Position numbers and translations under genes: made by a program. This document shows positions 1-63,182 of a stretch of DNA of 63,182 bases, one piece after another (position 1 is the first letter of the stretch; every line of letters begins with the position of its first letter). The notes under the pieces are model-generated. The model made no database searches. It worked only from the letters and a program-made list of their open reading frames with translations, and had not been told where the DNA came from. The stretch comes from an uncultured Candidatus Saccharibacteria bacterium (GTDB lineage: Bacteria; Patescibacteriota; UBA1384; DATEAH01; CAYPSR01): the NCBI GenBank assembly GCA_964413595.1, contig CAYPSR010000001.1, forward strand, positions 1 to 63,182. The letters are read 5' to 3'.

Positions 1-80
1 TGTCATATTTTGGTGGATTTGATATTTTTTCTGCCATAATCGCAAAACCAGCAATCTACCTAATGCATATTTTAACAGGG

Positions 81-1232
81 CTATAGAAAAACCTCTTGCA
101 ACCGACCGATTTGATACTTGGCATCTTTTTTGACTTCTTCTGCAAATTTTCTTGTTTTTCCCGCATCAAGAGCTTTTATCTTCTCAAATGAAAACCGTCC
201 GTATTTTAGACATTTCTTAATTAATTTTGGATCTCCCAGGCATTTATTTTTCGCAAGATGATAAACAATATCAACAATATCATATATATTTTCTCTATTT
301 ATACTTTCCTCTAATGCATTAATGTGATCGTTTGCTTCGGCCAGTCTTTCGCTCCAATTACTAAAAAACAAATAACCTACATCATTTTTTACAATCGTCT
401 TAAATAAAGTTTTTTCTTTTTGAATTTCAACATCTTCGCTCCATTCATCACCTTCATACTTTCCGAATCTATAATCAAAATCAACCCATTTCCAACCAAA
501 ACTATCAATTAATTCTTTATACGCTTGAAGAGTTTTTAGCGGATAGAAATTTGTTTGATCAATAAAATTTCTAATTGATGCAGTTAAATTATGCCAACCC
601 ACAAAACTACAAAACCCCAATACCGAATCATAGTTAGACATATCTGTAATCATTGGATCAATATCTACCAAATAAACTTGAGGTTTTTCATCTTTTTTGG
701 TTTTACCAAAAACATATTGTTCTGGTCTATAAATATCTCTCAGAACCATACCGTCCGCATGAACTTTTGCTATAAAATACTTAATTATTTTGGAAAAAAG
801 ATCATCAATCATTTCAAATTGTTCTGCAGTTTTTAAAAATTCTGGATTAAACTTACAAATTCTTCTTTCAGAAGTACCAGTACCCAAATCAGTTCCTTCA
901 ACTTTTTCCCATACTAAATAAATATTTGGATCTTGGTTCTGATCATAACCAATAACATATTCAAAAAAAGGAGTATTTATACCGAATTGATTTAATTCTT
1001 GAAAAGCTAATTTTAATTCATTTAATTTTTCAAACAAACGATCTTTGCCTTCAATAACTTCTTCATAACTATAATTTGTAATATCTGGAAAAAATGGTCG
1101 GTTTCTCAACTCACCGGCTGTTGTTGTATATAAATTTTCTTTAACTAAAAATTCCGGGTGTCCTTCCGGGGTTTTAATCCAAGGCTTATATCCTGTTTCG
1201 TTTAAATTTAAAAATGGTTGATATTTTTCCAT
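81..1232 (-). CDS. hypothetical protein with protein-kinase-like motifs
   Basis: ORF 81..1259 trimmed to Met10 (ATG 1230-1232) because a minus-sense TATAAT (1239-1244) lies 6 nt upstream. 'VLRDIYRPEQY' resembles an HRDLKPEN catalytic loop, 'YLVDIDP' a DFG-type loop, 'LVWEKVEGTDL' a hinge. Confidence 0.4.
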   Translation of the reverse strand: MEKYQPFLNLNETGYKPWIKTPEGHPEFLVKENLYTTTAGELRNRPFFPDITNYSYEEVIEGKDRLFEKLNELKLAFQELNQFGINTPFFEYVIGYDQNQDPNIYLVWEKVEGTDLGTGTSERRICKFNPEFLKTAEQFEMIDDLFSKIIKYFIAKVHADGMVLRDIYRPEQYVFGKTKKDEKPQVYLVDIDPMITDMSNYDSVLGFCSFVGWHNLTASIRNFIDQTNFYPLKTLQAYKELIDSFGWKWVDFDYRFGKYEGDEWSEDVEIQKEKTLFKTIVKNDVGYLFFSNWSERLAEANDHINALEESINRENIYDIVDIVYHLAKNKCLGDPKLIKKCLKYGRFSFEKIKALDAGKTRKFAEEVKKDAKYQIGRLQEVFL

Positions 1233-1457
1233 GCAAATATTATACAATAAAAATAACATTTATTCAATGTTATTTTTTTAATTATTCTTTTATGAATGAT
1301 ATTATTTTTTATTTTTCCCAAAAGAACTCAAAAATAAAATCAATCCCGGGATAAAAAGTGGAATTGTAAACAATATATAAGTATTGATAATTTTTATTTG
1401 AGTAGTGCTACTACAAGATGCCCCATAATTTGGATCTAAAAATTGAATAAATGGAAA

Positions 1458-1673
1458 TTAAATAAATAATGCTAAAACCAAAATTCCTAAAATCCGATCG
1501 TTTTTTCGTAAATATATTACAGATAAAACTAAATATAATAAAATAACTACAAATATCAAAATATGAATCCAAAAACCCGGTATATGATTAATTGCAGTTG
1601 CCACAATTTCAAATGCAAAAATTAAAACTGCAATTGCGATTAAAATGTAAGAAATAACCTTATTTATCTTCAT
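1458..1673 (-). CDS. small multi-pass membrane protein; frame continues past an in-frame TAA to 1305
   Basis: Two clear TM helices. The TAA at 1458-1460 falls inside a third hydrophobic stretch, and 51 further sense codons follow in the same frame. Confidence 0.55.
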   Translation of the reverse strand: MKINKVISYILIAIAVLIFAFEIVATAINHIPGFWIHILIFVVILLYLVLSVIYLRKNDRILGILVLALFI

Positions 1674-1783
1674 ACTTAATATTTAAAATTTTTACTCTTA
1701 TTAGCTTAATATAACAAAAACCAAATAATTAAACAATGCTTTTTTACTATATTATGCCCTAAAAATTCGCCGTTATTTTACTG

Positions 1784-1805
1784 CCATACTTGCAAGTACG
1801 CAAGT
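1784..1805. repeat. 22-mer ccatacttgcaagtacgcaagt containing palindrome ACTTGCAAGT; identical copy at 9300-9321
   Basis: Exact 22-nt match read directly. Lies 3' of the YerC-like gene. Confidence 0.8.
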
Positions 1806-1839
1806 ATAAACTAAGATATAAATTGAAAAAACGCAAAAA

Positions 1840-2115
1840 TTATTTTTTAAAGAGTTTTCCGATTAATGGACTACCTTTGGTTTTAAAATATACTTTATTG
1901 ATAGTATTTGACCCCATACCTAATATCTCATGAACTTCATAAAAAGTCTTTTTCTCTTTTAACAATTTTGCACAATATGTTCTTCTCGATATATCTTTGA
2001 TTTCTGCTGAAGATAATATATTTTCTAAAAACATCAAAAGACCTTTGCCTTTTAGTTTTGACAAAGTTTCTGTTAATAATATTTTAGCTTTTTGATCAAT
2101 GTTTTTCTCTGGCAT
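1840..2115 (-). CDS. TrpR-like YerC/YecD family DNA-binding protein
   Basis: 91 aa. 'AEIKDISRRTYCAKLL...KTFYEVHEILGMGSNTINKV' matches the YerC/YecD HTH pattern. Confidence 0.7.
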   Translation of the reverse strand: MPEKNIDQKAKILLTETLSKLKGKGLLMFLENILSSAEIKDISRRTYCAKLLKEKKTFYEVHEILGMGSNTINKVYFKTKGSPLIGKLFKK

Positions 2116-2128
2116 ATTTTTATTGTAT

Positions 2129-2160
2129 TATCATACTGCCGTACTTGCAAGTATGATAGT
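2129..2160. repeat. hairpin-forming element tatcatactgccgtacttgcaagtatgatagt with ACTTGCAAGT core at 2143-2152
   Basis: Arms tatcatact / agtatgata. A related copy is at 9261-9279. Sits 14 nt upstream of the YerC-like start. Confidence 0.7.
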
Positions 2161-2200
2161 GTAGAATTAAAATGATTTTCATTTAATATTCTTCAAAAAA

Positions 2201-2700
2201 TCATTTTTCATTTTTTAGCCCTAAATAATATTTGACCGAATTAACAAATTTTTCAGGATATTTTTTAACTTCATCATATAATTTCCTTGAAGAAATTAAT
2301 TTTATTGATTCAACTTCATCTCTCGCAAATTTTATTTTATTAATTCTGATATCTCTATCCAGAATAAAAAATTGATGAAATCTATTTTTATAAGGCTGTT
2401 GAATAAAAAACTTTGGACCTTTTTTTATTTCTTTTTCAAAAATTTTTAAACCTACTTCTTCTGATTCTTTAATAATATTTGAAACATAGCTCTCGTTTTC
2501 TTCGATAATACCCTCAACTGCTGGACCCCATTTGCCTGGAGAATGACTTTTATTAAGTCCTCTTCGCGCCATTAAAACTTCATCCTTTGAATTTTTATCC
2601 AAAGATCCGATACTCTATAGATATCGTTTTTTCTTATGCTAGTTCTTTCTTTTAAACCTATTCTATTGTCTTTATTATTAACAATAATTATTTTTCTCAT
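2201..2700 (-). pseudogene. NUDIX hydrolase with an apparent 1-nt frameshift in an A5 run (T5 on plus strand, 2592-2596)
   Basis: The ATG at 2698-2700 overlaps the upstream TGA (ATGA) and encodes 'MRKIIIVNNKDNRIGLKERTSIRKNDIYRVSDLWIK', then stops. The ORF track frame continues 'NSKDEVLMARRGLNKSHSPGKWG...EENESYVSNIIKESEEVGL' (Nudix-box-like). One extra A would join the two frames. Confidence 0.6.
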
Positions 2701-3398
2701 ATCTCCACTTCCCTTTTCCCCTCATCCAATATCTCAACCCTCAAATCTCCTCCACAATATTTTTCAATCAATTCTTTTAGTTCTTCCAGGGCAGTTTTTA
2801 ATTCATCTTTGTCTTCCATCAAACTTTCAATAACCAAAACTGCATTTTTCGTATTTTCAGTTAATTTTGTTCTACTCGCCTCTCGCCAATTCCATCGTCT
2901 ACAAACAGCCGTTATATCATCTTTATAAATAACTTCTCCTGGCTTTGGAGTTTTAATTTCTTTTTCACCCAAAAGCTCAACCTCTTTTTCATCATCTCCT
3001 GCAAAACACAAACACAAATCCCCTTTCATTTTATCCAAATCCTCTCCGCCAACAGGATACATATACTTAATTGAAATGTAATTATAAATAGCAACTAGCT
3101 TATTTATATGTCGCAGTTCTATGTCTTTTAGAATCATTCTATATAGGTTTTCAATAGAGCACCTGTATTCTTTTGGTTTTACACCAAATAAAAAATACGC
3201 TTTTCGCCAACAATCTATTTTTGAATCTTGTGATAATGTTTCTGTATTATAATTTTCTTTAATTCGTTTTTCTTCTTCTTGAATCAATTCCATTATCTCT
3301 GGAACTTCGCCAGAATTATCAATGCCCTTAGCAATAACCACGCCAATTTTAGTTTTTGGATATTTTTCAAAAATCTTTTCATCAATTACAAACTTCAT
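2697..3398 (-). CDS. B3/B4 tRNA-binding-domain protein (solo B3/4 family)
   Basis: 'YRCSIENLYRMILKD..LRHINKLVAIYNYISIKYMYPVGGEDLDKMKGDL' fits the PheRS-beta B3/4-like pattern. Confidence 0.6.
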   Translation of the reverse strand: MKFVIDEKIFEKYPKTKIGVVIAKGIDNSGEVPEIMELIQEEEKRIKENYNTETLSQDSKIDCWRKAYFLFGVKPKEYRCSIENLYRMILKDIELRHINKLVAIYNYISIKYMYPVGGEDLDKMKGDLCLCFAGDDEKEVELLGEKEIKTPKPGEVIYKDDITAVCRRWNWREASRTKLTENTKNAVLVIESLMEDKDELKTALEELKELIEKYCGGDLRVEILDEGKREVEI

Positions 3399-3970
3399 AA
3401 AACCACCTTTTCTTTTTTTAATAATTTATATTCCCCATCTTTTTCTAGTTCCAAAAAAGAACAATCACCTAAATATTCAATCTCTCCAAGTTTCAAAACT
3501 TCTCTTACAAAACATCGAATCACTCCACTGTGGGTTAAAATTACAACATTTTGATAGTTTTGTTTTGATATTTTTTTAAAAACACTCTTAACTCTTTTTT
3601 TAAAACTCTCATAAGTTTCTGCACCAGTTATGCAGCTCGTGTGATCAATAAATCTTTTAACAACATTTGGATGTTTTTCTTTTGCCTCTTTTTTTATCAT
3701 CCCGGTTAAAATGCCATAAGCATTTCTCTCTCTTAGATTTTTTTCAATTAAAATAGGGGATTGTAATTTTTCTGAAATTATTTTTGCAGTTTCCTGTGCC
3801 CTAACCCGAGGACTACAAATAATAGTTTCAATATTAATATTTGTTAATTTGGTTGCCAAAACCTCGGCCTGTTTTCTGCCTTCGCCAGTTAGATAATCTT
3901 CGTAATCTCCACCATAACGATTTTCTATATCGCCTGTTGTCTGCCCATGTCTGACTAAATATATTTTCAT
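3395..3970 (-). CDS. histidine phosphatase (phosphoglycerate-mutase-like) family protein
   Basis: N-terminal 'IYLVRHGQT' RHG motif and 'LTHSGVI' second His motif. Confidence 0.85.
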   Translation of the reverse strand: MKIYLVRHGQTTGDIENRYGGDYEDYLTGEGRKQAEVLATKLTNINIETIICSPRVRAQETAKIISEKLQSPILIEKNLRERNAYGILTGMIKKEAKEKHPNVVKRFIDHTSCITGAETYESFKKRVKSVFKKISKQNYQNVVILTHSGVIRCFVREVLKLGEIEYLGDCSFLELEKDGEYKLLKKEKVVL

Positions 3971-3979
3971 AATATTTCC

Positions 3980-4462
3980 TTAAAATAACTTTTTATAAAT
4001 ATGACAAACTGGCGTTCTACCAGTTTTTTGAAAATAATTTTGGTGATATTCTTCTGCCTTGTAAAAAAGTTTTGCTTTTTCTAATTTAGTTGCAATTTGC
4101 ATTCCTTTTTCTTCTAATATTTGAATTAATTTTTCCGCAATCTTTTTTTGTTCATCGTTGAAATAAAATATTTTAGATAAGTATTGTGAGCCAATATCTG
4201 GACACTGACCATTTCCTTGGGTTGGGTTATGAGTTTCAAAAAATAATCTTAACAACTTTTCATAGCTTATGATTTTTGGATCAAATTCTATTTCCATTGC
4301 CTCAACATGACCAGTTGTCCCTGAGCAAACTTGTTCATAGCTTGGGTCTTTAACATTCCCGCCAGTATAACCAACTGTAGTTTTAATTATTCCTTTTTCG
4401 TTTTGAAAAACATATTGTGTTCCCCAAAAACATCCCCGTCCAAATAATGCTTTATTTTTCAT
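3980..4462 (-). CDS. msrA: peptide-methionine (S)-S-oxide reductase
   Basis: 'GCFWGTQYVF' active-site motif; 160 aa. Confidence 0.93.
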   Translation of the reverse strand: MKNKALFGRGCFWGTQYVFQNEKGIIKTTVGYTGGNVKDPSYEQVCSGTTGHVEAMEIEFDPKIISYEKLLRLFFETHNPTQGNGQCPDIGSQYLSKIFYFNDEQKKIAEKLIQILEEKGMQIATKLEKAKLFYKAEEYHQNYFQKTGRTPVCHIYKKLF

Positions 4463-4817
4463 CTTTTTTAAACTCCATAGAAATTGAATTTACGCAATGT
4501 CGAATATTTTTATTAGTCATTTTTCCGCCTTTAAAAATATGTCCTAAGTGCGCAGAGCATTTTGCACAAACAATTTCAGTCCTCACATTATCTTTATCAG
4601 GAACTTTTAAAACTGCGCCTTTTATTTCATCATCAAAACTTGGCCATCCGCACGTAGATTTAAATTTTGAATTCGATTTATATAATAGGTTTCCACATCG
4701 CTTACAAACATAAGTTCCTTTTTCAAAATTGGTATTATATTTTCCGGAAAATGGCGCCTCTGTGCCTTTTCCAATTATTACTCTTTTTTCTCCTGGTGTT
4801 AGTTTGTTATATTTCAT
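4452..4817 (-). CDS. msrB: peptide-methionine (R)-S-oxide reductase
   Basis: Zn-site CxxC pairs 'CKRCGN' and 'CAKCSAHLGHIF', plus 'RHCVNS'. Overlaps msrA. Confidence 0.93.
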   Translation of the reverse strand: MKYNKLTPGEKRVIIGKGTEAPFSGKYNTNFEKGTYVCKRCGNLLYKSNSKFKSTCGWPSFDDEIKGAVLKVPDKDNVRTEIVCAKCSAHLGHIFKGGKMTNKNIRHCVNSISMEFKKDEK

Positions 4818-5812
4818 AATCCTTTTAAAATAATATTTTCAAAAAATTGTTTTAAATCCTTTTCTTTAATAAATCCACCTGCAGCCTGAGGATGACCTCC
4901 AATATTTGTATCTTTCAATCCCCTGCCTCCTTTTTTTAAAACAGTATAAGCTTCTCCTTTTTTTTCTTGATGTCTTGTGCTCAATCTTATCATTTGACAT
5001 GGTTGCTTTTCAATAAAAATAAATATCTCGCTTGGTTTTTCTAAAGATAATTTTGTAATAATCCCTGATCTCAAATCATATTTTGATTTAAATTGATAAA
5101 TATTAATATTTCCGTATTTTTTATTATTTTCTTTAAAATCTTTTTCAATTTTTTTAGTCTCGTTTCGAATAATACTTGAATATTTTTGAATTTCTGATAA
5201 ATTATTAAAGTTTGCTTTTTCTAAAATTCTAAATGCCTCTTTTTTATTAGAAAAATATGCCAACAAATCTCCAAATTTAAAAACAATATTTTTCCTAAAA
5301 CTATCTAAAGTCAAATTATTTTCTTTCAAAAACGAACTTACAAACTCTTGGTTTTCTTTGTATTTATCTCCAAAATCAGAAACAGTTCCTAAAACTGCCA
5401 GCCATTTTTTATTTTTTGTTAAGTCATAAACAGTTTTTGAAACCGGGATTTTTTCATTAGTATTATATTCTAAAATGAAATCAGAGATTTTAATTTCTTT
5501 GCTATGATGATCAATATATAAAATTTCAAACGTTTTCTCTAATTTTTTTAAATGGTTTGAAACATAAAAATTCTGAATATCTAACACAACTATTTTATTA
5601 AATACTTTTAATTTATTTTCAAATATTTTTAAACCTTGTTTTTGAAGATTAAAAATAAAAACTTTATGTTTCGCGTTTTTGTTTTTACAAAAATCAGATA
5701 TTAAAACTGCAGAGCACATTCCATCTAAATCATCATGACAAATAATTCCAACCTTATCACTAAAATTTAAATTTGATAAAAAAGTTTTCGCTTGCCTAAA
5801 CCCAATTTTCAT
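4814..5812 (-). CDS. DHH/DHHA1 family phosphoesterase (NrnA-like)
   Basis: 'ICHDDLDGMCSA', 'YIDHHS', 'GGHPQAAGG'. Confidence 0.8.
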   Translation of the reverse strand: MKIGFRQAKTFLSNLNFSDKVGIICHDDLDGMCSAVLISDFCKNKNAKHKVFIFNLQKQGLKIFENKLKVFNKIVVLDIQNFYVSNHLKKLEKTFEILYIDHHSKEIKISDFILEYNTNEKIPVSKTVYDLTKNKKWLAVLGTVSDFGDKYKENQEFVSSFLKENNLTLDSFRKNIVFKFGDLLAYFSNKKEAFRILEKANFNNLSEIQKYSSIIRNETKKIEKDFKENNKKYGNINIYQFKSKYDLRSGIITKLSLEKPSEIFIFIEKQPCQMIRLSTRHQEKKGEAYTVLKKGGRGLKDTNIGGHPQAAGGFIKEKDLKQFFENIILKGL

Positions 5813-5814
5813 TT

Positions 5815-6387
5815 TTAAATATTAATTCCAAAAAGTTTCAAAAAATACTTGTATCCTAAATAAAATGCAGAAATTCCAAAAATCACCCAAATAATATAAA
5901 GATATTTTCTATGCTTTATAAACTTCTTTCTTTGCTTAAATAAAACAATATCTAAAAGCTCATCTGCAAAGTATAGTGAAACATAAGTCCCAATTGCGGA
6001 AATTAGAATAATTATCCAGTCAGGCCAAGGATGTTTTAAAATAGTTCCAAAAGCTTTTGAAATTTGGGTTTTTTCGTAAATTTCTGGTTTTGTTAATATA
6101 AAATAAACATTAAAAGATATCGCAACAACCCAAACTATTATTTCAGAATAAACCATTCGCATTTTGGTTAAAAGACGAATTGGAAAATCTAAAATAAGTC
6201 CGCCGTCAGCAATTGGTGTTGCCATCACAAAAGCGCTCCAAGTAATTATTCCGAGTGTTATTCCCAGTGGTCCGAATTTAAAAACCAGATAAATAATATA
6301 CATAATTAAAATACTCAACGCTATTAAAAAACGCCACAGAGTATTTCTTTTTGTTTCATGTTCTTTAATGTTTTTGACTTTTAGCAT
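5815..6387 (-). CDS. integral membrane protein, unknown function
   Basis: Five or so hydrophobic helices; translationally coupled with both neighbours. Confidence 0.6.
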   Translation of the reverse strand: MLKVKNIKEHETKRNTLWRFLIALSILIMYIIYLVFKFGPLGITLGIITWSAFVMATPIADGGLILDFPIRLLTKMRMVYSEIIVWVVAISFNVYFILTKPEIYEKTQISKAFGTILKHPWPDWIIILISAIGTYVSLYFADELLDIVLFKQRKKFIKHRKYLYIIWVIFGISAFYLGYKYFLKLFGINI

Positions 6388-7055
6388 TACTTAAACCTAT
6401 AATTTTCTAATTCTCTAAGCGCGTTTTTTGCAATCCATTTCGCAGGTTTAGAATTTTGTTTTTCAATTTCGCGGGCTTTTTTAATTGCAAGCTTTCTTAA
6501 TCTTTCGTTTCTTTTACCTATCGTTCGCAAACTCCAATTAACAGCTTTTTTAATAAAATTTCTTTCATCATGTGATTCTCTTTCTATTATATCAAGAAAA
6601 TCTATAAAAACCTTATCGCCTACCATTTTATCATGAACTGCTTGCCAAGTAATAATTACAAATCCAGCGCGTTTTACAAATTCTTTTTTGCTTTTAATAT
6701 ATGAATATGCTTTTTCTCTTGCACCAGGAACTTTATCTAAAAGTGCTCCACAAATGCTATCGCAATCTGCCCAAGATTCAAAACCATTAACCCACTTATC
6801 CATTTGTTGTTTAGTAACTTTTTCTGGAATTTCAATAAATGAAGCAAGTAGTCTAGTATCATGATATCCGAGCGGATATAATTTTAATGCCAGCTCATGA
6901 TTTTTCCCAATATGCTTTGCCATCTTTCTCAAAACCGGCATTGGCACGCCAAACTTCTTTTTTGATGTAATTCCAAACCTCTCCATCCCTTTAATATTTT
7001 TTTGAGATGAGTGTTTTTTAAGTTCTTTTAAAATCTCATTTATTTGTTTTTTCAT
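6387..7055 (-). CDS. DNA alkylation repair protein (AlkD-like HEAT-repeat family)
   Basis: 'KGMERFGI..KKFGVPMPVLRKMAK' and helical repeats typical of the family. Confidence 0.7.
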   Translation of the reverse strand: MKKQINEILKELKKHSSQKNIKGMERFGITSKKKFGVPMPVLRKMAKHIGKNHELALKLYPLGYHDTRLLASFIEIPEKVTKQQMDKWVNGFESWADCDSICGALLDKVPGAREKAYSYIKSKKEFVKRAGFVIITWQAVHDKMVGDKVFIDFLDIIERESHDERNFIKKAVNWSLRTIGKRNERLRKLAIKKAREIEKQNSKPAKWIAKNALRELENYRFK

Positions 7056-7101
7056 ATTTTTGAATCTACCATTCTTAAATTCTCAAGAATTTAAGAATGC
7101 T

Positions 7102-7773
7102 TTATTTTTTAATTGCTTTTATCGCTATAAAACCTGGCGTTATTTTCCCACTGATTTTTCTCGAAGTATGCTCTCCTTCTTTAAAATTTAAAATATTAAA
7201 ATGCTTAAAAAATGCTTTTGAAAAATATTCTTCAAAAGTATGAGTCCAAAATCTTAAAGTCATTTTTTGATCATAAATTTTGTACTTAACTATTTCTTTT
7301 GATTCATAACTTTTAAATTGTTTTAGTTCAAAATCTCGAACCGGGTGTTCGGCAACAAAAATGAGGATTCCACCATTTTTTAAAATTCTTGCAATTTCTT
7401 TATAAACTTTATTAAATGTTTTTAAATAATGCAAAGAAAATCTACTGATAACCACATCGAAACTGTTATTTTTAAATTCTGTTTTTTCAATATTACAAAC
7501 TGATAATATTTCTGGGTTTTTAACATTTTCTCTCGCAATATTTATCATATTTAAGGAAGTATCTATCCCATAAACTTTTTTAGCACCAAGTTTTTCATAA
7601 ATTAAAATATCACTTCCGCTCCCACAACCAACATCCAAAACCATTTTACCTTTAAATTTCGGCAAGTTATTTTTAATAAAAACTCGCGCGTGATCTTTGT
7701 TTTTATTATAAAACTCTTTTTGATCTTTAATATATTTTTTCCCAATTTTATTGTATTGTCTTAAAATATCCAT
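7102..7773 (-). CDS. class I SAM-dependent methyltransferase
   Basis: 'VLDVGCGSGSD' motif I and 'FDVVISRFSLHY'. Confidence 0.85.
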   Translation of the reverse strand: MDILRQYNKIGKKYIKDQKEFYNKNKDHARVFIKNNLPKFKGKMVLDVGCGSGSDILIYEKLGAKKVYGIDTSLNMINIARENVKNPEILSVCNIEKTEFKNNSFDVVISRFSLHYLKTFNKVYKEIARILKNGGILIFVAEHPVRDFELKQFKSYESKEIVKYKIYDQKMTLRFWTHTFEEYFSKAFFKHFNILNFKEGEHTSRKISGKITPGFIAIKAIKK

Positions 7774-8543
7774 TAATGCCTCTCTATCCCCTGCACTTTA
7801 ATTTTATATTTCTTAGTCATTTTTTCAATATCATCCATGTATTTTTCCATATATTCTTTATCACTTGCCAGTTTAAAACTTTCGTTAAATTTCTTTGCTA
7901 AAATTTCCTTAAACTCTTTTCCTGCACCACGAAGGTTTATCATTTCAAACCAATAATAATCTACAAAGCCTTTTGTTTTTTTAATCAATTTTTCAACATC
8001 AACAAGCCCTGGAATAATTGGAGAAATAAACACATATGTTTTTATTTTATTTGTATGTAATGTTTTTAATGCTTTAATTCTATTTTCAAAACTTGGAGAA
8101 TTTGGCTCTAATATATTTTTAACATTCCCAGAAAAATTATTGATAGTCATTCCAACTTCAATATTTTTAAACTGCTTAAATAGATCCATATCACGCAAAA
8201 CCAAATCTGATTTTGTTAAAATTGATAAGTGAATATTTTTATCCATGTTTTCCAATATTTTTCTCGTAATTTCCAAATCTTTTTCTATTGGTTGATAAGC
8301 GTCACAAATTGAAGACATAAAAACATGCCCTTTTACATATCTATTTTTAACGAGTTCGGGTGCATTTTCTTTTGCCTCTACCCAAGTCCCCCACTGACCA
8401 TATTTTCGCCACCTGGCAATAAATCTTGCATAACAATATGTGCAGTTGTGCCCACATCCAACATAGGGGTTTATAACCCAGTCACATCCGGGAAGTTTGG
8501 ATCGCGTTATAATCTCTTTTGCTTTTGTTTTAATTATTTTCAT
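7773..8543 (-). CDS. radical SAM protein, SPL/DNA-photolyase-like (COG1533-type)
   Basis: 'NPYVGCGHNCTYCYAR' CxxxCxxC cluster near the N-terminus. Confidence 0.75.
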   Translation of the reverse strand: MKIIKTKAKEIITRSKLPGCDWVINPYVGCGHNCTYCYARFIARWRKYGQWGTWVEAKENAPELVKNRYVKGHVFMSSICDAYQPIEKDLEITRKILENMDKNIHLSILTKSDLVLRDMDLFKQFKNIEVGMTINNFSGNVKNILEPNSPSFENRIKALKTLHTNKIKTYVFISPIIPGLVDVEKLIKKTKGFVDYYWFEMINLRGAGKEFKEILAKKFNESFKLASDKEYMEKYMDDIEKMTKKYKIKVQGIERH

Positions 8544-8558
8544 TTAAAATTTACTATT

Positions 8559-8580
8559 CTGGTATTCTGCAGAATACCAG
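8559..8580. repeat. perfect 22-nt palindrome ctggtattctgcagaataccag; second copy at 52742-52767
   Basis: Read directly. With flanks (8558-8583) it is the reverse complement of 52742-52767 with 1 mismatch. Confidence 0.85.
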
Positions 8581-8598
8581 AGGTTATTGTTTATTATT

Positions 8599-9234
8599 TT
8601 ATGCTATTTTAAATTCTGGATTTGAAGGACATCTTACTTCGTATTCTGCAATTAATGGTTGGAGCTCTGGAACAACTGCATATCTTTGTAGGTTTCTTTC
8701 CGAATGTATCGGCGCAACTCTATGTATATATTCCAAATGTTTTTCAAGCATTCTCTGCTCCGATGAGACCGCAACCATTTCAGGGAGAATAGTTTTTGTA
8801 ATAACTACTTCTGGCAAACCATAATTCAAATTCGGGTTTTGTAAATATTCAGATAGCGGGATTTTACTCGCATGGTAATCGATTCGTGCGTAATCAACCT
8901 CATCATCACTAAATTGATAAGGCTCAGCGCGTCTAATTCTTTCTAAAATCGCCCAATCTAAAACAAAAATGCCACCATCGCTTAAATCAACTTTTATTTC
9001 CAAAAGAAAACCATCAGTGGAAAGCATCAGACTATCAAAAACTCCAGGAAATTCTTTATTATTAACCCAATCCCCTGGAACTGGATCAAATAAACAATAT
9101 GTAACCCTATTATTTTTATCACCATCAAAAGGAGTTCTAGGAATTAAACCTTTTTTGTTAGCAGCTGTTGCGGAGATAGATCTGCCCATTATCTGGTCAC
9201 AATTTTCAGGAAGTGTATAATGATAAAGTTTCAT
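8599..9234 (-). CDS. hypothetical protein of atypical composition; N-terminus 'KLYHYTLPENCDQIMG' faintly ADP-ribosyltransferase/Tpt1-like
   Basis: 211-aa ORF, visibly GC-richer codons, few Lys/Asn compared with neighbours. Confidence 0.5.
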   Translation of the reverse strand: MKLYHYTLPENCDQIMGRSISATAANKKGLIPRTPFDGDKNNRVTYCLFDPVPGDWVNNKEFPGVFDSLMLSTDGFLLEIKVDLSDGGIFVLDWAILERIRRAEPYQFSDDEVDYARIDYHASKIPLSEYLQNPNLNYGLPEVVITKTILPEMVAVSSEQRMLEKHLEYIHRVAPIHSERNLQRYAVVPELQPLIAEYEVRCPSNPEFKIA

Positions 9235-9260
9235 AACAATTTCTTAAATTTGTACTTCTA

Positions 9261-9321
9261 TACTGCGAAGTATGATAGTAAAAAAACATTTTTTGTTTTC
9301 CATACTTGCAAGTACGCAAGT
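9261..9321. repeat. pair of operator-like elements (tactgcgaagtatgatagt and ccatacttgcaagtacgcaagt) shared with the YerC-like locus
   Basis: 9300-9321 is identical to 1784-1805. 9261-9279 matches 2134-2160 minus the central cttgca. Lies 27-90 nt upstream of the 9234 start. Confidence 0.75.
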
Positions 9322-9341
9322 GAAAAAATGTCTTGTTATAA

Positions 9342-9863
9342 TTATTTATAAAATTTTGGCATTATATCAAATCTTTCCTTTGCCAAACGATCAGCTAGTT
9401 TTTGATTTTCTTCATCAATCTTACCAACAAAATCTTTATATTCTTGACTCAATATTGATTCTTGTAAAAGTCCAGTAAACGATCTATTCCTTCCTTGAAC
9501 CAGTGTGGCCATTGTTAAAATAAATTGTCTAACTGCTTTTTTTCTATCATCAGACCATTCAGCGCCCTCTTCGATTAATCTGGATAGCATGATAAGCATT
9601 AGTTCTTCGGGACTATACATTTCTTCATGCTTTTTTTCAACAACTTCAACCACTTTTTCAACATATTCTTTCGGAGCATAATTTTCTAATCTGGTTTTTA
9701 ATTCCTCAGATCTTTCTACTGCCTGTTGATATCTTTCTCTGTCTACTTTCCTTAAATTTTCCATAACTAATTCAAATTCCCTAGATGCTTCAGTTAATTC
9801 ACCTGAAGATTGAACTTCATAATATCCAGGACCCTCGCCAAAACCTTCACCGCCAAAATTCAT
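9342..9863 (-). CDS. hypothetical acidic helical protein of atypical composition
   Basis: 173 aa; 'MNFGGEGFGEGPGYYE' N-terminus; AGGAG 6 nt upstream of the ATG. Confidence 0.6.
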   Translation of the reverse strand: MNFGGEGFGEGPGYYEVQSSGELTEASREFELVMENLRKVDRERYQQAVERSEELKTRLENYAPKEYVEKVVEVVEKKHEEMYSPEELMLIMLSRLIEEGAEWSDDRKKAVRQFILTMATLVQGRNRSFTGLLQESILSQEYKDFVGKIDEENQKLADRLAKERFDIMPKFYK

Positions 9864-9901
9864 AATAACTCCTAACTAATATTAATTCTTTTCATACCCA
9901 A

Positions 9902-9930
9902 ATTATACACCTTTTGAGCGTAAAATTCAA
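9902..9930 (-). promoter_or_regulatory. sigma-70-type promoter TTGAAT-17-TATAAT
   Basis: Minus sense: TTGAATTTTACGCTCAAAAGGTGTATAAT. Near-duplicate of the promoter at 10647-10675. Confidence 0.6.
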
Positions 9931-9975
9931 TTAAATGAGTCTATTAAAGTTATAAAGTTCGTAAAGTTTATTTAC

Positions 9976-10299
9976 CTATGCATTAACCCTGGCTGCATAA
10001 GTAAACGCATAAAAATAATTTTCCCAAGATTTTTTAGTAGATTTATAATTATTATCAAAAAAATAATCAACCAACATTTCTCTCATCCTGCACAGTTCTT
10101 TTAATCTATTGGCATTTTTTAAATCAGAAATCGTAAAATCAATTAACTCTAAAGCTCTTTCAAAAGCCAAGTCAGAATATTTCCTATTTTTTTCTTTCCA
10201 ATTTAAAAACCTAAAAACCTCACTACCAATATTTGCCATTTGTTTTAGAAACGACTGTTCTTGCCATTTACCTTTTGCAAGGTTTTTGTGATAGTTCAT
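9976..10299 (-). CDS. hypothetical helical protein; second gene of a two-gene cassette
   Basis: 107 aa. Start overlaps the upstream stop (ATGA at 10296-10299). Confidence 0.55.
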   Translation of the reverse strand: MNYHKNLAKGKWQEQSFLKQMANIGSEVFRFLNWKEKNRKYSDLAFERALELIDFTISDLKNANRLKELCRMREMLVDYFFDNNYKSTKKSWENYFYAFTYAARVNA

Positions 10300-10640
10300 T
10301 TTACAACCAATTTATTAGTTATACTAATTATTATTTTTTGAATTTTTAAATCATCAACCGAGCGCGTTCTATTATTTTGAGATGGTCGAAGATTTATCAT
10401 TGAGTCAAATTCAACAAAATCTTTTTTACCATATAACTCTGGATATAAATTTATTCCCCAAAGATTTTTCTGCTTTGATCCTTTTTTTAAAAGTAGCTGC
10501 TCTTCGTCTGAATGAAGTTCTGCATTAACAACCATAATTCCTTTTTCAATATCAACAACTACCTTAATAAGAGTTCCAAACATTTTTTTTGACATTTGTT
10601 TAAGTTCAGATATCTGAACTTGTTTTTTAATTATTTTCAT
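10296..10640 (-). CDS. hypothetical protein (resembles the DUF5674-type family, from memory)
   Basis: 'VVDIEKGIMVVNAELHSDEEQLLLKKGSKQKNLWGINLYP'. The ATG is only 6 nt after a TATAAT. Confidence 0.55.
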   Translation of the reverse strand: MKIIKKQVQISELKQMSKKMFGTLIKVVVDIEKGIMVVNAELHSDEEQLLLKKGSKQKNLWGINLYPELYGKKDFVEFDSMINLRPSQNNRTRSVDDLKIQKIIISITNKLVVK

Positions 10641-10646
10641 ATCTAA

Positions 10647-10675
10647 ATTATACGCCTTTCAAACGTTAAATTCAA
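10647..10675 (-). promoter_or_regulatory. sigma-70-type promoter TTGAAT-17-TATAAT giving an apparently leaderless mRNA
   Basis: Minus sense: TTGAATTTAACGTTTGAAAGGCGTATAAT followed by TTAGAT then ATG. Confidence 0.6.
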
Positions 10676-10754
10676 TTAAAAACGATAGATGAGATCCTTC
10701 GACTGTGTCTCAGGATGACGCAAGCGTCAGGAGATCAAAAATCTCTAATTTTAG

Positions 10755-11852
10755 CTATTCTTCTGCTAATCTAAACTTCCACATAGCAATAAAGAAAAAC
10801 ACAATTATCCAACCAACAACAATTAAAATATTTATAGGATTTTCAAATGGAGTTTTTGCCTCAAGTGCTACGGCTCTAAGCATTCTAAGAAGTGGCGCCA
10901 ATGGTAAAAATTGGACTATTGAATAAAGCCAGTGAGGCAAAGCATCAATTGGAAAAAATACACCAGCCAAAAACATCATTGGAATTGAAATTGTCTGAGC
11001 CATTCCTTCTGCTGCACTTGTAGATTTTACTAGTGATGCAATCATAAAACCCATCATCTGAAAAAGTATTGCTCCAATTAATGCAAACAAATACAAAAGC
11101 CAATAACTTCCAGTAACATGCGCCTTAAAAAACAACACTGCCACAAGCAAAATAATTGAAACCTGTAAGAAATTTTGTAGTAATCTTGAAAGCACTTCAG
11201 CTGTTATAAATTTTGAGGTTTTGAGTGGTGTCGTGGTAATTCTTTTCAATATTTGATCTTCTCTATATTTTGTCATTCCAATTGCAAGTCCCATAATTGA
11301 AGAGTTCATAAGTGCTAAACCTATTAAACCAATTAAAACAAAATCAAAATAATTGATAGTTTTATCAGATGACTTTTCTTCTATAATTGAAAACGTTGGT
11401 TTAATATTATTTATTTTATAATCGACTTGCGTGAGGTATGTATTTAAAAAACCAACAAGGGTTGAATTAACCTGAGCGCTCGCTGGATCTTCGATGATTG
11501 TTATCTGCCCCCCTTGTTTTGATGTTAAGTTACCAAAATCCTCTGGAATCAAAAGCCCTGCTGAAATTTGGCTTTTTCTCATTGATTCTTTAATTTCATC
11601 AACGCTATCTTTATTTTGAATTTTAAAAACCCCAGCTGATTCAATGGTTTTTTCCAATCCATTTGCAATTTCAGTATTAGATTCTTTTACTATTCCAATT
11701 GTTCCAACGCTCGCATTTGAACCGCCAAAAAAGAATCCAAAAATTATTGTAAAAAACAATGGAAAAGCAAGACTCCAAAAAAGAGCTTGTTTATTTCTAA
11801 GTAACATTTTTATATCAGCATAAAATAATTTAAACATTTTCCTCCTCCTCAA
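10755..11852 (-). CDS. ABC-2 type transporter permease
   Basis: Six C-terminal TM helices and a large N-terminal loop. The start may be Met6 (11837). Confidence 0.8.
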   Translation of the reverse strand: MRRRKMFKLFYADIKMLLRNKQALFWSLAFPLFFTIIFGFFFGGSNASVGTIGIVKESNTEIANGLEKTIESAGVFKIQNKDSVDEIKESMRKSQISAGLLIPEDFGNLTSKQGGQITIIEDPASAQVNSTLVGFLNTYLTQVDYKINNIKPTFSIIEEKSSDKTINYFDFVLIGLIGLALMNSSIMGLAIGMTKYREDQILKRITTTPLKTSKFITAEVLSRLLQNFLQVSIILLVAVLFFKAHVTGSYWLLYLFALIGAILFQMMGFMIASLVKSTSAAEGMAQTISIPMMFLAGVFFPIDALPHWLYSIVQFLPLAPLLRMLRAVALEAKTPFENPINILIVVGWIIVFFFIAMWKFRLAEE

Positions 11853-12765
11853 CTTCTATCTTTTTTCCAGTCAATTGGATAAATAAGTCTTCAAGGCTTG
11901 CCCTGTGAAGTGTAAAATACTGAGGATTATTTTTCTCAACAAGATGTAAAACTTTTTGAAGATCAGCCTTATTATCAAGTTTTATTTCATATTGTTTCTT
12001 TTTTGAGTTTATCTCTTCAACCATTCCGCATCCACACTCCTCTATTTTTTGCCTTTTGTTTTCAGTTAACCCGCTATCAACAAATTGAATTCTATAAGAA
12101 ACATCAACTAGATCAATTAATTTCTCAGTTTTATCCATTGCTAAAATTTTACCTTTTTCCATAATCGCAATCCTATCACAAAGATATTCTGCTTCTTCCA
12201 TATAGTGAGTTGTCAAAATTATTGTTTTTCCTTGAATTCTAATTTTATTAATTAAATCCCACAAGTTTCTTCTCGCAAGTGGATCTAAACCTGTGGTTGG
12301 TTCATCTAAAAATACAATTTCTGGATCATTAACTAAACTAGCAATAATAGAAAATCTTTGTTTTTGACCACCCGAAAGTTGGTTAATTCTTGAATTCGAT
12401 TTTTCTTCCAAATGAACCATTTTCAAAAGATCCATGCTGTTTAAACTTTTACTATAGAAGCTTCCAAAAAGATCAAGTATTTCTTCAAGTTTTAAGAAAT
12501 TATAATACGCTGAAGATTGAAGTTGAACACCGATCATTTCTTTAATTTGGTTTTTATGAGTCCCATAGTTATATCCGGAGATTTTTATTTTTCCAGATGT
12601 TGGCTTCCGTAAACCTTCGATTATTTCTAAAGTTGTGGTCTTTCCGGCTCCGTTTTCACCAAGCAAACCAAAAACTTCATTTTTATAAACATCAAAACTT
12701 ATGCCATCCACGGCATTTAAGTTTTTATATTTTTTGACTAGGTTTTTAACTTCAATGGTTTTCAT
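11830..12765 (-). CDS. ABC transporter ATP-binding protein
   Basis: Walker A 'GENGAGKTT', signature 'LSGGQKQR', Walker B 'VFLDEPTTGLD'. Confidence 0.93.
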   Translation of the reverse strand: MKTIEVKNLVKKYKNLNAVDGISFDVYKNEVFGLLGENGAGKTTTLEIIEGLRKPTSGKIKISGYNYGTHKNQIKEMIGVQLQSSAYYNFLKLEEILDLFGSFYSKSLNSMDLLKMVHLEEKSNSRINQLSGGQKQRFSIIASLVNDPEIVFLDEPTTGLDPLARRNLWDLINKIRIQGKTIILTTHYMEEAEYLCDRIAIMEKGKILAMDKTEKLIDLVDVSYRIQFVDSGLTENKRQKIEECGCGMVEEINSKKKQYEIKLDNKADLQKVLHLVEKNNPQYFTLHRASLEDLFIQLTGKKIEVEEEENV

Positions 12766-12999
12766 TTATTGTAATTTCTTTAATTGTCTTTTTATGCTTT
12801 CTGTCTTTTTGATCATTTTTTCAATAAATTTCGAAACATTATCTGCTTTAACAGCCATAAAGCCAGATTCTTTTGGTAAAGACAAAAATATCAGTTTTTC
12901 ACCTGATTTTATATTAATTTTTTTTCTCGCTTGTTTAGGTATAGCAACCTGGCCCCTTTCGCCAACTGTACCAACTCCTAAAAATTTTTTGTCAAACAT
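12766..12999 (-). CDS. AbrB/SpoVT-type DNA-binding protein
   Basis: 'GERGQVAIPKQARKKINIKSGEKLIF' swapped-hairpin motif. Trimmed to the in-frame ATG (12997-12999); the track start at 13038 is a TTG. Confidence 0.65.
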   Translation of the reverse strand: MFDKKFLGVGTVGERGQVAIPKQARKKINIKSGEKLIFLSLPKESGFMAVKADNVSKFIEKMIKKTESIKRQLKKLQ

Positions 13000-13061
13000 G
13001 ATTTTATTCTTAATTACAAAGTATAAAATACCATACAATATATGATTTAGAGTACTTCATA

Positions 13062-13091
13062 AGTATAAACCTTAAAATAATTCTTTGTCAA
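13062..13091 (-). promoter_or_regulatory. promoter TTGACA-18-TATACT for the AbrB-ABC operon
   Basis: tgtcaa at 13086-13091 and agtata at 13062-13067 on the plus strand. Confidence 0.45.
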
Positions 13092-13107
13092 TAGTTGAGA
13101 TAAAAAA

Positions 13108-13154
13108 CCTGGCTGGCGAGACTTGAACTCGCGACCTCCGGACCACCAGCCCAG
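13108..13154 (-). other. orphan tRNA-like 3' half (anticodon-arm-like, AGGTC variable loop, T arm GCGAG-TTCAAGT-CTCGC, acceptor 3' strand) followed by T6; may double as an intrinsic terminator
   Basis: Minus sense: CTGGG-CTGGTGG-TCCGG-AGGTC-GCGAGTTCAAGTCTCGC-CAGCCAGG-TTTTTT. No matching 5' acceptor strand or D arm within 100 nt. Confidence 0.4.
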
Positions 13155-13255
13155 GGCCCCGTGCAAATATTAATGAATGTTCCGACTATGAATACCCGCC
13201 CCGTTGTTAATTATTATAATAAAATAATGAATATTGATAGATAATAAATCCGGAA

Positions 13256-14674
13256 TTAATTAATCTTTGCAAAAAATCCCTTGTCTAAATCTAGTAAAAT
13301 TTTATCCCCATCTTTTAGTATTTGCGTAGCATTTTTTGTTGCTATTAAGCAAGGAACCCCCAACTCTCTGGAAACAATTGCTGCATGAGACAATATTCCT
13401 CCTTCATCTGTAATTATCGCCTTAGCTTTTTTCATTGCTGGAACTAAATCATAATTAGTTGCAATAGAAACCAAGATATCGCCTTGTTTCATTTTTATTA
13501 TGTCTTCTGAAGAAATGATTAATTTAACTTTACCCCTAATAATTTTCTGCTTATCTATCGATGCAATGGTTCCAAAGATCTTTTTTTTACTTGTTTCTAT
13601 CACCTTGCGTTCATTTTCTTTTGGGTAATCGAAATGATTCCCGATTAACCTTACAGAAAAATATTCTTTTCTCTTTAATATCTTGTTATTGTTAACCTGA
13701 ATATCATTTTTAATTAATTCTTGTATTTCTGAGATTTTATAATCTTTTAATTGTTCTAACGGAATGTTTTTTTCTTTTGATAGTACCAGTAAAAACATTT
13801 GAAAACTAACAACAATTAAGCTAATTTTAGATTTTCTCCAATCTCTCAGCAATGCCATTTCACCAGCGATTTTTGAATAATATTTTATTTTTTTATTTTT
13901 ATGCTGTTTAAGTATTTTTTCTTTCTCTTTTTTAATTTTATTTAATGGAAGTTTTGTTTTTTTAATCTTGTCTTGAATTGATTTTTGTGTATTTTTGCCG
14001 TACTCTTTGAAAACTAAATTAGCGAAATGCTCCTGATTCCAGGGTTTTCCAGAAATATCAACAGGCAGGGCATAATATTTTGCAAATAATGTTGCGATGG
14101 TTTTTTGAACATCTTGTTTTTTTGAGAATTCTTTAAAACTTAACTTTTTCTTGTATTTTTTAATTAACTTCTGAGATGAAATTAAAACATCAAGGTTATA
14201 ATTACCAAAGAATGTTAATTCTTCTGGTTGAGAAAGTGTATTAATTAATTTGGTTAATGTGTTCTGTGGCCCTATTTCTTTTGCGATTAAAGACGAGATA
14301 ACACTTTCAAATGGTCCGAGAAAAACTCCTAAAATTATTTCTGAATTTTTTAAAAGGATATTTAGGTTTTTACTATGACTATTTTTAGCACTTATTGTTA
14401 TTAAATGATTAGTTATTCTTTTTTTAGCTAAATTGACAAATTCAGTTTCATTTTTTAATATATTCTCAGCTCTTTTTTCCATCTTTTGCCAATAATTTAC
14501 ACCAAATTCCCATTTCAAAATATTATCTTTAACTATAACTCTACTTACTGGTTTAATCTTTTGAAAAACATCCTTAGATAAGGATTTGGTTGTATATGAA
14601 AATAAATCAGCCATCAATGCTGAATTTATATTTTTTGTTTGAAAAAGACGCCACTTCATTTTAGTTCTTTTCAT
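13256..14674 (-). CDS. PEP-utilizing-enzyme mobile (phosphohistidine swivel) domain protein with a novel Lys-rich helical N-terminal region
   Basis: C-terminal 'ITDEGGILSHAAIVSRELGVPCLIATKNATQILKDGDKI'. No ATP-grasp or TIM-barrel motifs seen. Confidence 0.8.
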   Translation of the reverse strand: MKRTKMKWRLFQTKNINSALMADLFSYTTKSLSKDVFQKIKPVSRVIVKDNILKWEFGVNYWQKMEKRAENILKNETEFVNLAKKRITNHLITISAKNSHSKNLNILLKNSEIILGVFLGPFESVISSLIAKEIGPQNTLTKLINTLSQPEELTFFGNYNLDVLISSQKLIKKYKKKLSFKEFSKKQDVQKTIATLFAKYYALPVDISGKPWNQEHFANLVFKEYGKNTQKSIQDKIKKTKLPLNKIKKEKEKILKQHKNKKIKYYSKIAGEMALLRDWRKSKISLIVVSFQMFLLVLSKEKNIPLEQLKDYKISEIQELIKNDIQVNNNKILKRKEYFSVRLIGNHFDYPKENERKVIETSKKKIFGTIASIDKQKIIRGKVKLIISSEDIIKMKQGDILVSIATNYDLVPAMKKAKAIITDEGGILSHAAIVSRELGVPCLIATKNATQILKDGDKILLDLDKGFFAKIN

Positions 14675-15350
14675 TATTTAAAAAACAAAAACTATAACCT
14701 GTACAATATTCATAAGGAGGCATTTTAACAATATCTTCTAGTGGTCTTTGTTCTAATACAAATTTTACAGCTGTTAGCATCATACCGTGTGAAATTATTA
14801 AGATATTACTGGAATTATGTTTTTCAGATAATTTTTCTAGGTTTTTGATGGCTTCTTCGGCTTTCTGTCTGATTGCATCGGGCTGTCTCTCAATCCAAAT
14901 GCTAAGTACCCTTCTAAAAAAAGGCCTTACTTCTTCGGCACTGACTTTTTCAGAATCTTTCCTTTCGTTTCTTGTTTCTTTAAATGCTTGCATTATAGAT
15001 TCCTTATCTGGTGTCAACTCTGAAAGGCTTTCCATTTCTTCGACCGGAATTTCTAGCCCAGTATTTTTTTGAATTTCTTGAGCAAAAACCATTGCAGTAT
15101 CTCCAGTTCTTTTGAATGGACTTACTACTATTAAATCTGGTTTAATTTCTTTTTCCTGTAACTCTTTAGCAACACCTTCTGCAATCCCAACGCCCTTTTC
15201 TGTTATTCCTGTGTTTTCAGTTGTTCCTTGTTCAAATATTTCAATAATTTCTTCAAGTGTTTTTGGTTCCTGAAAAAGATTTAAATATTCCGGTTCGCTA
15301 TGCCTAATTAAATAAAGACCTGATTCTTTTGGCCGTGATAAATTTTCCAT
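14661..15350 (-). CDS. histidine phosphatase superfamily (branch 1) protein
   Basis: 'LYLIRHSEPEY' (RH motif) and 'ILIISHGMM'. AGGAG upstream. Confidence 0.75.
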   Translation of the reverse strand: MENLSRPKESGLYLIRHSEPEYLNLFQEPKTLEEIIEIFEQGTTENTGITEKGVGIAEGVAKELQEKEIKPDLIVVSPFKRTGDTAMVFAQEIQKNTGLEIPVEEMESLSELTPDKESIMQAFKETRNERKDSEKVSAEEVRPFFRRVLSIWIERQPDAIRQKAEEAIKNLEKLSEKHNSSNILIISHGMMLTAVKFVLEQRPLEDIVKMPPYEYCTGYSFCFLNNEKN

Positions 15351-15365
15351 AATTACTCCTAAGAT

Positions 15366-16370
15366 TTATTTTGATAATAATTTAACATATCCTTTATCCG
15401 CATTAACTTCTACTATATCACCATCTTTCAAAACTTGAGTTGCAATTTTCGTAGCAATAACACAAGGTTTTCCCATTTCTCTTGCAATAATTGCTGCGTG
15501 ACAAGTTATCCCTCCCTCATCTGTTACAAATGCGGCTGCTCGGTGCATTGCCGGAACATATTTAGGCATCGTCATAGAAGCAACTAAAATATCTCCTTTA
15601 TTTACTTTTGAAATTTGTTTAGAAGAATTAATCACTCTAACAATCCCTGTAACACACCCCATCATTGCTGTTCTACCAAAAAATTTTTTGACTTTATTTT
15701 TGGGCAATTCTAATTGAATCTCTAATTTTTGCAAATTTTTCTTGTTGCTTCCTGTATATATTTTACCTTGATAAAAGATATAATTTTTACGGTTTTGTAT
15801 TTCATTAATTTTTAATTTGTTTGTAAATAATTCCTCCGGAAGTATCAATGCCCAATATTTTTTGTAGTCTTTATAATTTGTTGTAATATATTGTTTAAGA
15901 ATTGTTTCAAATGATTCATTAAATTCTTGTGTTTCTTTGCGAGCTTTATATGCTTTCTCTTTTAAATATTTATCTAATGTTGTTATTTCAGGAATAACAA
16001 AAACAAAAACAGTCAATGCATAGAATTCAATATAAATATTAAATATTTTTTTAAGTTCTATATTATTTTTTGGATTTTTTTTGTTATTAAAATAAGGCTT
16101 AAGCTCTTTAAATAATAAAAGAAATTTATTAATCAAATTTAAAGTCTGTTTTCTATTTTTTGAATAACTTTCTATCAATTTATATATATTTGATTGGAAA
16201 TCAATAGGATAATAAACATCAATCATTTTTGAGTTTTTCTTTTTTAACATAAGCATCTTATCTAAATCTTTTCCGAATAACTTTTTTAAGTAACCACCAA
16301 ACATTAAATACCAAGTAAAGACGCGAAATAGTGAATATTCTCTTGAATGTTCTCTGACTAATTTTTTCAT
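15366..16370 (-). CDS. PEP-utilizing-enzyme mobile domain protein (second paralogue)
   Basis: 'VTDEGGITCHAAIIAREMGKPCVIATKIATQVLKDGDIV'. Trimmed to Met14 because TATAATTTAGAT-ATG (TATAAT at 16377-16382) repeats the leaderless arrangement seen at 10640. Confidence 0.8.
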   Translation of the reverse strand: MKKLVREHSREYSLFRVFTWYLMFGGYLKKLFGKDLDKMLMLKKKNSKMIDVYYPIDFQSNIYKLIESYSKNRKQTLNLINKFLLLFKELKPYFNNKKNPKNNIELKKIFNIYIEFYALTVFVFVIPEITTLDKYLKEKAYKARKETQEFNESFETILKQYITTNYKDYKKYWALILPEELFTNKLKINEIQNRKNYIFYQGKIYTGSNKKNLQKLEIQLELPKNKVKKFFGRTAMMGCVTGIVRVINSSKQISKVNKGDILVASMTMPKYVPAMHRAAAFVTDEGGITCHAAIIAREMGKPCVIATKIATQVLKDGDIVEVNADKGYVKLLSK

Positions 16371-16559
16371 ATCTAAATTATAACAAAAAATAGACAAAAA
16401 TGCGAACACAAATTATAAAGACTCCCCTGAAGTTAATCCCGACCTACCAGTAAATAGCTATACTCCAATATATCTTTATAACAATAGATAATATTTCCCT
16501 TTTCCAAGCTTTTGCATTTTATCTATATTGGCGTATAATAAAAATATAAGCCAATTACT

Positions 16560-18701
16560 ATGAATCAATCTCTTATGATCGGTCAAATTTTGACATTATC
16601 AAAATTTGCTGACAAGTATTTAGAAATTAAAATAGACAAAAATGAAAAAAGGGAGAAAGGAGAATCTTTATATTTTTTAATAGAAATTGATAGTCCATAC
16701 GAAGAAGTAATTCAAATTGCAAAAAAAATTATAGAAATGATTAGAAGCGAATTTTTTGCTTTGGATGGAGATCTAGAAGAAAGATTTGAAAAATCGCTTA
16801 AAAAAACAAATCTTTTTTTAGCGGAATTATCTCAACAAGGAAACAAAAACTGGATTGGAAAATTAAATTCTATAATCTGCACAATTTCAAATGATAGCCT
16901 AGTTATTACTTCAACAGGAAATGCAAAATCCTATCTTTTCAGAGCAGGGAATTTTAGTCAAATTATTGAAGATGAAGAACAAACCCAACCAGCACTTAAA
17001 ACATATGGATCCTTAGTTTCTGGTTCTATTAAACCATCTGACAAGCTTTTATTTACCACCCAGGGCTTAATTAACAATGTTCCTTTTCACAAGATTAAAC
17101 AAATCGTCAACGATTTTGATCCAATAACCGCAGTAAATGAAATTGCTTCAATATTAAAACACCAAAAAACCAAAGATGTTAATTTAATGCTGGTAGAGTC
17201 TGTTCCTAAGGAAAAAGCTGCATATTCACCACCCGAAGACAAAAAGCCCATTGTTTATCTAGACCAAAAAGAACCAAGCGCACTTACAAAGATATTTAAT
17301 TTTAAATCTGCAAAAGAAAAAATTCGGAAAACGGATTTTAGGGTTCAAAGAAATGCTTCAAAATCAATTGGTCTTTTTCTGAAAAAACTTTTAACAAACT
17401 TGGGATATTACGTAATCTGGATTGGCAGACAACTCAAATTAGGTTCAAAAGATTTTCAAGAAACTAAAAGAAATATTGTTAAAGAAAACATCCGCAAAAA
17501 AGCTCAATATAAAGATTGGGAGAATTTTATTGAAAAGCCTCAAAAATCTTCTTTCGCTTCAATATTTTTTAAAAGTATTTTTATATTTATTGGAAAATTG
17601 TTTATTACGCTTTTCAAACCTGAAAATAGAAAAAAATTAATAGGACTTTTAGTAATAATTGTTATAATAGTAGTATTTTTTGTTACAAGATCTTTAACAA
17701 CTGGAAGTGCTAACAATGGCCAGTTTTCTAAATTTGAAAATGACCTTCTAACTTCGATTGATAACAATATTGCTCAAGCAAAACTAAATATATCTTTGGG
17801 CAAAAAAGATATTGCCAAAACCCAACTAGAACAAGCATTGTCCGATGCACAGAAATTATCTGATGGCGATAAAAAAAACAAATTACTAAATACCATCAAT
17901 GAAAACCTAGATCTAATTAATGGAGTGCTAAGAATTAAAACCACAGAAATGATAAGCACTGATGCAAGTGCTATAAAATTGACTTCAGCATCTTTAGTTT
18001 TGTCAAACAATAATCTATATGATTTTAAAACTAATGGACAAATATATCTAACAGATATTTCTAAAAAAGATCTACAAAATATTGCCAATGTTGACAGCAA
18101 AAAATACGGAAAAGTTAAAAATGTCAAACAAATTAGTGATATGTTTATAATATTAACAGAAAACGAAAAAATTCTTGAATTTAATATAAGCACAAAAGAA
18201 ATTAGTGAAGCATCCTTAGAAATCGGTGACTGGCCAAAAGCAATAGACTTAGATATTTATGCTAAAAGAATGTATTTGCTCGCCCCGTATGATAATCAAA
18301 TATATAGACATGTTCAAACACCAACTGCTTGGCAAAAACCTCAAGGAATCATTACATCAGATCTTGATTTATCAAGTTATTATTCAGTGGCAATAGATGG
18401 TGATGTATATCTATTAAATGATAATGAAATCAAAAAAATAATCTTTGGGAAAGTTGATGACAGATTTAAATTAACAGGTGTTGATTTTACAAAAATCGTT
18501 CCACTTAAAATTTATACAAACGATACAATTAATAACCTCTATGTTTTAACAGACAAGGGATCTATACTTCAATTAACAAAAGACGGGCAATATCAAAGAG
18601 AAATTGTTATTGATAATCAAAAGATTAATAGCTTTTATTTCGCTGATAATAATGTTTTATATATTTCAACCGACAAAGGACTTGAAAAAATTGGAATTTA
18701 A
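16560..18701 (+). CDS. membrane protein with an N-terminal PP2C-like (probably inactive) domain, one TM helix and a C-terminal beta-rich repeat domain
   Basis: 'NDSLVITSTGNAKSYLFRAGNFSQIIEDEE' parallels PP2C 'vanvGDSRaYl.r.g.l.qlt.D', with Asn/Ala in place of Asp/Ser. TM helix 'LIGLLVIIVIIVVFFV'. Confidence 0.45.
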   Translation: MNQSLMIGQILTLSKFADKYLEIKIDKNEKREKGESLYFLIEIDSPYEEVIQIAKKIIEMIRSEFFALDGDLEERFEKSLKKTNLFLAELSQQGNKNWIGKLNSIICTISNDSLVITSTGNAKSYLFRAGNFSQIIEDEEQTQPALKTYGSLVSGSIKPSDKLLFTTQGLINNVPFHKIKQIVNDFDPITAVNEIASILKHQKTKDVNLMLVESVPKEKAAYSPPEDKKPIVYLDQKEPSALTKIFNFKSAKEKIRKTDFRVQRNASKSIGLFLKKLLTNLGYYVIWIGRQLKLGSKDFQETKRNIVKENIRKKAQYKDWENFIEKPQKSSFASIFFKSIFIFIGKLFITLFKPENRKKLIGLLVIIVIIVVFFVTRSLTTGSANNGQFSKFENDLLTSIDNNIAQAKLNISLGKKDIAKTQLEQALSDAQKLSDGDKKNKLLNTINENLDLINGVLRIKTTEMISTDASAIKLTSASLVLSNNNLYDFKTNGQIYLTDISKKDLQNIANVDSKKYGKVKNVKQISDMFIILTENEKILEFNISTKEISEASLEIGDWPKAIDLDIYAKRMYLLAPYDNQIYRHVQTPTAWQKPQGIITSDLDLSSYYSVAIDGDVYLLNDNEIKKIIFGKVDDRFKLTGVDFTKIVPLKIYTNDTINNLYVLTDKGSILQLTKDGQYQREIVIDNQKINSFYFADNNVLYISTDKGLEKIGI

Positions 18702-18812
18702 ATTGGTTGAATAGTTAAATTGATAACTTGTTAATTAATTACTTGGATAAAACTGTTTTAAAAATGATTTTCTAAACAGTATGATATTTTCCAAATATTA
18801 AATCATATGGTT

Positions 18813-19013
18813 TTATTTATCATCAATTATCCCACATAGACGCAAATAAAATTGTTCTCGTTGCCACACGGCGCATTTGCCACAATACCAAATAGGCTCT
18901 TCTAAATTATCCCCAACAACATATAGTTTAATGTCCTGTTGGGTATTACACCTAATGCAATATGGGGGAAATTCTAAATCTAGCCGCATTTGTGGTTCTT
19001 GTTCGTTTTTCAT
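18813..19013 (-). CDS. small zinc-ribbon-like protein (CxxC...CxxC), atypical composition
   Basis: 'YCIRCN' and 'YCGKCA'; 66 aa. Confidence 0.45.
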   Translation of the reverse strand: MKNEQEPQMRLDLEFPPYCIRCNTQQDIKLYVVGDNLEEPIWYCGKCAVWQREQFYLRLCGIIDDK

Positions 19014-19230
19014 ACAATTAAAATTATAGAAATTGGTATTTAGAACTAAAAATTAAATTGATTTGATAAGAATATTTTTAAACATTAACATGCGATCGTT
19101 TTTTAATATTTTTAATTTTGTAAACTATTAACTAGATCTAAACCATATTGTATATGGACGGCCGTCATTATTTAATATGGTTAATAATCTGACTGCATTC
19201 CACTATCCCCAAAAGTACATAAATGTTATT

Positions 19231-19446
19231 TTATTTTTCTCCTAAAATCATTTGCCCATGATCGCCAGCAGTATAAACTAATGGTTCATTAACTATTACT
19301 AGGGTCATATCAACATAAGTTTTTCCAACTAATATTCTTTCTAATTTCTCTAAAATTGCATGCCCACCGGCGATAGCCATAGTTACTTCTGGAGAATCCT
19401 CCGGATATCCCGGCCATTGATACATGAAATGAATTTTTTCTCTCAT
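19231..19446 (-). CDS. hypothetical protein, atypical composition
   Basis: 71 aa. The ATG directly abuts the upstream TAA (TAAATG). Confidence 0.5.
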   Translation of the reverse strand: MREKIHFMYQWPGYPEDSPEVTMAIAGGHAILEKLERILVGKTYVDMTLVIVNEPLVYTAGDHGQMILGEK

Positions 19447-19638
19447 TTAGGCTTTTAGTGTATTTAATAATGCACTTATGCCACGAGTTGATTCTTTTGC
19501 AAAATCTTCCCATCCTATCAAGGATGATAAATCAAAAGCACCAACTTCTCCAACTTCCGTGTTAAGAAATTCCCATAACTCACCCATAGTTTGAAAACTT
19601 TGTTTTTCGATTTGATTTGACGCTAATTCTCCTGGCAT
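19447..19638 (-). CDS. hypothetical acidic protein, atypical composition
   Basis: 63 aa; GAAAGGAAAAAT upstream of the ATG. Confidence 0.5.
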   Translation of the reverse strand: MPGELASNQIEKQSFQTMGELWEFLNTEVGEVGAFDLSSLIGWEDFAKESTRGISALLNTLKA

Positions 19639-19676
19639 ATTTTTCCTTTCTGCCCCTTTTAAAACAATTATTAATT

Positions 19677-20135
19677 TTAAATTGTTACTCTTCTTCTCAT
19701 ATCCTCATCTGTTGGAATTGTAGAATTATACCACTTATTAGCATTTTGTTCACTATTATGTATCTCTTCGCGTAATGTTTGAAATGTACCAATAAAGGGC
19801 CCTATATCTTCTTGAGTTTCTCCAGGAAAAAATGGCAAATCAATTTCGCGACAGATTTCTCTCAAACAATTTAGTTCTTGTGATATCTCCCAAATTCCTC
19901 TCAGTGCTTGATGCGATTGGTCTCTAAATTCTTTTTGTCCAGATTCAGGAACTTCCTGATATTCAGCAAGTAGTTGCAGTCTTAATAATTCTGCTAATCT
20001 CAAAATGTTTTCTTGATTTGGTTCCAAGCCCTGAATTTCAATCAGAAGATCTTCGTCCAATTTCGGCAATATCTTTTCTAAGATTACACCAAGATGTTCA
20101 TATCTTCTAACTGCATATTGAATGACCGCATCCAT
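19677..20135 (-). CDS. hypothetical acidic helical protein, atypical composition
   Basis: 152 aa. No SD; the start is overlapped by a 40-61 codon upstream ORF. Confidence 0.5.
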   Translation of the reverse strand: MDAVIQYAVRRYEHLGVILEKILPKLDEDLLIEIQGLEPNQENILRLAELLRLQLLAEYQEVPESGQKEFRDQSHQALRGIWEISQELNCLREICREIDLPFFPGETQEDIGPFIGTFQTLREEIHNSEQNANKWYNSTIPTDEDMRRRVTI

Positions 20136-20328
20136 ACCATATTCGCTGGATTCCCCAAAGCTTGATGGGTAATTAATGCTTTAACTCTTTTTTGATGGTG
20201 TGGCATAATAATTTTTCCTTTCTTGCCCGGATGCCCCAATAAAATCGTGGGCGTCGGGCTTCCCTCCAAAAATTTTTTATTTTTAAATTATATTTTTAAT
20301 TATTGATTTATTATTTATAATTTGCCTA

Positions 20329-22047
20329 TTACATCTTCTTCGGTGCGCTTATTCCCATTATACCCAAAACCTTTTTTAATGCAATTTGAGTTGCGCTGAG
20401 TAGTAAAATTCTAGATGCTTGAATATCTTTTTCAGCTTTTAAAATTGGGCATTTTTCGTAAAAACTATGAAATGCTCGCGCTAGTTCAATTGAATAAGTT
20501 GTTAATTTATGAACTTGAAAAGACTTTGAAATGTCTTCAATTAATTCTGGCAACTCTAAAATCTTTTTCGCCAGTTCTTTTTCAGCTGATTCATTTAATA
20601 TGATCGTTTTAACTTGCGGTTTTTCAATTCTTTTATGGTTTGCGGATTGTTTTCCTATTTTATTTAAAATTGATGAAATCCGAGCATTCGCATATTGCAC
20701 ATAAGGACCGGTGTCTCCTGTTAAATTAATTGATTCATCAATATCAAATTCTATTTTGTTCGTAGCCGAATTATTCAGCATTTGAAATTTTATAGCTCCA
20801 ATCCCAATTCTCTTTGCATAAGAAACATTGGAATACTGATTTGTTATTTTTGACACAACATCATCTATTAAGCTCTTCGCGGAAATAATATTACCTTTTC
20901 TAGAAGCCATACTGCCTTGTTTTTTCAAAGTTACAAATTCATAGCCATAATGAACCATTTCTTCTTTAAAACCATACAGCTCTAAAATTTTGAATAATTG
21001 ATCAAAATACAAACTTTGACGAACGTCTACTATATATATACTCTTTTTTATATTATATTTTTCAAATTTCTTCTTAGCTAAAGGGATATCTTTCAATCCA
21101 TACAAGACACTTCCATCTTTTCTCATTAATACTAAAACACCCAATCCATATTTTTCTAAATTTGCAATTATTGCGCCCTGACTTTTTTTTGCGATTCCTT
21201 TTTTTAATAGTTCTGGAAGTATTTTTTTACCTTCTTTCTCCTCTTCGCTTTCATAAAAATATACATCAAACTTAACGCCCAATTCCTTGTAAATTTCTTC
21301 AAATTCATCTAATGACCATTTTCTAGTTTTTTTCCACAAAGCAACTAAATTAGAATCTCCATTATCAAACTTTTTCTGGGTTTGTTTAAATTCTTTTTCA
21401 TACTTAGGATTTTTTTCAATTTTCTGAGTAGCTTCCGTATATACTGATCCTAAAAATTCAGCTTTGTTTTTTATTTTATCCAAAGCTTCACCTTTATGAA
21501 ATTTTATTAACCCCCACAAGCATTTTCCAATATGAGTTCCGGTATCTCCAATATAATTTGCAGCAATAACATCATAATTAGAATCGCGCAAAACATTTAC
21601 CAATGTGCTACCTATAAAAACATTTCGTAAGTGTCCTATGTGAAATTCTTTATGTGTATTTGGCTGAGAATATTCTACCATTATTTTTTCGCGTTTCCCT
21701 TTATCGTTCTGAAAATACCTTTCTCCTTTTTTCAAAACCTGGACAATTTGGCTCGACAAGTCTTCTGATTTTAAAAATATATTAATATATCCATTTACAA
21801 CTTCTATTTTCTCGAAAACTTGTTGTTGGGCTAATTTGTAAGCGATTTTTGTTGCAATTTCATCTGACGACATTTGTCGGTCTGAGCTTGTCGAAGACTT
21901 TCCTTTCGACGCCAATAAAAATGCAATATTAGTAGCATAGTCCCCCATCTCTTTTTTAGGAACCCCAAGTATCTGAAAATCAACCGCTGGATATTTTAGC
22001 AGTTTTAATGCGTTTTGAATTTGGGTTTTGATTTGAGCTTTGTTCAT
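20329..22047 (-). CDS. argS: arginine--tRNA ligase
   Basis: 'NTHKEFHIGHLRN' HIGH motif; C-terminal Met typical of ArgRS; 572 aa. Confidence 0.93.
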   Translation of the reverse strand: MNKAQIKTQIQNALKLLKYPAVDFQILGVPKKEMGDYATNIAFLLASKGKSSTSSDRQMSSDEIATKIAYKLAQQQVFEKIEVVNGYINIFLKSEDLSSQIVQVLKKGERYFQNDKGKREKIMVEYSQPNTHKEFHIGHLRNVFIGSTLVNVLRDSNYDVIAANYIGDTGTHIGKCLWGLIKFHKGEALDKIKNKAEFLGSVYTEATQKIEKNPKYEKEFKQTQKKFDNGDSNLVALWKKTRKWSLDEFEEIYKELGVKFDVYFYESEEEKEGKKILPELLKKGIAKKSQGAIIANLEKYGLGVLVLMRKDGSVLYGLKDIPLAKKKFEKYNIKKSIYIVDVRQSLYFDQLFKILELYGFKEEMVHYGYEFVTLKKQGSMASRKGNIISAKSLIDDVVSKITNQYSNVSYAKRIGIGAIKFQMLNNSATNKIEFDIDESINLTGDTGPYVQYANARISSILNKIGKQSANHKRIEKPQVKTIILNESAEKELAKKILELPELIEDISKSFQVHKLTTYSIELARAFHSFYEKCPILKAEKDIQASRILLLSATQIALKKVLGIMGISAPKKM

Positions 22048-22103
22048 TGGTTTTTTCTACAAATAGTAAGGATTAATACAGATATACAGATTTTTATAAT
22101 ATT

Positions 22104-22192
22104 CTGTCATTCCTGCGGAAGCAGGAATCCAAGATAGATATTCTATTTGTATAGATTCCAAATAGCCGCCTTCGGCGTTCCACAATGACAAG
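22104..22192. repeat. MITE-like hairpin repeat, family A (tgtcattcc ... aatgaca ends)
   Basis: ctgtcattcctgcggaagcaggaatccaagatagata...tatagattccaaatagccgccttcggcgttccacaatgaca. Homologous to 23506-23607 and 49778-49853. Confidence 0.8.
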
Positions 22193-22206
22193 ATTATTAA
22201 TATTTT

Positions 22207-22283
22207 TATTGTTCGACTCCGACGAGGTCGGGTGGAGAACTAATCGTAAAAGTTCTCGACCCGCCTTGCTCTCTCGAACAATA
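22207..22283. repeat. hairpin repeat, family B, with perfect 10-bp terminal inverted repeat tattgttcga / tcgaacaata
   Basis: Internal hairpin gagaact-N9-agttctc. Related right halves at 61046-61074. gtcgagaac motifs at 29058-29066 and, as gtcgagaa, 58515-58522. Confidence 0.75.
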
Positions 22284-23489
22284 TTAATTTTTTATAATTT
22301 TACAAAATCTCCTCTTCCCAACCTGAACAACCATTCCATCATTAATTTCAATTTCCTCATTAAAATCAGTTTTTTTAATATTATCAATTTGCACCGCCGA
22401 TTGTTCTATTAATCTACGGATTTCAGAATTTGACGAAACTAATTTTGATTTTGCAATTAGATCTATTAATTTTAATTTTTCTTCTACTATTTTGATTTCA
22501 TCCATATTTTCCGGATTTTCATGTTTTGCAAAAACTCGCTCAAATTCTTCCTGTGCCTTTTTAGCATCTGATTCAGAATTCAGCATTCTTGTTAATTCAT
22601 AAGCCAGTTTCTTTTTAAATATCATTGGATTTTCACCTGCTTTAATTTTTTCTTCAATATTTTTAACTTCATCCATCGAAATTTCTGTGATATATTCAAA
22701 ACTTTTTACAATCACATCATCGCTCAAACTCATAATCATGCCATAAAAATCACTCGGATTTGCATCTAAGGCAATAGCATTTCCTTCTGTTTTACCAATT
22801 TTCTTTCCGCTTGAATCTGTCAAAAGAGGTACAGTCAATACAAACTTTTCCTTATTAAGCACCTTTTTCATTAATTTCCTACCCATCATCATATTAAACA
22901 TTTGATCATCACCACCAATTTCTAAATCAACATCCATCGCAACAGAATCATGGGCCTGAAGCATCGGATAAATTAATTCATTAAGAAACACATCTTGCCC
23001 CGCTTTTTGTCTTTTCTGAAAAAGATCTCTTTCAATTATTTGAGAATATGTGAATTGATTAGTCAACTGTGCGAAATCTAATGCACTCATTTTGTCATAC
23101 CACTCACTATTAAATTTAATTTCAACAGGATTTTTTCCATCAAAATCTAGAATTCTACTTGCTTGTTTTTTGTAATTTTTTGCATTATTTTCCACTTCTT
23201 CACTAGAGATTTTTGCTCTACCGCCAGATTTTCCAGAAGGATCACCAATTGTTGCCGTCAAATCCCCAATTAAAAAAATAACTTTGTGCCCTAATTTTTG
23301 GAATTGTCGTAACTTCATCAATCCAACCATATGTCCGATATGTAAATCAGGACCAGTTGGATCAAATCCTTGGTATAATTTTAATTTCTTTCCAGATAAA
23401 AGCTCGCTTTCTAAAGCATTTTTTGATGGATAAATATTTTCAACTCCACGGGTTAAAAGTTCTTCAATTTTCGATTTTTTATCAGTCAT
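22284..23489 (-). CDS. tyrS: tyrosine--tRNA ligase
   Basis: 'GFDPTGPDLHIGHMVG', 'KIGKTEG' (KMSKS-like), C-terminal S4-like 'SEIRRLIEQSAVQIDN'. GGAGG SD. Confidence 0.93.
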   Translation of the reverse strand: MTDKKSKIEELLTRGVENIYPSKNALESELLSGKKLKLYQGFDPTGPDLHIGHMVGLMKLRQFQKLGHKVIFLIGDLTATIGDPSGKSGGRAKISSEEVENNAKNYKKQASRILDFDGKNPVEIKFNSEWYDKMSALDFAQLTNQFTYSQIIERDLFQKRQKAGQDVFLNELIYPMLQAHDSVAMDVDLEIGGDDQMFNMMMGRKLMKKVLNKEKFVLTVPLLTDSSGKKIGKTEGNAIALDANPSDFYGMIMSLSDDVIVKSFEYITEISMDEVKNIEEKIKAGENPMIFKKKLAYELTRMLNSESDAKKAQEEFERVFAKHENPENMDEIKIVEEKLKLIDLIAKSKLVSSNSEIRRLIEQSAVQIDNIKKTDFNEEIEINDGMVVQVGKRRFCKIIKN

Positions 23490-23505
23490 TTTACCTCCAA
23501 AAAAA

Positions 23506-23607
23506 TTGTCATTCCCGATTTAGTCGGGAATCCCTGCCTACCGGCAGGCAAGATAGAATCTATCATATAGATTCCGGATAGCCACCTTCGGCGTTCCGGA
23601 ATGACAA
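23506..23607. repeat. MITE-like hairpin repeat, family A (full copy)
   Basis: ttgtcattcccgatttagtcgggaatccc...aagatagaatctatcatatagattccggatagccaccttcggcgttccggaatgacaa. Confidence 0.8.
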
Positions 23608-23909
23608 TCATGTTTGGCTAGAAATTAATTATTATTAATGTTATTATGAACAGCGCGATATTAAATCACGTTATTTACATTATATCTTTACAGGCTTATA
23701 ATGTAAATATAGGGTAATTAATTCAAAACTTTAAAATCAAAATTAAAGTGTTATCAAACGGTCAGCAACAATATATATTTGTAATACCTGTACTTATTAG
23801 TCCCGATGATTTGGCAAGGCCAAATATGCGGGATCCCGATTAGCATAATAGATAGTAGAATATCGGGATAAATTTGTAGGACTAAAAGGCACAAAGATAT
23901 TTCTTTGAA

Positions 23910-26732
23910 ATGCCTAATGGGATGATGGTTATGAGAAAAAGAATAAGGGATTTCTTTTCAACTAGAAAAACCAAGTTAAATTGGAAGTTTTGGAAATGGA
24001 AAGGAAGACAATGGTTCAAATTTGTTTTATATGCAATAGGAGCATTTGTTGCAATCATTATTCTAATGGTAGCCTGGTTTTCTAAAGACTTGCCAACTCC
24101 AACAAAACTAAAAAATCTAAAAGCTGTTGAAAGTACTCAGTTTTTTGATAGAAACGGAAACAGACTTTATTCTGCATCTGGAGACAAAATGCGAATTGTT
24201 GTTGAAAGTAAAGATATCCCAGACTTAATGAAACAAGCCACAATCTCTGCTGAAGATAGCCGTTTTTATCAACATCACGGATTAGATTTTAGAGGATTAA
24301 TTAGAGGCACAATTCTTAGGCCCTTGACTGGAAAACGCGTAGAAGGTGGCTCAACTATTACTCAGCAATTTGTAAAAAATGCGCTTTTAAGTCCAAAAAG
24401 AAATGTTATTAGAAAAATAAAAGAAGCAATACTGGCAGTTGAGCTTGAAATATTTTATTCTAAAGATCAAATTCTAACAATGTATTTAAATGAAATTCCA
24501 TACGGTTCAAATGCATATGGAGTTGAGGCTGCTAGCCAAATTTACTTTTCAAAACATATCGGTGAGTTAAATGCATCAGAAATGGCAACACTAGCTGCCC
24601 TACCACAAGCACCAACATATTATTCTCCATATGGGACAAATACCAAGGATCTCTTTGCTAGACGCGACTGGGTTTTAAAACGAATGAACGAATTTGAATA
24701 TTTAAATGGTACACAATTTAAAGAAGCAAAAAAAACAGAAATTGTATTTAAAAGAAAAAAAGAAAACATACTTGCGCCTCATTTTATCATGTACGCAAAA
24801 CAGGCCTTGGTTGAAAAATATGGAGACAGGGTAATTGAAGAAGGCGGATATAAAGTTTATACAACATTAAATATTGGAATACAAAGAAACGCCGAGCAAG
24901 CTATTGCTGATGGCGCTGAAAAAAACCTGGCTAGATACGGGGCAACAAACGCTGCAATGGTGGCGATTGATCCAAAAACCCAAGAAATTTTAGCAATGGT
25001 GGGCTCGAAAGATTATTTTGATTTAGAAAATGATGGAAACGTAAACGTAACAACAGCCGAGCGCTCTCCTGGATCATCATTTAAACCAATTGTTTATGCA
25101 ACTGGTTTTAAAGACAAGTGGAATCCGGCATCAACAATGTTTGATTTAAAAACAGATTTTGGTGGTGGATATATACCACAGAATTATTCAGGAAGCTTTT
25201 GGGGCCCTATGTCTATTAGAGAATCTTTAGGAAATTCTTTAAATATTCCAGCAGTAAAAATGATGGGAATTGCTGGTGTTGATAAAGTAATTGATACTGC
25301 AAAAGACATGGGAATTACAACTTTAGATAAAAAGAATGATTATGGTTTGTCTTTAGCAATTGGTGGCGGATCAACAAAACTCTTGGAAATGACTGGGGCT
25401 TTTGGAGTTTTCGCCAATGGAGGCAAAAAAGCCAATCTCACATCTATTTTGAGAGTCGAGGATGAAAAAGGAAAAACAATATATGAAAACAAGCCAAAAC
25501 AAAAACAAGTTCTTGATGAACAAATAGCATATGAAATTTCAAGCATTTTATCCGATAACAGCTCAAGAGTAAGAACTTTTGGCTCTAACTCAGCCCTAGT
25601 TCTTCCTGGACATATTGCAGCAGCAAAAACCGGTACCTCTCAAAACTACAGAGATGCTCACACCATTGGCTTTACGCCCTCAATCGTTGCTGGAGTTTGG
25701 GTTGGCAATAATGACAATACGCCAATTTCTGGACACGCTGCTGGCTCAATGGCATCGGCTCCTATTTGGCATGAATTTATGATGAGCACTTTATCTGATA
25801 GACCAAACGAAGATTTTGTAAAACCCGAAGGTATTCAAACTGCTACCGTTGATGCTTTAACAGGTCTTTTGCCAACTGGCGATACACCGCTTGGAACAAG
25901 AACCGATATATTTTCATCTTGGCAATTACCAAAAGAAAGAGCTAATATTTATAATAATGTTAAAATTGATAAGTCTTGCGGAGATAAGCTTGCAACCGAT
26001 GATACCCCGACTGATTTAATTGAAGAAAGAACATACGCAAATATACACTCTGAAATGCCGAAAAACCCAAATTGGGAAGGACCAGTTCGAGCCTGGGCTA
26101 ATAACGCAGGCCTTGGATCAATTGCACCGACAGAATACTGTGATGTTCATTCAGCAAACAATAAACCAACAGTCAAAATTACTAATCCAAAATCTTCTCA
26201 GTCTGTAATAGGAGTTACAAAACTAAGTATTTCCGCCTCTGCTCCACTTGGAGTTAATCGAGTTGAATATTCAATTGACGGAGTTATTGTTGGCACTTCA
26301 AAAAGCTCTCCTTATTCGTATAGTTACGATATGGACAAACTATCCTCTGGAGTTCATAGATTATCAGTTCGATTAATAGATAATGGATCGTTTACTGCAA
26401 ATGCTAGCGTTGATTTTACAGTAAATAAAGATACAACAGCACCAGGAGAAATTAGTTGGACAACTGGCGCAACAGGAGCTGGAGCTGGAAAAATTTCGCT
26501 TTCATGGAAAAATCCATCGTCAAGTGATCTTTCAAAAGTGCATATTTATAAAGGAACAAGCGAGCCAACATTATCTGAATCTGCAAATATTGTCGCATCA
26601 GCCAGCAGTAACCAAAGTTATACATTTACCGGACTCTCTCCTGGTCAAATATATTATTTTATGATAAAAACCGAAGACAGCTCTTTAAACATTTCAAACG
26701 GATCATCTATTGTTTCCGTCATTTGCCCCTAA
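23910..26732 (+). CDS. class A penicillin-binding protein (GT51 transglycosylase + transpeptidase) with C-terminal Ig/Fn3-like domains
   Basis: 'EDSRFYQHHG', 'GGSTITQQ', 'SPGSSFKP', 'KTGTS'. The start may be a downstream Met (23931). Confidence 0.92.
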   Translation: MPNGMMVMRKRIRDFFSTRKTKLNWKFWKWKGRQWFKFVLYAIGAFVAIIILMVAWFSKDLPTPTKLKNLKAVESTQFFDRNGNRLYSASGDKMRIVVESKDIPDLMKQATISAEDSRFYQHHGLDFRGLIRGTILRPLTGKRVEGGSTITQQFVKNALLSPKRNVIRKIKEAILAVELEIFYSKDQILTMYLNEIPYGSNAYGVEAASQIYFSKHIGELNASEMATLAALPQAPTYYSPYGTNTKDLFARRDWVLKRMNEFEYLNGTQFKEAKKTEIVFKRKKENILAPHFIMYAKQALVEKYGDRVIEEGGYKVYTTLNIGIQRNAEQAIADGAEKNLARYGATNAAMVAIDPKTQEILAMVGSKDYFDLENDGNVNVTTAERSPGSSFKPIVYATGFKDKWNPASTMFDLKTDFGGGYIPQNYSGSFWGPMSIRESLGNSLNIPAVKMMGIAGVDKVIDTAKDMGITTLDKKNDYGLSLAIGGGSTKLLEMTGAFGVFANGGKKANLTSILRVEDEKGKTIYENKPKQKQVLDEQIAYEISSILSDNSSRVRTFGSNSALVLPGHIAAAKTGTSQNYRDAHTIGFTPSIVAGVWVGNNDNTPISGHAAGSMASAPIWHEFMMSTLSDRPNEDFVKPEGIQTATVDALTGLLPTGDTPLGTRTDIFSSWQLPKERANIYNNVKIDKSCGDKLATDDTPTDLIEERTYANIHSEMPKNPNWEGPVRAWANNAGLGSIAPTEYCDVHSANNKPTVKITNPKSSQSVIGVTKLSISASAPLGVNRVEYSIDGVIVGTSKSSPYSYSYDMDKLSSGVHRLSVRLIDNGSFTANASVDFTVNKDTTAPGEISWTTGATGAGAGKISLSWKNPSSSDLSKVHIYKGTSEPTLSESANIVASASSNQSYTFTGLSPGQIYYFMIKTEDSSLNISNGSSIVSVICP

Positions 26733-27454
26733 GTTCTATTAAAAAACTTTGGTAAAAAAGACCTATCTGCTGGAATTGCAAAAACAATTCTTCCGGCATC
26801 TGTTTGAATAATTTTTTTAACTTTAACTTTTATAGTCTTGCCAATATTTCGGTCACTATTTTCAACAATAATCATTGTTCCATCCTCCAAATAACCTATA
26901 CCCTGGCTTCTTTCTTTCCCAGATTGAATAATTCTCAGCTCAAAAACCTCACCAGGCAAATGAAGAGGTTTAATAGAATTGGAAAGTTCATTAACATTTA
27001 AAACTTGGGTTCCTTCAACGCTTGCAACTTCTGCCAAATTATAATCAACAGTAAAAATTTTGGCGTTTTTGATTTTTGCTAATTTTAATAATTTTTGATC
27101 AACATCACTTACCTCTTTGATGTCTTGGTCCAAAATTTCAATAAATACACTTGATTCTTTTTGAAGTTGTTTTAAAACACTCAAACCTCGTCTTCCTTTT
27201 GATCTTCGCAAAGAATTAGAAGAATCTGCAATATTTTGAAGTTCACTTAGCACAAAACGAAATATTATAAAACGACCAGATAAAAAACCGATTTTAGCTA
27301 ATTCTAATATTCTTCCATCAATTAACGCACTAGTATCAATTAAAACAATATTATCATTATTTTTTGAAAATAACGCCTTTCCAATTCTAAAGCCAATAAA
27401 ATAAAAAATGATAAGAGCTAAAACAAAAATTGAAAATAATATATAACTTTCCAT
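26729..27454 (-). CDS. PIN/TRAM domain protein (YacL-like)
   Basis: N-terminal TM helix, 'VLIDTSALIDGRI' PIN motif, C-terminal TRAM 'GKTIKVKVKKIIQTDAGRIVFA'. Lies downstream of radA, as in Firmicutes. Confidence 0.8.
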   Translation of the reverse strand: MESYILFSIFVLALIIFYFIGFRIGKALFSKNNDNIVLIDTSALIDGRILELAKIGFLSGRFIIFRFVLSELQNIADSSNSLRRSKGRRGLSVLKQLQKESSVFIEILDQDIKEVSDVDQKLLKLAKIKNAKIFTVDYNLAEVASVEGTQVLNVNELSNSIKPLHLPGEVFELRIIQSGKERSQGIGYLEDGTMIIVENSDRNIGKTIKVKVKKIIQTDAGRIVFAIPADRSFLPKFFNRT

Positions 27455-27460
27455 AATAAT

Positions 27461-27503
27461 ATCCTACTAATATTACCAATATTTACGAATATACCAATAT
27501 GAT
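27461..27503. repeat. family E word repeat (taccaat/tacgaat heptamers + cctac) abutting the 27454 start; inverted partner at 27545-27564
   Basis: atcctactaatattaccaatatttacgaatataccaatatg. Minus sense reads ...ATTAGTAGGATATTATT-ATG. Confidence 0.7.
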
Positions 27504-27564
27504 ATATTCTCAATGATTTTTAATCACATTCATATATTGATAAAAATTCGTACTTTTGGTAGAA

Positions 27565-28899
27565 TTAAGACTTCTTTCCAAAAACTTTTACTATTGCTTC
27601 TTTAATATTCCTTACCATTATAACATTTTTCCCGCAATTTCCAAAGGGAGCAATAATTGTTTTAAAACCGAGTTTTTGGGCTTGGCGGATTTGTTTCTCT
27701 ATCATTTTTGGCTGGCGGATTTCTCCGGTAAGACCCACTTCTCCAATTGCAATAATGTTTTTCGGAATTGCCTTTTTCCAAATTGCAGAAACCATAGCTA
27801 TCACAAGCGCCAGATTAATCGAATCATCCTTAGTTTTAATCCCTCCGACAAGATTAAAAAACAAATCATACTTAGATAATTTGTGGTTACTCGTTCCTTC
27901 TAAAACTGCTGACAACAAATTAATTTTATTAATATCAATCCCAGAAGAAACTCTCTTTGGAAATCCAAAACATGATTTAACTGCTAACACTTGGATTTCT
28001 ACAATTATTGGACGATTACCCTCTACAATTGATGACACTGCAACCCCTGGTTCATCTAAAATCTCTTTGTCCATAAAAAGATTTTCCAGATTATTTACTT
28101 CTTCCATGCCTTTATTTGTCATTTTAAAAATTCCGATTTCATCGATTGGACCATATCGATTTTTTACTGACCTAAGTATTCTAACCTGCGATTCTTTTTC
28201 ACCTTCAATATAAAATACCCCGTCAACTAAGTGCTCAAGTGTTTTCGGCCCCGCGACAATACCAGATTTTGTAACATGAGAAGTAATTATAATTGGGGTG
28301 TTAGATTTTTTAGCCAAGTTTTGAAGTTTTAATGAACAAAGTTTAACCTGAACAGGATTACCAGCAGAGGACACATTTGTTGAATCAGAAATTGCCTGAA
28401 TAGAATCAATAATAACTAATTTCGGTTTAGTTTTAATAATTCCCTCGATTGCCTCATTAATGTCTGCGGTTGATAAAAAGCTCGTATTATTATTTATCAA
28501 CCCAAGTCTTTCCCAGCGGGATTTTATTTGATTTAATGATTCTTCGGCCGATATATAAAGACAACCATCAATTTTGTTAGATAATTGAAGTACCAAGGTG
28601 GATTTGCCAATCCCTGGATTTCCAGCAATTAAAGCAATCTCCCCATTTACAATTCCCCCACCAAATACTAAATCTACTTCTGATAATTTCGTAGATATTT
28701 TAAATTCTTTGTCAGATTTAATCTGTGAGATTTTTTGTGGATTTTGATAATTGGACTTGTCACGACTTTGCGATGACAAAGCGGATTCAATGTGCAATTC
28801 TTTGAGTGTATTCCAAGCATTACAGCTATCACATTTTCCCTGCCATTTCTGCGACTCTTCTCCACATTCTTCACAAACATATATTGTAGTATTTTTCAT
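27565..28899 (-). CDS. radA: DNA repair protein RadA/Sms
   Basis: Zn finger 'CEECGEESQKWQGKCDSCNAWNT', Walker A 'GNPGIGKST', 'KNRYGP', Lon-like C-terminus. Confidence 0.93.
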   Translation of the reverse strand: MKNTTIYVCEECGEESQKWQGKCDSCNAWNTLKELHIESALSSQSRDKSNYQNPQKISQIKSDKEFKISTKLSEVDLVFGGGIVNGEIALIAGNPGIGKSTLVLQLSNKIDGCLYISAEESLNQIKSRWERLGLINNNTSFLSTADINEAIEGIIKTKPKLVIIDSIQAISDSTNVSSAGNPVQVKLCSLKLQNLAKKSNTPIIITSHVTKSGIVAGPKTLEHLVDGVFYIEGEKESQVRILRSVKNRYGPIDEIGIFKMTNKGMEEVNNLENLFMDKEILDEPGVAVSSIVEGNRPIIVEIQVLAVKSCFGFPKRVSSGIDINKINLLSAVLEGTSNHKLSKYDLFFNLVGGIKTKDDSINLALVIAMVSAIWKKAIPKNIIAIGEVGLTGEIRQPKMIEKQIRQAQKLGFKTIIAPFGNCGKNVIMVRNIKEAIVKVFGKKS

Positions 28900-29157
28900 A
28901 TATAATTTAATTATCCCGTACTAAACGCGGGATCTATATGATAATTTTAATATTTAATTTCTCAATATTCAATATCTATTTTAGTATAAAACACAACCAA
29001 AGTCGAGGGCTTGCCTAAAAAAATATTCGAGCCTTAAGAGAGACTTTTTGGATCGCAGTCGAGAACTATAAACTTATTTATCTATTTTTATTGACAAATC
29101 AACAATTATACCTTAATATAATTAAGAAAAGAAAAATAATATATTGGAGGTTTTATA

Positions 29158-30249
29158 ATGAAACGAACTGAAGAGGAAGTTCAGCTATATGATACTGGGG
29201 CAGAAGGCCTAATCGCTGGCTCAGAAACAAGAGAACAAATTACACCGCGCAAAGAAGTCGAAACAATTGTAAATTGGGATGTCGTTCTAAAAAATTTAAA
29301 ATTGGCTCAATCAATAGTTGATTATCATTTAAACAACGGGAATAGTGATAACGCACTAGAGGCATTGTATACATTAACAGAAAATAATTCACAGTTTACA
29401 GATCACATGCTCTTGCTCGGTCATGCGGTAAATACCTTTCGGATAACCAACCCGCTTAATGCAATAATTTATTTCAATACCGAGATGGCACATCCATCAT
29501 ACATGGCCCCCCTACCACAAACACTACATGCTAGATTTCATCCCAAAAGACCCATTGCTCCAGAAGATGATGTGAATAACGAAGGATTAACAACTTCTCG
29601 GGTTGAGGGAAAATTGCAAATCCAAGAAAAAGATGGCAGATATTTATTATGTATTAGCGAGGTTCCGGTTGAAAATATTATTGCAATGAGCGACTATGAT
29701 GGAGGCATATGGTCGCAACAAGTTGCAGGTGGACTTAGTCGATCATCTCTTGAAAATTTAGCAGAAGGGGGAGAGGCCGAAGCATCAACTGAACAACTCG
29801 AACAAGAAAAACCCATAGATCCTGAAAAATATTTAGCAGATCTAAAAAAGCTTCAAGAAGATGCAAGACTAACTTTTGATTTATATAAATTTGATGAACA
29901 TATTCCCAGAGACAAAAGAATTCAATATCAAATTAAGGTCGACCAAGTATGTGCATTATTTAATGATGAAGAAAATAGATTAAAACAGGTTTCATTCAAA
30001 ACAAAACTTCTTGAATTGAACGGCCTAGACGAAACAGTTTATGATGGACATTTTCAGCCAAAACGATTAGGATTTACCAATCTTGTAGGAGTTACGGTAA
30101 TCAATGCCATTTTGCATTATACAGGAACTGAAATTATGGAAATGGTTCAAATACATTACCCAAATCTTGAGGAAAGTGAAGACGAAAATAGAAAATATTA
30201 CATCCCGGTCGATACTATTAAGAAAATTGTCGTTGAAGTTGCAAGATAA
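29158..30249 (+). CDS. hypothetical acidic two-module protein, atypical composition (same family as 61140..61928)
   Basis: GGAGG 7 nt upstream. Module ends 'EVPVENIIAMSD' and 'YYIPVDTIKKIVV'. Acidic linker 'AEGGEAEASTEQLEQEK'. Confidence 0.65.
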   Translation: MKRTEEEVQLYDTGAEGLIAGSETREQITPRKEVETIVNWDVVLKNLKLAQSIVDYHLNNGNSDNALEALYTLTENNSQFTDHMLLLGHAVNTFRITNPLNAIIYFNTEMAHPSYMAPLPQTLHARFHPKRPIAPEDDVNNEGLTTSRVEGKLQIQEKDGRYLLCISEVPVENIIAMSDYDGGIWSQQVAGGLSRSSLENLAEGGEAEASTEQLEQEKPIDPEKYLADLKKLQEDARLTFDLYKFDEHIPRDKRIQYQIKVDQVCALFNDEENRLKQVSFKTKLLELNGLDETVYDGHFQPKRLGFTNLVGVTVINAILHYTGTEIMEMVQIHYPNLEESEDENRKYYIPVDTIKKIVVEVAR

Positions 30250-30256
30250 ATGCATT

Positions 30257-30280
30257 GCTATAATTCTATAGAATTATAGC
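30257..30280. repeat. perfect 24-nt palindrome gctataattctatagaattatagc between convergent genes
   Basis: Read directly. Carries TGCTATAAT on both strands. The 22-mer 30253-30274 recurs at 50946-50967. Confidence 0.8.
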
Positions 30281-30318
30281 ATAGATATTATTAATTATGT
30301 ACTATGTAATATGCAAAA

Positions 30319-31989
30319 TTATTCAGTTTTTTTTAGATCTAAAATCTTCAAATCAACATTTTCGCTTCCATTCCAAGCATTGATATCAATATAAAAAACA
30401 ATGTCAATTTTATCGCCAATTGACAGGTCACGGGCGATTTCCTTCATATCAAAACCAATTGCACTAAAAGCCTTTTCAGATCCTAAATCATACAAAAACA
30501 ATTTTAAATGATTTTGTTTTTCACCTAACATTCTCATATCTTTAATCTCAATATTATATGCAACAAAAACAGGCTTAGGATTACCCAAACCATACGGCTC
30601 TAATTTTACAATATCTTTTGCAAGCTTCATATCAATTTTTTTCGGATTAATTTCTAGATCTATTTTAATTTTTGGAATCAAGTCTTTATCGCTTAAAACA
30701 CCATCTGCGATCTCTAAAAGTTTAACATATAGATTTTTAAGATGTTTTTGTTCTAAACTCAAACCAGCTGCCTTGTAGTGCCCGCCATATTTAATTAGGT
30801 ATTTTTAAGTTTTCTCTAATGCTTCAACCATGTGAAAACCATCAATCGATCGAGCCGATCCTTTACTAGTTATACCGTCTGTTGATAAAACTATCGCCGG
30901 GCGCGCATATGCTTCAACGATTTTTCCCGCAACTAATCCAACAACACCTTGTGGCCAATTTCTGCCACTAACAAGTATTAATTTGTTTTTATAGGTTTTT
31001 TCTTTTTCAATGATTTTTAATGCTTTAGACAAGGTTTGTTGCAAAATCTTTTGTCTTTTAAGATTAGCATTATTTAATTTATATGCTAATTGTTCCGCTT
31101 CTTTTTGATCATCGGTTGAAAGAAGTAAAAAACTTTCATTATGCATGTTTAATCTTGCTGGAGCATTTAATCTGGGGCCAATTTGAAATCCAATGGTATA
31201 TGCAGTTATTTCTTCTTGATTTATTTGCGCAACTTCATATAATTTTTTTAATCCTACTCTTTTAGTTTTTCTAAGTGCCATCAGCCCAAATTTTGCAAAT
31301 ACTCTATTTTCCCCAATCAGTGGCACAACATCGCAAATTGTAGAAATTGCAACCAACTCGCTCCACCATTTTAAATCGTTAAGTTCTATATATTGAGGAA
31401 ATTCCTTCTGCAAGGCTTGCACAAACTTATAAACCACCCCACAACCGCAAAGATCTTTAAATGGATATTTACAATTGTTTTGTTTTGGATTTAAAAGTAT
31501 TGCCTTGGGAATTATTTTACCAACTTCATGATGATCGCAGATTAAAAAATCTAGTTTCTCTTGATATTTTTTTATTTCTTTTACATTTTTAGTTCCGTTA
31601 TCAACACAAATAACCAAACCATTGCCCTGATTTATAAACTTTTGAATTATTGTGTTGTTAAGACCATATCCCTCTGCTCTTTTGGCAATATACACGCTAA
31701 CATCAATCCCGAGTTTTTTTAAAGCTTCATAGAGCAAAACCGACCCCGGAATTCCATCGGCGTCATAATCCCCAAAAATAACCACTTTTTGCCTTTTAAT
31801 CATCGCTTGGTTTATTCTAGCAATAGATTTTTTCATATTATTCATTTTATAAGGGTCTTCCATGTCTTCAAAGAATTTTGGATTTAAAAAAGCATCAATG
31901 CCAGCTTCATTGATGCCCCTTGAGATAAGTATTTGTTTAAAAATATTATCTGATTTTTTCTGTGATATTATCCATTGTTTTGTCATCAT
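30319..31989 (-). pseudogene. recJ: single-stranded-DNA exonuclease RecJ interrupted by one in-frame TAA (30805-30807)
   Basis: DHH motifs 'GDYDADGI' and 'CDHH'. The DHHA1 motif 'GGHYKAAG' lies between the TAA and the next start candidate, in the same frame. Confidence 0.8.
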
Positions 31990-32040
31990 ATTTAATTATA
32001 ATTTGTTTTTTCGATTGATTTTTCAACAACCACATTATCC

Positions 32041-32076
32041 TACAGATTTACAGATAAATACAGATATACAGATTAG
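32041..32076. repeat. heptamer word array tacagat x4
   Basis: tacagatttacagataaatacagatatacagat. The same word occurs twice at 22077-22091. Confidence 0.75.
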
Positions 32077-32119
32077 TCTAATTCGTATATTCGTAAAGAT
32101 TGGTAATCTTGGTAGGATT

Positions 32120-32866
32120 TTATTTGTAGTAGACTTTTCCAGGTATTCTCAGATCTAGATATTCTATTGGTTTATTGCCAATTATCTCTAATGCTTTTTT
32201 GGCATCAGCAATTTGTTCCGTAGAACTATACGATGTGTCAAAAATCATATTAAAACCCTTTTCAACATATACCCTAACTTCAAAAATATTTTCCTTAATT
32301 TCTATTTTAGTAATTTTAGTCGATAACGCTGAAGTAACATTTTTTGAAAGATCAACTATAAAAGTTAAAAATGAAGTAGTTAAAACCTTATCTCCTATAC
32401 TAATCGTTTCTGACCTATCATCAATAATTTGTGGTAAACTAGAATCTTTTTTATTGTATTCTCTAAAGGTAACTCCATAATTGTCAACGATATATTTTTT
32501 TTCACCTCTAATCAAAACCGACATTGGTTTTCGTTGTATTATTACAACCTTTAAAGCGTTTGGTGGACTTTTATATATTTTAACCTCTGCAATATTTCTT
32601 ATTTTTTCTTTTATTTGTTTTTCAATTTCAGACGAAGGATAAGCAAAAAGATTAGTATTGTCTTGAATATTACTATTAATAATTTCTAGCAATTCTTTTT
32701 TATAAATACTATCATCTATTAAAACTTGTTTGATTTGAAAAAAGCTACTAAATCTAAAAAACCAAAACAAAAAACCTATTATCAACACAATAAAAATAAC
32801 ACATGTTGTTCTTCTGGGTTTAGTAGTATTGTTTGGAGTTTGATAACGATATCTCATTTTGATCAA
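32120..32866 (-). CDS. ftsQ: FtsQ/DivIB-like cell division protein (TM + POTRA)
   Basis: TM helix 'CVIFIVLIIGFLFWFF' then 'FQIKQVLIDDS'. Position downstream of murB. Confidence 0.6.
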   Translation of the reverse strand: MIKMRYRYQTPNNTTKPRRTTCVIFIVLIIGFLFWFFRFSSFFQIKQVLIDDSIYKKELLEIINSNIQDNTNLFAYPSSEIEKQIKEKIRNIAEVKIYKSPPNALKVVIIQRKPMSVLIRGEKKYIVDNYGVTFREYNKKDSSLPQIIDDRSETISIGDKVLTTSFLTFIVDLSKNVTSALSTKITKIEIKENIFEVRVYVEKGFNMIFDTSYSSTEQIADAKKALEIIGNKPIEYLDLRIPGKVYYK

Positions 32867-32945
32867 TTAATCTAATAATTTTTACAAATTTGTTTTATCG
32901 GCAAAATCAGCAATAATCAGTATATCAGTTGGGCTCATGAATATA

Positions 32946-33947
32946 TTATTTCAAAAAACTAAAGAAGCTTTTTTCTTTTTCGTGCGGGCTTCCAACAACA
33001 ACTATTTCTTTTTCAAGATTTAAGCCTAGTACCTTCTTAGCATTCGTCTGCATTTCATTTATTAATGTCAAATAATCAGAAGAATTTCCCTTCCCTGTAT
33101 TAATTAAAAAATTTGCATGTTTTTCAGAAACCACTATTTTTCCAAGTTTTTTCCCTCTATAACCCAACTTGTCTAAAACCAATCCAGCAGGAATAACTCC
33201 ATTAATAATATAAGTTTTGGTGTCTTTGGGAATATTTTCAGTTTCTATAACATTTTTAAAAGTTGATCCAGCAGACAATCCAGCGGGCTGTTTTTGCCTA
33301 CGCATTTTAATATAATTAGATATAATTCTTAGTATTCCTTCTTTAGTATTTTGAGTTGTTTTTAATTGTACATTTAAGATAATGGGTGGGAAATCAGGGT
33401 TGTCAATAACGGCATCTTTAATTAATGACCCACGATAGCAAAAACCAATCTCTTCTTTTGAAAATTTTTTCACCTTTCCATCTCGTCCTAATACAGTAAC
33501 ATTTAGCACCACATCAGCCATGTTTTTCCCCCATGCACCCGCATTTCCATTCACTGCTCCACCAATTGTCCCAGGAATCCCAGCCAAAAACTCTAACCCT
33601 CCCATATTACTTTCTGCTAGTTTTTTAAGCATTACGGAAATTGGAAGACCACTATCACAAACTACAATATTTGACTGGTGCACTAAATTTGCTGACTCAT
33701 TTTTAATAACCAAACCATTAAATCCAGTATCTGCAACCAACACATTGCTTCCCCCGCCCAAAACAAAATATGAACATTTAAATTCTTGAGCTTTTTTAGC
33801 CAACCAAACTAAATCTTCTATGTTTCGGACAATAACAAAATACCTCGCCTTACCGCCTATTTTTAAAGTCGTATATTTTGAGAGTGGTTCAGTTTGCTTA
33901 AAATCACTCGTAAACTTTTTTTCTAATACTAATTCAAATTCTTTCAT
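32946..33947 (-). CDS. murB: UDP-N-acetylenolpyruvoylglucosamine reductase
   Basis: 'YTTLKIGGKARYF', 'VLGGGSNVL', 'AGSTFKN'. Confidence 0.92.
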   Translation of the reverse strand: MKEFELVLEKKFTSDFKQTEPLSKYTTLKIGGKARYFVIVRNIEDLVWLAKKAQEFKCSYFVLGGGSNVLVADTGFNGLVIKNESANLVHQSNIVVCDSGLPISVMLKKLAESNMGGLEFLAGIPGTIGGAVNGNAGAWGKNMADVVLNVTVLGRDGKVKKFSKEEIGFCYRGSLIKDAVIDNPDFPPIILNVQLKTTQNTKEGILRIISNYIKMRRQKQPAGLSAGSTFKNVIETENIPKDTKTYIINGVIPAGLVLDKLGYRGKKLGKIVVSEKHANFLINTGKGNSSDYLTLINEMQTNAKKVLGLNLEKEIVVVGSPHEKEKSFFSFLK

Positions 33948-34945
33948 GGTAAATATTTTTGAATATATTCTCGAACTTGCTTAAAATTACCACCGTATGG
34001 AAGCAAAACATAAGCACCATATGCACTGGTTGAATAAAGAAGATGATTTGTAGGATTATTATCAATTACGACCCTCTCAACTGAATCAAAGTCAAGACTT
34101 TCGACTTTTTGCAAAACTGAAAAAATATCACTAATTTCTAAATCAGTTTTAATGTTTTGATTGATATTTGTAAAAAAAGATTGTATTTTTGATGGATCTA
34201 AAAATATTTTCCAATCAACCATTTTTTTCTTAGCTGCTGCCATTATTTCTTGTTGTCTTCTAGATCTATCAAAATCCGATGTTGTTTTTCTACTTCTAGC
34301 ATATTTCAAAGCCAAATCTCCATCCATATGTTGCATGCCAGCATTTACGGAAAATTCATTCCCTAGTTCTGTATCAGTTATCGCACTCGAAACATTTACA
34401 TCAATCCCGCCAATAGAGTTTATAAGATCTTTAAACCCATAAAAATTAATATTAAAATATTTATGGATTGGGATTCCTAAAACCTTGCTAACAGTATTTT
34501 TCATCGCATCTCCGCCGATTCCACGAGCCAAACCTATTTGAAGACCTTCATTGATTTTATGCCTGCCATAAGAATCAATATCTGTATATAAATCTCTTGG
34601 CAAAGATATTAAACTGGCTTTTTCAGTAACTCTGTTATATGAAAAAATCTGAATAGAGTCAGTAAGCATGGCACCGGGGTGATTTGGCCCGCCATTGCCT
34701 AAAATTAAAATATTAAGTCTTGGGCTACCATCATCTAAAACAACTCCATCTATATATAATTCTTGATTATCATTGCGCTCAAATATAATTGGCAAAGAGT
34801 TCTCGACATCTGACACATTCGCTTGTTTGTTGTTTGTGTCTGCCCAAGCATGATTAACTCTATATAAAATAAAAGCAAGATAGGACACACTTACAATAAT
34901 AATTCCGATAAAAATATATAGTATGGTTTTAAAACTTTTTCTCAT
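33944..34945 (-). CDS. LytR-CpsA-Psr (LCP) family protein
   Basis: N-terminal TM helix, 'NILILGNGG', 'TDSIQIFSYN', 'ISLPRDLY', 'ALKYARSRK'. Confidence 0.88.
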   Translation of the reverse strand: MRKSFKTILYIFIGIIIVSVSYLAFILYRVNHAWADTNNKQANVSDVENSLPIIFERNDNQELYIDGVVLDDGSPRLNILILGNGGPNHPGAMLTDSIQIFSYNRVTEKASLISLPRDLYTDIDSYGRHKINEGLQIGLARGIGGDAMKNTVSKVLGIPIHKYFNINFYGFKDLINSIGGIDVNVSSAITDTELGNEFSVNAGMQHMDGDLALKYARSRKTTSDFDRSRRQQEIMAAAKKKMVDWKIFLDPSKIQSFFTNINQNIKTDLEISDIFSVLQKVESLDFDSVERVVIDNNPTNHLLYSTSAYGAYVLLPYGGNFKQVREYIQKYLP

Positions 34946-35245
34946 AGGTCTACTAATTTACCAAAATATACAAATCTTACTAATAAAATATTATAGCTAT
35001 TAACCTTTAGCTAATATCTTTTACTGCCTTATTCTCATTATAGCACAAAATCTTAATGATTTTTAATTTTTATGAATCTAGCATCGGAACAAGTACCGCC
35101 CTCTTTGGCTATTTTCCTTTTTCAATAATTTCTTCAACTTTTCTTTTAGCTTCTTCTAATAATTCTTTAGATTTTTGGCGAGCAAAGTAGGCTTGTTTTT
35201 AATCCTTGCCATTTTTTCTCCTTTGATTAATTTATATAAAATAAT

Positions 35246-35275
35246 TTGACAATATATTAAAAACTAATATATAAT
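35246..35275 (+). promoter_or_regulatory. promoter TTGACA-18-TATAAT with an 8-5-8 inverted repeat ATATATTA-AAAAC-TAATATAT (35252-35272) in the spacer
   Basis: Read directly. 36 nt upstream of the LexA-Dcm ATG. Confidence 0.5.
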
Positions 35276-35310
35276 TGAATTATAATAGAAAATAAATAGA
35301 AGGTCGCTCC

Positions 35311-36888
35311 ATGCTCACTAAAAAACAAAAAAAGGTATTTGATTACATTCAAAGCTACATAAATAAGATGAAATATGCCCCCTCACTTGAAGAAATAAAA
35401 AAACATTTTAGTTTTTCCTCTGTTTCAACCGCATATCATCATGTTAAAAAACTTCAAACTGCTGGATATCTTAGAAAACAATTTAATCAACCTCGATCAG
35501 TCGAAGCTTTTTCTCACAAAGATACTATGCCAGTTCCCCTAATTGGGACAATTACTGCCGGACAGCCGATTGAAGCGGTTGAAAATTATGAAGATACACT
35601 TTTAATTGAAAATAATAACTCTTACAATCCAAAAAATATTTATGCACTTAAAGTATCTGGGGACAGCATGATAGATGAAGGCATTTTTGACGGTGATATT
35701 GTAGTGATAAAAAAGCAATCGGTCGCAGAAAATGGACAAACAGTAGTAGCAATTATTGACGAAAACCAAGCAACACTAAAAAAATTCTATCAAGAAAAGA
35801 ACAGGGTTAGACTTGAGCCAAGGAATCAATTATTATTGCCCTTTTATAGAAAAGAGATCGAAATTCGAGGTGTAGTAATTCAGATAATAAGAAATATGGG
35901 CGATGGTGAAAAGAATAAAAAAACAACTCAGCCCCAAAAAATATTTAAAACCATTGATCTATTCGCAGGAATAGGCGGGATAAGACTTGGGTTTGAAAAA
36001 GCAGGATTTAAAACAGTGTTCGCAAATGATTTTGAATCAAAATGTAAAGAAACATATGATGAAAATTTTCAAGATTCAAAATTAATAGTCGAGGATATTA
36101 GAAAAATTGGAATAGGCGATATCCCTGATTTTGATTTTTTACTTGGCGGTTTTCCTTGCCAGGCTTTTTCTATCGCCGGTCATCAACAAGGATTTAATGA
36201 CAAAAAAGGACGAGGCAATTTGTTTTTTGATATCGCAAAAATTATTCAGGCTCGAAAACCTGAGGGTTTTTTACTTGAAAATGTAAAAAATCTTAAAAAC
36301 CACGATCATGGAAAAACATTTCGTATCATTATCGAAACACTCAAAGACCTTGGTTATTATGTTAAATCACAGGTGTTAAATAGTATGGATTATGGTAATA
36401 TTCCTCAAAATAGAGAAAGAATTTATATTGTAGGATTTAAAAACAAGAGTGCAATTGAAAAATTCAATTTTCCAAAACCAATACCGCTCAACAAAACGAT
36501 TGGTGATATTTTAGAAACTGAAGTTGATGAGAAATATTATTACAATAACAAACCATTATATGACAAAATAAAAGACCACATAAAAAATAAAAATACAGTT
36601 TATCAATGGCGAAGGCAATATGTCAGAGAAAACAAAAAAGGAGTTTGCCCCACGCTTACTGCAAATATGGGCACAGGAGGACATAATGTTCCAATAATTA
36701 AAGACGAAAAGGGAATACGCAAGCTTACACCTTTAGAATGCACAAGAGTACAAGGTTTTCCGAAAAGTTATAAATTACCAAATCTAGCTGATTCTGTATT
36801 ATATAAACAAATAGGCAACTCGGTGAGTGTGCCAGTGATAGAACGAATAGCTAATAACATTCACTTGACTCTCTCGTTAAACCCCTGA
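35311..36888 (+). CDS. LexA (wHTH + S24 self-cleaving peptidase) fused to a C5-cytosine DNA methyltransferase
   Basis: LexA part: 'ITAGQPIEA' (Ala83-Gly84), 'VSGDSM' (Ser119), 'ATLKKF' (Lys157). MTase part: 'DLFAGIGG', 'GGFPCQAFS', 'LLENVKNL', 'QNRERIYIVG', 'GNSVSVPV'. One uninterrupted 525-codon frame. Confidence 0.85.
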   Translation: MLTKKQKKVFDYIQSYINKMKYAPSLEEIKKHFSFSSVSTAYHHVKKLQTAGYLRKQFNQPRSVEAFSHKDTMPVPLIGTITAGQPIEAVENYEDTLLIENNNSYNPKNIYALKVSGDSMIDEGIFDGDIVVIKKQSVAENGQTVVAIIDENQATLKKFYQEKNRVRLEPRNQLLLPFYRKEIEIRGVVIQIIRNMGDGEKNKKTTQPQKIFKTIDLFAGIGGIRLGFEKAGFKTVFANDFESKCKETYDENFQDSKLIVEDIRKIGIGDIPDFDFLLGGFPCQAFSIAGHQQGFNDKKGRGNLFFDIAKIIQARKPEGFLLENVKNLKNHDHGKTFRIIIETLKDLGYYVKSQVLNSMDYGNIPQNRERIYIVGFKNKSAIEKFNFPKPIPLNKTIGDILETEVDEKYYYNNKPLYDKIKDHIKNKNTVYQWRRQYVRENKKGVCPTLTANMGTGGHNVPIIKDEKGIRKLTPLECTRVQGFPKSYKLPNLADSVLYKQIGNSVSVPVIERIANNIHLTLSLNP

Positions 36889-37338
36889 CATTTTTTTTAA
36901 TATCTCCCAATTTTCTTTATATTCTTGCAATTGGCTAAGATTTTTTGTGTTTGCCATATCTTTAATATCATCAATAGGTATAATATAGCACTCACCCGAT
37001 CTGCCATCAACAATTAGAATAATGTCGCAATCTTTAGATGTATATTTATATGTTCTCTGCGCAACTTCTCGACTAATTTGCCTTCCACTTCTACCGCCTC
37101 CGATAAAACTCACTGACCCAGTCGAAGTTCCTTTTATCTGAACACGTAATAATCTATTGTTGCCAACATCTATGATAGCATCATACCTACCATTCGTAAC
37201 GTCAGCCCTAGAACAAGGGAATCCTGCTTTCATACAACGCCCAACACCTATCATTTCGTCTGAATTTCCGTTAATTGTTCTGAAAATTCCCTCACTAAAT
37301 CCAGTTAAATTCTTTGACCATTCTTTTTTATTTTTCAT
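36877..37338 (-). CDS. small PD-(D/E)xK-type nuclease, candidate restriction endonuclease partner
   Basis: 'RYDAIIDVGNNRLLRVQIKGT' (D...Q-x-K) and 'DCDIILIVD...CYIIP'. Its 3' end overlaps the MTase 3' end by 12 nt. Confidence 0.55.
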   Translation of the reverse strand: MKNKKEWSKNLTGFSEGIFRTINGNSDEMIGVGRCMKAGFPCSRADVTNGRYDAIIDVGNNRLLRVQIKGTSTGSVSFIGGGRSGRQISREVAQRTYKYTSKDCDIILIVDGRSGECYIIPIDDIKDMANTKNLSQLQEYKENWEILKKMSGV

Positions 37339-37435
37339 TATTTAGTCTTATTTTTTATTTTATTATACCACACATTACACATAATTTTAATTATTATCTC
37401 AAAAGAAACCTAAAAGCAATTTTTGGAATACCATT

Positions 37436-37479
37436 TATATAGATTCCGGATAGCCATCTTCGATGTTCCGGGATGACAG
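37436..37479. repeat. family A repeat, right half only
   Basis: tatatagattccggatagccatcttcgatgttccgggatgacag. Confidence 0.7.
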
Positions 37480-37534
37480 ATAGAAAGGGGCTAGATTTTT
37501 AAGACTTTTTTGCTAAGTTTCCCAGCAGGATATA

Positions 37535-38629
37535 TTATTTAACTTGTCTCAAAATTAATTCTGCGATTTTGTCAGCTGCATTCGGCATAGACATTTTGTA
37601 AATATTATCTGAAAACCTTTTTAATAATACTGGCTTTGTAATTAGATCATTGATATTTGCAAGTAGTTTATTGGGAGTTAATTCTGATTCTTTCAAAACC
37701 AAGGACGCATGGTTTTGAGCAAATATTTCAGCATTTTTATTTTGATGATCAGACGCGGCTGACGGCAATGGAATTAATATTGCGGGCTTTTTCATTGCTG
37801 CAAGCTCAAAAACCGCACCCCCACTTCTTGAAACAACCAAATCCGCTGATTTCAAAAACCCAACCATTTCCTTTGTTACAAAAGAGTGATTTTGATAATT
37901 CGTCTGCTGGAGTTTGGATAATTGGTTTTTAAGCTTTTGAGATCTTTGAAAATCAGCTTCACCAGTTAAGTGAATCACCTTGTATTTTTCTGTTAATTTT
38001 GGAAGAATACTAAAAATAAGATGATTTATCGCACCTGCCCCTTGACTCCCACCAGTTATTAAAACCGTCTTCCTTCTATTTGTATCTTGTATCTTGCATC
38101 TTGCATCTTGCAAAAACTCTTTTCTGATTGGCAATCCCGTATAAACGGCTTTATTTCTAATTGTTTTTGGATAGTATTGAAGCGGAAATGTTACGGCAAT
38201 TTTCGTTGCATATTTAGATAAAAACTTGTTCGCCATACCCATTACAGAATCTGATTCATGCAAAATAATTGGAACACTTTGTATCCAAGCGGCTAAAACA
38301 ACAGGAGCTGTAACATATCCACCTTTAGCAAATATTATATCTGGCTTAAATCTTTTAATTATTTTAGAGGCTTGAAAAAAACCCTGCATCGCCCTAAATG
38401 GATCTATAAAATTATTCCATGAAAAATATCTACGAAGCTTACCTACGGAAATAGATTTATAAAAAATTGATTGCTCTGGGACTATTTTCGCCTCAAGACC
38501 GTTTTTTGAGCCAATGTATAAAAATTCAGTTTTATGTTTTTTTTCAATGGCTTTTTGAACAGCAAGTGTTGGCCAAATGTGACCAGCCGTACCACCACCA
38601 GTTAAGATAATTTTAATATTCTTACTCAT
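37535..38629 (-). CDS. murG: UDP-N-acetylglucosamine--N-acetylmuramyl-(pentapeptide) pyrophosphoryl-undecaprenol N-acetylglucosamine transferase
   Basis: 'ILTGGGTAGHIWP' and 'ITGGSQGA'. Trimmed to Met11 (AGGAG SD upstream); the track extension runs through a repeat. Confidence 0.92.
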   Translation of the reverse strand: MSKNIKIILTGGGTAGHIWPTLAVQKAIEKKHKTEFLYIGSKNGLEAKIVPEQSIFYKSISVGKLRRYFSWNNFIDPFRAMQGFFQASKIIKRFKPDIIFAKGGYVTAPVVLAAWIQSVPIILHESDSVMGMANKFLSKYATKIAVTFPLQYYPKTIRNKAVYTGLPIRKEFLQDARCKIQDTNRRKTVLITGGSQGAGAINHLIFSILPKLTEKYKVIHLTGEADFQRSQKLKNQLSKLQQTNYQNHSFVTKEMVGFLKSADLVVSRSGGAVFELAAMKKPAILIPLPSAASDHQNKNAEIFAQNHASLVLKESELTPNKLLANINDLITKPVLLKRFSDNIYKMSMPNAADKIAELILRQVK

Positions 38630-38677
38630 AATACGAATTTCTCCTACCAAATATACCAATAATACGAATATACCAAT
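38630..38677. repeat. family E repeat, left inverted copy flanking the GxxExxY gene
   Basis: aatacgaatttctcctaccaaatataccaataatacgaatataccaatt. cctaccaaa (38643-38651) pairs with tttggtagg (39093-39101). Confidence 0.7.
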
Positions 38678-38679
38678 TA

Positions 38680-39057
38680 TTATTTAAGATTTAATATTCT
38701 TTTATATCTTACTTTATTTTTTGTAAAATTTGCTAATATACCTAACTTTAAATTTTTACTTATAAGATATTCATAAACTTGTTTTATATCTTGAGGCTTA
38801 AATATTTCACCTCTCTTTATTTCTAATACTACTTTATTCTCAATTAAGAAATCTAAATAGATTTTTCCGATAAGTTTTTCTTTATAATATATTGGGTGAT
38901 ATAATTCAGATTCAAATTTTATCTTTTTGTCTTCTAATTCAACCCCAATGGCTTTGTGATAAAAACTTTCCCGATGCCCACCACCTATTTGGTTAAAAAC
39001 ATTATATAAAACTCCAACTATTTTAAAACATAATTTTTTATAAATCAATTTAGTCAT
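38680..39057 (-). CDS. GxxExxY (PD-(D/E)xK_3, rRNA-IVS-associated type) protein
   Basis: 'GGGHRESFYHKAIGVELEDKKIKFESE'; 125 aa. Confidence 0.8.
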   Translation of the reverse strand: MTKLIYKKLCFKIVGVLYNVFNQIGGGHRESFYHKAIGVELEDKKIKFESELYHPIYYKEKLIGKIYLDFLIENKVVLEIKRGEIFKPQDIKQVYEYLISKNLKLGILANFTKNKVRYKRILNLK

Positions 39058-39063
39058 TATTTC

Positions 39064-39104
39064 AAATTCGTATATTGGTAAAAATTGGTACTTTTGGTAG
39101 GATA
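39064..39104. repeat. family E repeat, right inverted copy flanking the GxxExxY gene
   Basis: aaattcgtatattggtaaaaattggtacttttggtaggata. Confidence 0.7.
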
Positions 39105-39108
39105 ATTT

Positions 39109-40260
39109 TCACTTTTGTGAATATTTGGATACATTGAGTAAAATTCCAACCGCTGCTAAATTAACAATGAATGAAGAACCACCGTAACTAATAAATGGCA
39201 ATGGTACTCCTGTTAAAGGAATAAGTCCCATCATTGCTCCCAAATTAACCAAAGCTTGAACTACAAACCATAACGTAATACCAGTAGCTAAAAGTTTTCC
39301 AAAATCATCAATCGCATTTTTAGCTATTTTTAATCCTCTCCAGCCAATAATAAAAAACAAAAACAAAACAAATATACTTCTAAAAAAACCAAGCTCTTCA
39401 GCAATTACAGCAAAAATAGAATCTGTCATTGGTTCTGGTAGGTAATTATATTTTTGCAAAGAATTTCCATATCCCCTTCCCCAAAATCCCCCTGAACCTA
39501 TCGCAATCAAAGACTGGTTTATTTGATAACCAGCGCTTAAAACATCTGCATTAGGATTTATAAAAGTCAAAAAACGCTGCATCCTATAAGCAGAAGATTT
39601 AATTAAAATCCAAAAAGCTATTAAAAATATTGGGATACTTCCGAGTAAATAATAAAGATTGGCATTTGCAATTAAATACATCCCAATACCAATAACCAAA
39701 AATATAATAGCTGTTCCCATGTCTGGTTGCTTAATTAAAATAACGCCAATAACAGCAACGGAAATCAGAAATGGCAAAAAACCGTATGAAAAACTTTTTA
39801 CCTTATCTTTAAAACCATCATAAAAAGAGGCTAAAAAGATTATAAAACCCAGTTTTAAAAGCTCAGATGGCTGAAACAAAAAAGACCCAAATCCCATCCA
39901 ACGATGCGCACCACCCAACTGTATTCCAATCTTTGGCATAAAAACCAGCAAGGTTAAAACAATTGTTATTAAAAATATCCAAATGTAATGCTTCTTCCAG
40001 AAATGATAATCTATGTTTTGAAAAATAAGCCACGCAAATACACCAATTCCAAAACTAATTAACTGACGAGTCAAATAGTAGTAGCTAGATGCGCCGTCGG
40101 TGGCTTGGTATGATTTGATTACAGATGATGAAGCTACCATAACTAAACCAAAAATCGCCAATGCAAAAACTGCCAAAGACAAAATATGATCCGGTTTTTT
40201 CTTAACTCGAAACTTTGATAATTTATTATTTTGTAATTTTGCGAAAGATCGTTCTCTCAA
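39109..40260 (-). CDS. ftsW: SEDS-family peptidoglycan polymerase FtsW/RodA
   Basis: Ten or so TM helices; 'QPSELLKL', 'PDMGTA', 'GVPLPFISYGGSS'. Confidence 0.9.
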   Translation of the reverse strand: MRERSFAKLQNNKLSKFRVKKKPDHILSLAVFALAIFGLVMVASSSVIKSYQATDGASSYYYLTRQLISFGIGVFAWLIFQNIDYHFWKKHYIWIFLITIVLTLLVFMPKIGIQLGGAHRWMGFGSFLFQPSELLKLGFIIFLASFYDGFKDKVKSFSYGFLPFLISVAVIGVILIKQPDMGTAIIFLVIGIGMYLIANANLYYLLGSIPIFLIAFWILIKSSAYRMQRFLTFINPNADVLSAGYQINQSLIAIGSGGFWGRGYGNSLQKYNYLPEPMTDSIFAVIAEELGFFRSIFVLFLFFIIGWRGLKIAKNAIDDFGKLLATGITLWFVVQALVNLGAMMGLIPLTGVPLPFISYGGSSFIVNLAAVGILLNVSKYSQK

Positions 40261-40388
40261 AACCCCTCCGATAATATATTAAATCTCAAATATTAAGCAC
40301 CAACATCTCCCGACGTTTCGATCAAAATCACGATTGAGACATTGAGATTTGATTTAAAATTGTAAATTGCAAATTGGAAATTACACTT

Positions 40389-41405
40389 TTACCCGCGTCC
40401 AATTAATGCAATAACCAGCCCAATTATTCCAGCAATAGCGCCAATTAACCAAAATCTGGTTGTGACTTTTGTTTCGTGCCAACCGATTGCTTGAAAATGA
40501 TTATGAATTGGCGATGACAGAATTAATTTTTTTCCGCCAGTCAATTTTCTATAGCATCTTTGAATAATTACTGATAATGTTTCAAATACAAAAACAAATC
40601 CAATTATAGGCAAAGCAACTACACTGTTTGTTAACATCGCCACCACGCCCAAGGTAGCACCAAGTGACATAGCTCCCGTGTCGCCCATAAAAAATCTCGC
40701 TGGATAAATGTTAAACCATAAAAATGCAATTGTTGCCCCAGCTATTGTGCCACAAAATGCTGCTATTCCATATTGTTGCTGTACAAATGCGATAACACCA
40801 AAAAATAAAAACGCCATAGATAGTAAGCCGCCGGCTAAACCATCTAAACCATCTGTAATATTAACAGCATTTGCAGTGGCAATAATAACAAAAATAAATA
40901 AAGGTATGTACCAAAACCCAATCGCAAAATCACCTATTCCCGGAAGATGTATGCCATGCAGTCCCCAGCCCAATTTAGAAAAAAACCACCAAGCACCAAG
41001 TGCAGCAATTATTAAAAGCCATAATATTTTATAGCGCGCCCTAATACCTTTATATTGCCCAATACCACGAACATTAATATAATCATCAAATGCACCCAAG
41101 ATCGCAGTAGTAACTAGCGCGAACAAAGGCAACCACGTCTGACTTCTTGTAAAATTAAAAACCAAAGTTATAACTAGTGCTGTTATCCAAATTAAAAGTC
41201 CACCCATCACTGGTGTATTTTCTTTGTGCGCATGAAGTTTATTGAAAACTGGTGCATTATCTTTTTTAACATGCTTCCAAACTTTATATTTAAATAAAAG
41301 GCTTGTTAAAATTGGCGTCCACAAAAATGCAATAATAAAGCTTATCCCAGTTAATGCAAAAACCTTAATCATTGCTGGCACATTTAAAATTATTGCTTCA
41401 TTCAT
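40389..41405 (-). CDS. mraY: phospho-N-acetylmuramoyl-pentapeptide transferase
   Basis: 'GAFDDY', 'NAVNITDGLDGLA', 'FMGDTGAMSLG'. Confidence 0.93.
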   Translation of the reverse strand: MNEAIILNVPAMIKVFALTGISFIIAFLWTPILTSLLFKYKVWKHVKKDNAPVFNKLHAHKENTPVMGGLLIWITALVITLVFNFTRSQTWLPLFALVTTAILGAFDDYINVRGIGQYKGIRARYKILWLLIIAALGAWWFFSKLGWGLHGIHLPGIGDFAIGFWYIPLFIFVIIATANAVNITDGLDGLAGGLLSMAFLFFGVIAFVQQQYGIAAFCGTIAGATIAFLWFNIYPARFFMGDTGAMSLGATLGVVAMLTNSVVALPIIGFVFVFETLSVIIQRCYRKLTGGKKLILSSPIHNHFQAIGWHETKVTTRFWLIGAIAGIIGLVIALIGRG

Positions 41406-42499
41406 TATTCTCCTTTAAGTTTATGTTTAAGATATTGAATTATTTTTTCCATTTTCATCAATCGAGACCCTTTTATCAAAATAACATCCCCTGCTTTATA
41501 TTGTATATTATTTTTCTCGATAAATTCTAGGGAATCTAAAAACCAATTGTTGGCATTTTTCCTATATTCATAATAATTTTCGCCAATTAAAAACAAAAGA
41601 TCAGAACTTTCTTTTGCTTTTTTTGAAATAATACCATGCGCTTTTTCACTATAATCACCTAATTCAGCCATAGATCCTAATATAACGATTTTTCTTTTTC
41701 CGGAAATTGTTTTTAAATAATTTAATGCCAAATCTACTGACCCAGGGTTTGCGTTATAAGAATCATCAATAATAGTTATGTTTTTAATTTTAATATTATT
41801 TAATCTTCCTTCAAGAGGCTTCAATTTTTCAAGTGATTTATCAATTAATTTTTTTTCTAAACCCATTAATTCTCCAACCCTTACAGCAGCTTGCTTGCTT
41901 AAATCAATTTCACTATTGTCATAATAAAATACCTTAGCCTTTGTTTCCTTGGCAATGTTTGATGACCAAGGGTCTTTTTTATTTAATATCAAAACACCTT
42001 CTTGGCCCAATGATTTAGCTAACTGTTTTTTTTCATTAAATATTCCCTTGGTCGTCTTAAAAAACTCTAAATGAGCAGGTACAATTTTCGTATAAACAGC
42101 GATATCAACTTTCAACCATTTACAAATTCTTTCAATATCACCGGGCAAATCAGCGGCTATTTCTAATATTAAATATTTAGGATATTTTTTAGATAAGATA
42201 AAATAAATCATTTTTAAATATGCAAAAAACACAAAAAATCCCCATAAAAAATTGATTTTCGGGGGATTTTTAAATAGTAAAATCGACAAAGGAAGACCAA
42301 ATTTTGTATTTAAGGTACCATGACTTTTCTCAACTCCTGAGCCGAAACCATTTGTTAAAACCTGAGAAATTGCTTCTTTAGTGCTACTTTTCGCGACTGA
42401 ACCAGTTATAGCAATTATTTTTGGTTCAAAATATCCCAAAACAGTCTTCGCTGGTATAACTAATGATTTTTCTAATAAATTTAATATAAATTCTTTCAT
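41405..42499 (-). CDS. murF: Mur ligase, MurF-like (short form)
   Basis: 'IIAITGSVAKSSTKE' (P-loop with Ala where Gly is usual) and 'DDSYNANP'. Trimmed to Met31. Confidence 0.7.
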   Translation of the reverse strand: MKEFILNLLEKSLVIPAKTVLGYFEPKIIAITGSVAKSSTKEAISQVLTNGFGSGVEKSHGTLNTKFGLPLSILLFKNPPKINFLWGFFVFFAYLKMIYFILSKKYPKYLILEIAADLPGDIERICKWLKVDIAVYTKIVPAHLEFFKTTKGIFNEKKQLAKSLGQEGVLILNKKDPWSSNIAKETKAKVFYYDNSEIDLSKQAAVRVGELMGLEKKLIDKSLEKLKPLEGRLNNIKIKNITIIDDSYNANPGSVDLALNYLKTISGKRKIVILGSMAELGDYSEKAHGIISKKAKESSDLLFLIGENYYEYRKNANNWFLDSLEFIEKNNIQYKAGDVILIKGSRLMKMEKIIQYLKHKLKGE

Positions 42500-42548
42500 T
42501 TGTATTTCATTTATATCATATTTTAGCCTGAATGAAAAGAAATCCCGC

Positions 42549-44255
42549 CTACTTAATCGGCTCTGTCGATGGTATCTGATAATATTCAAGCAACCATTTA
42601 GCTAAACTCCCGAATAATGGTGCCGCAGACTCCTCTGCCCAAGCTACCGTTTTAGGCTTATCTATTTTGACTAACATCACAAACCTTGGATTGTTTGCTG
42701 GAAAATATCCTATAAAAGAACCAATATTTTGATGTTCTAAATAACCACCATTTTCAAGATCAGGAATCTGGGCTGTTCCTGTTTTTCCAGCAACTTTATA
42801 ACCAGGAACAGCTGCTTTTTTGCCGTGGCCGTTTTCAACAACAGAAATAAGCATTTGAGTAATTTTATTAGCAGTTTCAGAACTTATAACCTGCGCAATT
42901 TCTTTTGGATTTCTTTCGAATGTCTTTCCATCTGGACTTACAATTTTCTCAGTAATATAAGGCTGCATCAGCTTACCATTATTTGCTAAAGCTATATATG
43001 CGTTTAGAAGCTGCAAGGGCGTAACTGATAATCCTTGACCAAAAGCCATGGTTGACATAGATACTTGGCTCATATTTTTTTCATCATAAACTCTTCCGCC
43101 AACTTCATTTTGCAAATCAATCCCTGTTCTTTCACCAAAGCCAAATTTACTAAGATATTTTGAAAACAACTGTTGCTTCAATTTATCAACAACCCAAACC
43201 ATCGCGACATTGTCAGAGTTCTCAAGCACCTGAGTCATAGTTTCCCTGCCGTAAGCTTCATTTGTTGATGTTCTAATTGTTCTATCTCTAACTTTTACAC
43301 TAGCCCCAAACACACCCTCTGTTTCGGGCTGAACAAGATTTTGATCAAGCGCCGCAGACATCGTAATAGCTTTAAAAGTGCTGCCTGGTTCGTAAACATA
43401 AGAAATTGATTGATTATTAAAAACATTTATATCATCAACTTTATTGAATTCATTCGGGTTATAGGAACTTGAGTTCGCCATAGCTAAAATTTTTCCGTTA
43501 GGCTCAGCAATCAAAACCGAACCACTTTCTGCCTGCGTTTCATCAATTCTAGCTTTCAACATTTTTTCAGCCATATATTGAACAGTGTGATCAATTGTCA
43601 AATAAATATCATCCCCGCTCTTATTGCCGGTTAAAAGAGAATTAATATTGTCAGTTAATTTTGATTGTGAAGTTTTCGACACAGCACCCTTTAATTCATC
43701 ATTATAAAAACCTTCAACTCCGTATCTTCCTTGTTTTTCTGCATCTACAAAACCCAATACCGTAGACATAAAACCATTTTCAGGATAATAACGATATTCC
43801 TCGGGAAGTATCATAACTCCAACCATTTTCATGCTTGCAATAGTTTCGGCCTTTATTTTATCTATTTTTTTAGCTATTGGTGGTAAATATGGTTTTTTAT
43901 TATTAATTTTGTTAAACAACTCTTTTTCATTTAAATTCAAAACTTTAGCCAATTTCTGGGCTGTATCAAGCGGATTTTTAATATTTCTTGGAATTACTGA
44001 AACTGAATATTTATGGACATTGGAAGCAACTGCATATGGTTCTTTTTCCCAAAGATCTTTTACAAAAATATTACCGCGCTGAGACGGTAATTCAGTAACT
44101 TTTAAATATTGATTTTGGGCAATTTCTTTATATTGACCCGATTGAATTATCTGTTTTTGAAATAATCTGACAGAGAGAACTATAAATAAAACCAAAAAAA
44201 TACCACCCAAAACCTTAAAACGGTCACCTAAAACATTTTCTTTTATAAAAGACAT
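42549..44255 (-). CDS. ftsI: class B penicillin-binding protein (FtsI/PBP2-type transpeptidase)
   Basis: TM anchor; 'EPGSTFKAIT', 'ENSDNV', 'AGKTGTA'. Confidence 0.92.
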   Translation of the reverse strand: MSFIKENVLGDRFKVLGGIFLVLFIVLSVRLFQKQIIQSGQYKEIAQNQYLKVTELPSQRGNIFVKDLWEKEPYAVASNVHKYSVSVIPRNIKNPLDTAQKLAKVLNLNEKELFNKINNKKPYLPPIAKKIDKIKAETIASMKMVGVMILPEEYRYYPENGFMSTVLGFVDAEKQGRYGVEGFYNDELKGAVSKTSQSKLTDNINSLLTGNKSGDDIYLTIDHTVQYMAEKMLKARIDETQAESGSVLIAEPNGKILAMANSSSYNPNEFNKVDDINVFNNQSISYVYEPGSTFKAITMSAALDQNLVQPETEGVFGASVKVRDRTIRTSTNEAYGRETMTQVLENSDNVAMVWVVDKLKQQLFSKYLSKFGFGERTGIDLQNEVGGRVYDEKNMSQVSMSTMAFGQGLSVTPLQLLNAYIALANNGKLMQPYITEKIVSPDGKTFERNPKEIAQVISSETANKITQMLISVVENGHGKKAAVPGYKVAGKTGTAQIPDLENGGYLEHQNIGSFIGYFPANNPRFVMLVKIDKPKTVAWAEESAAPLFGSLAKWLLEYYQIPSTEPIK

Positions 44256-44370
44256 CTGTCGCTTTGCTCCAAATCACAAATTACAAGATGCGAATTCCAA
44301 AAAAAATTACAATTTCAAATATTTTGAATTTGATATTTCTTGTTTCTTGCTTCTTGTCTCTTATTATATA

Positions 44371-44727
44371 TTATTTCTGTGAAAGTTGGTTCTGCGGAAG
44401 ATTATTGGCGTACAAGATGTTTGTTGCCTCTGACATTTTCATTGCTTGCGCTGTATTTTCAATAGAAGAAATCGATTTCAGCTGATTAGATTGAAGCTGT
44501 AGAGTTTCGGATTCACTTGTTAATTCTTCTTTTACATCTTGATATTTTTTTATTTCTTGTCTTTTGTTTGAAGATAATTGACTTTGAACCAGATAAAAAA
44601 TCGCTAGTACTGAAAAAATTATAATAGTTAAAAATCTGATGGAGACTGAGCCCATTTTAAATTCTGGTTTTAAAGATCGTCTTTTCGCTCCTAAGACTCC
44701 AGTTTGAGTAATTGAAATTACTTTCAT
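44371..44727 (-). CDS. FtsL-like membrane protein with coiled coil
   Basis: TM helix 'FLTIIIFSVLAIFYLV' followed by a heptad-like segment. Position upstream of ftsI. Confidence 0.5.
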   Translation of the reverse strand: MKVISITQTGVLGAKRRSLKPEFKMGSVSIRFLTIIIFSVLAIFYLVQSQLSSNKRQEIKKYQDVKEELTSESETLQLQSNQLKSISSIENTAQAMKMSEATNILYANNLPQNQLSQK

Positions 44728-44762
44728 AATAAGTATTAAGAGATAAGAAATTAGAAATAAGG

Positions 44763-45122
44763 TTATTTGTGATATTTAATTAATCCTGAAATCATTTTCG
44801 TAATTTCTTTAATTTCTCCTCTAAACTCCTTTCTTTTATCTTTATTAATGATATTAAGTTGATAAAATATTTCAAACAACAATATACTTTCAAATGCTGA
44901 TCCCTTTGCAATTCTATAAAAGTAAATCTTTTCCTTAGAAGAATTCCTTCCATTACCTTCGGCAATATTTAATGAAATTGATATTATTGCTCGAATTAAT
45001 TGACTTCTAATGCTTTGATATTCATAAGGAATAGGCTTCAACAACTTGATAATGGTTATAGATAAATCCAGCGATTTCTGATATACTTTCAATTTCTTAA
45101 AAATAAAAATATTTTCTTCCAT
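44763..45122 (-). CDS. four-helix-bundle protein (23S rRNA intervening-sequence protein / Avd-like family)
   Basis: 'LKVYQKSLDL...IRSQLIRAIISISLNIAEGNGR.SSKEKIYFYRIAKGSAFE'. Confidence 0.85.
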   Translation of the reverse strand: MEENIFIFKKLKVYQKSLDLSITIIKLLKPIPYEYQSIRSQLIRAIISISLNIAEGNGRNSSKEKIYFYRIAKGSAFESILLFEIFYQLNIINKDKRKEFRGEIKEITKMISGLIKYHK

Positions 45123-45180
45123 CTTGTCTTATTTTCTACTCTTATTTCTTATCTCTCATTTCTTCCTACTTATTTGGGTA

Positions 45181-45296
45181 ACTAGCAGCTAGCCCAATGA
45201 GGGAGAAAGGAGGTGACACTATTTCGTGAAATCCCCTCCTTAAGAGTTTTCCACGAAATTATATATATGCTGTCTCTTTTGAGACTAGCCGCTAGT
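45181..45296 (-). ncRNA. candidate structured RNA: 12-bp closing stem, interleaved stems (pseudoknot) and a small hairpin
   Basis: actagcagctag (45181-92) / ctagccgctagt (45285-96), with a G-U pair only in minus sense. aaggagg (45207-13) / cctcctt (45235-41) interleaved with atttcgtg (45221-28) / cacgaaat (45252-59). gtctc-tttt-gagac (45272-85). Confidence 0.3.
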
Positions 45297-45414
45297 AAAT
45301 TAATTAGAATTGTGAATCTAGAATATGAATTATGCATTTCTGCCTTGTTTGAACTTTATGATTTATGATTTGATCCAAAATTCGGATTTAGGATTTCGGA
45401 TTTTCAGATTTGGG

Positions 45415-45846
45415 CTAAACCCCTAAATCGGTCAAATGTTCAGCAATCTCGGCTGATTCGCTTTCCATATCTTTCGAATATGTCTCCCAGTTTGCCTTAT
45501 CCCACATTTCTATCTTGTTGTATAATCCAATGATAACTACATCACTTTTAAATCCGGCATATTTCCGCAAATACTGAGGTATAACAACCCTTCCTTGTTT
45601 ATCAAGCTCTATATCCATTGCGCCAGATAACATTAATCTTGAAAACGCTCTTGCATCTGCTTGCGTTAAAGGAAGTTTGGCTAGTTTTTTAGCCATTTTC
45701 TCCCATTCCTCGAGTGTATAAACAATCAATGAATTGTCTAAACCTCGGGTAACAACACATCCAGATGCCAAAGACGACCTAAACTTTGCAGGCAGAGCAA
45801 CCCTTCCCTTAGAATCAATTGAGTGTGTAAATTCTCCAATAAACAT
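45415..45846 (-). CDS. mraZ: transcriptional regulator MraZ
   Basis: 'MFIGEFTHSIDSKGRVALPAKFR' and a second 'DKQGRVVIPQYLR' SpoVT/AbrB-like repeat. Confidence 0.93.
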   Translation of the reverse strand: MFIGEFTHSIDSKGRVALPAKFRSSLASGCVVTRGLDNSLIVYTLEEWEKMAKKLAKLPLTQADARAFSRLMLSGAMDIELDKQGRVVIPQYLRKYAGFKSDVVIIGLYNKIEMWDKANWETYSKDMESESAEIAEHLTDLGV

Positions 45847-45948
45847 CTTTTTAATCTTACAAATGATACAAATTTATACAAACATACAAATGTTTATTCT
45901 GCGTAAATCCGCGTTTTCTTATTTTCTGCGTGGATCTGCGCCAGTTAC

Positions 45949-45989
45949 TTATCCACAGGTTGCCCCACTTATCCCCACTTTTATCCACA
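45949..45989 (-). promoter_or_regulatory. four direct GTGG(G/A) repeats at 10-10-12 nt spacing (candidate MraZ operator); two of them are perfect DnaA boxes TTATCCACA
   Basis: Plus strand: ttatccaca (45949-57), ccccac within 45960-68, ttatcccca (45969-77), ttatccaca (45981-89). Lies 100-140 nt upstream of the mraZ ATG. Confidence 0.55.
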
Positions 45990-46155
45990 ATCAACCTACA
46001 AGTCCTATTATATACCACTGGAAATACGTGTCAAGCCCCACAAATATGAATATTTTCCAAACAAAAAATCAGGCCAAAACATACCCAATCTATGCACAAA
46101 ACCATTATTACATAAATTCGGTCACCGTTATGACATATAATTTAAAGTTTATTAA

Positions 46156-46182
46156 AAACGGCTGGATTTTATCCAGCCGTTT
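46156..46182 (-). terminator. intrinsic terminator
   Basis: Minus sense AAACGGCTGGA-TAAAA-TCCAGCCGTTT followed by TTTAAT, 27 nt after the 46209 stop. Confidence 0.65.
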
Positions 46183-46208
46183 AAATGAACCGTATTATTT
46201 AAAAAAAA

Positions 46209-46574
46209 TTAGAATCGTCCGCTAGAAACAAAAATAATAAAAATAATTACGAATATTGTTATACTCATAAACAAATCTTTAAGAGTTACCTTTACTTTAA
46301 GTTTCTTTTGCCGAACAGCTAATATAATTCCCAAGATAATTGAAACCAACAACAAAATAACAGTTAAAACTGATATCCCATATGATACTCCAGAAACCCC
46401 ATCAATCACTTGATTTGAAGCAATATTATTTCCAATCTGAATATTTGGTATTAAGCTCAATCCATTTCCAGAGTTCGTCATAGCCCATAAATAACAAAGT
46501 AATCCAGCTAACACTGCACTGACCAAATTAATTGCCCTTTGAACACCACCGACAATTTGTGAAAATGTTTTCAT
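46209..46574 (-). CDS. membrane protein, unknown function
   Basis: Three hydrophobic helices; 121 aa. Confidence 0.55.
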   Translation of the reverse strand: MKTFSQIVGGVQRAINLVSAVLAGLLCYLWAMTNSGNGLSLIPNIQIGNNIASNQVIDGVSGVSYGISVLTVILLLVSIILGIILAVRQKKLKVKVTLKDLFMSITIFVIIFIIFVSSGRF

Positions 46575-46601
46575 TTTTCCTCCAAATAATTATTTTCTAT
46601 T

Positions 46602-47261
46602 TTATTTTGTGCTTAGCGGAGTTTCTGAAACATTTGAAACGCTCGCAACATCAGCCTTAGTCATCGATTCAGTATAATATGCTAAATATAGCTTATTTAA
46701 TTTAAATGTCGCACTACCTTCTAAAACCTTGTCACCTAGAGTTATACCCAACATTTTTGACACCAAATCTTTATTAAGTAATATATTTTCACCAGTCCTC
46801 ACTTCTTCTCCACTAGCGGTTGAGTTTGAATCAGGAATATTTATATCAATAGATGGAATCTTCACTAAATTGTTATCATCAAAAACTTCTAAATATAAAT
46901 TAGCCTCTCCAGTAAATTCTGATGTAGGTAAATATCGATAATTTCCAATTACTTCAATATCTCCAGCAAGTTCAATATAATAATTATGATTGCTCAATGT
47001 ATTGCCAAAAGCTGCAATTTCTTCGGAAGAACTATCAATTTGATTAACATTAGTATAAGTATCAATTTTCGAAATCGTCCATTCTCCTAGTTTGTCACCA
47101 ACCTTTAATTTACTTACATCTGTTTTAATGATTCCTACTGTAGATTCATCGGGGGCTTTATTACTTGACTCAGCAAAATTTTTTGTAAAATACCAAGTGA
47201 CAAAAACCGCCACTACCCCTGTAATAACTATAGCAATAACCACTGACCATAAAGTTTTCAT
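46602..47261 (-). CDS. membrane-anchored secreted protein, unknown function
   Basis: Trimmed to Met5 (GGAGG 6 nt upstream). N-terminal anchor 'LWSVVIAIVITGVVAVFVTWYF'. Confidence 0.6.
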   Translation of the reverse strand: MKTLWSVVIAIVITGVVAVFVTWYFTKNFAESSNKAPDESTVGIIKTDVSKLKVGDKLGEWTISKIDTYTNVNQIDSSSEEIAAFGNTLSNHNYYIELAGDIEVIGNYRYLPTSEFTGEANLYLEVFDDNNLVKIPSIDINIPDSNSTASGEEVRTGENILLNKDLVSKMLGITLGDKVLEGSATFKLNKLYLAYYTESMTKADVASVSNVSETPLSTK

Positions 47262-47579
47262 TTTTTCCTCCATTTTATTATTATATACTACTTTTATTTT
47301 ACCCCCCCCATTAATTTGTCAAGCTCTATACGACCATATCGGATGAAATAATAAAACAAACCGACAATCAGATAATTTCGCATATGCTTTATAATATTAC
47401 GCTTGTGATATAAAAAAAGATATTACAAAATAAAATAACCCAACGAATTGCAACGATCGACGCATTTTGTTAAAGATTATTTATTTTTTAAATTTTATAA
47501 AAAGATTTTAGTAAATGCAATTATTATTAAAAAAGCTGACAATTATTGCCAGCCGTTAAAATTAATATTAACAAACCGA

Positions 47580-47600
47580 ATCCCACCTCGTAGGTGGGAT
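47580..47600 (-). terminator. hairpin atcccacc-tcgt-aggtgggat downstream of the GNAT gene
   Basis: 8-bp GC-containing stem. The T tract is weak (TTCGGTTTGTT). Confidence 0.4.
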
Positions 47601-47608
47601 TTTCAGGT

Positions 47609-48013
47609 CTATTTCTTCCACTCAAAAACCAAAGAACCTTTTCGAAGTTTAAATCCGGCTTTTTTATAAAAATCTTTTAGTTTCGGGTTTGTTGGATCTG
47701 TCAGTAGTTGAACTCTCATTGTTTTAACAGATTTAGCCAATGCTCTAACTAATTTAGTTCCAATGCCTTTTTGCCGATGATTCTTATCAACAACTAAATC
47801 TACAATAAAACTATATCTTACATTATCTCCAATAATTCTACCAACGCCAACTATTTCTTCACCGTCAGCCACAATCCCAACCGCCTGTGCATTTAAAATC
47901 ATACTTTCTAAATAATTGTCGTCTGAATATCCATCAATTCTAATATAAGCATCTTTTAAAAGCTTTAGGTTTTTTAGAGTTGGATTTTTTTTGAAGATTT
48001 TAATTTTAAACAT
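47609..48013 (-). CDS. GNAT family N-acetyltransferase
   Basis: 'VVDKNHRQKGIGTKLVRAL' acetyl-CoA-binding motif. Confidence 0.85.
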   Translation of the reverse strand: MFKIKIFKKNPTLKNLKLLKDAYIRIDGYSDDNYLESMILNAQAVGIVADGEEIVGVGRIIGDNVRYSFIVDLVVDKNHRQKGIGTKLVRALAKSVKTMRVQLLTDPTNPKLKDFYKKAGFKLRKGSLVFEWKK

Positions 48014-48074
48014 ATGCCCGATTCTTTTTAAGCTTTAATAATTTCCACAACATAAGTCTAGTCTATATAACTTA

Positions 48075-48269
48075 TTATCTCATTTGGCTAGGTAAAAGCA
48101 GTGATACGTCGGAAAATTGATTTGCTAAATACGATTGCAATAAAAAATAACCAATTATTAGCAACACTAAAAGTATCAAACCGATGATCCAAAGATTTTT
48201 ATTTTTCTTTACTAAACCGATAAAGATTAGCGCTAAGAAAATTAACAGAATTAAGACAAAAATTATCAT
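48075..48269 (-). CDS. small two-TM membrane protein
   Basis: 64 aa, two hydrophobic helices. Confidence 0.45.
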   Translation of the reverse strand: MIIFVLILLIFLALIFIGLVKKNKNLWIIGLILLVLLIIGYFLLQSYLANQFSDVSLLLPSQMR

Positions 48270-48308
48270 TTAATACCTCTCCAAGTTATTTCTACTCTCT
48301 ACTTTATA

Positions 48309-49757
48309 TTATTTTATCTTCTTTCTAATATATTCTTTCAAGTCCCCAATCGCAACCCTAGCTTGTTTCATAGTATCGCGGTCACGAATGGTAACTTTTT
48401 TATCTTTTAAACTATCAAAATCAAATGTTAGACAATATGGAGTTCCGATTTCGTCTTGTCTTCTATATCTTCGACCAATTGATCCGCCCTCATCATATTC
48501 AATTGCCCCAAATTCTTGTTTTAGGTCTTGATATATTTTTTTAGCATCAGGTGATAATTTTTTGCTTAATGGCAGAACCGCTGCTTTTACTGGCGCAATT
48601 TTAGGATCAAAATGCATTACCACTTCTTTTTCTACACCGGTTTCTGACTCAGACCTCCCACCTTTTACCTCTTCATAATTATCACAAATAATAGCCAAAA
48701 ACATCCTACCCATTCCCATTGTTGGCTCAATAACATATGGCAAATATTTCTTCCCTGATTGTTCATCAAAATATTGAAGATCTTTTCCACTCGCTTCTTG
48801 GTGTGATTTTAGATCAAAATCTGTTCTATTCGCCAAACCAGTTAATTCTTTAGTTCCGAAAGGAAACTTGTACTGCAAATCTACAGTTCTTTTTGAATAG
48901 TGCGAAAGTTCTGCTTTTGGATGCTCATGTTCTTCGATATTTTTTAAATCAATACCAATTGCCGAAACAAAATCTTTCCATTCTTTCAACCATTTTTCAA
49001 ACCATATCTCATCTTCCCCTGCTTGCCCCGAGCCTGGTCGAGGGGGCATAACAAAATATTCAATTTCTGCAATTTCAAACTCGCGAACACGAAAAAGGTA
49101 TTCTCCGGTTGTAATTTCATTTCTAAAACATTTTCCAATTTGAGCAATACCAAACGGGAGTTTCTTTCTTGTTGAATCTACAACATTTTTAAAATTAACA
49201 AACATGCCCTGTGCAGTTTCTGGCCTTAAATATGTCATATCCTCATTATCATCAACTGGCCCAACATATGTTTTAAACATCGTGTTAAAAGATTTCTCAT
49301 CAGTCAAATCACCTTCACATTTTAGACATTTTGTTTGCGATTTGGAGTTTGATATTTGTTTGGAATTTGTTTCTTGTGATTTGAGATTTTCGATTTCGTC
49401 TAATCGAAATCGGCTATGGCATTTTTTACATTCAACCAAAGGGTCTGTAAATCCCTTTTCGTGACCCGATGCTTGCCAAACTTTTCGGTTCATCAAAACT
49501 GAAGAATCAATTCCAATCACATCATCTCTTTTTTCAACAAAAGTTTTCCACCAAAGGTTTTTTATATTTCTATATAATTCAACTCCGTATGGCCCAAAAT
49601 CGTAAACTCCACCAATTCCCCCATAAATCTCAGATGACGGATAAACAAAACCGCGTCTCTTTGCCCAAGAAACGATTGCTTGCATTTTACTTGTTCTGAG
49701 CGCAGTCGAAGAATTGTCTGATTTTTGTTCTAATTTTTTGTCTGATTTTTCAACCAT
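48309..49757 (-). CDS. glyQS: glycine--tRNA ligase (class II, GlyQS type)
   Basis: 'YGGIGGVYDFGPYG', 'RPETAQG', 'FRNEITTG', 'GGSIGRRYRRQDEIGTP'. Trimmed to Met23 (AAGGAG SD); the track extension covers a repeat. Confidence 0.92.
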   Translation of the reverse strand: MVEKSDKKLEQKSDNSSTALRTSKMQAIVSWAKRRGFVYPSSEIYGGIGGVYDFGPYGVELYRNIKNLWWKTFVEKRDDVIGIDSSVLMNRKVWQASGHEKGFTDPLVECKKCHSRFRLDEIENLKSQETNSKQISNSKSQTKCLKCEGDLTDEKSFNTMFKTYVGPVDDNEDMTYLRPETAQGMFVNFKNVVDSTRKKLPFGIAQIGKCFRNEITTGEYLFRVREFEIAEIEYFVMPPRPGSGQAGEDEIWFEKWLKEWKDFVSAIGIDLKNIEEHEHPKAELSHYSKRTVDLQYKFPFGTKELTGLANRTDFDLKSHQEASGKDLQYFDEQSGKKYLPYVIEPTMGMGRMFLAIICDNYEEVKGGRSESETGVEKEVVMHFDPKIAPVKAAVLPLSKKLSPDAKKIYQDLKQEFGAIEYDEGGSIGRRYRRQDEIGTPYCLTFDFDSLKDKKVTIRDRDTMKQARVAIGDLKEYIRKKIK

Positions 49758-49777
49758 ATTTTTACTCCTTTCAAACC

Positions 49778-49853
49778 GTGTCATCCCCGACCAGATCGGA
49801 AATCCAAGATAGAAATCTATCATATAGATCCCGCATCAAGTGCGGGATGACAA
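49778..49853. repeat. MITE-like hairpin repeat, family A
   Basis: gtgtcatccccgaccagatcggaaatccaagatagaaatctatcatatagatcccgcatcaagtgcgggatgacaa. Confidence 0.8.
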
Positions 49854-49931
49854 AGTTACTTTAAAAACTACACAAAATTTTATTAGTTCTAATTTTAATT
49901 ATACCAAATTCCCCACCCCAAAGTCCAAAAA

Positions 49932-50897
49932 CTATTCTTGTTCAACTATCGGGGTTGTAAATTTGCCTTGTAAAATCTGCCAACCCTGTGGTTTTAAATC
50001 TTCATGACTAAAATATTGAGTTGTAATATCACAACTAAGCGAAGGGTCTAGACCATTGTATCTAAAATCTGATACAAAATATGGCGCCATAGACTTCTGG
50101 TGCATCTCTGGATTATAAACCCATGAGGTTAATTTTGTAATTTGCCCCTCATCATTTCTTATAAAATCAACATCCGCTTGCCAAAGACCACCGCTTAACT
50201 GTATGGGATAAGATGCATGAGTAACCCGATCATCAGCACCTATAATAACACCACCAGTAAATCCTTTTTGATTCGGCAATCCAGGAAAGTAAAAATACTC
50301 TGTTACAATACGCATTCCACCATTTTTAGTCTTATACATCCTTATTAATCTTTTATCAACCAGATGACCAAGTTGATCAGCGATTTCTAATGACAAATCA
50401 CCATCAGTATGTTGAGATAAAGCAAAACAAGAAACTTCTGAAGTATTTTCATTTTCAATATCATAAACACAACCTATTTGATCTTCACAAAAACTAATTC
50501 TTGATCTGTAATCTGCTTCATCTACTGTCTTTCCCCACCTGTGGTTTTTGACAATTAATTGATTTTTACTCAAAGAAATATCTCCTGAATAATAACCTAC
50601 TTCTCCGCTTATATTTTTTGTGTCGTAACCAATTCGATGAATGCCTTTATGATCTTGTGTATGACTAAACATAACTGATTTATAAGATCTCACTCCCCCA
50701 TAATCAGCCAAATTAACTCGATACATTCCTTGCGCAATCATTTCTGCCATTAAAAGTTCGTCATAAGATCCAAATAATCTCATTAATCTTGGAATAGTTT
50801 CTAAGGTTAATTTTTGAGTTTCAAGCTCGGGCAACAAAACCTCTGGCCTAATTCTTTCCCCTTCTTGCTGTGGTAAATGTCCACCTGTTTCTGCCAT
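49932..50897 (-). CDS. hypothetical protein of atypical composition; fused-form paralogue of 52072..52704 plus 51802..52065
   Basis: 'IPRLMRLFGSYDELLMAEMIAQGMYRV' vs 'LWPILRSLGSYREFMMGELTQQGLRRV'. C-terminal 'FRYNGLDPSLSCDITTQYFSHEDLKPQGWQIL' vs 'FNYSGDECNVYTQLGHGNLPENWNVL'. Confidence 0.65.
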   Translation of the reverse strand: MAETGGHLPQQEGERIRPEVLLPELETQKLTLETIPRLMRLFGSYDELLMAEMIAQGMYRVNLADYGGVRSYKSVMFSHTQDHKGIHRIGYDTKNISGEVGYYSGDISLSKNQLIVKNHRWGKTVDEADYRSRISFCEDQIGCVYDIENENTSEVSCFALSQHTDGDLSLEIADQLGHLVDKRLIRMYKTKNGGMRIVTEYFYFPGLPNQKGFTGGVIIGADDRVTHASYPIQLSGGLWQADVDFIRNDEGQITKLTSWVYNPEMHQKSMAPYFVSDFRYNGLDPSLSCDITTQYFSHEDLKPQGWQILQGKFTTPIVEQE

Positions 50898-51036
50898 AAT
50901 AATCTCCTATTTTTATTTTTATAAACTTATTTCATAACTCCAAATCATTGCTATAATTCTATAGAATAACAGAATACTATCTTTAGCATTTTTTGATACT
51001 ATTATTTTTTTTCTTTTTAAAATCTGTCATCCCGGA

Positions 51037-51774
51037 TCAAGTCAGGAATGGCAGCAAGGCTGTCACTTTTTTCAAATCCTCTGGCGTGTTAATTCCAAAA
51101 GCTTCTTGGGATTTCTTACAAATTATTCCCTCAACTGCTTCACCCTGAGATATTGCCAAGCCAACCGTATCGGTCAAATAATATTCACCTTGCTTATTTA
51201 ATTTCTTTAATTTACCAATATTATTAAAAAGCCAAAAATTATCAAAAGCATAAAAACTTGCGTGCATTTCGCGAACTTTTAATTCCTGTTTGCTACAATC
51301 TTTTGTTTCGACAATTTTAATTACTTTCCCAAATTTGTCTCTAATAGTTCTTCCGTAATTAAATGAATCAGGAATTTTTGCTGAAGTAATAGTAATCTTG
51401 GGTCGAGCTTTTCTAAAAGTATGAATAATTTTACGAGCGGTTTTTAAACTCCACAAAGGCATATCAGCAAAATACACCAAGGTAATTCCCTTTTTTCCTT
51501 TTAACAATTTTGATGCTGATTTTACTGCATGTCCTGTTCCAAACTGTTGATATTGGATAACATATTTAGCACGATTTTTTAAATACTTTATAATTTGATC
51601 TTTTTTATATCCAACAACCACGATTGGTTTTACTTTTAATTTTTCAGCCAATTTAACCGCATATTCAATGAAGGGTTTATTATTTAATAAAACCATCGCC
51701 TTGGGTTTACCTTCAGCAAGTTTCTCTAGCCGAGTTCCCTTTCCTGCTGCTAAAATTATGATATTTATTTTCAT
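51037..51774 (-). CDS. sugar-phosphate nucleotidyltransferase (GlmU N-terminal-domain-like)
   Basis: 'IIILAAGKGTRL' and 'QFGTGHAV'. The last codons run into a family A half repeat (51024-51054). Confidence 0.8.
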   Translation of the reverse strand: MKINIIILAAGKGTRLEKLAEGKPKAMVLLNNKPFIEYAVKLAEKLKVKPIVVVGYKKDQIIKYLKNRAKYVIQYQQFGTGHAVKSASKLLKGKKGITLVYFADMPLWSLKTARKIIHTFRKARPKITITSAKIPDSFNYGRTIRDKFGKVIKIVETKDCSKQELKVREMHASFYAFDNFWLFNNIGKLKKLNKQGEYYLTDTVGLAISQGEAVEGIICKKSQEAFGINTPEDLKKVTALLPFLT

Positions 51775-51801
51775 TTTTAGATATTCTACAAGTGTTACAA
51801 A

Positions 51802-52065
51802 TTAATATGCTTCACCTAAAACATTCCAATTTTCTGGTAAGTTACCATGGCCTAATTGTGTATAAACATTACATTCATCGCCAGAATAATTAAACACAGT
51901 TTTTGCAACAAGTTCATCAACCAAACCGTTTTTAACATATCTGCCTCCCATATCTAAAACTCGCCCTATTTCATCTCTTTGAATTTTAAAACTCATAGTG
52001 TCATAATTTGGATGATTAACTGGAAAACTGACGTTAAACACCTGATTTCGAGAATTTTTAAACAT
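51802..52065 (-). CDS. hypothetical protein matching the C-terminal part of 49932..50897
   Basis: 87 aa. Starts 6 nt after the 52072 stop. Confidence 0.55.
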   Translation of the reverse strand: MFKNSRNQVFNVSFPVNHPNYDTMSFKIQRDEIGRVLDMGGRYVKNGLVDELVAKTVFNYSGDECNVYTQLGHGNLPENWNVLGEAY

Positions 52066-52071
52066 GCTTAT

Positions 52072-52704
52072 CTATGCTTGATAGGTTCTACGAGAAATTC
52101 CTTCGTATTCGCCTTCTTCACCATACATTTCAAACTCATATGTCCTGGAGATTTTTGTATGACTTCTGCTTTCTCTTACTGAAATGTCGCGTTGTTCACA
52201 AAAATTCTCGCCAAAACAATAAAAAAGCAAGTTTCCGTCTTTGGATTTTAATAATGCTTTTCTTTCCATTAGACCATCTTTATGTTCAATCCAAAAACCA
52301 TTTATACCCATATGCATATCAGTTACAAAAATACGCCCCGAATCGCATTCGCGAGTTTCACAAACCAAATGCGGTTTTCCATCCTTGCCCTCTATTTTAA
52401 ATTTACTTTCCAGTTGTTTTCTTTTTTCTTGATCCAATGAATCTTGTTCATGCACAATCAAATTGCCATCTCCATCATATTGGAAATGATGAACTTCCAA
52501 AAGCTTAGGAACTCTCCCTTCCCAAAATTCTACGCGCCTTAATCCTTGTTGGGTCAACTCACCCATCATAAATTCCCTATAAGATCCCAGAGACCTTAAA
52601 ATAGGCCATAAAGAACCGAGTTCTAATTCCCCCTCTTTTAATTCAAGCATTTCCCTAATCGCTTGATTCCCCTGATAAAGCTCTGGTTTTTCAACTACTG
52701 CCAT
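52072..52704 (-). CDS. hypothetical protein matching the N-terminal two thirds of 49932..50897
   Basis: 210 aa. SD and 5' flank (AGGAGATTGTT-ATGGCAG) are near-identical to those of 50897 (AGGAGATTATT-ATGGCAG). Confidence 0.6.
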   Translation of the reverse strand: MAVVEKPELYQGNQAIREMLELKEGELELGSLWPILRSLGSYREFMMGELTQQGLRRVEFWEGRVPKLLEVHHFQYDGDGNLIVHEQDSLDQEKRKQLESKFKIEGKDGKPHLVCETRECDSGRIFVTDMHMGINGFWIEHKDGLMERKALLKSKDGNLLFYCFGENFCEQRDISVRESRSHTKISRTYEFEMYGEEGEYEGISRRTYQA

Positions 52705-52741
52705 AACAATCTCCTAATTTTTATTTTATTAATAATATACT

Positions 52742-52767
52742 CCTCTGGTATTCTGCAGAACACCAGA
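52742..52767. repeat. second copy of the ctggtattctgcagaa(t/c)accag palindrome
   Basis: Reverse complement of 8558-8583 with 1 mismatch. Followed by a tcttatttctcatctcttatctcttcc word element (52779-52808) related to 45140-45169. Confidence 0.8.
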
Positions 52768-52808
52768 ACACTTATTCATCTTATTTCTCATCTCTTATCT
52801 CTTCCCAC

Positions 52809-53924
52809 TTACTTAATATAAACCCTTGGAATCATTGGATTAATACGAGTTACTACTTCATAATTTATTGTCTCTAAATATCCTGCAAGTTCTCCGGCGG
52901 TAATATTTTCATTTTCTTGCTTACCAATTAAAACAACTTCATCACCAATTTTTATATTCTCTACAGCTGAAACATCTAACATCATTGCATTCATACAAAC
53001 TTTCCCAATAACCGGCACACGCTTGCCACCAACAAGTACTTTAGCAATATTAGACAATTTCCTATCATAACCGTCTGCATAACCAACCGGCACCGTTGCA
53101 ATATAAGATGGGCTATTAACCTTGGTATCATTGCCATAACCAACATTCTCACCGCCTGGAATTTTTCTAATTTGAGCAATTTTTGTTTTCCAAGAAAGAG
53201 CTGGCGTAAGATCAAAAAATGTTCCAAGTTCTGGAGTTGGTGACAATCCATATAAAGTTATTCCCAGTCTTACCATGTCAAAATGAGTTGAAGTCATAGA
53301 AAGTGTTGCGGCTGAATTTGCAATATGAAATGTTAAATTAGAAAACCCAGCTTTTTCAAGCATGTCTTTAGACTCCTGAAAAGTCCCAAGTTGTTTAAAG
53401 GTTAAGCTTTTTTCCCGACCCTCAGCATTAGCAAAATGAGAATAAACCCCAACGGTATTTATTTTAGGCTGTCTTTTTAAAAATACAGCAAACTCAACAA
53501 TTTCTGATTTTTCCAAACCATATCTATTCATTCCAGTATTTAATTTAATATAAACATTAGCCGGTTTTTTAATTTCTATTGCTGCTTTAGAAAGCTGACG
53601 AACCATATCTCTATCCCAAACAGTAAGATCTAAATCATTAGTTATAGCCGTAATATAATCCCCAAAACCAGCAAAACCTAAAACCAAAACCGGTTTTTCA
53701 ATTTTTGCTTTTCTTAGCCTAACTCCTTCATCAATAGATTCAACGGCAAAACAATCAGCGCCAGCAAACTCCAAAGCCTTAGCTGTTTCTTCGAGCCCAT
53801 GACCATAAGCGTCAGACTTTACTACTGCCATGATTTTAGTTTCGGGTTTAATATAGTTTCTTAAAGCTCTAAAATTGCTTTTTATTTTCCCGAGATCAAT
53901 TTCCAACCAATTATGATAAATCAT
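52809..53924 (-). CDS. alr: alanine racemase
   Basis: 'AVVKSDAYGHG' PLP-lysine motif and 'PVGYADGY'. Confidence 0.92.
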   Translation of the reverse strand: MIYHNWLEIDLGKIKSNFRALRNYIKPETKIMAVVKSDAYGHGLEETAKALEFAGADCFAVESIDEGVRLRKAKIEKPVLVLGFAGFGDYITAITNDLDLTVWDRDMVRQLSKAAIEIKKPANVYIKLNTGMNRYGLEKSEIVEFAVFLKRQPKINTVGVYSHFANAEGREKSLTFKQLGTFQESKDMLEKAGFSNLTFHIANSAATLSMTSTHFDMVRLGITLYGLSPTPELGTFFDLTPALSWKTKIAQIRKIPGGENVGYGNDTKVNSPSYIATVPVGYADGYDRKLSNIAKVLVGGKRVPVIGKVCMNAMMLDVSAVENIKIGDEVVLIGKQENENITAGELAGYLETINYEVVTRINPMIPRVYIK

Positions 53925-54699
53925 TTTTTAACCTTTCAATTTTTTCTAAAAATGAGGCGGACAAAAACCTTCTTTCTGTATTATAATCAATATACTTTAA
54001 AAGTAATACATTAATTTTATCATCTAAATTATCATCTATTTTTTTCAAAATATCAAGAGGTTTAAGATTATTTAGATAAAGATTCTTACCAATATTCAAA
54101 TATATGCGAAGTATTTTAACTTCATTTTCCGATATTTTTTGCGTATTTCCTTTTCCCAAACAACCAGCACAAATTAATCCGCCCATCTCATATGAAAAAT
54201 ACAGGTCTTTTGGATTAAGCTTATTATCACAATTTACGCAATGCTCAAGTTCTGGCTTTAATCCAATCTTTTCTAATATATTTATCAAAAAGAATCCAAT
54301 AACCTTTTCTGATATTTCAGCCGGATTTTGATTAATAAAATTATAACATGACAATGTCAAATTCATCAAGTTATAATGTTCTTCGCCAAGTTGCAAAAGC
54401 TTATCTAAAACCTCAGCAACTAAAAAAGCAATTCCAGTTTTAACTAGATCTGTTTCAATATTTTTAAAACTCTTGATATTTTCGGCGCTAGTAACAATAT
54501 CTAAGTTTTTACCTTCTGCGATTATAAGATCAAGATAATTAAAAAGATTTAAATAACCCGACATTTTAGCAGTAACACGCGAAGCGCCCTTGCCGATAAA
54601 TTCAATTTTTGCACCGCTGACGTTTACAGCTGTCAATATTTTATCAGCTTCATTAAGTTTTCGGCTTTTAATTATTAGCGCTTTTGTTTTAAAATTCAT
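53911..54699 (-). CDS. recO: DNA repair protein RecO
   Basis: OB-fold N-terminus 'KALIIKSRKLNEADKILT' and Zn motif 'CVNCDNKL...CAGC'. Confidence 0.85.
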   Translation of the reverse strand: MNFKTKALIIKSRKLNEADKILTAVNVSGAKIEFIGKGASRVTAKMSGYLNLFNYLDLIIAEGKNLDIVTSAENIKSFKNIETDLVKTGIAFLVAEVLDKLLQLGEEHYNLMNLTLSCYNFINQNPAEISEKVIGFFLINILEKIGLKPELEHCVNCDNKLNPKDLYFSYEMGGLICAGCLGKGNTQKISENEVKILRIYLNIGKNLYLNNLKPLDILKKIDDNLDDKINVLLLKYIDYNTERRFLSASFLEKIERLKNDLS

Positions 54700-54741
54700 A
54701 ACTCATTATACGCTGAAATGAAGCAAGATAGCAAATTATCC

Positions 54742-55026
54742 TTATAATATTTCTCGCGTGACAGGAAACGAATGTTCATTCTCTCTTAAAGCCGAATATT
54801 CTCTTGCAACCCTTGCTACTTCCAGATTCAACCCGGGTGATGGTAATTGAGATATCTCCAGATGTCTTTGTTCCTCTCTTCTTGTTTTTTCACTTTTCCT
54901 CCGCCCTTGACCAACAGCAGAACAAAACCTTGCAGCATGATCTGCATCTTTAAGACACATCCTAATCCCTTTAATATTAACCACCCCCGGTTCTCCACAG
55001 TAACACCTTCCTTCTTCTTTTGGCAT
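54742..55026 (-). CDS. small basic Cys-containing protein, markedly GC-richer than its surroundings
   Basis: AAGGAGG 3 nt upstream; 'CYCGEPG...MCLKDADHAARFC'; 94 aa. Confidence 0.5.
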   Translation of the reverse strand: MPKEEGRCYCGEPGVVNIKGIRMCLKDADHAARFCSAVGQGRRKSEKTRREEQRHLEISQLPSPGLNLEVARVAREYSALRENEHSFPVTREIL

Positions 55027-55064
55027 AAACCTCCTTTACCTCGAATGTAATCGAGAGATTTTAA

Positions 55065-55088
55065 AAATAAGCCCTTTTGGGCTTATTT
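55065..55088 (-). terminator. intrinsic terminator
   Basis: aaataagccc-tttt-gggcttattt, followed in minus sense by a T-rich run. Confidence 0.65.
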
Positions 55089-55243
55089 TATTTAACATTT
55101 GCAGTATAAATATTTATATTTTGGTAATTTGGATTCTAGAATGATAATGTTTTTTGATCTCATGCCTTCTTTTATCAATTTATATTATATAATAATCGCA
55201 AAGCGATACCATAATTTTTTATTTTTTATTTTTTATTTAATGT

Positions 55244-55471
55244 CTATTCTTCTTTGTGTTTAAATGTTCCTGCAAAAATAAACATTAAGGCTGAGATAAA
55301 AATCAAGCCAGCACCAATTGCAATTGCAATTCCCATAGTTTTTGCAGCTCCACCACCTGGAGTGATTAGGTCTGCTTCGGCAAAGATGTTAGTAAATAGT
55401 CCGTAGGCGGCAATTACTACTCCGACGACAAACATTCCAATCGCTGATTTTATCCATTTTAATTTTTTCAT
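55244..55471 (-). CDS. small two-TM membrane protein
   Basis: Trimmed to 'MKKLKWIKSAIG...' (AAGGAG 9 nt upstream). The track extension overlaps mutM. Confidence 0.55.
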   Translation of the reverse strand: MKKLKWIKSAIGMFVVGVVIAAYGLFTNIFAEADLITPGGGAAKTMGIAIAIGAGLIFISALMFIFAGTFKHKEE

Positions 55472-55589
55472 CTGAAAAACTCCTTTCATATATCCTCTTG
55501 GCGTGATCCTGAGAAGTGATAACAACGCGAGGATCTCGTTTTTATTATCTAATTCTATATTAGATTTATTTTTAAAAATTTGCAAGGGC

Positions 55590-56438
55590 TTATTTCTGAC
55601 ATTTAGGACAAAAGTGAGTACCTCTACCATTTAATTTGATTTTTTTAATTATTCCACCACAACCACATTTTTGACCTTGCTTATTATATACCTTAAAATA
55701 ATCTTGTGCTTTCCCTTGTTTTCCTTCACAGGTTAGATAATCTTTAATTGACGCTCCTTGATATTTAATTCCTTTTTTTAAAACAATCTTGATTGCCTGA
55801 AATAACTTCTCGATTTTTTTATTCGATATTTTTGCAGCGATTTTTCTAGGATCAATTTTTGCCAAATACAATGCTTCATCAGCATACATATTACCAATTC
55901 CTGAAATCTTTTTTTGATCCATTAAAACTTTTTTAATATTAGATTTTTTAGCTGAATTTAAAATCTCTTTAAAATATTTTATATTAAAATCTTTCGAAAA
56001 CGGCTCAGGCCCAAATTCTTGTTCAAGATATCTCTGAAGATCTTTTTTATCCATTATTTTAAACCAACCAAATCTTCGCAAATCATTATAATATAATTTC
56101 CCGCCTGATTTTATATCTATTATAATCCTAGTGTGCTTATGAGGAACGGATTTACATAATTCTCTTGATTGATGCCCACCGGCAATCATTTTATCTTTAT
56201 TTATATAAATAAATTGCCCAGTCATTTTTAAATGAACTATGAGATCTTGTTTGCCAACCAAATCAAAAATCACCAACTTCGCTCGCCGATAAATTGAATT
56301 GATTTTCTTATTTATAATTATCTTAGGATCAAAGCCAATTATCTTCTTGTCCAAAATTTCAATCTTAGAAAAAGATTTTCCCTTTAAGGCTTTATTTAAA
56401 CCATTGCTAATTGTTTCAACTTCAGGAAGTTCGGGCAT
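55590..56438 (-). CDS. mutM: formamidopyrimidine-DNA glycosylase
   Basis: 'MPELPEVE' N-terminus and C-terminal zinc finger 'CGCGG...THFCPKCQ'. Confidence 0.93.
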   Translation of the reverse strand: MPELPEVETISNGLNKALKGKSFSKIEILDKKIIGFDPKIIINKKINSIYRRAKLVIFDLVGKQDLIVHLKMTGQFIYINKDKMIAGGHQSRELCKSVPHKHTRIIIDIKSGGKLYYNDLRRFGWFKIMDKKDLQRYLEQEFGPEPFSKDFNIKYFKEILNSAKKSNIKKVLMDQKKISGIGNMYADEALYLAKIDPRKIAAKISNKKIEKLFQAIKIVLKKGIKYQGASIKDYLTCEGKQGKAQDYFKVYNKQGQKCGCGGIIKKIKLNGRGTHFCPKCQK

Positions 56439-56629
56439 TGTATTAGTTAATAGTCAAAATTAATAAATGATAATTATTTTTATCAGAAATTATTTCATTA
56501 AAAATTGAATCATTGATTTTCTGTTCTAATTTATTATATCATAATATTACAGCCCTAAAACATCAAGACATTTTTTACCCCTTATTTGTATATTCGTAAG
56601 ATTAGTATATTGGTAGGAGAAAATTTATA

Positions 56630-57598
56630 ATGCGCATTGTTGTTATTGGCGGAGGAACTGGAACTTTTCCAGTTTTGTCAGGATTAAAAAAATATGTTCC
56701 AAATATTACTGCAATTGTCACAATGGCAGACTCTGGCGGACATTCTGGGTATTTGGCAGACGAACTTGGAATGTTGCCTCCTGGGGATATTAGGAATTCT
56801 CTGGTTGCATTATCAGATGAATCAAAACAACAGGTTTTAAGACAACTCTTAGCCCACAGAATCTGTTTTAAAGATGGTAGAGAAGAAAATATCGGTAATT
56901 TAATGATTGCAGCACTTGAAGAAATTTTTAATGATTTTGAAAAAGGCGTGGATTTTTTAGCAGAACTTTTACATTCACACGGAGATGTTATCCCTGTAAC
57001 CTTAGAAAAAACTAAGCTTCATGCCAAAACAATAGACGGAAAAATAATTATTGGTGAAAAAAATATTGATATTCCAAAAACCAAATATCGATCTCCTATT
57101 AAAAAAATATGGTTAAAACCCGTTCCTAGCGCCAATCCGAAAGCGATTAAGGCTATAAGTAGCGCTGAAGCAATAATAATTGGCCCGGGAGATGTCTTTA
57201 CAAGTCTTATACCTAATCTTTTAGTAAAAGGCATGAAAAATGCTATTAAAAAATCAAAGGCTAAAAAAATCTATATTTGCAACTTAATGACAAAAAATGG
57301 CGAAACAGACAAATATATGGCTTCGCATCATATTGAACAAATAGAAAACTATCTTGGCGAAAAAGTATTAGATGCAGTAATTATAAATAATAAAAAAATT
57401 CCTATTAAGCTAGCTAAAAAATATAAAAAAGAATTTTCAGAGCAAATAATATATGATACCGAAAATCTAGAAAAAGTAACTTATAAAATATATCCCGCCA
57501 ATCTATTGACCACAAAAGCAGACTTAATCAGACATGACAGCAATAAATTAGCACGACATATTTTATCCATCGTTCTCAGCCTAAATGGAAATCACTAA
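56630..57598 (+). CDS. YvcK/CofD-family (gluconeogenesis factor-like) protein
   Basis: 'MRIVVIGGGTGTFPVLSGLK', 'TMADSGGHSG', 'IIIGPGDVFTSLIPNL'. Confidence 0.88.
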   Translation: MRIVVIGGGTGTFPVLSGLKKYVPNITAIVTMADSGGHSGYLADELGMLPPGDIRNSLVALSDESKQQVLRQLLAHRICFKDGREENIGNLMIAALEEIFNDFEKGVDFLAELLHSHGDVIPVTLEKTKLHAKTIDGKIIIGEKNIDIPKTKYRSPIKKIWLKPVPSANPKAIKAISSAEAIIIGPGDVFTSLIPNLLVKGMKNAIKKSKAKKIYICNLMTKNGETDKYMASHHIEQIENYLGEKVLDAVIINNKKIPIKLAKKYKKEFSEQIIYDTENLEKVTYKIYPANLLTTKADLIRHDSNKLARHILSIVLSLNGNH

Positions 57599-57659
57599 TA
57601 AATAAAATCCGGACGCATACATTTGCTATCAGGATTTTTGTGTTTTGAATTTTTAAAAA

Positions 57660-58451
57660 CTACATTTGCGAATCAGATGTGTCACTTGGTCCAACTGAAT
57701 CATCTGAACCTGCTGGCATTGTTGCATCATCTCTAATTGGCAAAGGAGGAAGTGGCTGACCATCAGCGTCCGCAGAAACTCCCGGCGCTGGAGGCGTTTG
57801 TGGTAGCGCGTCAGTTGGTGGAGAATCAACGCCTATATTCATATCAGCTGGTTGGTTTGAGTCAACAGATGGCATATCTGACACAGTAGCCTGTGCGTTT
57901 ACATCCATTGATGAGTTAGTATCTGTTGGCATATTTTGATCTTGACTAGCCATTGAAGAATTTGCTTGGCTCATATCCGCTGGGGAGGCCATATCTATTG
58001 GCTGGTCAACTGGCATTGTAGCTTGATTTTCTGTTGGGCTCACTGCGGGCATTTCAGTTGGCACGGCTTGGCCATCAACCGGCAAATCAACTTGAGCTTG
58101 ATCAGTTGGCACGGCCGAAGTTTGATCTGCTGGTGCCTGCGAAGTTGTTTGAGACGTATCAACTGGAGTCTGAGTTTGATCTGTTGGTTGACTAATATCT
58201 GAAGACCCAACCGGCGCTTGGGACATATCAGAAGGCGCTGACGAAGTATCAGTCGCATCCCCTTGACCGTCCGCAATTGGTGTCGATGTTAAATCAGTTG
58301 GATTAGATGGTGGGGTGTTCATGCTGTCAATTCCTCCCTGTACATTTTGATCGGCTGGTTGTTGGGTTTGATCTTGTGTCTGATCGTCGGCAACACCTGC
58401 ACTTTGAGTTTGATCTGATTGATCATCTTTTTTCTTAAAAAATGAAAACAT
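57660..58451 (-). CDS. intrinsically disordered polyacidic protein with about 12 degenerate P-[ATV]-D-[QMT] repeats
   Basis: 'MFSFFKKKDD' is followed by 250 residues with a single Arg and no Lys. About 50% GC locally. AAAGGAG SD. Confidence 0.6.
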   Translation of the reverse strand: MFSFFKKKDDQSDQTQSAGVADDQTQDQTQQPADQNVQGGIDSMNTPPSNPTDLTSTPIADGQGDATDTSSAPSDMSQAPVGSSDISQPTDQTQTPVDTSQTTSQAPADQTSAVPTDQAQVDLPVDGQAVPTEMPAVSPTENQATMPVDQPIDMASPADMSQANSSMASQDQNMPTDTNSSMDVNAQATVSDMPSVDSNQPADMNIGVDSPPTDALPQTPPAPGVSADADGQPLPPLPIRDDATMPAGSDDSVGPSDTSDSQM

Positions 58452-58624
58452 AATTGACTCCTTTATCCCGAGCTTGTCGAGGGATTTTGCCCCTAAAATC
58501 CAAATAGGATTATTGTCGAGAATTTTGTTTTAAGTTAATGAAATTAATTAAGAATATTAAGCCTATAAAGTTTAATTTTAATTATTAAATAACTTCATAT
58601 TCTTTGTATTCTTAATATTCTCCT

Positions 58625-59089
58625 TTAACTTTTTGCTTTAGCTTTAAAAAATAACCAAGAATTTTGCGTTCCTTTAAAATTGGTGCGAATTAAATGATAT
58701 TTCTCTTTTAGTTTATCACCACTAAATCCTATTTGCAAATGGCCTTTTTCCAGAGTCCCTTCCTCGATTTGATATTTTCCTTTATCCCAAATTTCCACTT
58801 TTCCTGCGCCGTATTCTCCTTTTGGAATTGTGCCGTGGAATTTTGCATACTCGAGCGGATGATCCTCAACCATAATTGCAAGTCTTTTTAAATTTGATTT
58901 CATTGGCGGTTTTTTTGGAATTGCCCAAGATTTTAAAACTCCATTCATTGCCAAACGCAAATCCCAATGCAGATTTTGCGCATTGTGTTTATGAACTACA
59001 AAGATGCTACGATTTTTATTTTTTATAGATCCCTTAGGTTCCGATGTCTTGATGAAATTTCGTTTAGATTTATATTCTTTTAGAAACAT
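58625..59089 (-). CDS. LigD-type 3'-phosphoesterase domain protein (stand-alone)
   Basis: 'FVVHKHNAQNLHWDLRLAMNGVLKSWAIPKKPP'. Confidence 0.8.
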   Translation of the reverse strand: MFLKEYKSKRNFIKTSEPKGSIKNKNRSIFVVHKHNAQNLHWDLRLAMNGVLKSWAIPKKPPMKSNLKRLAIMVEDHPLEYAKFHGTIPKGEYGAGKVEIWDKGKYQIEEGTLEKGHLQIGFSGDKLKEKYHLIRTNFKGTQNSWLFFKAKAKS

Positions 59090-59229
59090 GGCAATTTTAA
59101 ATTATAATTTTTAAATTTTAAATCAATTTCCAATTATTAAATAACATAAATGATAAGTAGTATTGTCATTTCAAAAGAAGCGAGAAATCTCATTCATTAT
59201 TCCTTATTTATGATTCTATGTTTCATTAT

Positions 59230-59667
59230 TTAATAATCTTTATCAAACCAAAACTCACCTTCAAAAAACTCTTTTTTCAAAAACATTGGCAACCAATATC
59301 TATCATTTGGAAACATTTTATTATATGGGATTTTACTCAAATCAAACCATTTTACTTCCATTTCCTTTGATTCACATAGCACACCATCATATTCTAGCAT
59401 TTCATAATAATGAACTTCCATTTCTGGATCATCTATATAATGAAACGTTAAAACGCCACGTTTCTCAAATTGTTTAACCCTAACTCTGCATTCTTCTTTA
59501 CATTCTTTTTCCAAACCATTTTCTAAAGATTCTCCTTTTTCAATTTTCCCACCAAACCCCAACCATTTTCCCTTACCAAAACTTCTTTTCTTTCTTCCCA
59601 ATAAAACCTTGCCGTCTTTTACAGCTAATGCCTCTGTCATCAATTTTTTTTCTTTAGATTTTGACAT
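59230..59667 (-). CDS. NUDIX hydrolase (MutT-like)
   Basis: 'GGKIEKGESLENGLEKECKEECRV' Nudix box. Confidence 0.8.
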   Translation of the reverse strand: MSKSKEKKLMTEALAVKDGKVLLGRKKRSFGKGKWLGFGGKIEKGESLENGLEKECKEECRVRVKQFEKRGVLTFHYIDDPEMEVHYYEMLEYDGVLCESKEMEVKWFDLSKIPYNKMFPNDRYWLPMFLKKEFFEGEFWFDKDY

Positions 59668-59707
59668 TTGATTTTTTGTTTGTAATTTAGATTTAGGGTT
59701 TTGAAAT

Positions 59708-60991
59708 TCAGAATGGTTTCCCCTGCTTTTCTTTTATTATATCACTTTCTGACTTTGGATTTTGAGTAATCGATTCAATCGGCACATAAATTTTTCCAAA
59801 AACTCCATCGTATCCCGGTTCTTTTACAACCTCGCCTTTTCGCATTTTTTCTATTGACGCTGAAATTAACGGACTTGATGTAACTTTTGCAATTTGAACA
59901 ATTGGTACATCTTGCAAAACTGCAAATTCAGATCCAAAATATCCAACCAATTTTTCTGATTCTTCAATTACTTTTTTCGAATACGCTCCAACCCCAAATA
60001 CATGACCAATTATCTCATTTAATGGAATTGCATAAACAACTTTTGACGCTTTTTTTGGTTTTTCGCCAATTTCCCTGTCGGCCAATTCCTCAACCCGATG
60101 ATCAACACCTAATGTTAAAGGCCTGTGACAAACCGGGCAGATATTATTATTTTTAATTGATTCTTGCGGATTCATAACTATATTACAATTTCTATGTCCG
60201 TCATAGTGATATTTTCCTTCTTCTGGAAAAAATTCAATTGTATATTTTAATTTTTCAGTATCTTTATTTTTTAATGTTTCACTTAGGTTTTCAAATGTAT
60301 ATTCACTTGGCTTCCACTCAAAAACATTTGCCTCTCGCATCAAGTTTTTTACAGAATGTGCATCTGAATTTGAAAGCAGTGTCAAACCATCTAGTTGCGA
60401 AACTCGCCAATTCATAGAAGGATCAGATGACAGCCCGGTTTCATAAGCATAAATATATTTTGTATATTTTCCATAACAATCACTCAAACTATCAAAACCA
60501 GAATTTGATCCAAATAAAGAAAACCACGGTGTCCAAATATGCGCTGGAATAACCAAAGACTGCGGACTTTCGTTCCAAATGATTTCTACTAATTTTTCAC
60601 TGTCTAGCCCCAAAATCGGCCTACCATCACTGTGCAAATTCCCCACTTTGGACAGTTTTGAATTAATTTTTTTTGCATCACTTATTGATGGACATAAAAC
60701 TAGATTATGAATTTTTCGAACTTTATCGCCTTTTTTGTAAATTGATGATATTTCCGCAGACAAAACAAACTTAACATCTTTTGAGCCTTTTTTAGGAATT
60801 AAAAAACCAGAGCCATCTTCCTCCATGTCCTTTGAAATCTCTGTTATCCAAACAGGGTGGGTAAAATCCCCGGTTGCTAATAAATTGATACCTTTTCTTT
60901 TAGCACCAGCTGATAAAGTTTCAATGCTTAAATCCCGAGACGTCGCCCGGGAATATTTTGAATGAATATGAAAGTCCGCTATTATTCTCAT
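59708..60991 (-). CDS. PHP-domain endonuclease Q-like protein
   Basis: 'IADFHIHSKYSRATS' and Zn finger 'CPVCHRPLTLGVDHRVEEL'. Confidence 0.7.
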   Translation of the reverse strand: MRIIADFHIHSKYSRATSRDLSIETLSAGAKRKGINLLATGDFTHPVWITEISKDMEEDGSGFLIPKKGSKDVKFVLSAEISSIYKKGDKVRKIHNLVLCPSISDAKKINSKLSKVGNLHSDGRPILGLDSEKLVEIIWNESPQSLVIPAHIWTPWFSLFGSNSGFDSLSDCYGKYTKYIYAYETGLSSDPSMNWRVSQLDGLTLLSNSDAHSVKNLMREANVFEWKPSEYTFENLSETLKNKDTEKLKYTIEFFPEEGKYHYDGHRNCNIVMNPQESIKNNNICPVCHRPLTLGVDHRVEELADREIGEKPKKASKVVYAIPLNEIIGHVFGVGAYSKKVIEESEKLVGYFGSEFAVLQDVPIVQIAKVTSSPLISASIEKMRKGEVVKEPGYDGVFGKIYVPIESITQNPKSESDIIKEKQGKPF

Positions 60992-61002
60992 TCTTTCCTT
61001 TT

Positions 61003-61074
61003 CTTGTCATTCCGGAATTTCAAAGAAATATCCGGAATCTATATAATAGTTCTCGATTTCGCTCGAACAATAAT
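61003..61074. repeat. composite repeat: family A left hairpin + family B right half
   Basis: cttgtcattccggaatttcaaagaaatatccggaatc...atagttctcgatttcgctcgaacaata. Confidence 0.7.
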
Positions 61075-61139
61075 TCTTTCTATTAACTTCTAACTAATAT
61101 CTATTAACTATTATTATAATTATAATTATAGCACAAAAC

Positions 61140-61928
61140 CTATTCTTCTTTATGAATTTGTATTTCTCGAATCATATTGTAAGATATTCCACGTTCAATC
61201 CCATCACTTTCAACAACAAAATGTAAATCCAATCCTTGATTTCGAAATATAACATTTGTCATGTTTAAATTTGATATCAGAATAACTTCGGAAGCCACAT
61301 GCTTTAATTTGTAACCACCTTTTCCGTCTGGCTCGTATAGAGGAGAATCATAAATTACGATATCGACTGGCCCAATATCTTTTATTTTTTCAAAAGCGTT
61401 CTGAATTGCTATCGATTCCAAATGACAAACACTAGCAAATGACTCATGACCACCTGCTCGACCAATCTGACCCAAAGAATGTATGACCTGCTCTTGGAAG
61501 TCCTTCAATCTCCCTTGTTTCTGTTCTAAGGTTATGCCCCCTTCCTCCTCCTCGGCCCTTGCAAATTGTTCTTCAATAAATTCTGCTACCTCTTCCCCCT
61601 CCTCGACTTGTTTTGAGGCTTCTGGTTGACTTGCGTCTTCAATTTCTAAAACATTTTTTACTGGAATTGCATCAAAACCCAGTTGATAATTATGGCCAAT
61701 TGATAATTTTGAGGTTCTGTCCAATGTTGCTTTACCAGTTTCGCGATTAATTAAAAATGTTTGATGTTCAACATATGTTCCTTTCGGATCAAATGTAATT
61801 TGCATTTTTTCTGGCAATAAACCTGGTATATTTATTAATTCATCAACAAAACGATTTAAAACCTCAAGCTTTACCGACTCTTCTGGAGCGCTCGCATAAC
61901 TTCTTACAGATAAAAGAAAATTCAACAA
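61140..61928 (-). CDS. hypothetical acidic two-module protein (family with 29158..30249)
   Basis: Module ends 'DAIPVKNVLEIED' and 'GISYNMIREIQIH'. Linker 'AEEEEGGITLEQKQ'. The start is uncertain (TTG in the track; no ATG before Met42). Confidence 0.6.
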   Translation of the reverse strand: MLNFLLSVRSYASAPEESVKLEVLNRFVDELINIPGLLPEKMQITFDPKGTYVEHQTFLINRETGKATLDRTSKLSIGHNYQLGFDAIPVKNVLEIEDASQPEASKQVEEGEEVAEFIEEQFARAEEEEGGITLEQKQGRLKDFQEQVIHSLGQIGRAGGHESFASVCHLESIAIQNAFEKIKDIGPVDIVIYDSPLYEPDGKGGYKLKHVASEVILISNLNMTNVIFRNQGLDLHFVVESDGIERGISYNMIREIQIHKEE

Positions 61929-61941
61929 CCCGGGTTCTCGT

Positions 61942-62175
61942 TCACGTAATTCCTGCTAAGCCTCTGTAGCGGCTGTTCCATTTCCTCGGTTTAATAAAAA
62001 ATCTAAAACATTCTGCACTCTTTTCAAAATCTCCAAAACCGCCATCGGATCTAGTTTCTGTTCCCCTTGATTCAGCATCTTGCATGGCTTCGTCAAATAC
62101 TTGTCTAAATTTTTGGCTATCTTGTCTTAACCGATCTAGCTGTTTATCCCCTTCCCCAATTAAATGTTCTCCCAT
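61942..62175 (-). CDS. hypothetical small protein
   Basis: GGAGG 5 nt upstream of the ATG. Acidic N-terminus and a basic tail that may reflect a frame problem near a T6 run. Confidence 0.45.
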   Translation of the reverse strand: MGEHLIGEGDKQLDRLRQDSQKFRQVFDEAMQDAESRGTETRSDGGFGDFEKSAECFRFFIKPRKWNSRYRGLAGIT

Positions 62176-62211
62176 AAAACCTCCAATAAAATATTAAATT
62201 ATTTATACTTT

Positions 62212-62682
62212 TTATTCTTCACTTAATTCTATTCCCCTTAAATCATCAAGAAAAACTACTTTTCTCAAACCGCCTGGTAAAGTAATCTCTAAAAAATCTA
62301 CTTCAATTTGATGATCGTCATTAAGATCAATAACACAACGCACTTCAGCCTGAAGATATTCTCCAATGTGGGTTATGCGTTTTTTTGGATCTACACCGTC
62401 TCTGGAAGAATCAAAACCAACAACAAATTTGTTGCTAGAAAAAAACCCTTCATTTTGTAATTTTTCAAGCCAATAAGAAAGACCTTTGTCTAATTCAGCA
62501 ACTGCTTCTTGACACTTCATAATTTCATTCATATGGCACGGAAGCAAAGATTCAGGAATTGATTTTAAATCTTCTCTCATGCCCAACGCAGAATTTATCA
62601 TAACCAAAGTCGCCAAATGCTGTTTTTCTTGTTCCCCCGATATTTCACCGCCTGTTTGTGCTTCTGGATGTCCTAATGTCAT
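62212..62682 (-). CDS. hypothetical acidic one-module protein
   Basis: Ends 'VVFLDDLRGIELSEE'. Start overlaps the upstream stop (ATGA). Confidence 0.6.
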   Translation of the reverse strand: MTLGHPEAQTGGEISGEQEKQHLATLVMINSALGMREDLKSIPESLLPCHMNEIMKCQEAVAELDKGLSYWLEKLQNEGFFSSNKFVVGFDSSRDGVDPKKRITHIGEYLQAEVRCVIDLNDDHQIEVDFLEITLPGGLRKVVFLDDLRGIELSEE

Positions 62683-63182
62683 TTTTGCTCCTGTTTTGTT
62701 GGTTCTACTTTTTGAATTGAAGAAACTGGAATTATAATATCTTTCCCTTCAATTTCAAGTGTCAATAATATTAAATTGGTTGTCATCCCCCATCTTGGAT
62801 CATCAACTTGTTCCATCACATTTGGTTCTGGCATTTTTAACCGACCTTGAACAATTGGATCTTCAATAAAATATTCTCCATGATTCAATGAATTTACACA
62901 ATCTATATTATCAGGATCATTTAATAAAAAAACTTTTGCCATTTCCCCTTCTCGCAAACCAAATTCTCCAATTATCCATTCTAAATCTGCTTTCAATCTA
63001 TCTGGTTGAAATTGTATTGCAAAAGTCTGAAGCGCTTCTAAATGATCAAGAGCTTCTGAAATATCTGATGCTTGTTCTTGATCTTCTGGCAACCCAAAAA
63101 ATTCCGCCGCAATTTCGCCGAATCCCTCCACCGCCTGTGCTTCTAATCGTGCCGGATATGGATTTTGATCACTGCGCGAAAC
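62679..63182 (-). CDS. hypothetical acidic one-module protein, probably truncated by the window edge
   Basis: The track start at 63131 is a GTG without SD. The frame stays open to 63182 (VSRSDQNPYPARLEAQAV...). Ends 'IIIPVSSIQKVEP'. Confidence 0.55.
   Translation of the reverse strand, partial: VSRSDQNPYPARLEAQAVEGFGEIAAEFFGLPEDQEQASDISEALDHLEALQTFAIQFQPDRLKADLEWIIGEFGLREGEMAKVFLLNDPDNIDCVNSLNHGEYFIEDPIVQGRLKMPEPNVMEQVDDPRWGMTTNLILLTLEIEGKDIIIPVSSIQKVEPTKQEQK

What the first reader, a model, noticed from the sequence alone, without database searches (positions are those of the whole stretch)
35246..37338. Complete LexA fused in frame to a Dcm methyltransferase, convergent with a mini PD-(D/E)xK nuclease: a possible DNA-damage-wired restriction-modification module
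ORF 35311..36888 is one uninterrupted 525-codon frame. Residues 1 to about 197 carry every LexA hallmark: a winged-HTH N-terminus, the cleavage loop 'GTITAGQPIEA' (Ala83-Gly84), 'VSGDSM' (Ser119 nucleophile) and 'ATLKKF' (Lys157 base). This part ends 'RGVVIQIIRNM', as free-standing LexA does. After a short Gly/Lys linker come all C5-MTase motifs: I 'DLFAGIGG', IV 'GGFPCQAFS', VI 'ENVKNL', VIII 'QNRERIYIVG', X 'GNSVSVPV'. A 153-aa ORF with a D...QxK nuclease signature overlaps its 3' end by 12 nt. A TTGACA-18-TATAAT promoter carries an 8-5-8 inverted repeat exactly in the spacer, which would be a candidate autoregulatory operator. The 2.3-kb module interrupts the dcw cluster between the LCP-murB genes and murG, and a half MITE sits at its right edge. 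HTH-fused methyltransferases that autoregulate are known. A full self-cleaving LexA as the N-terminal domain would instead make methylation or R-M expression respond to RecA filaments, for example after phage attack or self-restriction. I do not know of a described example.
Basis: partly seen in the sequence, partly recalled or inferred. Interest (0 to 1): 0.85.

Follow-up and report, generated by a model that had tools for sequence, protein, structure and literature searches.

The report
LexA-fused methyltransferase of a restriction-modification system
A restriction-modification system in a tiny-genome (Patescibacteria) bacterium makes its protective DNA methyltransferase as one protein with a complete LexA DNA-damage sensor, and this design recurs in hundreds of related systems, which suggests that self-protection against restriction is wired to the SOS signal.

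Summary
ORF 35311-36888 is one 525-codon frame encoding a full LexA joined by a variable linker to a C5 DNA methyltransferase. Its 3' end overlaps a convergent 153-aa PD-(D/E)xK nuclease gene by 12 nt.

It is not unique. At least 120 protein clusters from independent Patescibacteria assemblies have the same architecture. Close LexA modules are also fused to at least four other DNA methyltransferase families. In almost every locus a restriction-endonuclease gene abuts the fusion tail-to-tail (Bsp6I-, NgoFVII- or MvaI/BcnI-type, among others), so this is the M subunit of a Type II R-M system, probably GCNGC-specific.

The 8-5-8 palindrome is unremarkable and not conserved. The conserved operator is a direct repeat at 35284-35305, just downstream of the -10 box. 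Its half-site co-varies with the recognition helix across about 90 loci.

The Ala-Gly cleavage site and the Ser and Lys catalytic residues are invariant in all fusions examined.

Proposed mechanism: autorepression of M, with RecA*-triggered self-cleavage giving a burst of M and, through convergent transcription, less R. This would be restriction alleviation for Type II systems. The architecture and operator are shown. The damage response and its direction are inferred.

I found no published description. I rate it a new variant of the known regulatory methyltransferases.

The parts
35246..35275 (+). Promoter of the fusion gene: -35 TTGACA (35246-35251), 18-nt spacer, -10 TATAAT (35270-35275).
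   Evidence: 12 of 12 consensus match. It is homologous at the DNA level to promoters of LexA-MTase genes of other MTase classes.
35252..35272 (.). Probably not the operator.
   Evidence: It is present. However, 14% of shuffles have one, there are 52 in the window, and the spacer is not conserved in relatives. It scores below threshold with the operator PWM.
35284..35305 (+). Conserved LexA-type operator AATAGAAAATAAATAGAAGGTC. It is a direct repeat TAGAAA-N5-TAGAAG with period 11, at about +2 to +23 relative to the predicted transcription start.
   Evidence: PWM score 27.4, against 13.6 for the next best site in the window and 18.7 for the best of 30 shuffles. The same element lies at the same place in 33 loci with the same recognition helix. 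The half-site co-varies with the helix.
35311..36888 (+). LexA-C5 methyltransferase fusion gene (525 aa), the M subunit of the R-M system.
   Evidence: PADLOC Type II MTase model PDLC03272 scores 426 bits.
35314..35496 (+). LexA winged-HTH DNA-binding domain (residues 2-62). Recognition helix: SVSTAYHHVKKL.
   Evidence: Pfam PF01726, 8.4e-15. Alignment to 3k2z.
35536..35880 (+). S24 self-cleaving and dimerisation domain (residues 76-190). Cleavage bond A83-G84 (35557-35562), Ser119 (35665-35667), Lys157 (35779-35781).
   Evidence: Pfam PF00717, 8.2e-28. These residues are invariant in alignment A1 (31 sequences) and A2 (43 fusions to five MTase families).
35899..35943 (+). Variable Gly/Lys/Glu-rich linker (residues 197-211).
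   Evidence: Not conserved in sequence or length in alignment A1. pLDDT below 50 in the model (the model is of low confidence overall).
35944..36861 (+). C5 cytosine DNA methyltransferase domain (residues 212-517), with catalytic Cys283 at 36157-36159. Predicted GCNGC-type specificity.
   Evidence: Pfam PF00145, 1.5e-97. Closest solved structure is M.HhaI, 219 bits. The target-recognition region is invariant while partner REases of the Bsp6I (GCNGC) and NgoFVII (GCSGC) families are swapped.
36877..37338 (-). 153-aa PD-(D/E)xK nuclease, the putative restriction endonuclease. Predicted catalytic residues: E27, D52, Q66, K68.
   Evidence: Pfam PDDEXK_5, 2.6e-7. 521 homologues. These residues are invariant. 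Foldseek top match I-Ssp6803I (2ost), E 7e-8, TM 0.72. It also lies next to free-standing orthologous MTases in L041, L046, L047, L068 and L079.
36877..36888 (.). 12-nt tail-to-tail overlap of the two genes, leaving no room for a terminator.
   Evidence: Read from the sequence. No terminator-like site lies nearby. The same abutment (-23 to +10 nt) occurs in 36 of 37 C5 loci. The gap is -4 or -8 nt in 35 of the 38 SPPY-type loci where a downstream gene was found (317 nt in the other three).
37362..37390 (-). Promoter-like site of the nuclease gene: TTAAAA-17-TATAAT with an upstream TG.
   Evidence: 10 of 12 matches. No LexA-type operator is present here.

Best explanation
The 2.1-kb module is a Type II restriction-modification system inserted in the dcw cluster of a Patescibacteria genome. 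Its methyltransferase, probably GCNGC-specific and forming 5mC, is made as one polypeptide with a complete LexA.

Step 1 (supported by comparative data). The LexA winged helix binds the direct repeat at 35284-35305, just downstream of the -10 box. This represses the fusion's own promoter and keeps M low at steady state.

Step 2 (inferred from invariant residues). Activated RecA filaments form when the chromosome suffers breaks or gaps, including breaks made by the system's own nuclease at unmethylated sites. They stimulate cleavage at Ala83-Gly84. The DNA-binding domain is then separated from the dimeric S24-MTase part, and the promoter is derepressed.

Step 3 (inferred from gene geometry). 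The two genes overlap tail-to-tail with no terminator. A burst of M transcription therefore runs antisense through the nuclease gene and should lower R. The net effect is more methylation and less restriction while DNA is being repaired. This would be a built-in restriction alleviation for a Type II system.

The same circuit gives M-before-R timing when the module enters a new cell, because no repressor is present at first.
For: - Architecture.
- Membership in an R-M system. At least 7 unrelated convergent partner genes sit next to one conserved fusion, including RE_Bsp6I (4.7e-18) and NgoFVII_C (1.9e-15). The sister class fused to an N4/N6 MTase pairs with MvaI_BcnI (1.5e-42). PADLOC identifies a Type II MTase. 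C-protein-like genes precede R in many loci.
- Autoregulation. There is a single strong operator in 63 kb, placed at the fusion promoter. The helix class H[E/Q]H goes with TTCGG-N6-TTCGG in 22 of 22 loci. The class H[H/Y/F][H/Y] goes with TTC[T/G]A-N6-TTC[T/G]A in 61 of 68 (Fisher 5e-20, not corrected for phylogeny). There are 82 exact sites within 160 nt upstream of fusion genes and 14 elsewhere in 558 kb; 6 of those 14 in fact lie just upstream of fusion genes whose start codons I miscalled.
- Cleavage competence. Ala-Gly, Ser and Lys are invariant in 31 close homologues and in 43 diverse fusions.
- Tail-to-tail geometry is conserved across MTase classes.
- Direct-repeat LexA boxes are reported for several phyla, Patescibacteria among them (PMC7739468).
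- DNA-damage-triggered restriction alleviation is established for Type I systems (PMC12707154).
Against: - No experiment shows cleavage, DNA binding or methylation by any member.
- The direction of the response is uncertain. In E. coli, LexA cleavage fragments are degraded by ClpXP and Lon (my own knowledge). If the S24-MTase fragment were degraded too, methylation would fall.
- The window's own promoter spacer has lost the second operator copy that its closest relatives keep, so repression here could be weaker.
- No operator lies upstream of the nuclease gene, so any effect on R is indirect and unproven.
- Raising M after phage DNA has been cut could help the phage escape restriction.
- The GCNGC assignment rests on the partner families. 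GCNGC depletion in the window (z = -2.8) is no stronger than that of GGCC or GGNCC.
Confidence: 0.6

Rival explanations
1. The LexA part is used only as a dimeric DNA-binding autorepressor, a built-in substitute for a C protein or for the N-terminal HTH of known regulatory methyltransferases. It is never cleaved physiologically, so there is no link to DNA damage.
For: Autoregulation is the only function with direct comparative support. Known regulatory MTases work with a plain HTH (PMC12707154). Many loci already carry a C protein for R.
Against: The cleavage-site Ala-Gly, the nucleophile Ser and the general base Lys are invariant in every fusion examined, across five MTase families. That is unexpected if cleavage were dispensable. 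The whole protein passes the lexA equivalog model.
Confidence: 0.2
2. The fusion is the cell's main, or an additional global, SOS repressor that happens to carry a methyltransferase. Its primary role would be SOS regulation of repair genes, with cross-talk to the host LexA regulon.
For: Stand-alone LexA relatives (L165, L168) and a LexA-DpnI operon (L166) carry the same promoter-operator cassette, TTATCCACA + -35 + TTCGGT-N5-TTCGGT + -10. Fused and free LexA proteins with the same recognition-helix class should therefore recognise the same boxes. NCBI already names the fusions 'LexA'. No second lexA lies in the 63-kb contig.
Against: Genomic location varies: dcw context only here, a recombinase nearby in L081, Vsr in L084. 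A restriction-enzyme partner always abuts it. MTase partners are swapped. No further operator was found in the window or in 558 kb of flanks. No typical SOS gene lies in the window against which to test this.
Confidence: 0.12
3. Self-cleavage inactivates or destabilises the methyltransferase. DNA damage or phage-induced RecA* would then lead to under-methylation and lethal self-restriction, an abortive-infection or addiction-like suicide switch.
For: Cleavage exposes new termini, which in E. coli LexA are degradation signals (my own knowledge). Here the N-terminal fragment would end in ...ITA, and in ...IAA in most homologues. Type II R-M systems are known to kill cells when M falls (PMC11324026 abstract).
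Against: Cleavage also derepresses the promoter, so synthesis rises. The MTase domain stays attached to an intact dimerisation domain and nothing in it is removed. Killing a cell whenever its DNA is damaged would be costly for an organism with a small genome.
Confidence: 0.08

Closest known systems
Regulatory methyltransferases of Type II R-M systems with an N-terminal HTH (M.SsoII, M.Ecl18kI, M.EcoRII, M.MspI, M.ScrFIA; names from my own knowledge, the class as described in PMC12707154)
   Same: The MTase is translationally fused to an N-terminal sequence-specific DNA-binding domain. That domain binds an operator at the MTase promoter and autorepresses it.
   Different: Here the N-terminal part is not a short HTH. 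It is a full LexA with a dimerising, self-cleaving S24 domain. The M and R genes are convergent rather than sharing a divergent promoter region, so the operator cannot act directly on the R promoter. The operator is a direct repeat.
LexA, the SOS repressor (TIGR00498; structures 1jhh, 3k2z)
   Same: Full-length match above the equivalog cut-off, with winged HTH, Ala-Gly site and Ser/Lys dyad. It is autoregulated through a box at its own promoter. The box is a direct repeat, as reported for LexA of several phyla, Patescibacteria among them (PMC7739468, citing Sanchez-Osuna 2017).
   Different: It carries a C-terminal DNA methyltransferase, sits in a mobile R-M module, and shows no sign of a regulon in the available flanks.
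C (controller) proteins of R-M systems (C.PvuII, C.Esp1396I, C.Kpn2I)
   Same: A dedicated transcription factor times M and R expression. C-like genes are present upstream of R in many sister loci. Convergent M versus C-R layouts exist (Esp1396I; my own knowledge).
   Different: C proteins are small XRE-type HTH proteins with no signal-sensing or proteolytic domain. The window's module has no C gene.
Restriction alleviation of Type I R-M systems after DNA damage (EcoKI, ClpXP-dependent)
   Same: The proposed outcome is the same: restriction is stood down when the chromosome is damaged or carries unmodified sites (PMC12707154; PMC11109961).
   Different: The mechanism is entirely different: proteolysis of HsdR versus derepression of an M gene by LexA self-cleavage. 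It has not been described for Type II systems in the sources I could search.
Bsp6I / Fnu4HI-type (GCNGC) and MvaI/BcnI-type R-M systems
   Same: The partner endonuclease families in sister loci are RE_Bsp6I, NgoFVII_C and MvaI_BcnI. The MTase is a standard C5 enzyme closest to M.HhaI.
   Different: The classical systems have free-standing MTases. The window's endonuclease belongs to a different family (I-Ssp6803I-like PDDEXK_5).

Membership tests
LexA (TIGR00498 / Peptidase S24 repressors) | N-terminal winged-HTH LexA DNA-binding domain | tested here: met
   PF01726, 8.4e-15, residues 2-62. Aligned to 3k2z and 1jhh.
LexA (TIGR00498 / Peptidase S24 repressors) | Full-length score above the curated equivalog cut-off | tested here: met
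   182.7 bits against a cut-off of 110.95, residues 2-196.
LexA (TIGR00498 / Peptidase S24 repressors) | Ala-Gly cleavage site and Ser/Lys catalytic dyad | tested here: met
   A83-G84, S119 and K157 are present and invariant in alignments A1 and A2.
LexA (TIGR00498 / Peptidase S24 repressors) | RecA*-stimulated or alkaline self-cleavage | not testable with these tools
   Requires biochemistry.
LexA (TIGR00498 / Peptidase S24 repressors) | Binds a box in its own promoter (autoregulation) | tested here: met
   Comparative evidence only. A unique high-scoring conserved site lies at 35284-35305, and half-site and helix co-vary.
LexA (TIGR00498 / Peptidase S24 repressors) | Controls a regulon of DNA-repair genes | tested here: inconclusive
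   No further site in 63 kb or in 558 kb of flanks. However, no recA, uvr or polymerase gene lies in the window.
C5 cytosine DNA methyltransferase (PF00145 / TIGR00675) | Motifs I, IV (PCQ with catalytic Cys), VI (ENV), VIII (QxRxR) and X (GNSV) in order | tested here: met
   PF00145, 1.5e-97 over the full profile. TIGR00675, 353 bits. Motif residues are invariant. M.HhaI aligns end to end.
Type II restriction-modification system | MTase gene adjacent to a gene for a sequence-specific endonuclease | tested here: met
   A PD-(D/E)xK nuclease overlaps tail-to-tail. Sister loci carry recognised RE families at the same position. The same nuclease family flanks free-standing orthologous MTases.
Type II restriction-modification system | Endonuclease and MTase share one recognition sequence, and methylation blocks cleavage | not testable with these tools
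   GCNGC is inferred from partner families only. Site depletion in the window is weak and not specific.
Regulatory (HTH-fused) methyltransferases | N-terminal DNA-binding domain fused to the MTase that represses the MTase promoter | tested here: met
   Fusion shown. Operator at the promoter supported by comparison. Repression itself was not measured.
Regulatory (HTH-fused) methyltransferases | The same operator lies between divergent M and R promoters and stimulates R | tested here: not met
   The genes are convergent and no operator lies near the R promoter.
PD-(D/E)xK nuclease, PDDEXK_5 / I-Ssp6803I-like | PD-(D/E)xK fold with conserved acidic residues and Lys | tested here: met
   PF11645, 31.2 bits (cut-off 26.1). 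E27, D52, Q66 and K68 are invariant. Foldseek match to 2ost, TM 0.72.
PD-(D/E)xK nuclease, PDDEXK_5 / I-Ssp6803I-like | Encoded within a group I intron (homing endonuclease) | tested here: not met
   It is a free-standing gene between the MTase gene and murG. There is no Rfam intron or other RNA family in the window.

The most novel reading that the evidence does not exclude
In Patescibacteria the LexA module, together with its promoter-operator cassette, has become a portable SOS-sensing controller of restriction systems. It is fused to at least five unrelated DNA methyltransferase families, and it heads an operon with a DpnI-type methyl-directed endonuclease. This would give Type II (and Type IIM/IV) restriction a RecA*-triggered switch: restriction alleviation, or inducible restriction. 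Until now such a switch has been known only as ClpXP proteolysis in Type I systems. A DnaA-box-like element next to many of these promoters may add coupling to replication.
Probability: 0.45. Interest if true: 0.85.

Novelty: new variant of a known kind. Interest (0 to 1): 0.75.

Why it matters
How Type II R-M systems avoid killing their own host is an old question. The risk arises when methylation lags, for example after entry into a new cell, after repair synthesis or after recombination. The known answers are C proteins, HTH-fused methyltransferases, promoter methylation and antisense RNAs.

A methyltransferase carrying a complete self-cleaving LexA would add a different principle: direct sensing of the damage signal (RecA filaments) by the protective enzyme itself. 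The class is large, modular and confined mainly to Patescibacteria. These organisms have minimal genomes and few regulators.

The hypothesis is cheap to test in E. coli with cleavage assays, gel shifts, reporter fusions and methylome reads. It also shows that hundreds of database entries named 'transcriptional repressor LexA' are R-M methyltransferases. That matters for reconstructions of the SOS regulon in these phyla.

Tried and rejected
- Assembly or frameshift artefact: rejected. The same 510-530 aa frame appears in at least 120 clusters from independent assemblies.
- An operator upstream of the nuclease gene. The TAGAAA-N5-TAGATT element I saw at about 37478 scores below threshold, and no such site recurs in other loci.
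- The nuclease as Vsr: no Vsr match. A true Vsr occurs elsewhere, in L084.
- The nuclease against PDB by sequence: nothing found. Only the fold search worked.
- PADLOC has no model for the nuclease.
- An AlphaFold model of the whole fusion had low confidence (mean pLDDT 61) and was not used.
- A second lexA in the window: none. Rfam families in the window: none. SOS genes in the window for testing a regulon: none found (radA only).
- Conserved dcw context: not conserved in other loci.
- Site avoidance as evidence for GCNGC: weak and not specific.
- Literature: six full-text searches found no description of natural LexA-MTase fusions. A 2025 R-M review does not mention LexA. The one paper most likely to bear on this could not be read: Sanchez-Osuna et al. 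2017, Environ Microbiol 19:3465.
Full report
**1. What is in the window**

ORF 35311..36888 (+) is a single 525-codon frame.

- Pfam places LexA_DNA_bind at residues 2-62, Peptidase_S24 at 76-190 and DNA_methylase at 212-517.
- NCBIfam scores residues 2-196 at 182.7 bits against the lexA equivalog model (cut-off 110.95). It scores the C-terminal part at 353 bits against dcm.
- The N-terminal 200 residues align end to end with solved LexA structures (3k2z at 115 bits; 1jhh).
- The C-terminal part aligns end to end with M.HhaI (219 bits).
- The convergent ORF 36877..37338 (-) overlaps the fusion by 12 nt. It weakly matches Pfam PDDEXK_5. It has 521 homologues in which E27, D52, Q66 and K68 never vary. 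Its AlphaFold model (pLDDT 73.8) matches the PD-(D/E)xK homing endonuclease I-Ssp6803I (E 7e-8, TM 0.72), followed by Hjc resolvases.
- The flanking genes are MurB and an LCP protein on one side and MurG, a PDDEXK_3 protein, FtsW, MraY, a Mur ligase and a PBP on the other.

**2. The fusion is real and common**

A search of 5.8 billion proteins returned at least 120 clusters at 66-74% identity. All are about 525 aa with the same three domains, and they come from many independent Patescibacteria assemblies. NCBI names them 'transcriptional repressor LexA'. JGI names them 'DNA (cytosine-5)-methyltransferase 1'.

In 31 aligned members the cleavage bond A83-G84, Ser119, Lys157 and all C5 motifs including the target-recognition region are invariant. 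The linker is variable.

In species-representative genomes, 26 loci carry the fusion (two of them cut by a contig end). Free-standing MTases 64-70% identical occur in Saccharibacteria, Dojkabacteria and DPANN archaea. MTases 49-58% identical occur in Streptococcus, Lactococcus and Campylobacterota.

**3. It is the M subunit of a restriction-modification system**

The dcw context is not conserved. What is conserved is a convergent gene whose stop codon abuts or overlaps that of the fusion. The gap is -23 to +10 nt in 36 of 37 C5 loci.

These partner genes fall into at least seven unrelated families:

- RE_Bsp6I: 16 loci, Pfam 4.7e-18. From my memory of the Pfam family description, Bsp6I cuts GCNGC.
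- A family with the NgoFVII C-terminal domain: 1.9e-15. NgoFVII recognises GCSGC (also from memory).
- The window's 153-aa family: 3 loci.
- Four families with no Pfam match.

One invariant MTase specificity paired with swapped, unrelated nucleases is the usual pattern of Type II systems. It points to GCNGC-type methylation.

The 153-aa nuclease also sits beside free-standing orthologous MTases in Arcobacter, Sulfurovum and an alphaproteobacterium. That supports it as a cognate endonuclease.

GCNGC is under-represented in the window (55 observed, 81 expected, z = -2.8). GGCC and GGNCC are depleted as well, so this is weak evidence.

**4. The design is modular**

A metagenome scan with the LexA part alone returned 80 loci at 56-63% identity.

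- About half of these encode about 620-aa proteins in which LexA is fused to an N4/N6 MTase with an SPPY motif. Others are fused to a beta-class DPPY MTase or to a Dam-like MTase. None of the 80 is a complete stand-alone LexA.
- The SPPY class is tail-to-tail with MvaI/BcnI-family endonucleases (1.5e-42). One locus pairs with a BsaWI-like enzyme. The overlap is 4 nt in nearly all of them.
- An exhaustive HMMER search of 1.84 billion representatives shows that the top ~55 relatives of the LexA part (at least about 44% identity) are mostly proteins of 430-890 aa. Stand-alone LexA of about 200 aa first appears among them at 48% identity and dominates the list below about 44%.
- All 43 long representatives examined carry LexA_DNA_bind plus Peptidase_S24 plus a DNA MTase: N6_N4_Mtase 30, Eco57I-type 7, D12 5, N6_Mtase 5, C5 2 (a protein can match more than one family). 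Ala-Gly, Ser and Lys are invariant in them.
- LexA-part identity to the window is 58-66% whatever the MTase class. The promoter-operator DNA of the window aligns by blastn with that of SPPY-class genes. The LexA module and its control region therefore behave as a cassette.

**5. The operator**

It exists. However, 14% of shuffles of the region contain one, the window has 52 such repeats, and the spacer is not conserved among relatives.

Comparison of 96 distinct upstream regions shows a direct repeat of period 11 instead.

- Proteins whose recognition helix reads ..ST[IV]H[E/Q]H.. have TTCGG-N6-TTCGG filling the 17-nt spacer (22 of 22).
- Proteins with ..STAH[H/Y/F][H/Y].. have TTC[T/G]A-N6-TTC[T/G]A (61 of 68). 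The seven exceptions are loci where I miscalled the start codon.
- Fisher's test gives p = 5e-20. It is not corrected for relatedness, but the pattern crosses MTase classes.

In the window's helix group the repeat lies downstream of the -10 box in the opposite orientation. A weight matrix from 16 distinct sites finds one strong site in the window, 35284-35305 (AATAGAAAATAAATAGAAGGTC), scoring 27.4. The next best site scores 13.6, and the best of 30 shuffles scores 18.7.

The closest relatives (L081, L082, L084) carry both a spacer copy and this downstream copy. In the window the spacer copy has decayed.

Exact operator matches number 82 within 160 nt upstream of fusion genes. There are 14 elsewhere in 558 kb, and six of those are in fact upstream sites. 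None recurs at the endonuclease promoters. The LexA part thus looks like an autoregulator of M only.

Direct-repeat LexA boxes are on record for several phyla, Patescibacteria among them (PMC7739468, citing Sanchez-Osuna 2017, which I could not read).

**6. Control of R**

The window's nuclease gene has its own promoter-like site (37390-37362) and no C gene. In many sister loci a gene for an XRE-type, C-protein-like HTH of about 75 aa ends at the ATG of R (L082). Those systems therefore read LexA-M → ← R-C.

Because M and R overlap without a terminator in almost all loci, transcription from the M promoter must run antisense into R. This is geometry, not measurement.

**7. Mechanism proposed**

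- At steady state, LexA-M represses its own promoter.
- On entry into a naive cell, the promoter is free. M is made first and convergent transcription holds R down.
- After DNA damage, RecA* stimulates cleavage at A83-G84. The promoter opens, M rises and R falls. This is restriction alleviation.

The first step has comparative support. The cleavage step rests on invariant catalytic residues. The outcome is inference.

The main uncertainties are whether the S24-MTase fragment is stable and whether cleavage happens at all in vivo.

Rivals, with my confidence in each: a plain autorepressor with no cleavage (0.2); a global SOS repressor with cross-talk (0.12); a suicide switch (0.08).

Cross-talk is plausible. 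A stand-alone LexA relative (L165) and a LexA-DpnI operon (L166/L167) carry the same TTATCCACA + -35 + TTCGGT repeat + -10 cassette.

**8. Comparison with known systems**

It works like the regulatory HTH-fused methyltransferases (PMC12707154). It fails one of their features, an operator shared by divergent M and R promoters. It adds a complete signal-sensing protease.

It passes every sequence test for LexA. Its regulon could not be assessed.

Damage-induced restriction alleviation is known for Type I systems and works by ClpXP proteolysis (PMC12707154; PMC11109961). I found no report of it for Type II systems, nor of natural LexA-MTase fusions, in six full-text searches.

**9. Verdict**

- Novelty: a new variant of a known kind. 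The window's copy is one member of a large, apparently undescribed class.
- Interest: 0.75.

Noticed in passing
L001-L024 and L085-L168, upstream of LexA-MTase and LexA genes (not at the window's own promoter): A DnaA-box-like 9-mer, TGTGGATAA / TTATCCACA, lies next to the -35 in 36 of 96 distinct upstream regions (56 of 96 with one mismatch). Its density is 2.5 per kb there and 0.02 per kb in the rest of the loci, and it is almost always in one orientation. It also occurs at stand-alone LexA promoters (L165, L166). This may indicate a second, replication-linked input.
   Followed up: partly
window 45949-45989: Three tandem DnaA-box-like 9-mers (TTATCCACA, TTATCCCCA, TTATCCACA) within 41 nt. 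This could be an origin or a dnaA-promoter-type cluster.
   Followed up: no
L166 1125-2551 and L167 743-2169: A stand-alone LexA (213 aa) is followed 15 nt later, on the same strand, by a DpnI-family methyl-directed restriction endonuclease. The pair lies behind the same LexA-box promoter. This suggests a LexA-controlled Type IIM/IV restriction operon.
   Followed up: partly
L086, L090, L095, L100, L011, L021, L082 and others, just upstream of the endonuclease gene: A gene for a C-protein-like XRE HTH of about 75 aa ends at the start codon of the restriction endonuclease gene in at least 17 of 32 MvaI/BcnI-type loci and in several C5 loci. These systems therefore carry two regulators, LexA-M and C. 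The window has no C gene.
   Followed up: partly
window 38680-39057 (-): A 125-aa PDDEXK_3 family gene (Pfam 1.6e-27) sits between murG and ftsW. It is a second small nuclease-fold insertion in the dcw cluster.
   Followed up: no
window 37437-37478 and 23565-23606: A 42-nt intergenic repeat (90% identical), with an 18-nt inverted fragment at 61029-61046. I saw no evidence of a mobile element.
   Followed up: partly
L084 235-651; L081 802-2394: In close relatives the fusion gene is flanked by a Vsr mismatch endonuclease gene (divergent, L084) or lies near a large serine recombinase gene (L081). This fits 5mC methylation and mobility of the module.
   Followed up: no
window 35845-35866 (+): A weak operator-like match (TATAGAAAAGAGATCGAAATTC, score 13.0) lies inside the fusion ORF, at the codons for YRKEIEIR. 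It scores below the shuffle maximum and probably reflects coding constraint.
   Followed up: no

What the first reader, a model, noticed from the sequence alone, without database searches (positions are those of the whole stretch)
61140..63182. Operon of four acidic orphan genes built from a repeated module ending in [IV]-[PSF]-x-x-x-[ILV]-x-x-[IM]
Four co-directional, tightly packed genes have codon and amino-acid usage unlike the backbone: many Glu, Gly, Gln, His and Trp, few Lys, Asn and Ile, and locally higher GC. 62679.. and 62212.. overlap by ATGA. Their C-termini align by eye: 'IIIPVSSIQKVEP', 'VVFLDDLRGIELS', 'GISYNMIREIQIH'. An internal copy 'DAIPVKNVLEIED' lies in 61140..61928. Each motif is preceded by alternating hydrophobic strands and followed by acidic residues. 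The N-termini of 62212.. and 62679.. share 'EAQ.GGEI / EAQAVEGFGEI', and about 20 nt of near-identical DNA (62647-62668 vs 63127-63145), so they are recent paralogues. No hydrophobic segments, signal peptides or catalytic motifs were recognisable. The first gene is cut by the window edge.
Basis: seen in the sequence. Interest (0 to 1): 0.7.

Follow-up and report, generated by a model that had tools for sequence, protein, structure and literature searches.

The report
Fast-evolving acidic orphan gene cluster
This is a real but very narrowly distributed cluster of fast-evolving acidic genes of unknown function in a small-genome (CPR-like) bacterium; two of the four "genes" are pieces of one broken gene, and the shared end motif is probably the closing element of a small beta-barrel fold.

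Summary
The genes exist and sit as described on the minus strand. A and B overlap by ATGA. All are acidic (pI 4.2-4.8, proteome median 9.3) with no membrane segment. No curated library (Pfam, PHROGs, PADLOC, NCBIfam) and no PDB sequence gave a significant match.

Three corrections:
- C and D are one gene. Together they are a paralogue of 29158..30249 and an orthologue of an intact 357-aa protein (P0017) in a related organism. In this species an in-frame TAG (61956-61958) breaks the gene. In this strain a G3->G4 frameshift (62063-62066) breaks it again.
- The cluster is native, not foreign: GC3 is 0.236 against 0.228 for the backbone. The higher GC follows from Glu/Gln-rich, Lys-poor composition.
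- A and B are not recent paralogues. The "20 nt" match is a 9-mer plus a 7-mer read in different frames.

The shared C-terminal motif exceeds chance (z 5.5). Whole-module homology between A, B and C/D is not demonstrable.

A moderate-confidence AlphaFold model of A places the motif as strand, short 3-10 turn, last strand of a small Sm/SH3-like beta-barrel.

The cluster (U-A-B-CD, beside EndoQ) keeps its order in relatives and evolves 6-9 times faster than EndoQ. Its 5' end varies between strains, and the contig breaks exactly there.

Function is unknown. I infer non-enzymatic binding proteins.

The parts
62679..63182 (-). Gene A, 3' 167 codons plus stop. The full protein is 176 aa on L001 and L005. 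It is acidic (pI 4.16).
   Evidence: An orthologue with 58% identity (P0016) lies on L004.
62700..62738 (-). A motif 'IIIPVSSIQKVEP'. In the AlphaFold model it is the last part of one strand, a 3-residue helical turn and the final strand (Sm2-like).
   Evidence: The 10-residue blocks covering it have mean pLDDT 83 and 75.
62212..62682 (-). Gene B, 156 aa, pI 4.68. Its ATG overlaps the TGA of A. The Shine-Dalgarno sequence is AGGAG.
   Evidence: A partial orthologue with 31% identity lies on L007.
62221..62259 (-). B motif 'VVFLDDLRGIELS'. The orthologue has 'AISLDDLEGILLS'.
61942..62175 (-). Gene C as called (77 aa, SD GGAGG). Its last ~37 codons, from the G run on, are read in a derived frame after a +1 G frameshift.
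   Evidence: The N-module HMM hits both frames, at 1.7e-13 and 1.1e-14.
62063..62066 (-). G4 run. It is G3 in L002 and L005, and G4 in the window, L001 and L003. G3 keeps the ancestral frame.
   Evidence: The L002 residues (KPDP, LEDLK) match orthologue P0017.
61956..62062 (-). Remainder of the ancestral frame of C ('..DPMAVLEILKRVQNVLDFLLNRGNGTAATEA'). It ends in a TAG at 61956-61958 that is in frame with D.
61140..61928 (-). Gene D, 262 codons. The only possible start is a TTG with no Shine-Dalgarno sequence. D is the C-terminal three quarters of the ancestral two-module gene.
61635..61673 (-). Internal motif 'DAIPVKNVLEIED', which ends the first module.
61536..61634 (-). Acidic Glu-rich linker between the two modules. 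It sits within the local GC maximum (0.42-0.43 in 300-nt windows).
61152..61190 (-). C-terminal motif 'GISYNMIREIQIH', which ends the second module.
29158..30249 (+). Intact two-module paralogue E (363 aa, pI 4.86). Its motif copies lie at 29659-29697 and 30196-30234.

Best explanation
What it is:
- A native, lineage-restricted, fast-evolving operon (U-)A-B-C/D in a Patescibacteria-like bacterium. It encodes cytoplasmic, strongly acidic, non-enzymatic proteins.
- Each protein or module has a hydrophilic Glu/Gln/Gly-rich N-terminal tail, then amphipathic helices, then a small beta-barrel of SH3/Sm-like topology.
That is why it sits at the end of every protein and at the end of the first module of the two-module proteins.
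- C and D are two pieces of one two-module gene. That gene is a paralogue of 29158..30249. An in-frame TAG breaks it in this species, and a G3->G4 frameshift breaks it again in this strain. It is decaying, or at best expressed as a split protein.

Shown:
- Gene anatomy, and the unity of C and D.
- Extreme taxonomic restriction, with conserved gene order in relatives.
- Fast evolution.
- Native codon composition.
- Motif similarity above chance.

Inferred:
- The barrel fold rests on one moderate-confidence model of A.
- That the other modules share this fold.
- That the proteins act by binding partners through barrel edge strands and acidic surfaces. The partners could be basic proteins or nucleic-acid-binding proteins, or the proteins could bind each other as oligomers.
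For: C and D are one gene:
- On L002 gene C reads through in the other frame to the TAG, which is in frame with D.
- BLASTP of C+D against E gives E 1e-8 across the TAG.
- An exhaustive HMMER search of 1.84 billion representatives found only P0003, D itself and P0017. P0017 is 357 aa, uninterrupted, at E 2e-18.
- P0017 lies between a B orthologue and EndoQ on L007.

The cluster is restricted:
- D matches only itself, E has one homologue and A has two among 5.8 billion proteins.
- Scans of genome, viral and metagenome contigs found nothing.
- Phage and plasmid searches found nothing.
- None of 80 EndoQ neighbourhoods carries a homologue.

It evolves fast but is coding:
- Against L007, EndoQ is 87% identical with dN 0.10. 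B is 31% identical with dN 0.88. CD is 37% identical with dN 0.62.
- dN/dS is 0.25-0.6.
- Across the window, L001, L002, L003 and L005 I count 7 nonsynonymous changes, 1 synonymous change and 2 indels in A-C. The EndoQ stretch shared by the window, L001 and L002 shows no differences.

It is native: GC3 is 0.236 against 0.228.

The motif is real.

The fold:
- In the AlphaFold model of A, residues 70-173 have block-mean pLDDT mostly 61-83. It has a helix at 99-108, then strands, ending E156-161, H162-164 and E165-170.
- Foldseek top hits are small barrels: a 30S-assembly-factor chain (E 0.01) and dozens of Hfq/Sm chains (E 0.02-0.1, target TM-score 0.55-0.69).
- A published survey describes beta4-3_10-beta5 ('Sm2') as a conserved signature of SH3-like small barrels, and notes tandem barrels (bioRxiv 10.1101/140376).
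- The poor model of E also places short helical turns right after the Pro of both its motif copies.

Translation signals: A, B, C and E have Shine-Dalgarno sequences. D has none.
Against: - The fold rests on a single model built from 3 sequences. Mean pLDDT is 55, and only 2 of the 5 models exceed 50.
- No Foldseek match reaches E <= 0.001.
- The model of E is unusable (pLDDT 32).
- No sequence method links A, B, U and CD/E as whole modules.
- In the PSSM test, U and the N-module of E do not stand out.
- Nothing here bears directly on function or expression.
- D keeps a 262-codon open frame despite the upstream TAG. This fits either a very recent break or continued use.
Confidence: 0.55

Rival explanations
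1. Immunity- or antitoxin-like array. The genes are a strain-variable island of heterogeneous small cytoplasmic proteins. Each neutralises a toxin or effector, as in the orphan immunity arrays of polymorphic toxin systems.
For: - The array is a tandem of dissimilar small acidic proteins with no export signal.
- Evolution is fast and within-population changes are mostly nonsynonymous.
- The 5' end of the array differs between strains. L001 and L005 carry U. L002 carries a start-less fragment F ending '...IISTQIIREIKILELTEE*' and a different first 8 aa of A.
- Members are broken by stops in two species.
Against: - No toxin gene is visible. On L004 the operon starts at U, behind about 250 nt of non-coding DNA with a promoter-like TTGACC-17-TATTAT (the promoter is read by eye).
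- There is no hit to any Pfam immunity family (Imm/SUKH) or to PADLOC.
- Gene order is conserved next to a housekeeping repair gene in relatives.
Confidence: 0.15
2. The C-terminal motif is a generic amphipathic strand pattern. A, B, U and CD/E are unrelated orphan genes that merely sit together, so there is no common module.
For: - All whole-protein comparisons between families are non-significant.
- The motif is degenerate.
- Leave-one-out PSSM ranks are modest, and poor for U and the N-module of E.
Against: - The C-termini resemble each other far more than internal segments do (z 5.5).
- The best local hhalign alignments of the C-module against A and against B both fall on the extreme C-termini.
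- All members share the same order of parts: acidic tail, helices, long strand, Gly turn, strand, turn, strand, acidic end.
Confidence: 0.2
3. The cluster is decaying junk: non-functional remnants drifting in a small-population symbiont genome.
For: - C/D carries an in-frame TAG plus a frameshift.
- The A orthologue on L004 has an in-frame TAA.
- L002 carries a start-less fragment F.
- The nonsynonymous to synonymous ratio within the population is 7:1.
- recJ in the same window also carries an in-frame TAA.
Against: - Reading frames, gene order and Shine-Dalgarno sequences are kept across at least three diverged organisms. dN/dS is below 1 (0.25-0.6), and the C-terminal halves are strongly conserved.
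- P0017, E and P0003 are intact.
- D keeps 262 open codons in an AT-rich genome.
Confidence: 0.1
4. C-TAG-D is expressed as one protein, through stop-codon read-through or recoding of TAG.
For: - The TAG is in frame and present in every assembly seen (window, L001, L002 and L003).
- D has no Shine-Dalgarno sequence and only a TTG start.
- D stays open for 262 codons.
Against: - All three stop codons end long ORFs in this window: TAA 36, TGA 10, TAG 10.
- The majority haplotype also has a frameshift upstream of the TAG, so read-through alone would not restore the protein.
- Both the TGA of the shifted frame and the TAG lie 13-27 nt before D's TTG. Termination-reinitiation is therefore an equally simple route.
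Confidence: 0.04

Closest known systems
Sm/LSm/Hfq and other small beta-barrels of SH3-like topology (SCOP b.38/b.34), as surveyed in bioRxiv 10.1101/140376
   Same: The predicted core of A is a helix followed by bent strands. It ends in beta4, a short 3-10 turn and beta5, which is the 'Sm2' element. Foldseek's most numerous matches are Hfq chains (target TM-score 0.55-0.69). Tandem barrels in one chain are known, as in CD and E.
   Different: There is no sequence match to the LSM, Hfq or PRC Pfam models. The proteins are strongly acidic rather than RNA-binding basic or neutral. Long helical and disordered N-terminal extensions are present. Ring formation and RNA binding are untested. The model confidence is only moderate.
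PRC-barrel proteins (RimM C-terminal domain, YlmC/YmxH; Pfam PF05239)
   Same: The motif 'I-P-[VW]-x-x-I-x-x-I' near the end of a small barrel resembles the YlmC-type 'IPWxxIxxIG'. That comparison is from my memory and was not tested. The best Foldseek hit is chain X of the 30S assembly complex 7afi. I did not verify the identity of that chain.
   Different: PF05239 gave no hit at E <= 1. The Foldseek E-value is only 0.01.
Orphan immunity-gene arrays of polymorphic toxin systems (for example tandem EsaG/DUF600 or CdiI orphans; from my own knowledge)
   Same: A tandem, heterogeneous, strain-variable array of small cytoplasmic, fast-evolving proteins, with fragments and broken copies.
   Different: No toxin gene is seen, and no conserved pre-toxin sequence. 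There is no match to any immunity family. Gene order is stable next to EndoQ.
Taxonomically restricted (orphan) genes of CPR/Patescibacteria genomes
   Same: No homologues outside a handful of near relatives. The genes are embedded in a housekeeping chromosome region: the dcw genes, aminoacyl-tRNA synthetases, RecO, Fpg, RadA and RecJ.
   Different: Here the orphans form a small paralogous family with a recognisable common end motif and a two-module member.

Membership tests
Sm/LSm/Hfq-like small beta-barrel | N-terminal helix followed by five strongly bent antiparallel strands forming a small barrel | tested here: inconclusive
   The AlphaFold model of A has a helix at 99-108, then strands 119-125, 134-137, 142-145, 148-153, 156-161 and 165-170. 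Block-mean pLDDT is mostly 61-83, and 50 for residues 131-140. Foldseek against Hfq chains gives E 0.02-0.1 and target TM-score 0.55-0.69. No hit reaches E <= 0.001.
Sm/LSm/Hfq-like small beta-barrel | Sm2 element: beta4 and beta5 linked by a short 3-10 helix at the end of the domain | tested here: met
   In the model of A: E156-161, H162-164, E165-170. This covers 'IIIPV-SSI-QKVEP'. The definition comes from bioRxiv 10.1101/140376. The test rests on a model, not on a solved structure.
Sm/LSm/Hfq-like small beta-barrel | Recognition by the family sequence profiles (Pfam LSM, Hfq) | tested here: not met
   No Pfam family at E <= 1 other than chance-level hits. NCBIfam gave none.
Sm/LSm/Hfq-like small beta-barrel | Ring oligomer and RNA binding | not testable with these tools
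   This needs biochemistry. The acidic pI (4.2-4.9) argues against direct RNA binding.
PRC barrel (PF05239) | Match to the PRC profile or a confident structural match to the RimM or RC-H barrel | tested here: not met
   No Pfam hit. The best Foldseek hit, 7afi_X, has E 0.01 and query TM-score 0.26.
Polymorphic-toxin immunity array | Tandem small cytoplasmic proteins whose content varies between strains | tested here: met
Polymorphic-toxin immunity array | A cognate toxin gene or toxin C-terminal domain adjacent, or a match to a known immunity family | tested here: not met
   No toxin-like ORF lies next to the array in the window or on L001-L007. U is preceded by non-coding DNA on L004. There are no Imm/SUKH or PADLOC hits. 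The rest of the genome was not available.
Alternative genetic code / stop reassignment | One stop codon absent as a terminator and frequent in frame within conserved genes | tested here: not met
   Long ORFs end in TAA 36, TGA 10 and TAG 10 times.
Horizontally acquired or phage cassette | Deviant codon composition, mobile-element genes, or matches in phage or plasmid collections | tested here: not met
   GC3 equals that of the backbone. There were no phage, plasmid or viral-contig matches. Gene order beside EndoQ is conserved in a relative.

The most novel reading that the evidence does not exclude
This is a CPR-lineage-specific family of strongly acidic single- and tandem-small-barrel proteins. 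They would act as mimics or inhibitors of basic nucleic-acid-handling proteins, or as immunity proteins, and would diversify under conflict. That would explain the rapid evolution, the strain-variable array and the position of both loci beside DNA-repair genes: EndoQ, NUDIX and LigD-PE at one locus, RadA and RecJ at the other.
Probability: 0.1. Interest if true: 0.6.

Novelty: new variant of a known kind. Interest (0 to 1): 0.3.

Why it matters
CPR bacteria carry very many unannotated genes. Here a set of them resolves into a small paralogous family with a probable fold, a defined repeat architecture and measurable rapid evolution. It also gives a concrete case of gene breakage, with a nonsense codon and a frameshift segregating between strains.

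If the proteins prove to be conflict or interaction factors of an episymbiont, they would be an entry point to host or phage interplay. As it stands, this is an ordinary orphan cluster with a corrected annotation.

Tried and rejected
Searches that found nothing:
- Pfam, PHROGs, PADLOC and NCBIfam for A, B, C, D, E, U, P0003 and P0017 gave only chance-level hits.
- PDB sequence searches with four profiles gave nothing significant.
- A k-mer-seeded search of 5.8 billion proteins with D, E and A found only near relatives.
- An exhaustive HMMER search with the CD/E profile found one new member.
- Scans of genome contigs (CD/E profile), viral contigs (A and CD/E) and metagenome contigs (B and U profiles) were empty.
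- tblastn of A against phages, and of B against phages and plasmids, was empty.
- Using EndoQ as an anchor gave 80 loci, none with family members upstream.

Analyses that did not help:
- The AlphaFold model of E from a 3-sequence alignment was unusable (pLDDT 32).
- The BFVD fold search returned only uncharacterised small barrels at E >= 0.007.
- hhalign and column-shuffle tests for module homology were non-significant, apart from N-half against C-half of CD/E at p about 0.02-0.035.
- The literature search found no description of such a family.

Ideas rejected:
- Stop-codon recoding.
- Foreign origin.
- A and B as recent paralogues.
- A tRNA or known RNA family in the region.
Full report
ANATOMY

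The last 2 kb of the window carries four minus-strand ORFs: A 62679..63182 (open at the window end), B 62212..62682, C 61942..62175 and D 61140..61928.
- A's TGA and B's ATG overlap as ATGA.
- A, B and C have good Shine-Dalgarno sequences (AAGGAG on L001, AGGAG, GGAGG). D has none, and its only possible start is a TTG.
- The window is an entire 63,182-bp contig.
- It belongs to a bacterial chromosome with a peptidoglycan/division cluster (MurG, FtsW, PBPs, MurB), aminoacyl-tRNA synthetases, RecO, Fpg, RadA and RecJ.
- Directly downstream of D lie an EndoQ-like protein (my reading; its Pfam PHP hit is only E 0.12), a NUDIX hydrolase and a LigD phosphoesterase.
- The nearest EndoQ proteins in 185,579 species genomes are only 57% identical. 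They come mostly from Patescibacteria, Saccharibacteria and Staskawiczbacteria MAGs. The CPR assignment is therefore plausible but inferred.

CHECK OF THE OBSERVATION

- The proteins are among the most acidic in a proteome whose median pI is 9.3.
- Glu and Gln are enriched. Lys, Tyr and Asn are depleted. Trp is not enriched.
- Total GC is 0.365 against 0.320, but GC3 is 0.236 against 0.228. The GC rise is therefore a consequence of amino-acid composition and not a sign of foreign DNA.
- There are no membrane segments.
- The proposed 20-nt DNA identity between the 5' ends of A and B is a 9-mer and a 7-mer. B has 4 extra bases between them, and the 7-mer is read in different frames. The repeat finder did not report it. 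This is chance level.
- A and B are not detectably similar as proteins.

C AND D ARE ONE GENE

Exact-match look-ups found the same locus in other assemblies.
- On L002 gene C is 72 aa. After '...AESR' it reads in the frame that is only an 'alternative ORF' in the window. It ends at a TAG lying in D's frame, nine codons before D's TTG.
- The difference is a G3 run (L002, L005) against a G4 run (window, L001, L003) at 62063-62066.
- C+D, with the TAG treated as X, aligns end to end with the 363-aa protein of 29158..30249. BLASTP gives E 1e-8 over 196 aa crossing the TAG.
- A profile of that family was searched exhaustively against 1.84 billion representative proteins. It found only P0003 (64% identical to E by BLASTP), D itself and P0017.
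- P0017 is an uninterrupted 357-aa orthologue of C+D. On its contig it sits between a B orthologue (ending '...ISLDDLEGILLSEQSE*') and EndoQ.
- The two residues that differ between haplotypes in the shifted stretch are P and D on L002, as in P0017. The window's version is therefore the derived one.
- All three stop codons terminate long ORFs here, so recoding is not the explanation.

In this species the gene is therefore broken by a nonsense codon. In this strain it is broken again by a frameshift. Both stops lie 13-27 nt before D's TTG. Reinitiation could still yield D as a separate product, but this is untested.

EXTENT AND VARIABILITY OF THE CLUSTER

- L005 and L001 show a further gene, U, directly upstream of A.
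- A more distant relative, L004, has U-A behind about 250 nt of non-coding DNA with a promoter-like TTGACC-17-TATTAT, which I read by eye.
- L002 instead has a start-less fragment F ('...GDIISTQIIREIKILELTEE*') and a different first eight residues of A.
- The two versions diverge exactly where the window ends. The contig break therefore marks a strain-level structural polymorphism.
- Between the window organism and L007, EndoQ is 87% identical (dN 0.10, dN/dS 0.08). B is 31% identical (dN 0.88) and CD is 37% identical (dN 0.62).
- A, U and E compared with their relatives give dN/dS of 0.25-0.44, with the C-terminal halves much better conserved.
- Among the strain assemblies I count 7 nonsynonymous changes, 1 synonymous change and 2 indels in A-C. 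The shared EndoQ stretch shows no differences.
- The genes are therefore real, native and evolving 6-9 times faster than their neighbour, under weak constraint.

IS THERE A REPEATED MODULE?

Whole-module comparisons do not show one.
- hhalign E-values between the families (N-half and C-half of CD/E, A, B, U) are all 0.035 or higher.
- Column-shuffle tests give z below 1.3, except N-half against C-half of CD/E at z 2.5 and p 0.017.

The C-terminal motif itself is a real signal.
- The last 20 residues of A, B, U, CD, E and F resemble each other far more than random segments of the same proteins (z 5.5, 0 of 3000).
- The top hhalign alignments of the C-module against A and against B fall on the extreme C-termini.
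- A leave-one-group-out PSSM gives modest support. It is good for A, B, CD, E-C and F, and poor for U and E-N.
- A right-anchored view shows a common order: a long alternating strand, a Gly-containing turn, a strand ending in [IV]-[PS], three residues, then h-x-x-h-x-h and an acidic end.

STRUCTURE

- The model of E was unusable (pLDDT 32).
- The model of A, from 3 sequences, has block-mean pLDDT mostly 61-83 over residues 70-173. It has a helix at 99-108 followed by strands, and ends E156-161, H162-164, E165-170. The motif is therefore strand, short turn, last strand.
- The leading Foldseek PDB hits are small barrels: a chain of a 30S assembly complex (E 0.01), PSV ORF137 and dozens of Hfq/Sm chains (E 0.02-0.1, target TM-score 0.55-0.69, rmsd 2.3-4 A). 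No hit reaches E <= 0.001.
- BFVD gave only uncharacterised small proteins.
- A published survey describes beta4-3_10-beta5 (Sm2) as a conserved, possibly universal signature of SH3-like small barrels. It also notes that such barrels often occur in tandem (bioRxiv 10.1101/140376).
- I therefore read the motif as the closing element of a small barrel. This is an inference from one moderate model.

FUNCTION

Nothing here tests function.
- No catalytic family, export signal or defence-system profile matches.
- The most economical reading is non-enzymatic binding or oligomerising proteins with acidic surfaces.
- An immunity-like or mimic-like role would fit the rapid evolution and the strain-variable array. 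It lacks a visible toxin partner.
- Decay of a dispensable family is a live alternative for C/D, but not for the intact, conserved members.

VERDICT

- There are three genes here, not four, and one of them is broken.
- The cluster is not of foreign composition.
- A and B are not recent paralogues.

The motif has a tentative structural explanation. Interest is modest.

Noticed in passing
window 30319..31995 (-), stop at 30805-30807: recJ is split by an in-frame TAA inside the conserved DHHA1 region ('...EALEKT*KYLIKYGGHYKAAG'). The DHH/DHHA1 part and the RecJ OB part are in the same frame. It could be a nonsense mutation, an assembly error or read-through.
   Followed up: partly
window 35311..36888 (+): A single 525-aa ORF fuses a LexA DNA-binding domain and an S24 peptidase to a C-5 cytosine DNA methylase.
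   Followed up: no
window 18813..20135 (-): A second run of small acidic ORFs (66, 71, 63 and 152 aa; pI 4.2-5.2; GC 0.35-0.37). Only the 152-aa one was scanned, and it has no Pfam match. None shows the C-terminal motif by eye.
   Followed up: partly
window 57660..58451 (-): A 263-aa, very acidic (pI 4.05) low-complexity protein rich in Thr, Gln, Pro, Asp and Ser. Its GC is 0.47, which makes the local GC peak of about 0.50.
   Followed up: no
window 16560..18701 (+): A 713-aa ORF on the minority strand with no Pfam family.
   Followed up: no
L004 786..1204: The A orthologue of a related organism also has an in-frame stop (TAA), 11 codons after an ATG preceded by a Shine-Dalgarno sequence. Sequence homologous to A's helix follows it ('MTVENGTNLRI*EDVSDISEAFDHLEMLQ').
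   Followed up: partly
window end 63182; L001 1..50, L002 1..420, L005 1..445: The contig ends exactly where strain assemblies diverge. Gene U lies upstream of A on L001 and L005. On L002 there is instead a start-less family fragment, next to a convergent gene with a hairpin terminator.
   Followed up: yes
window 1..63182: No tRNA gene and no Rfam family at gathering score anywhere in 63 kb.
   Followed up: no
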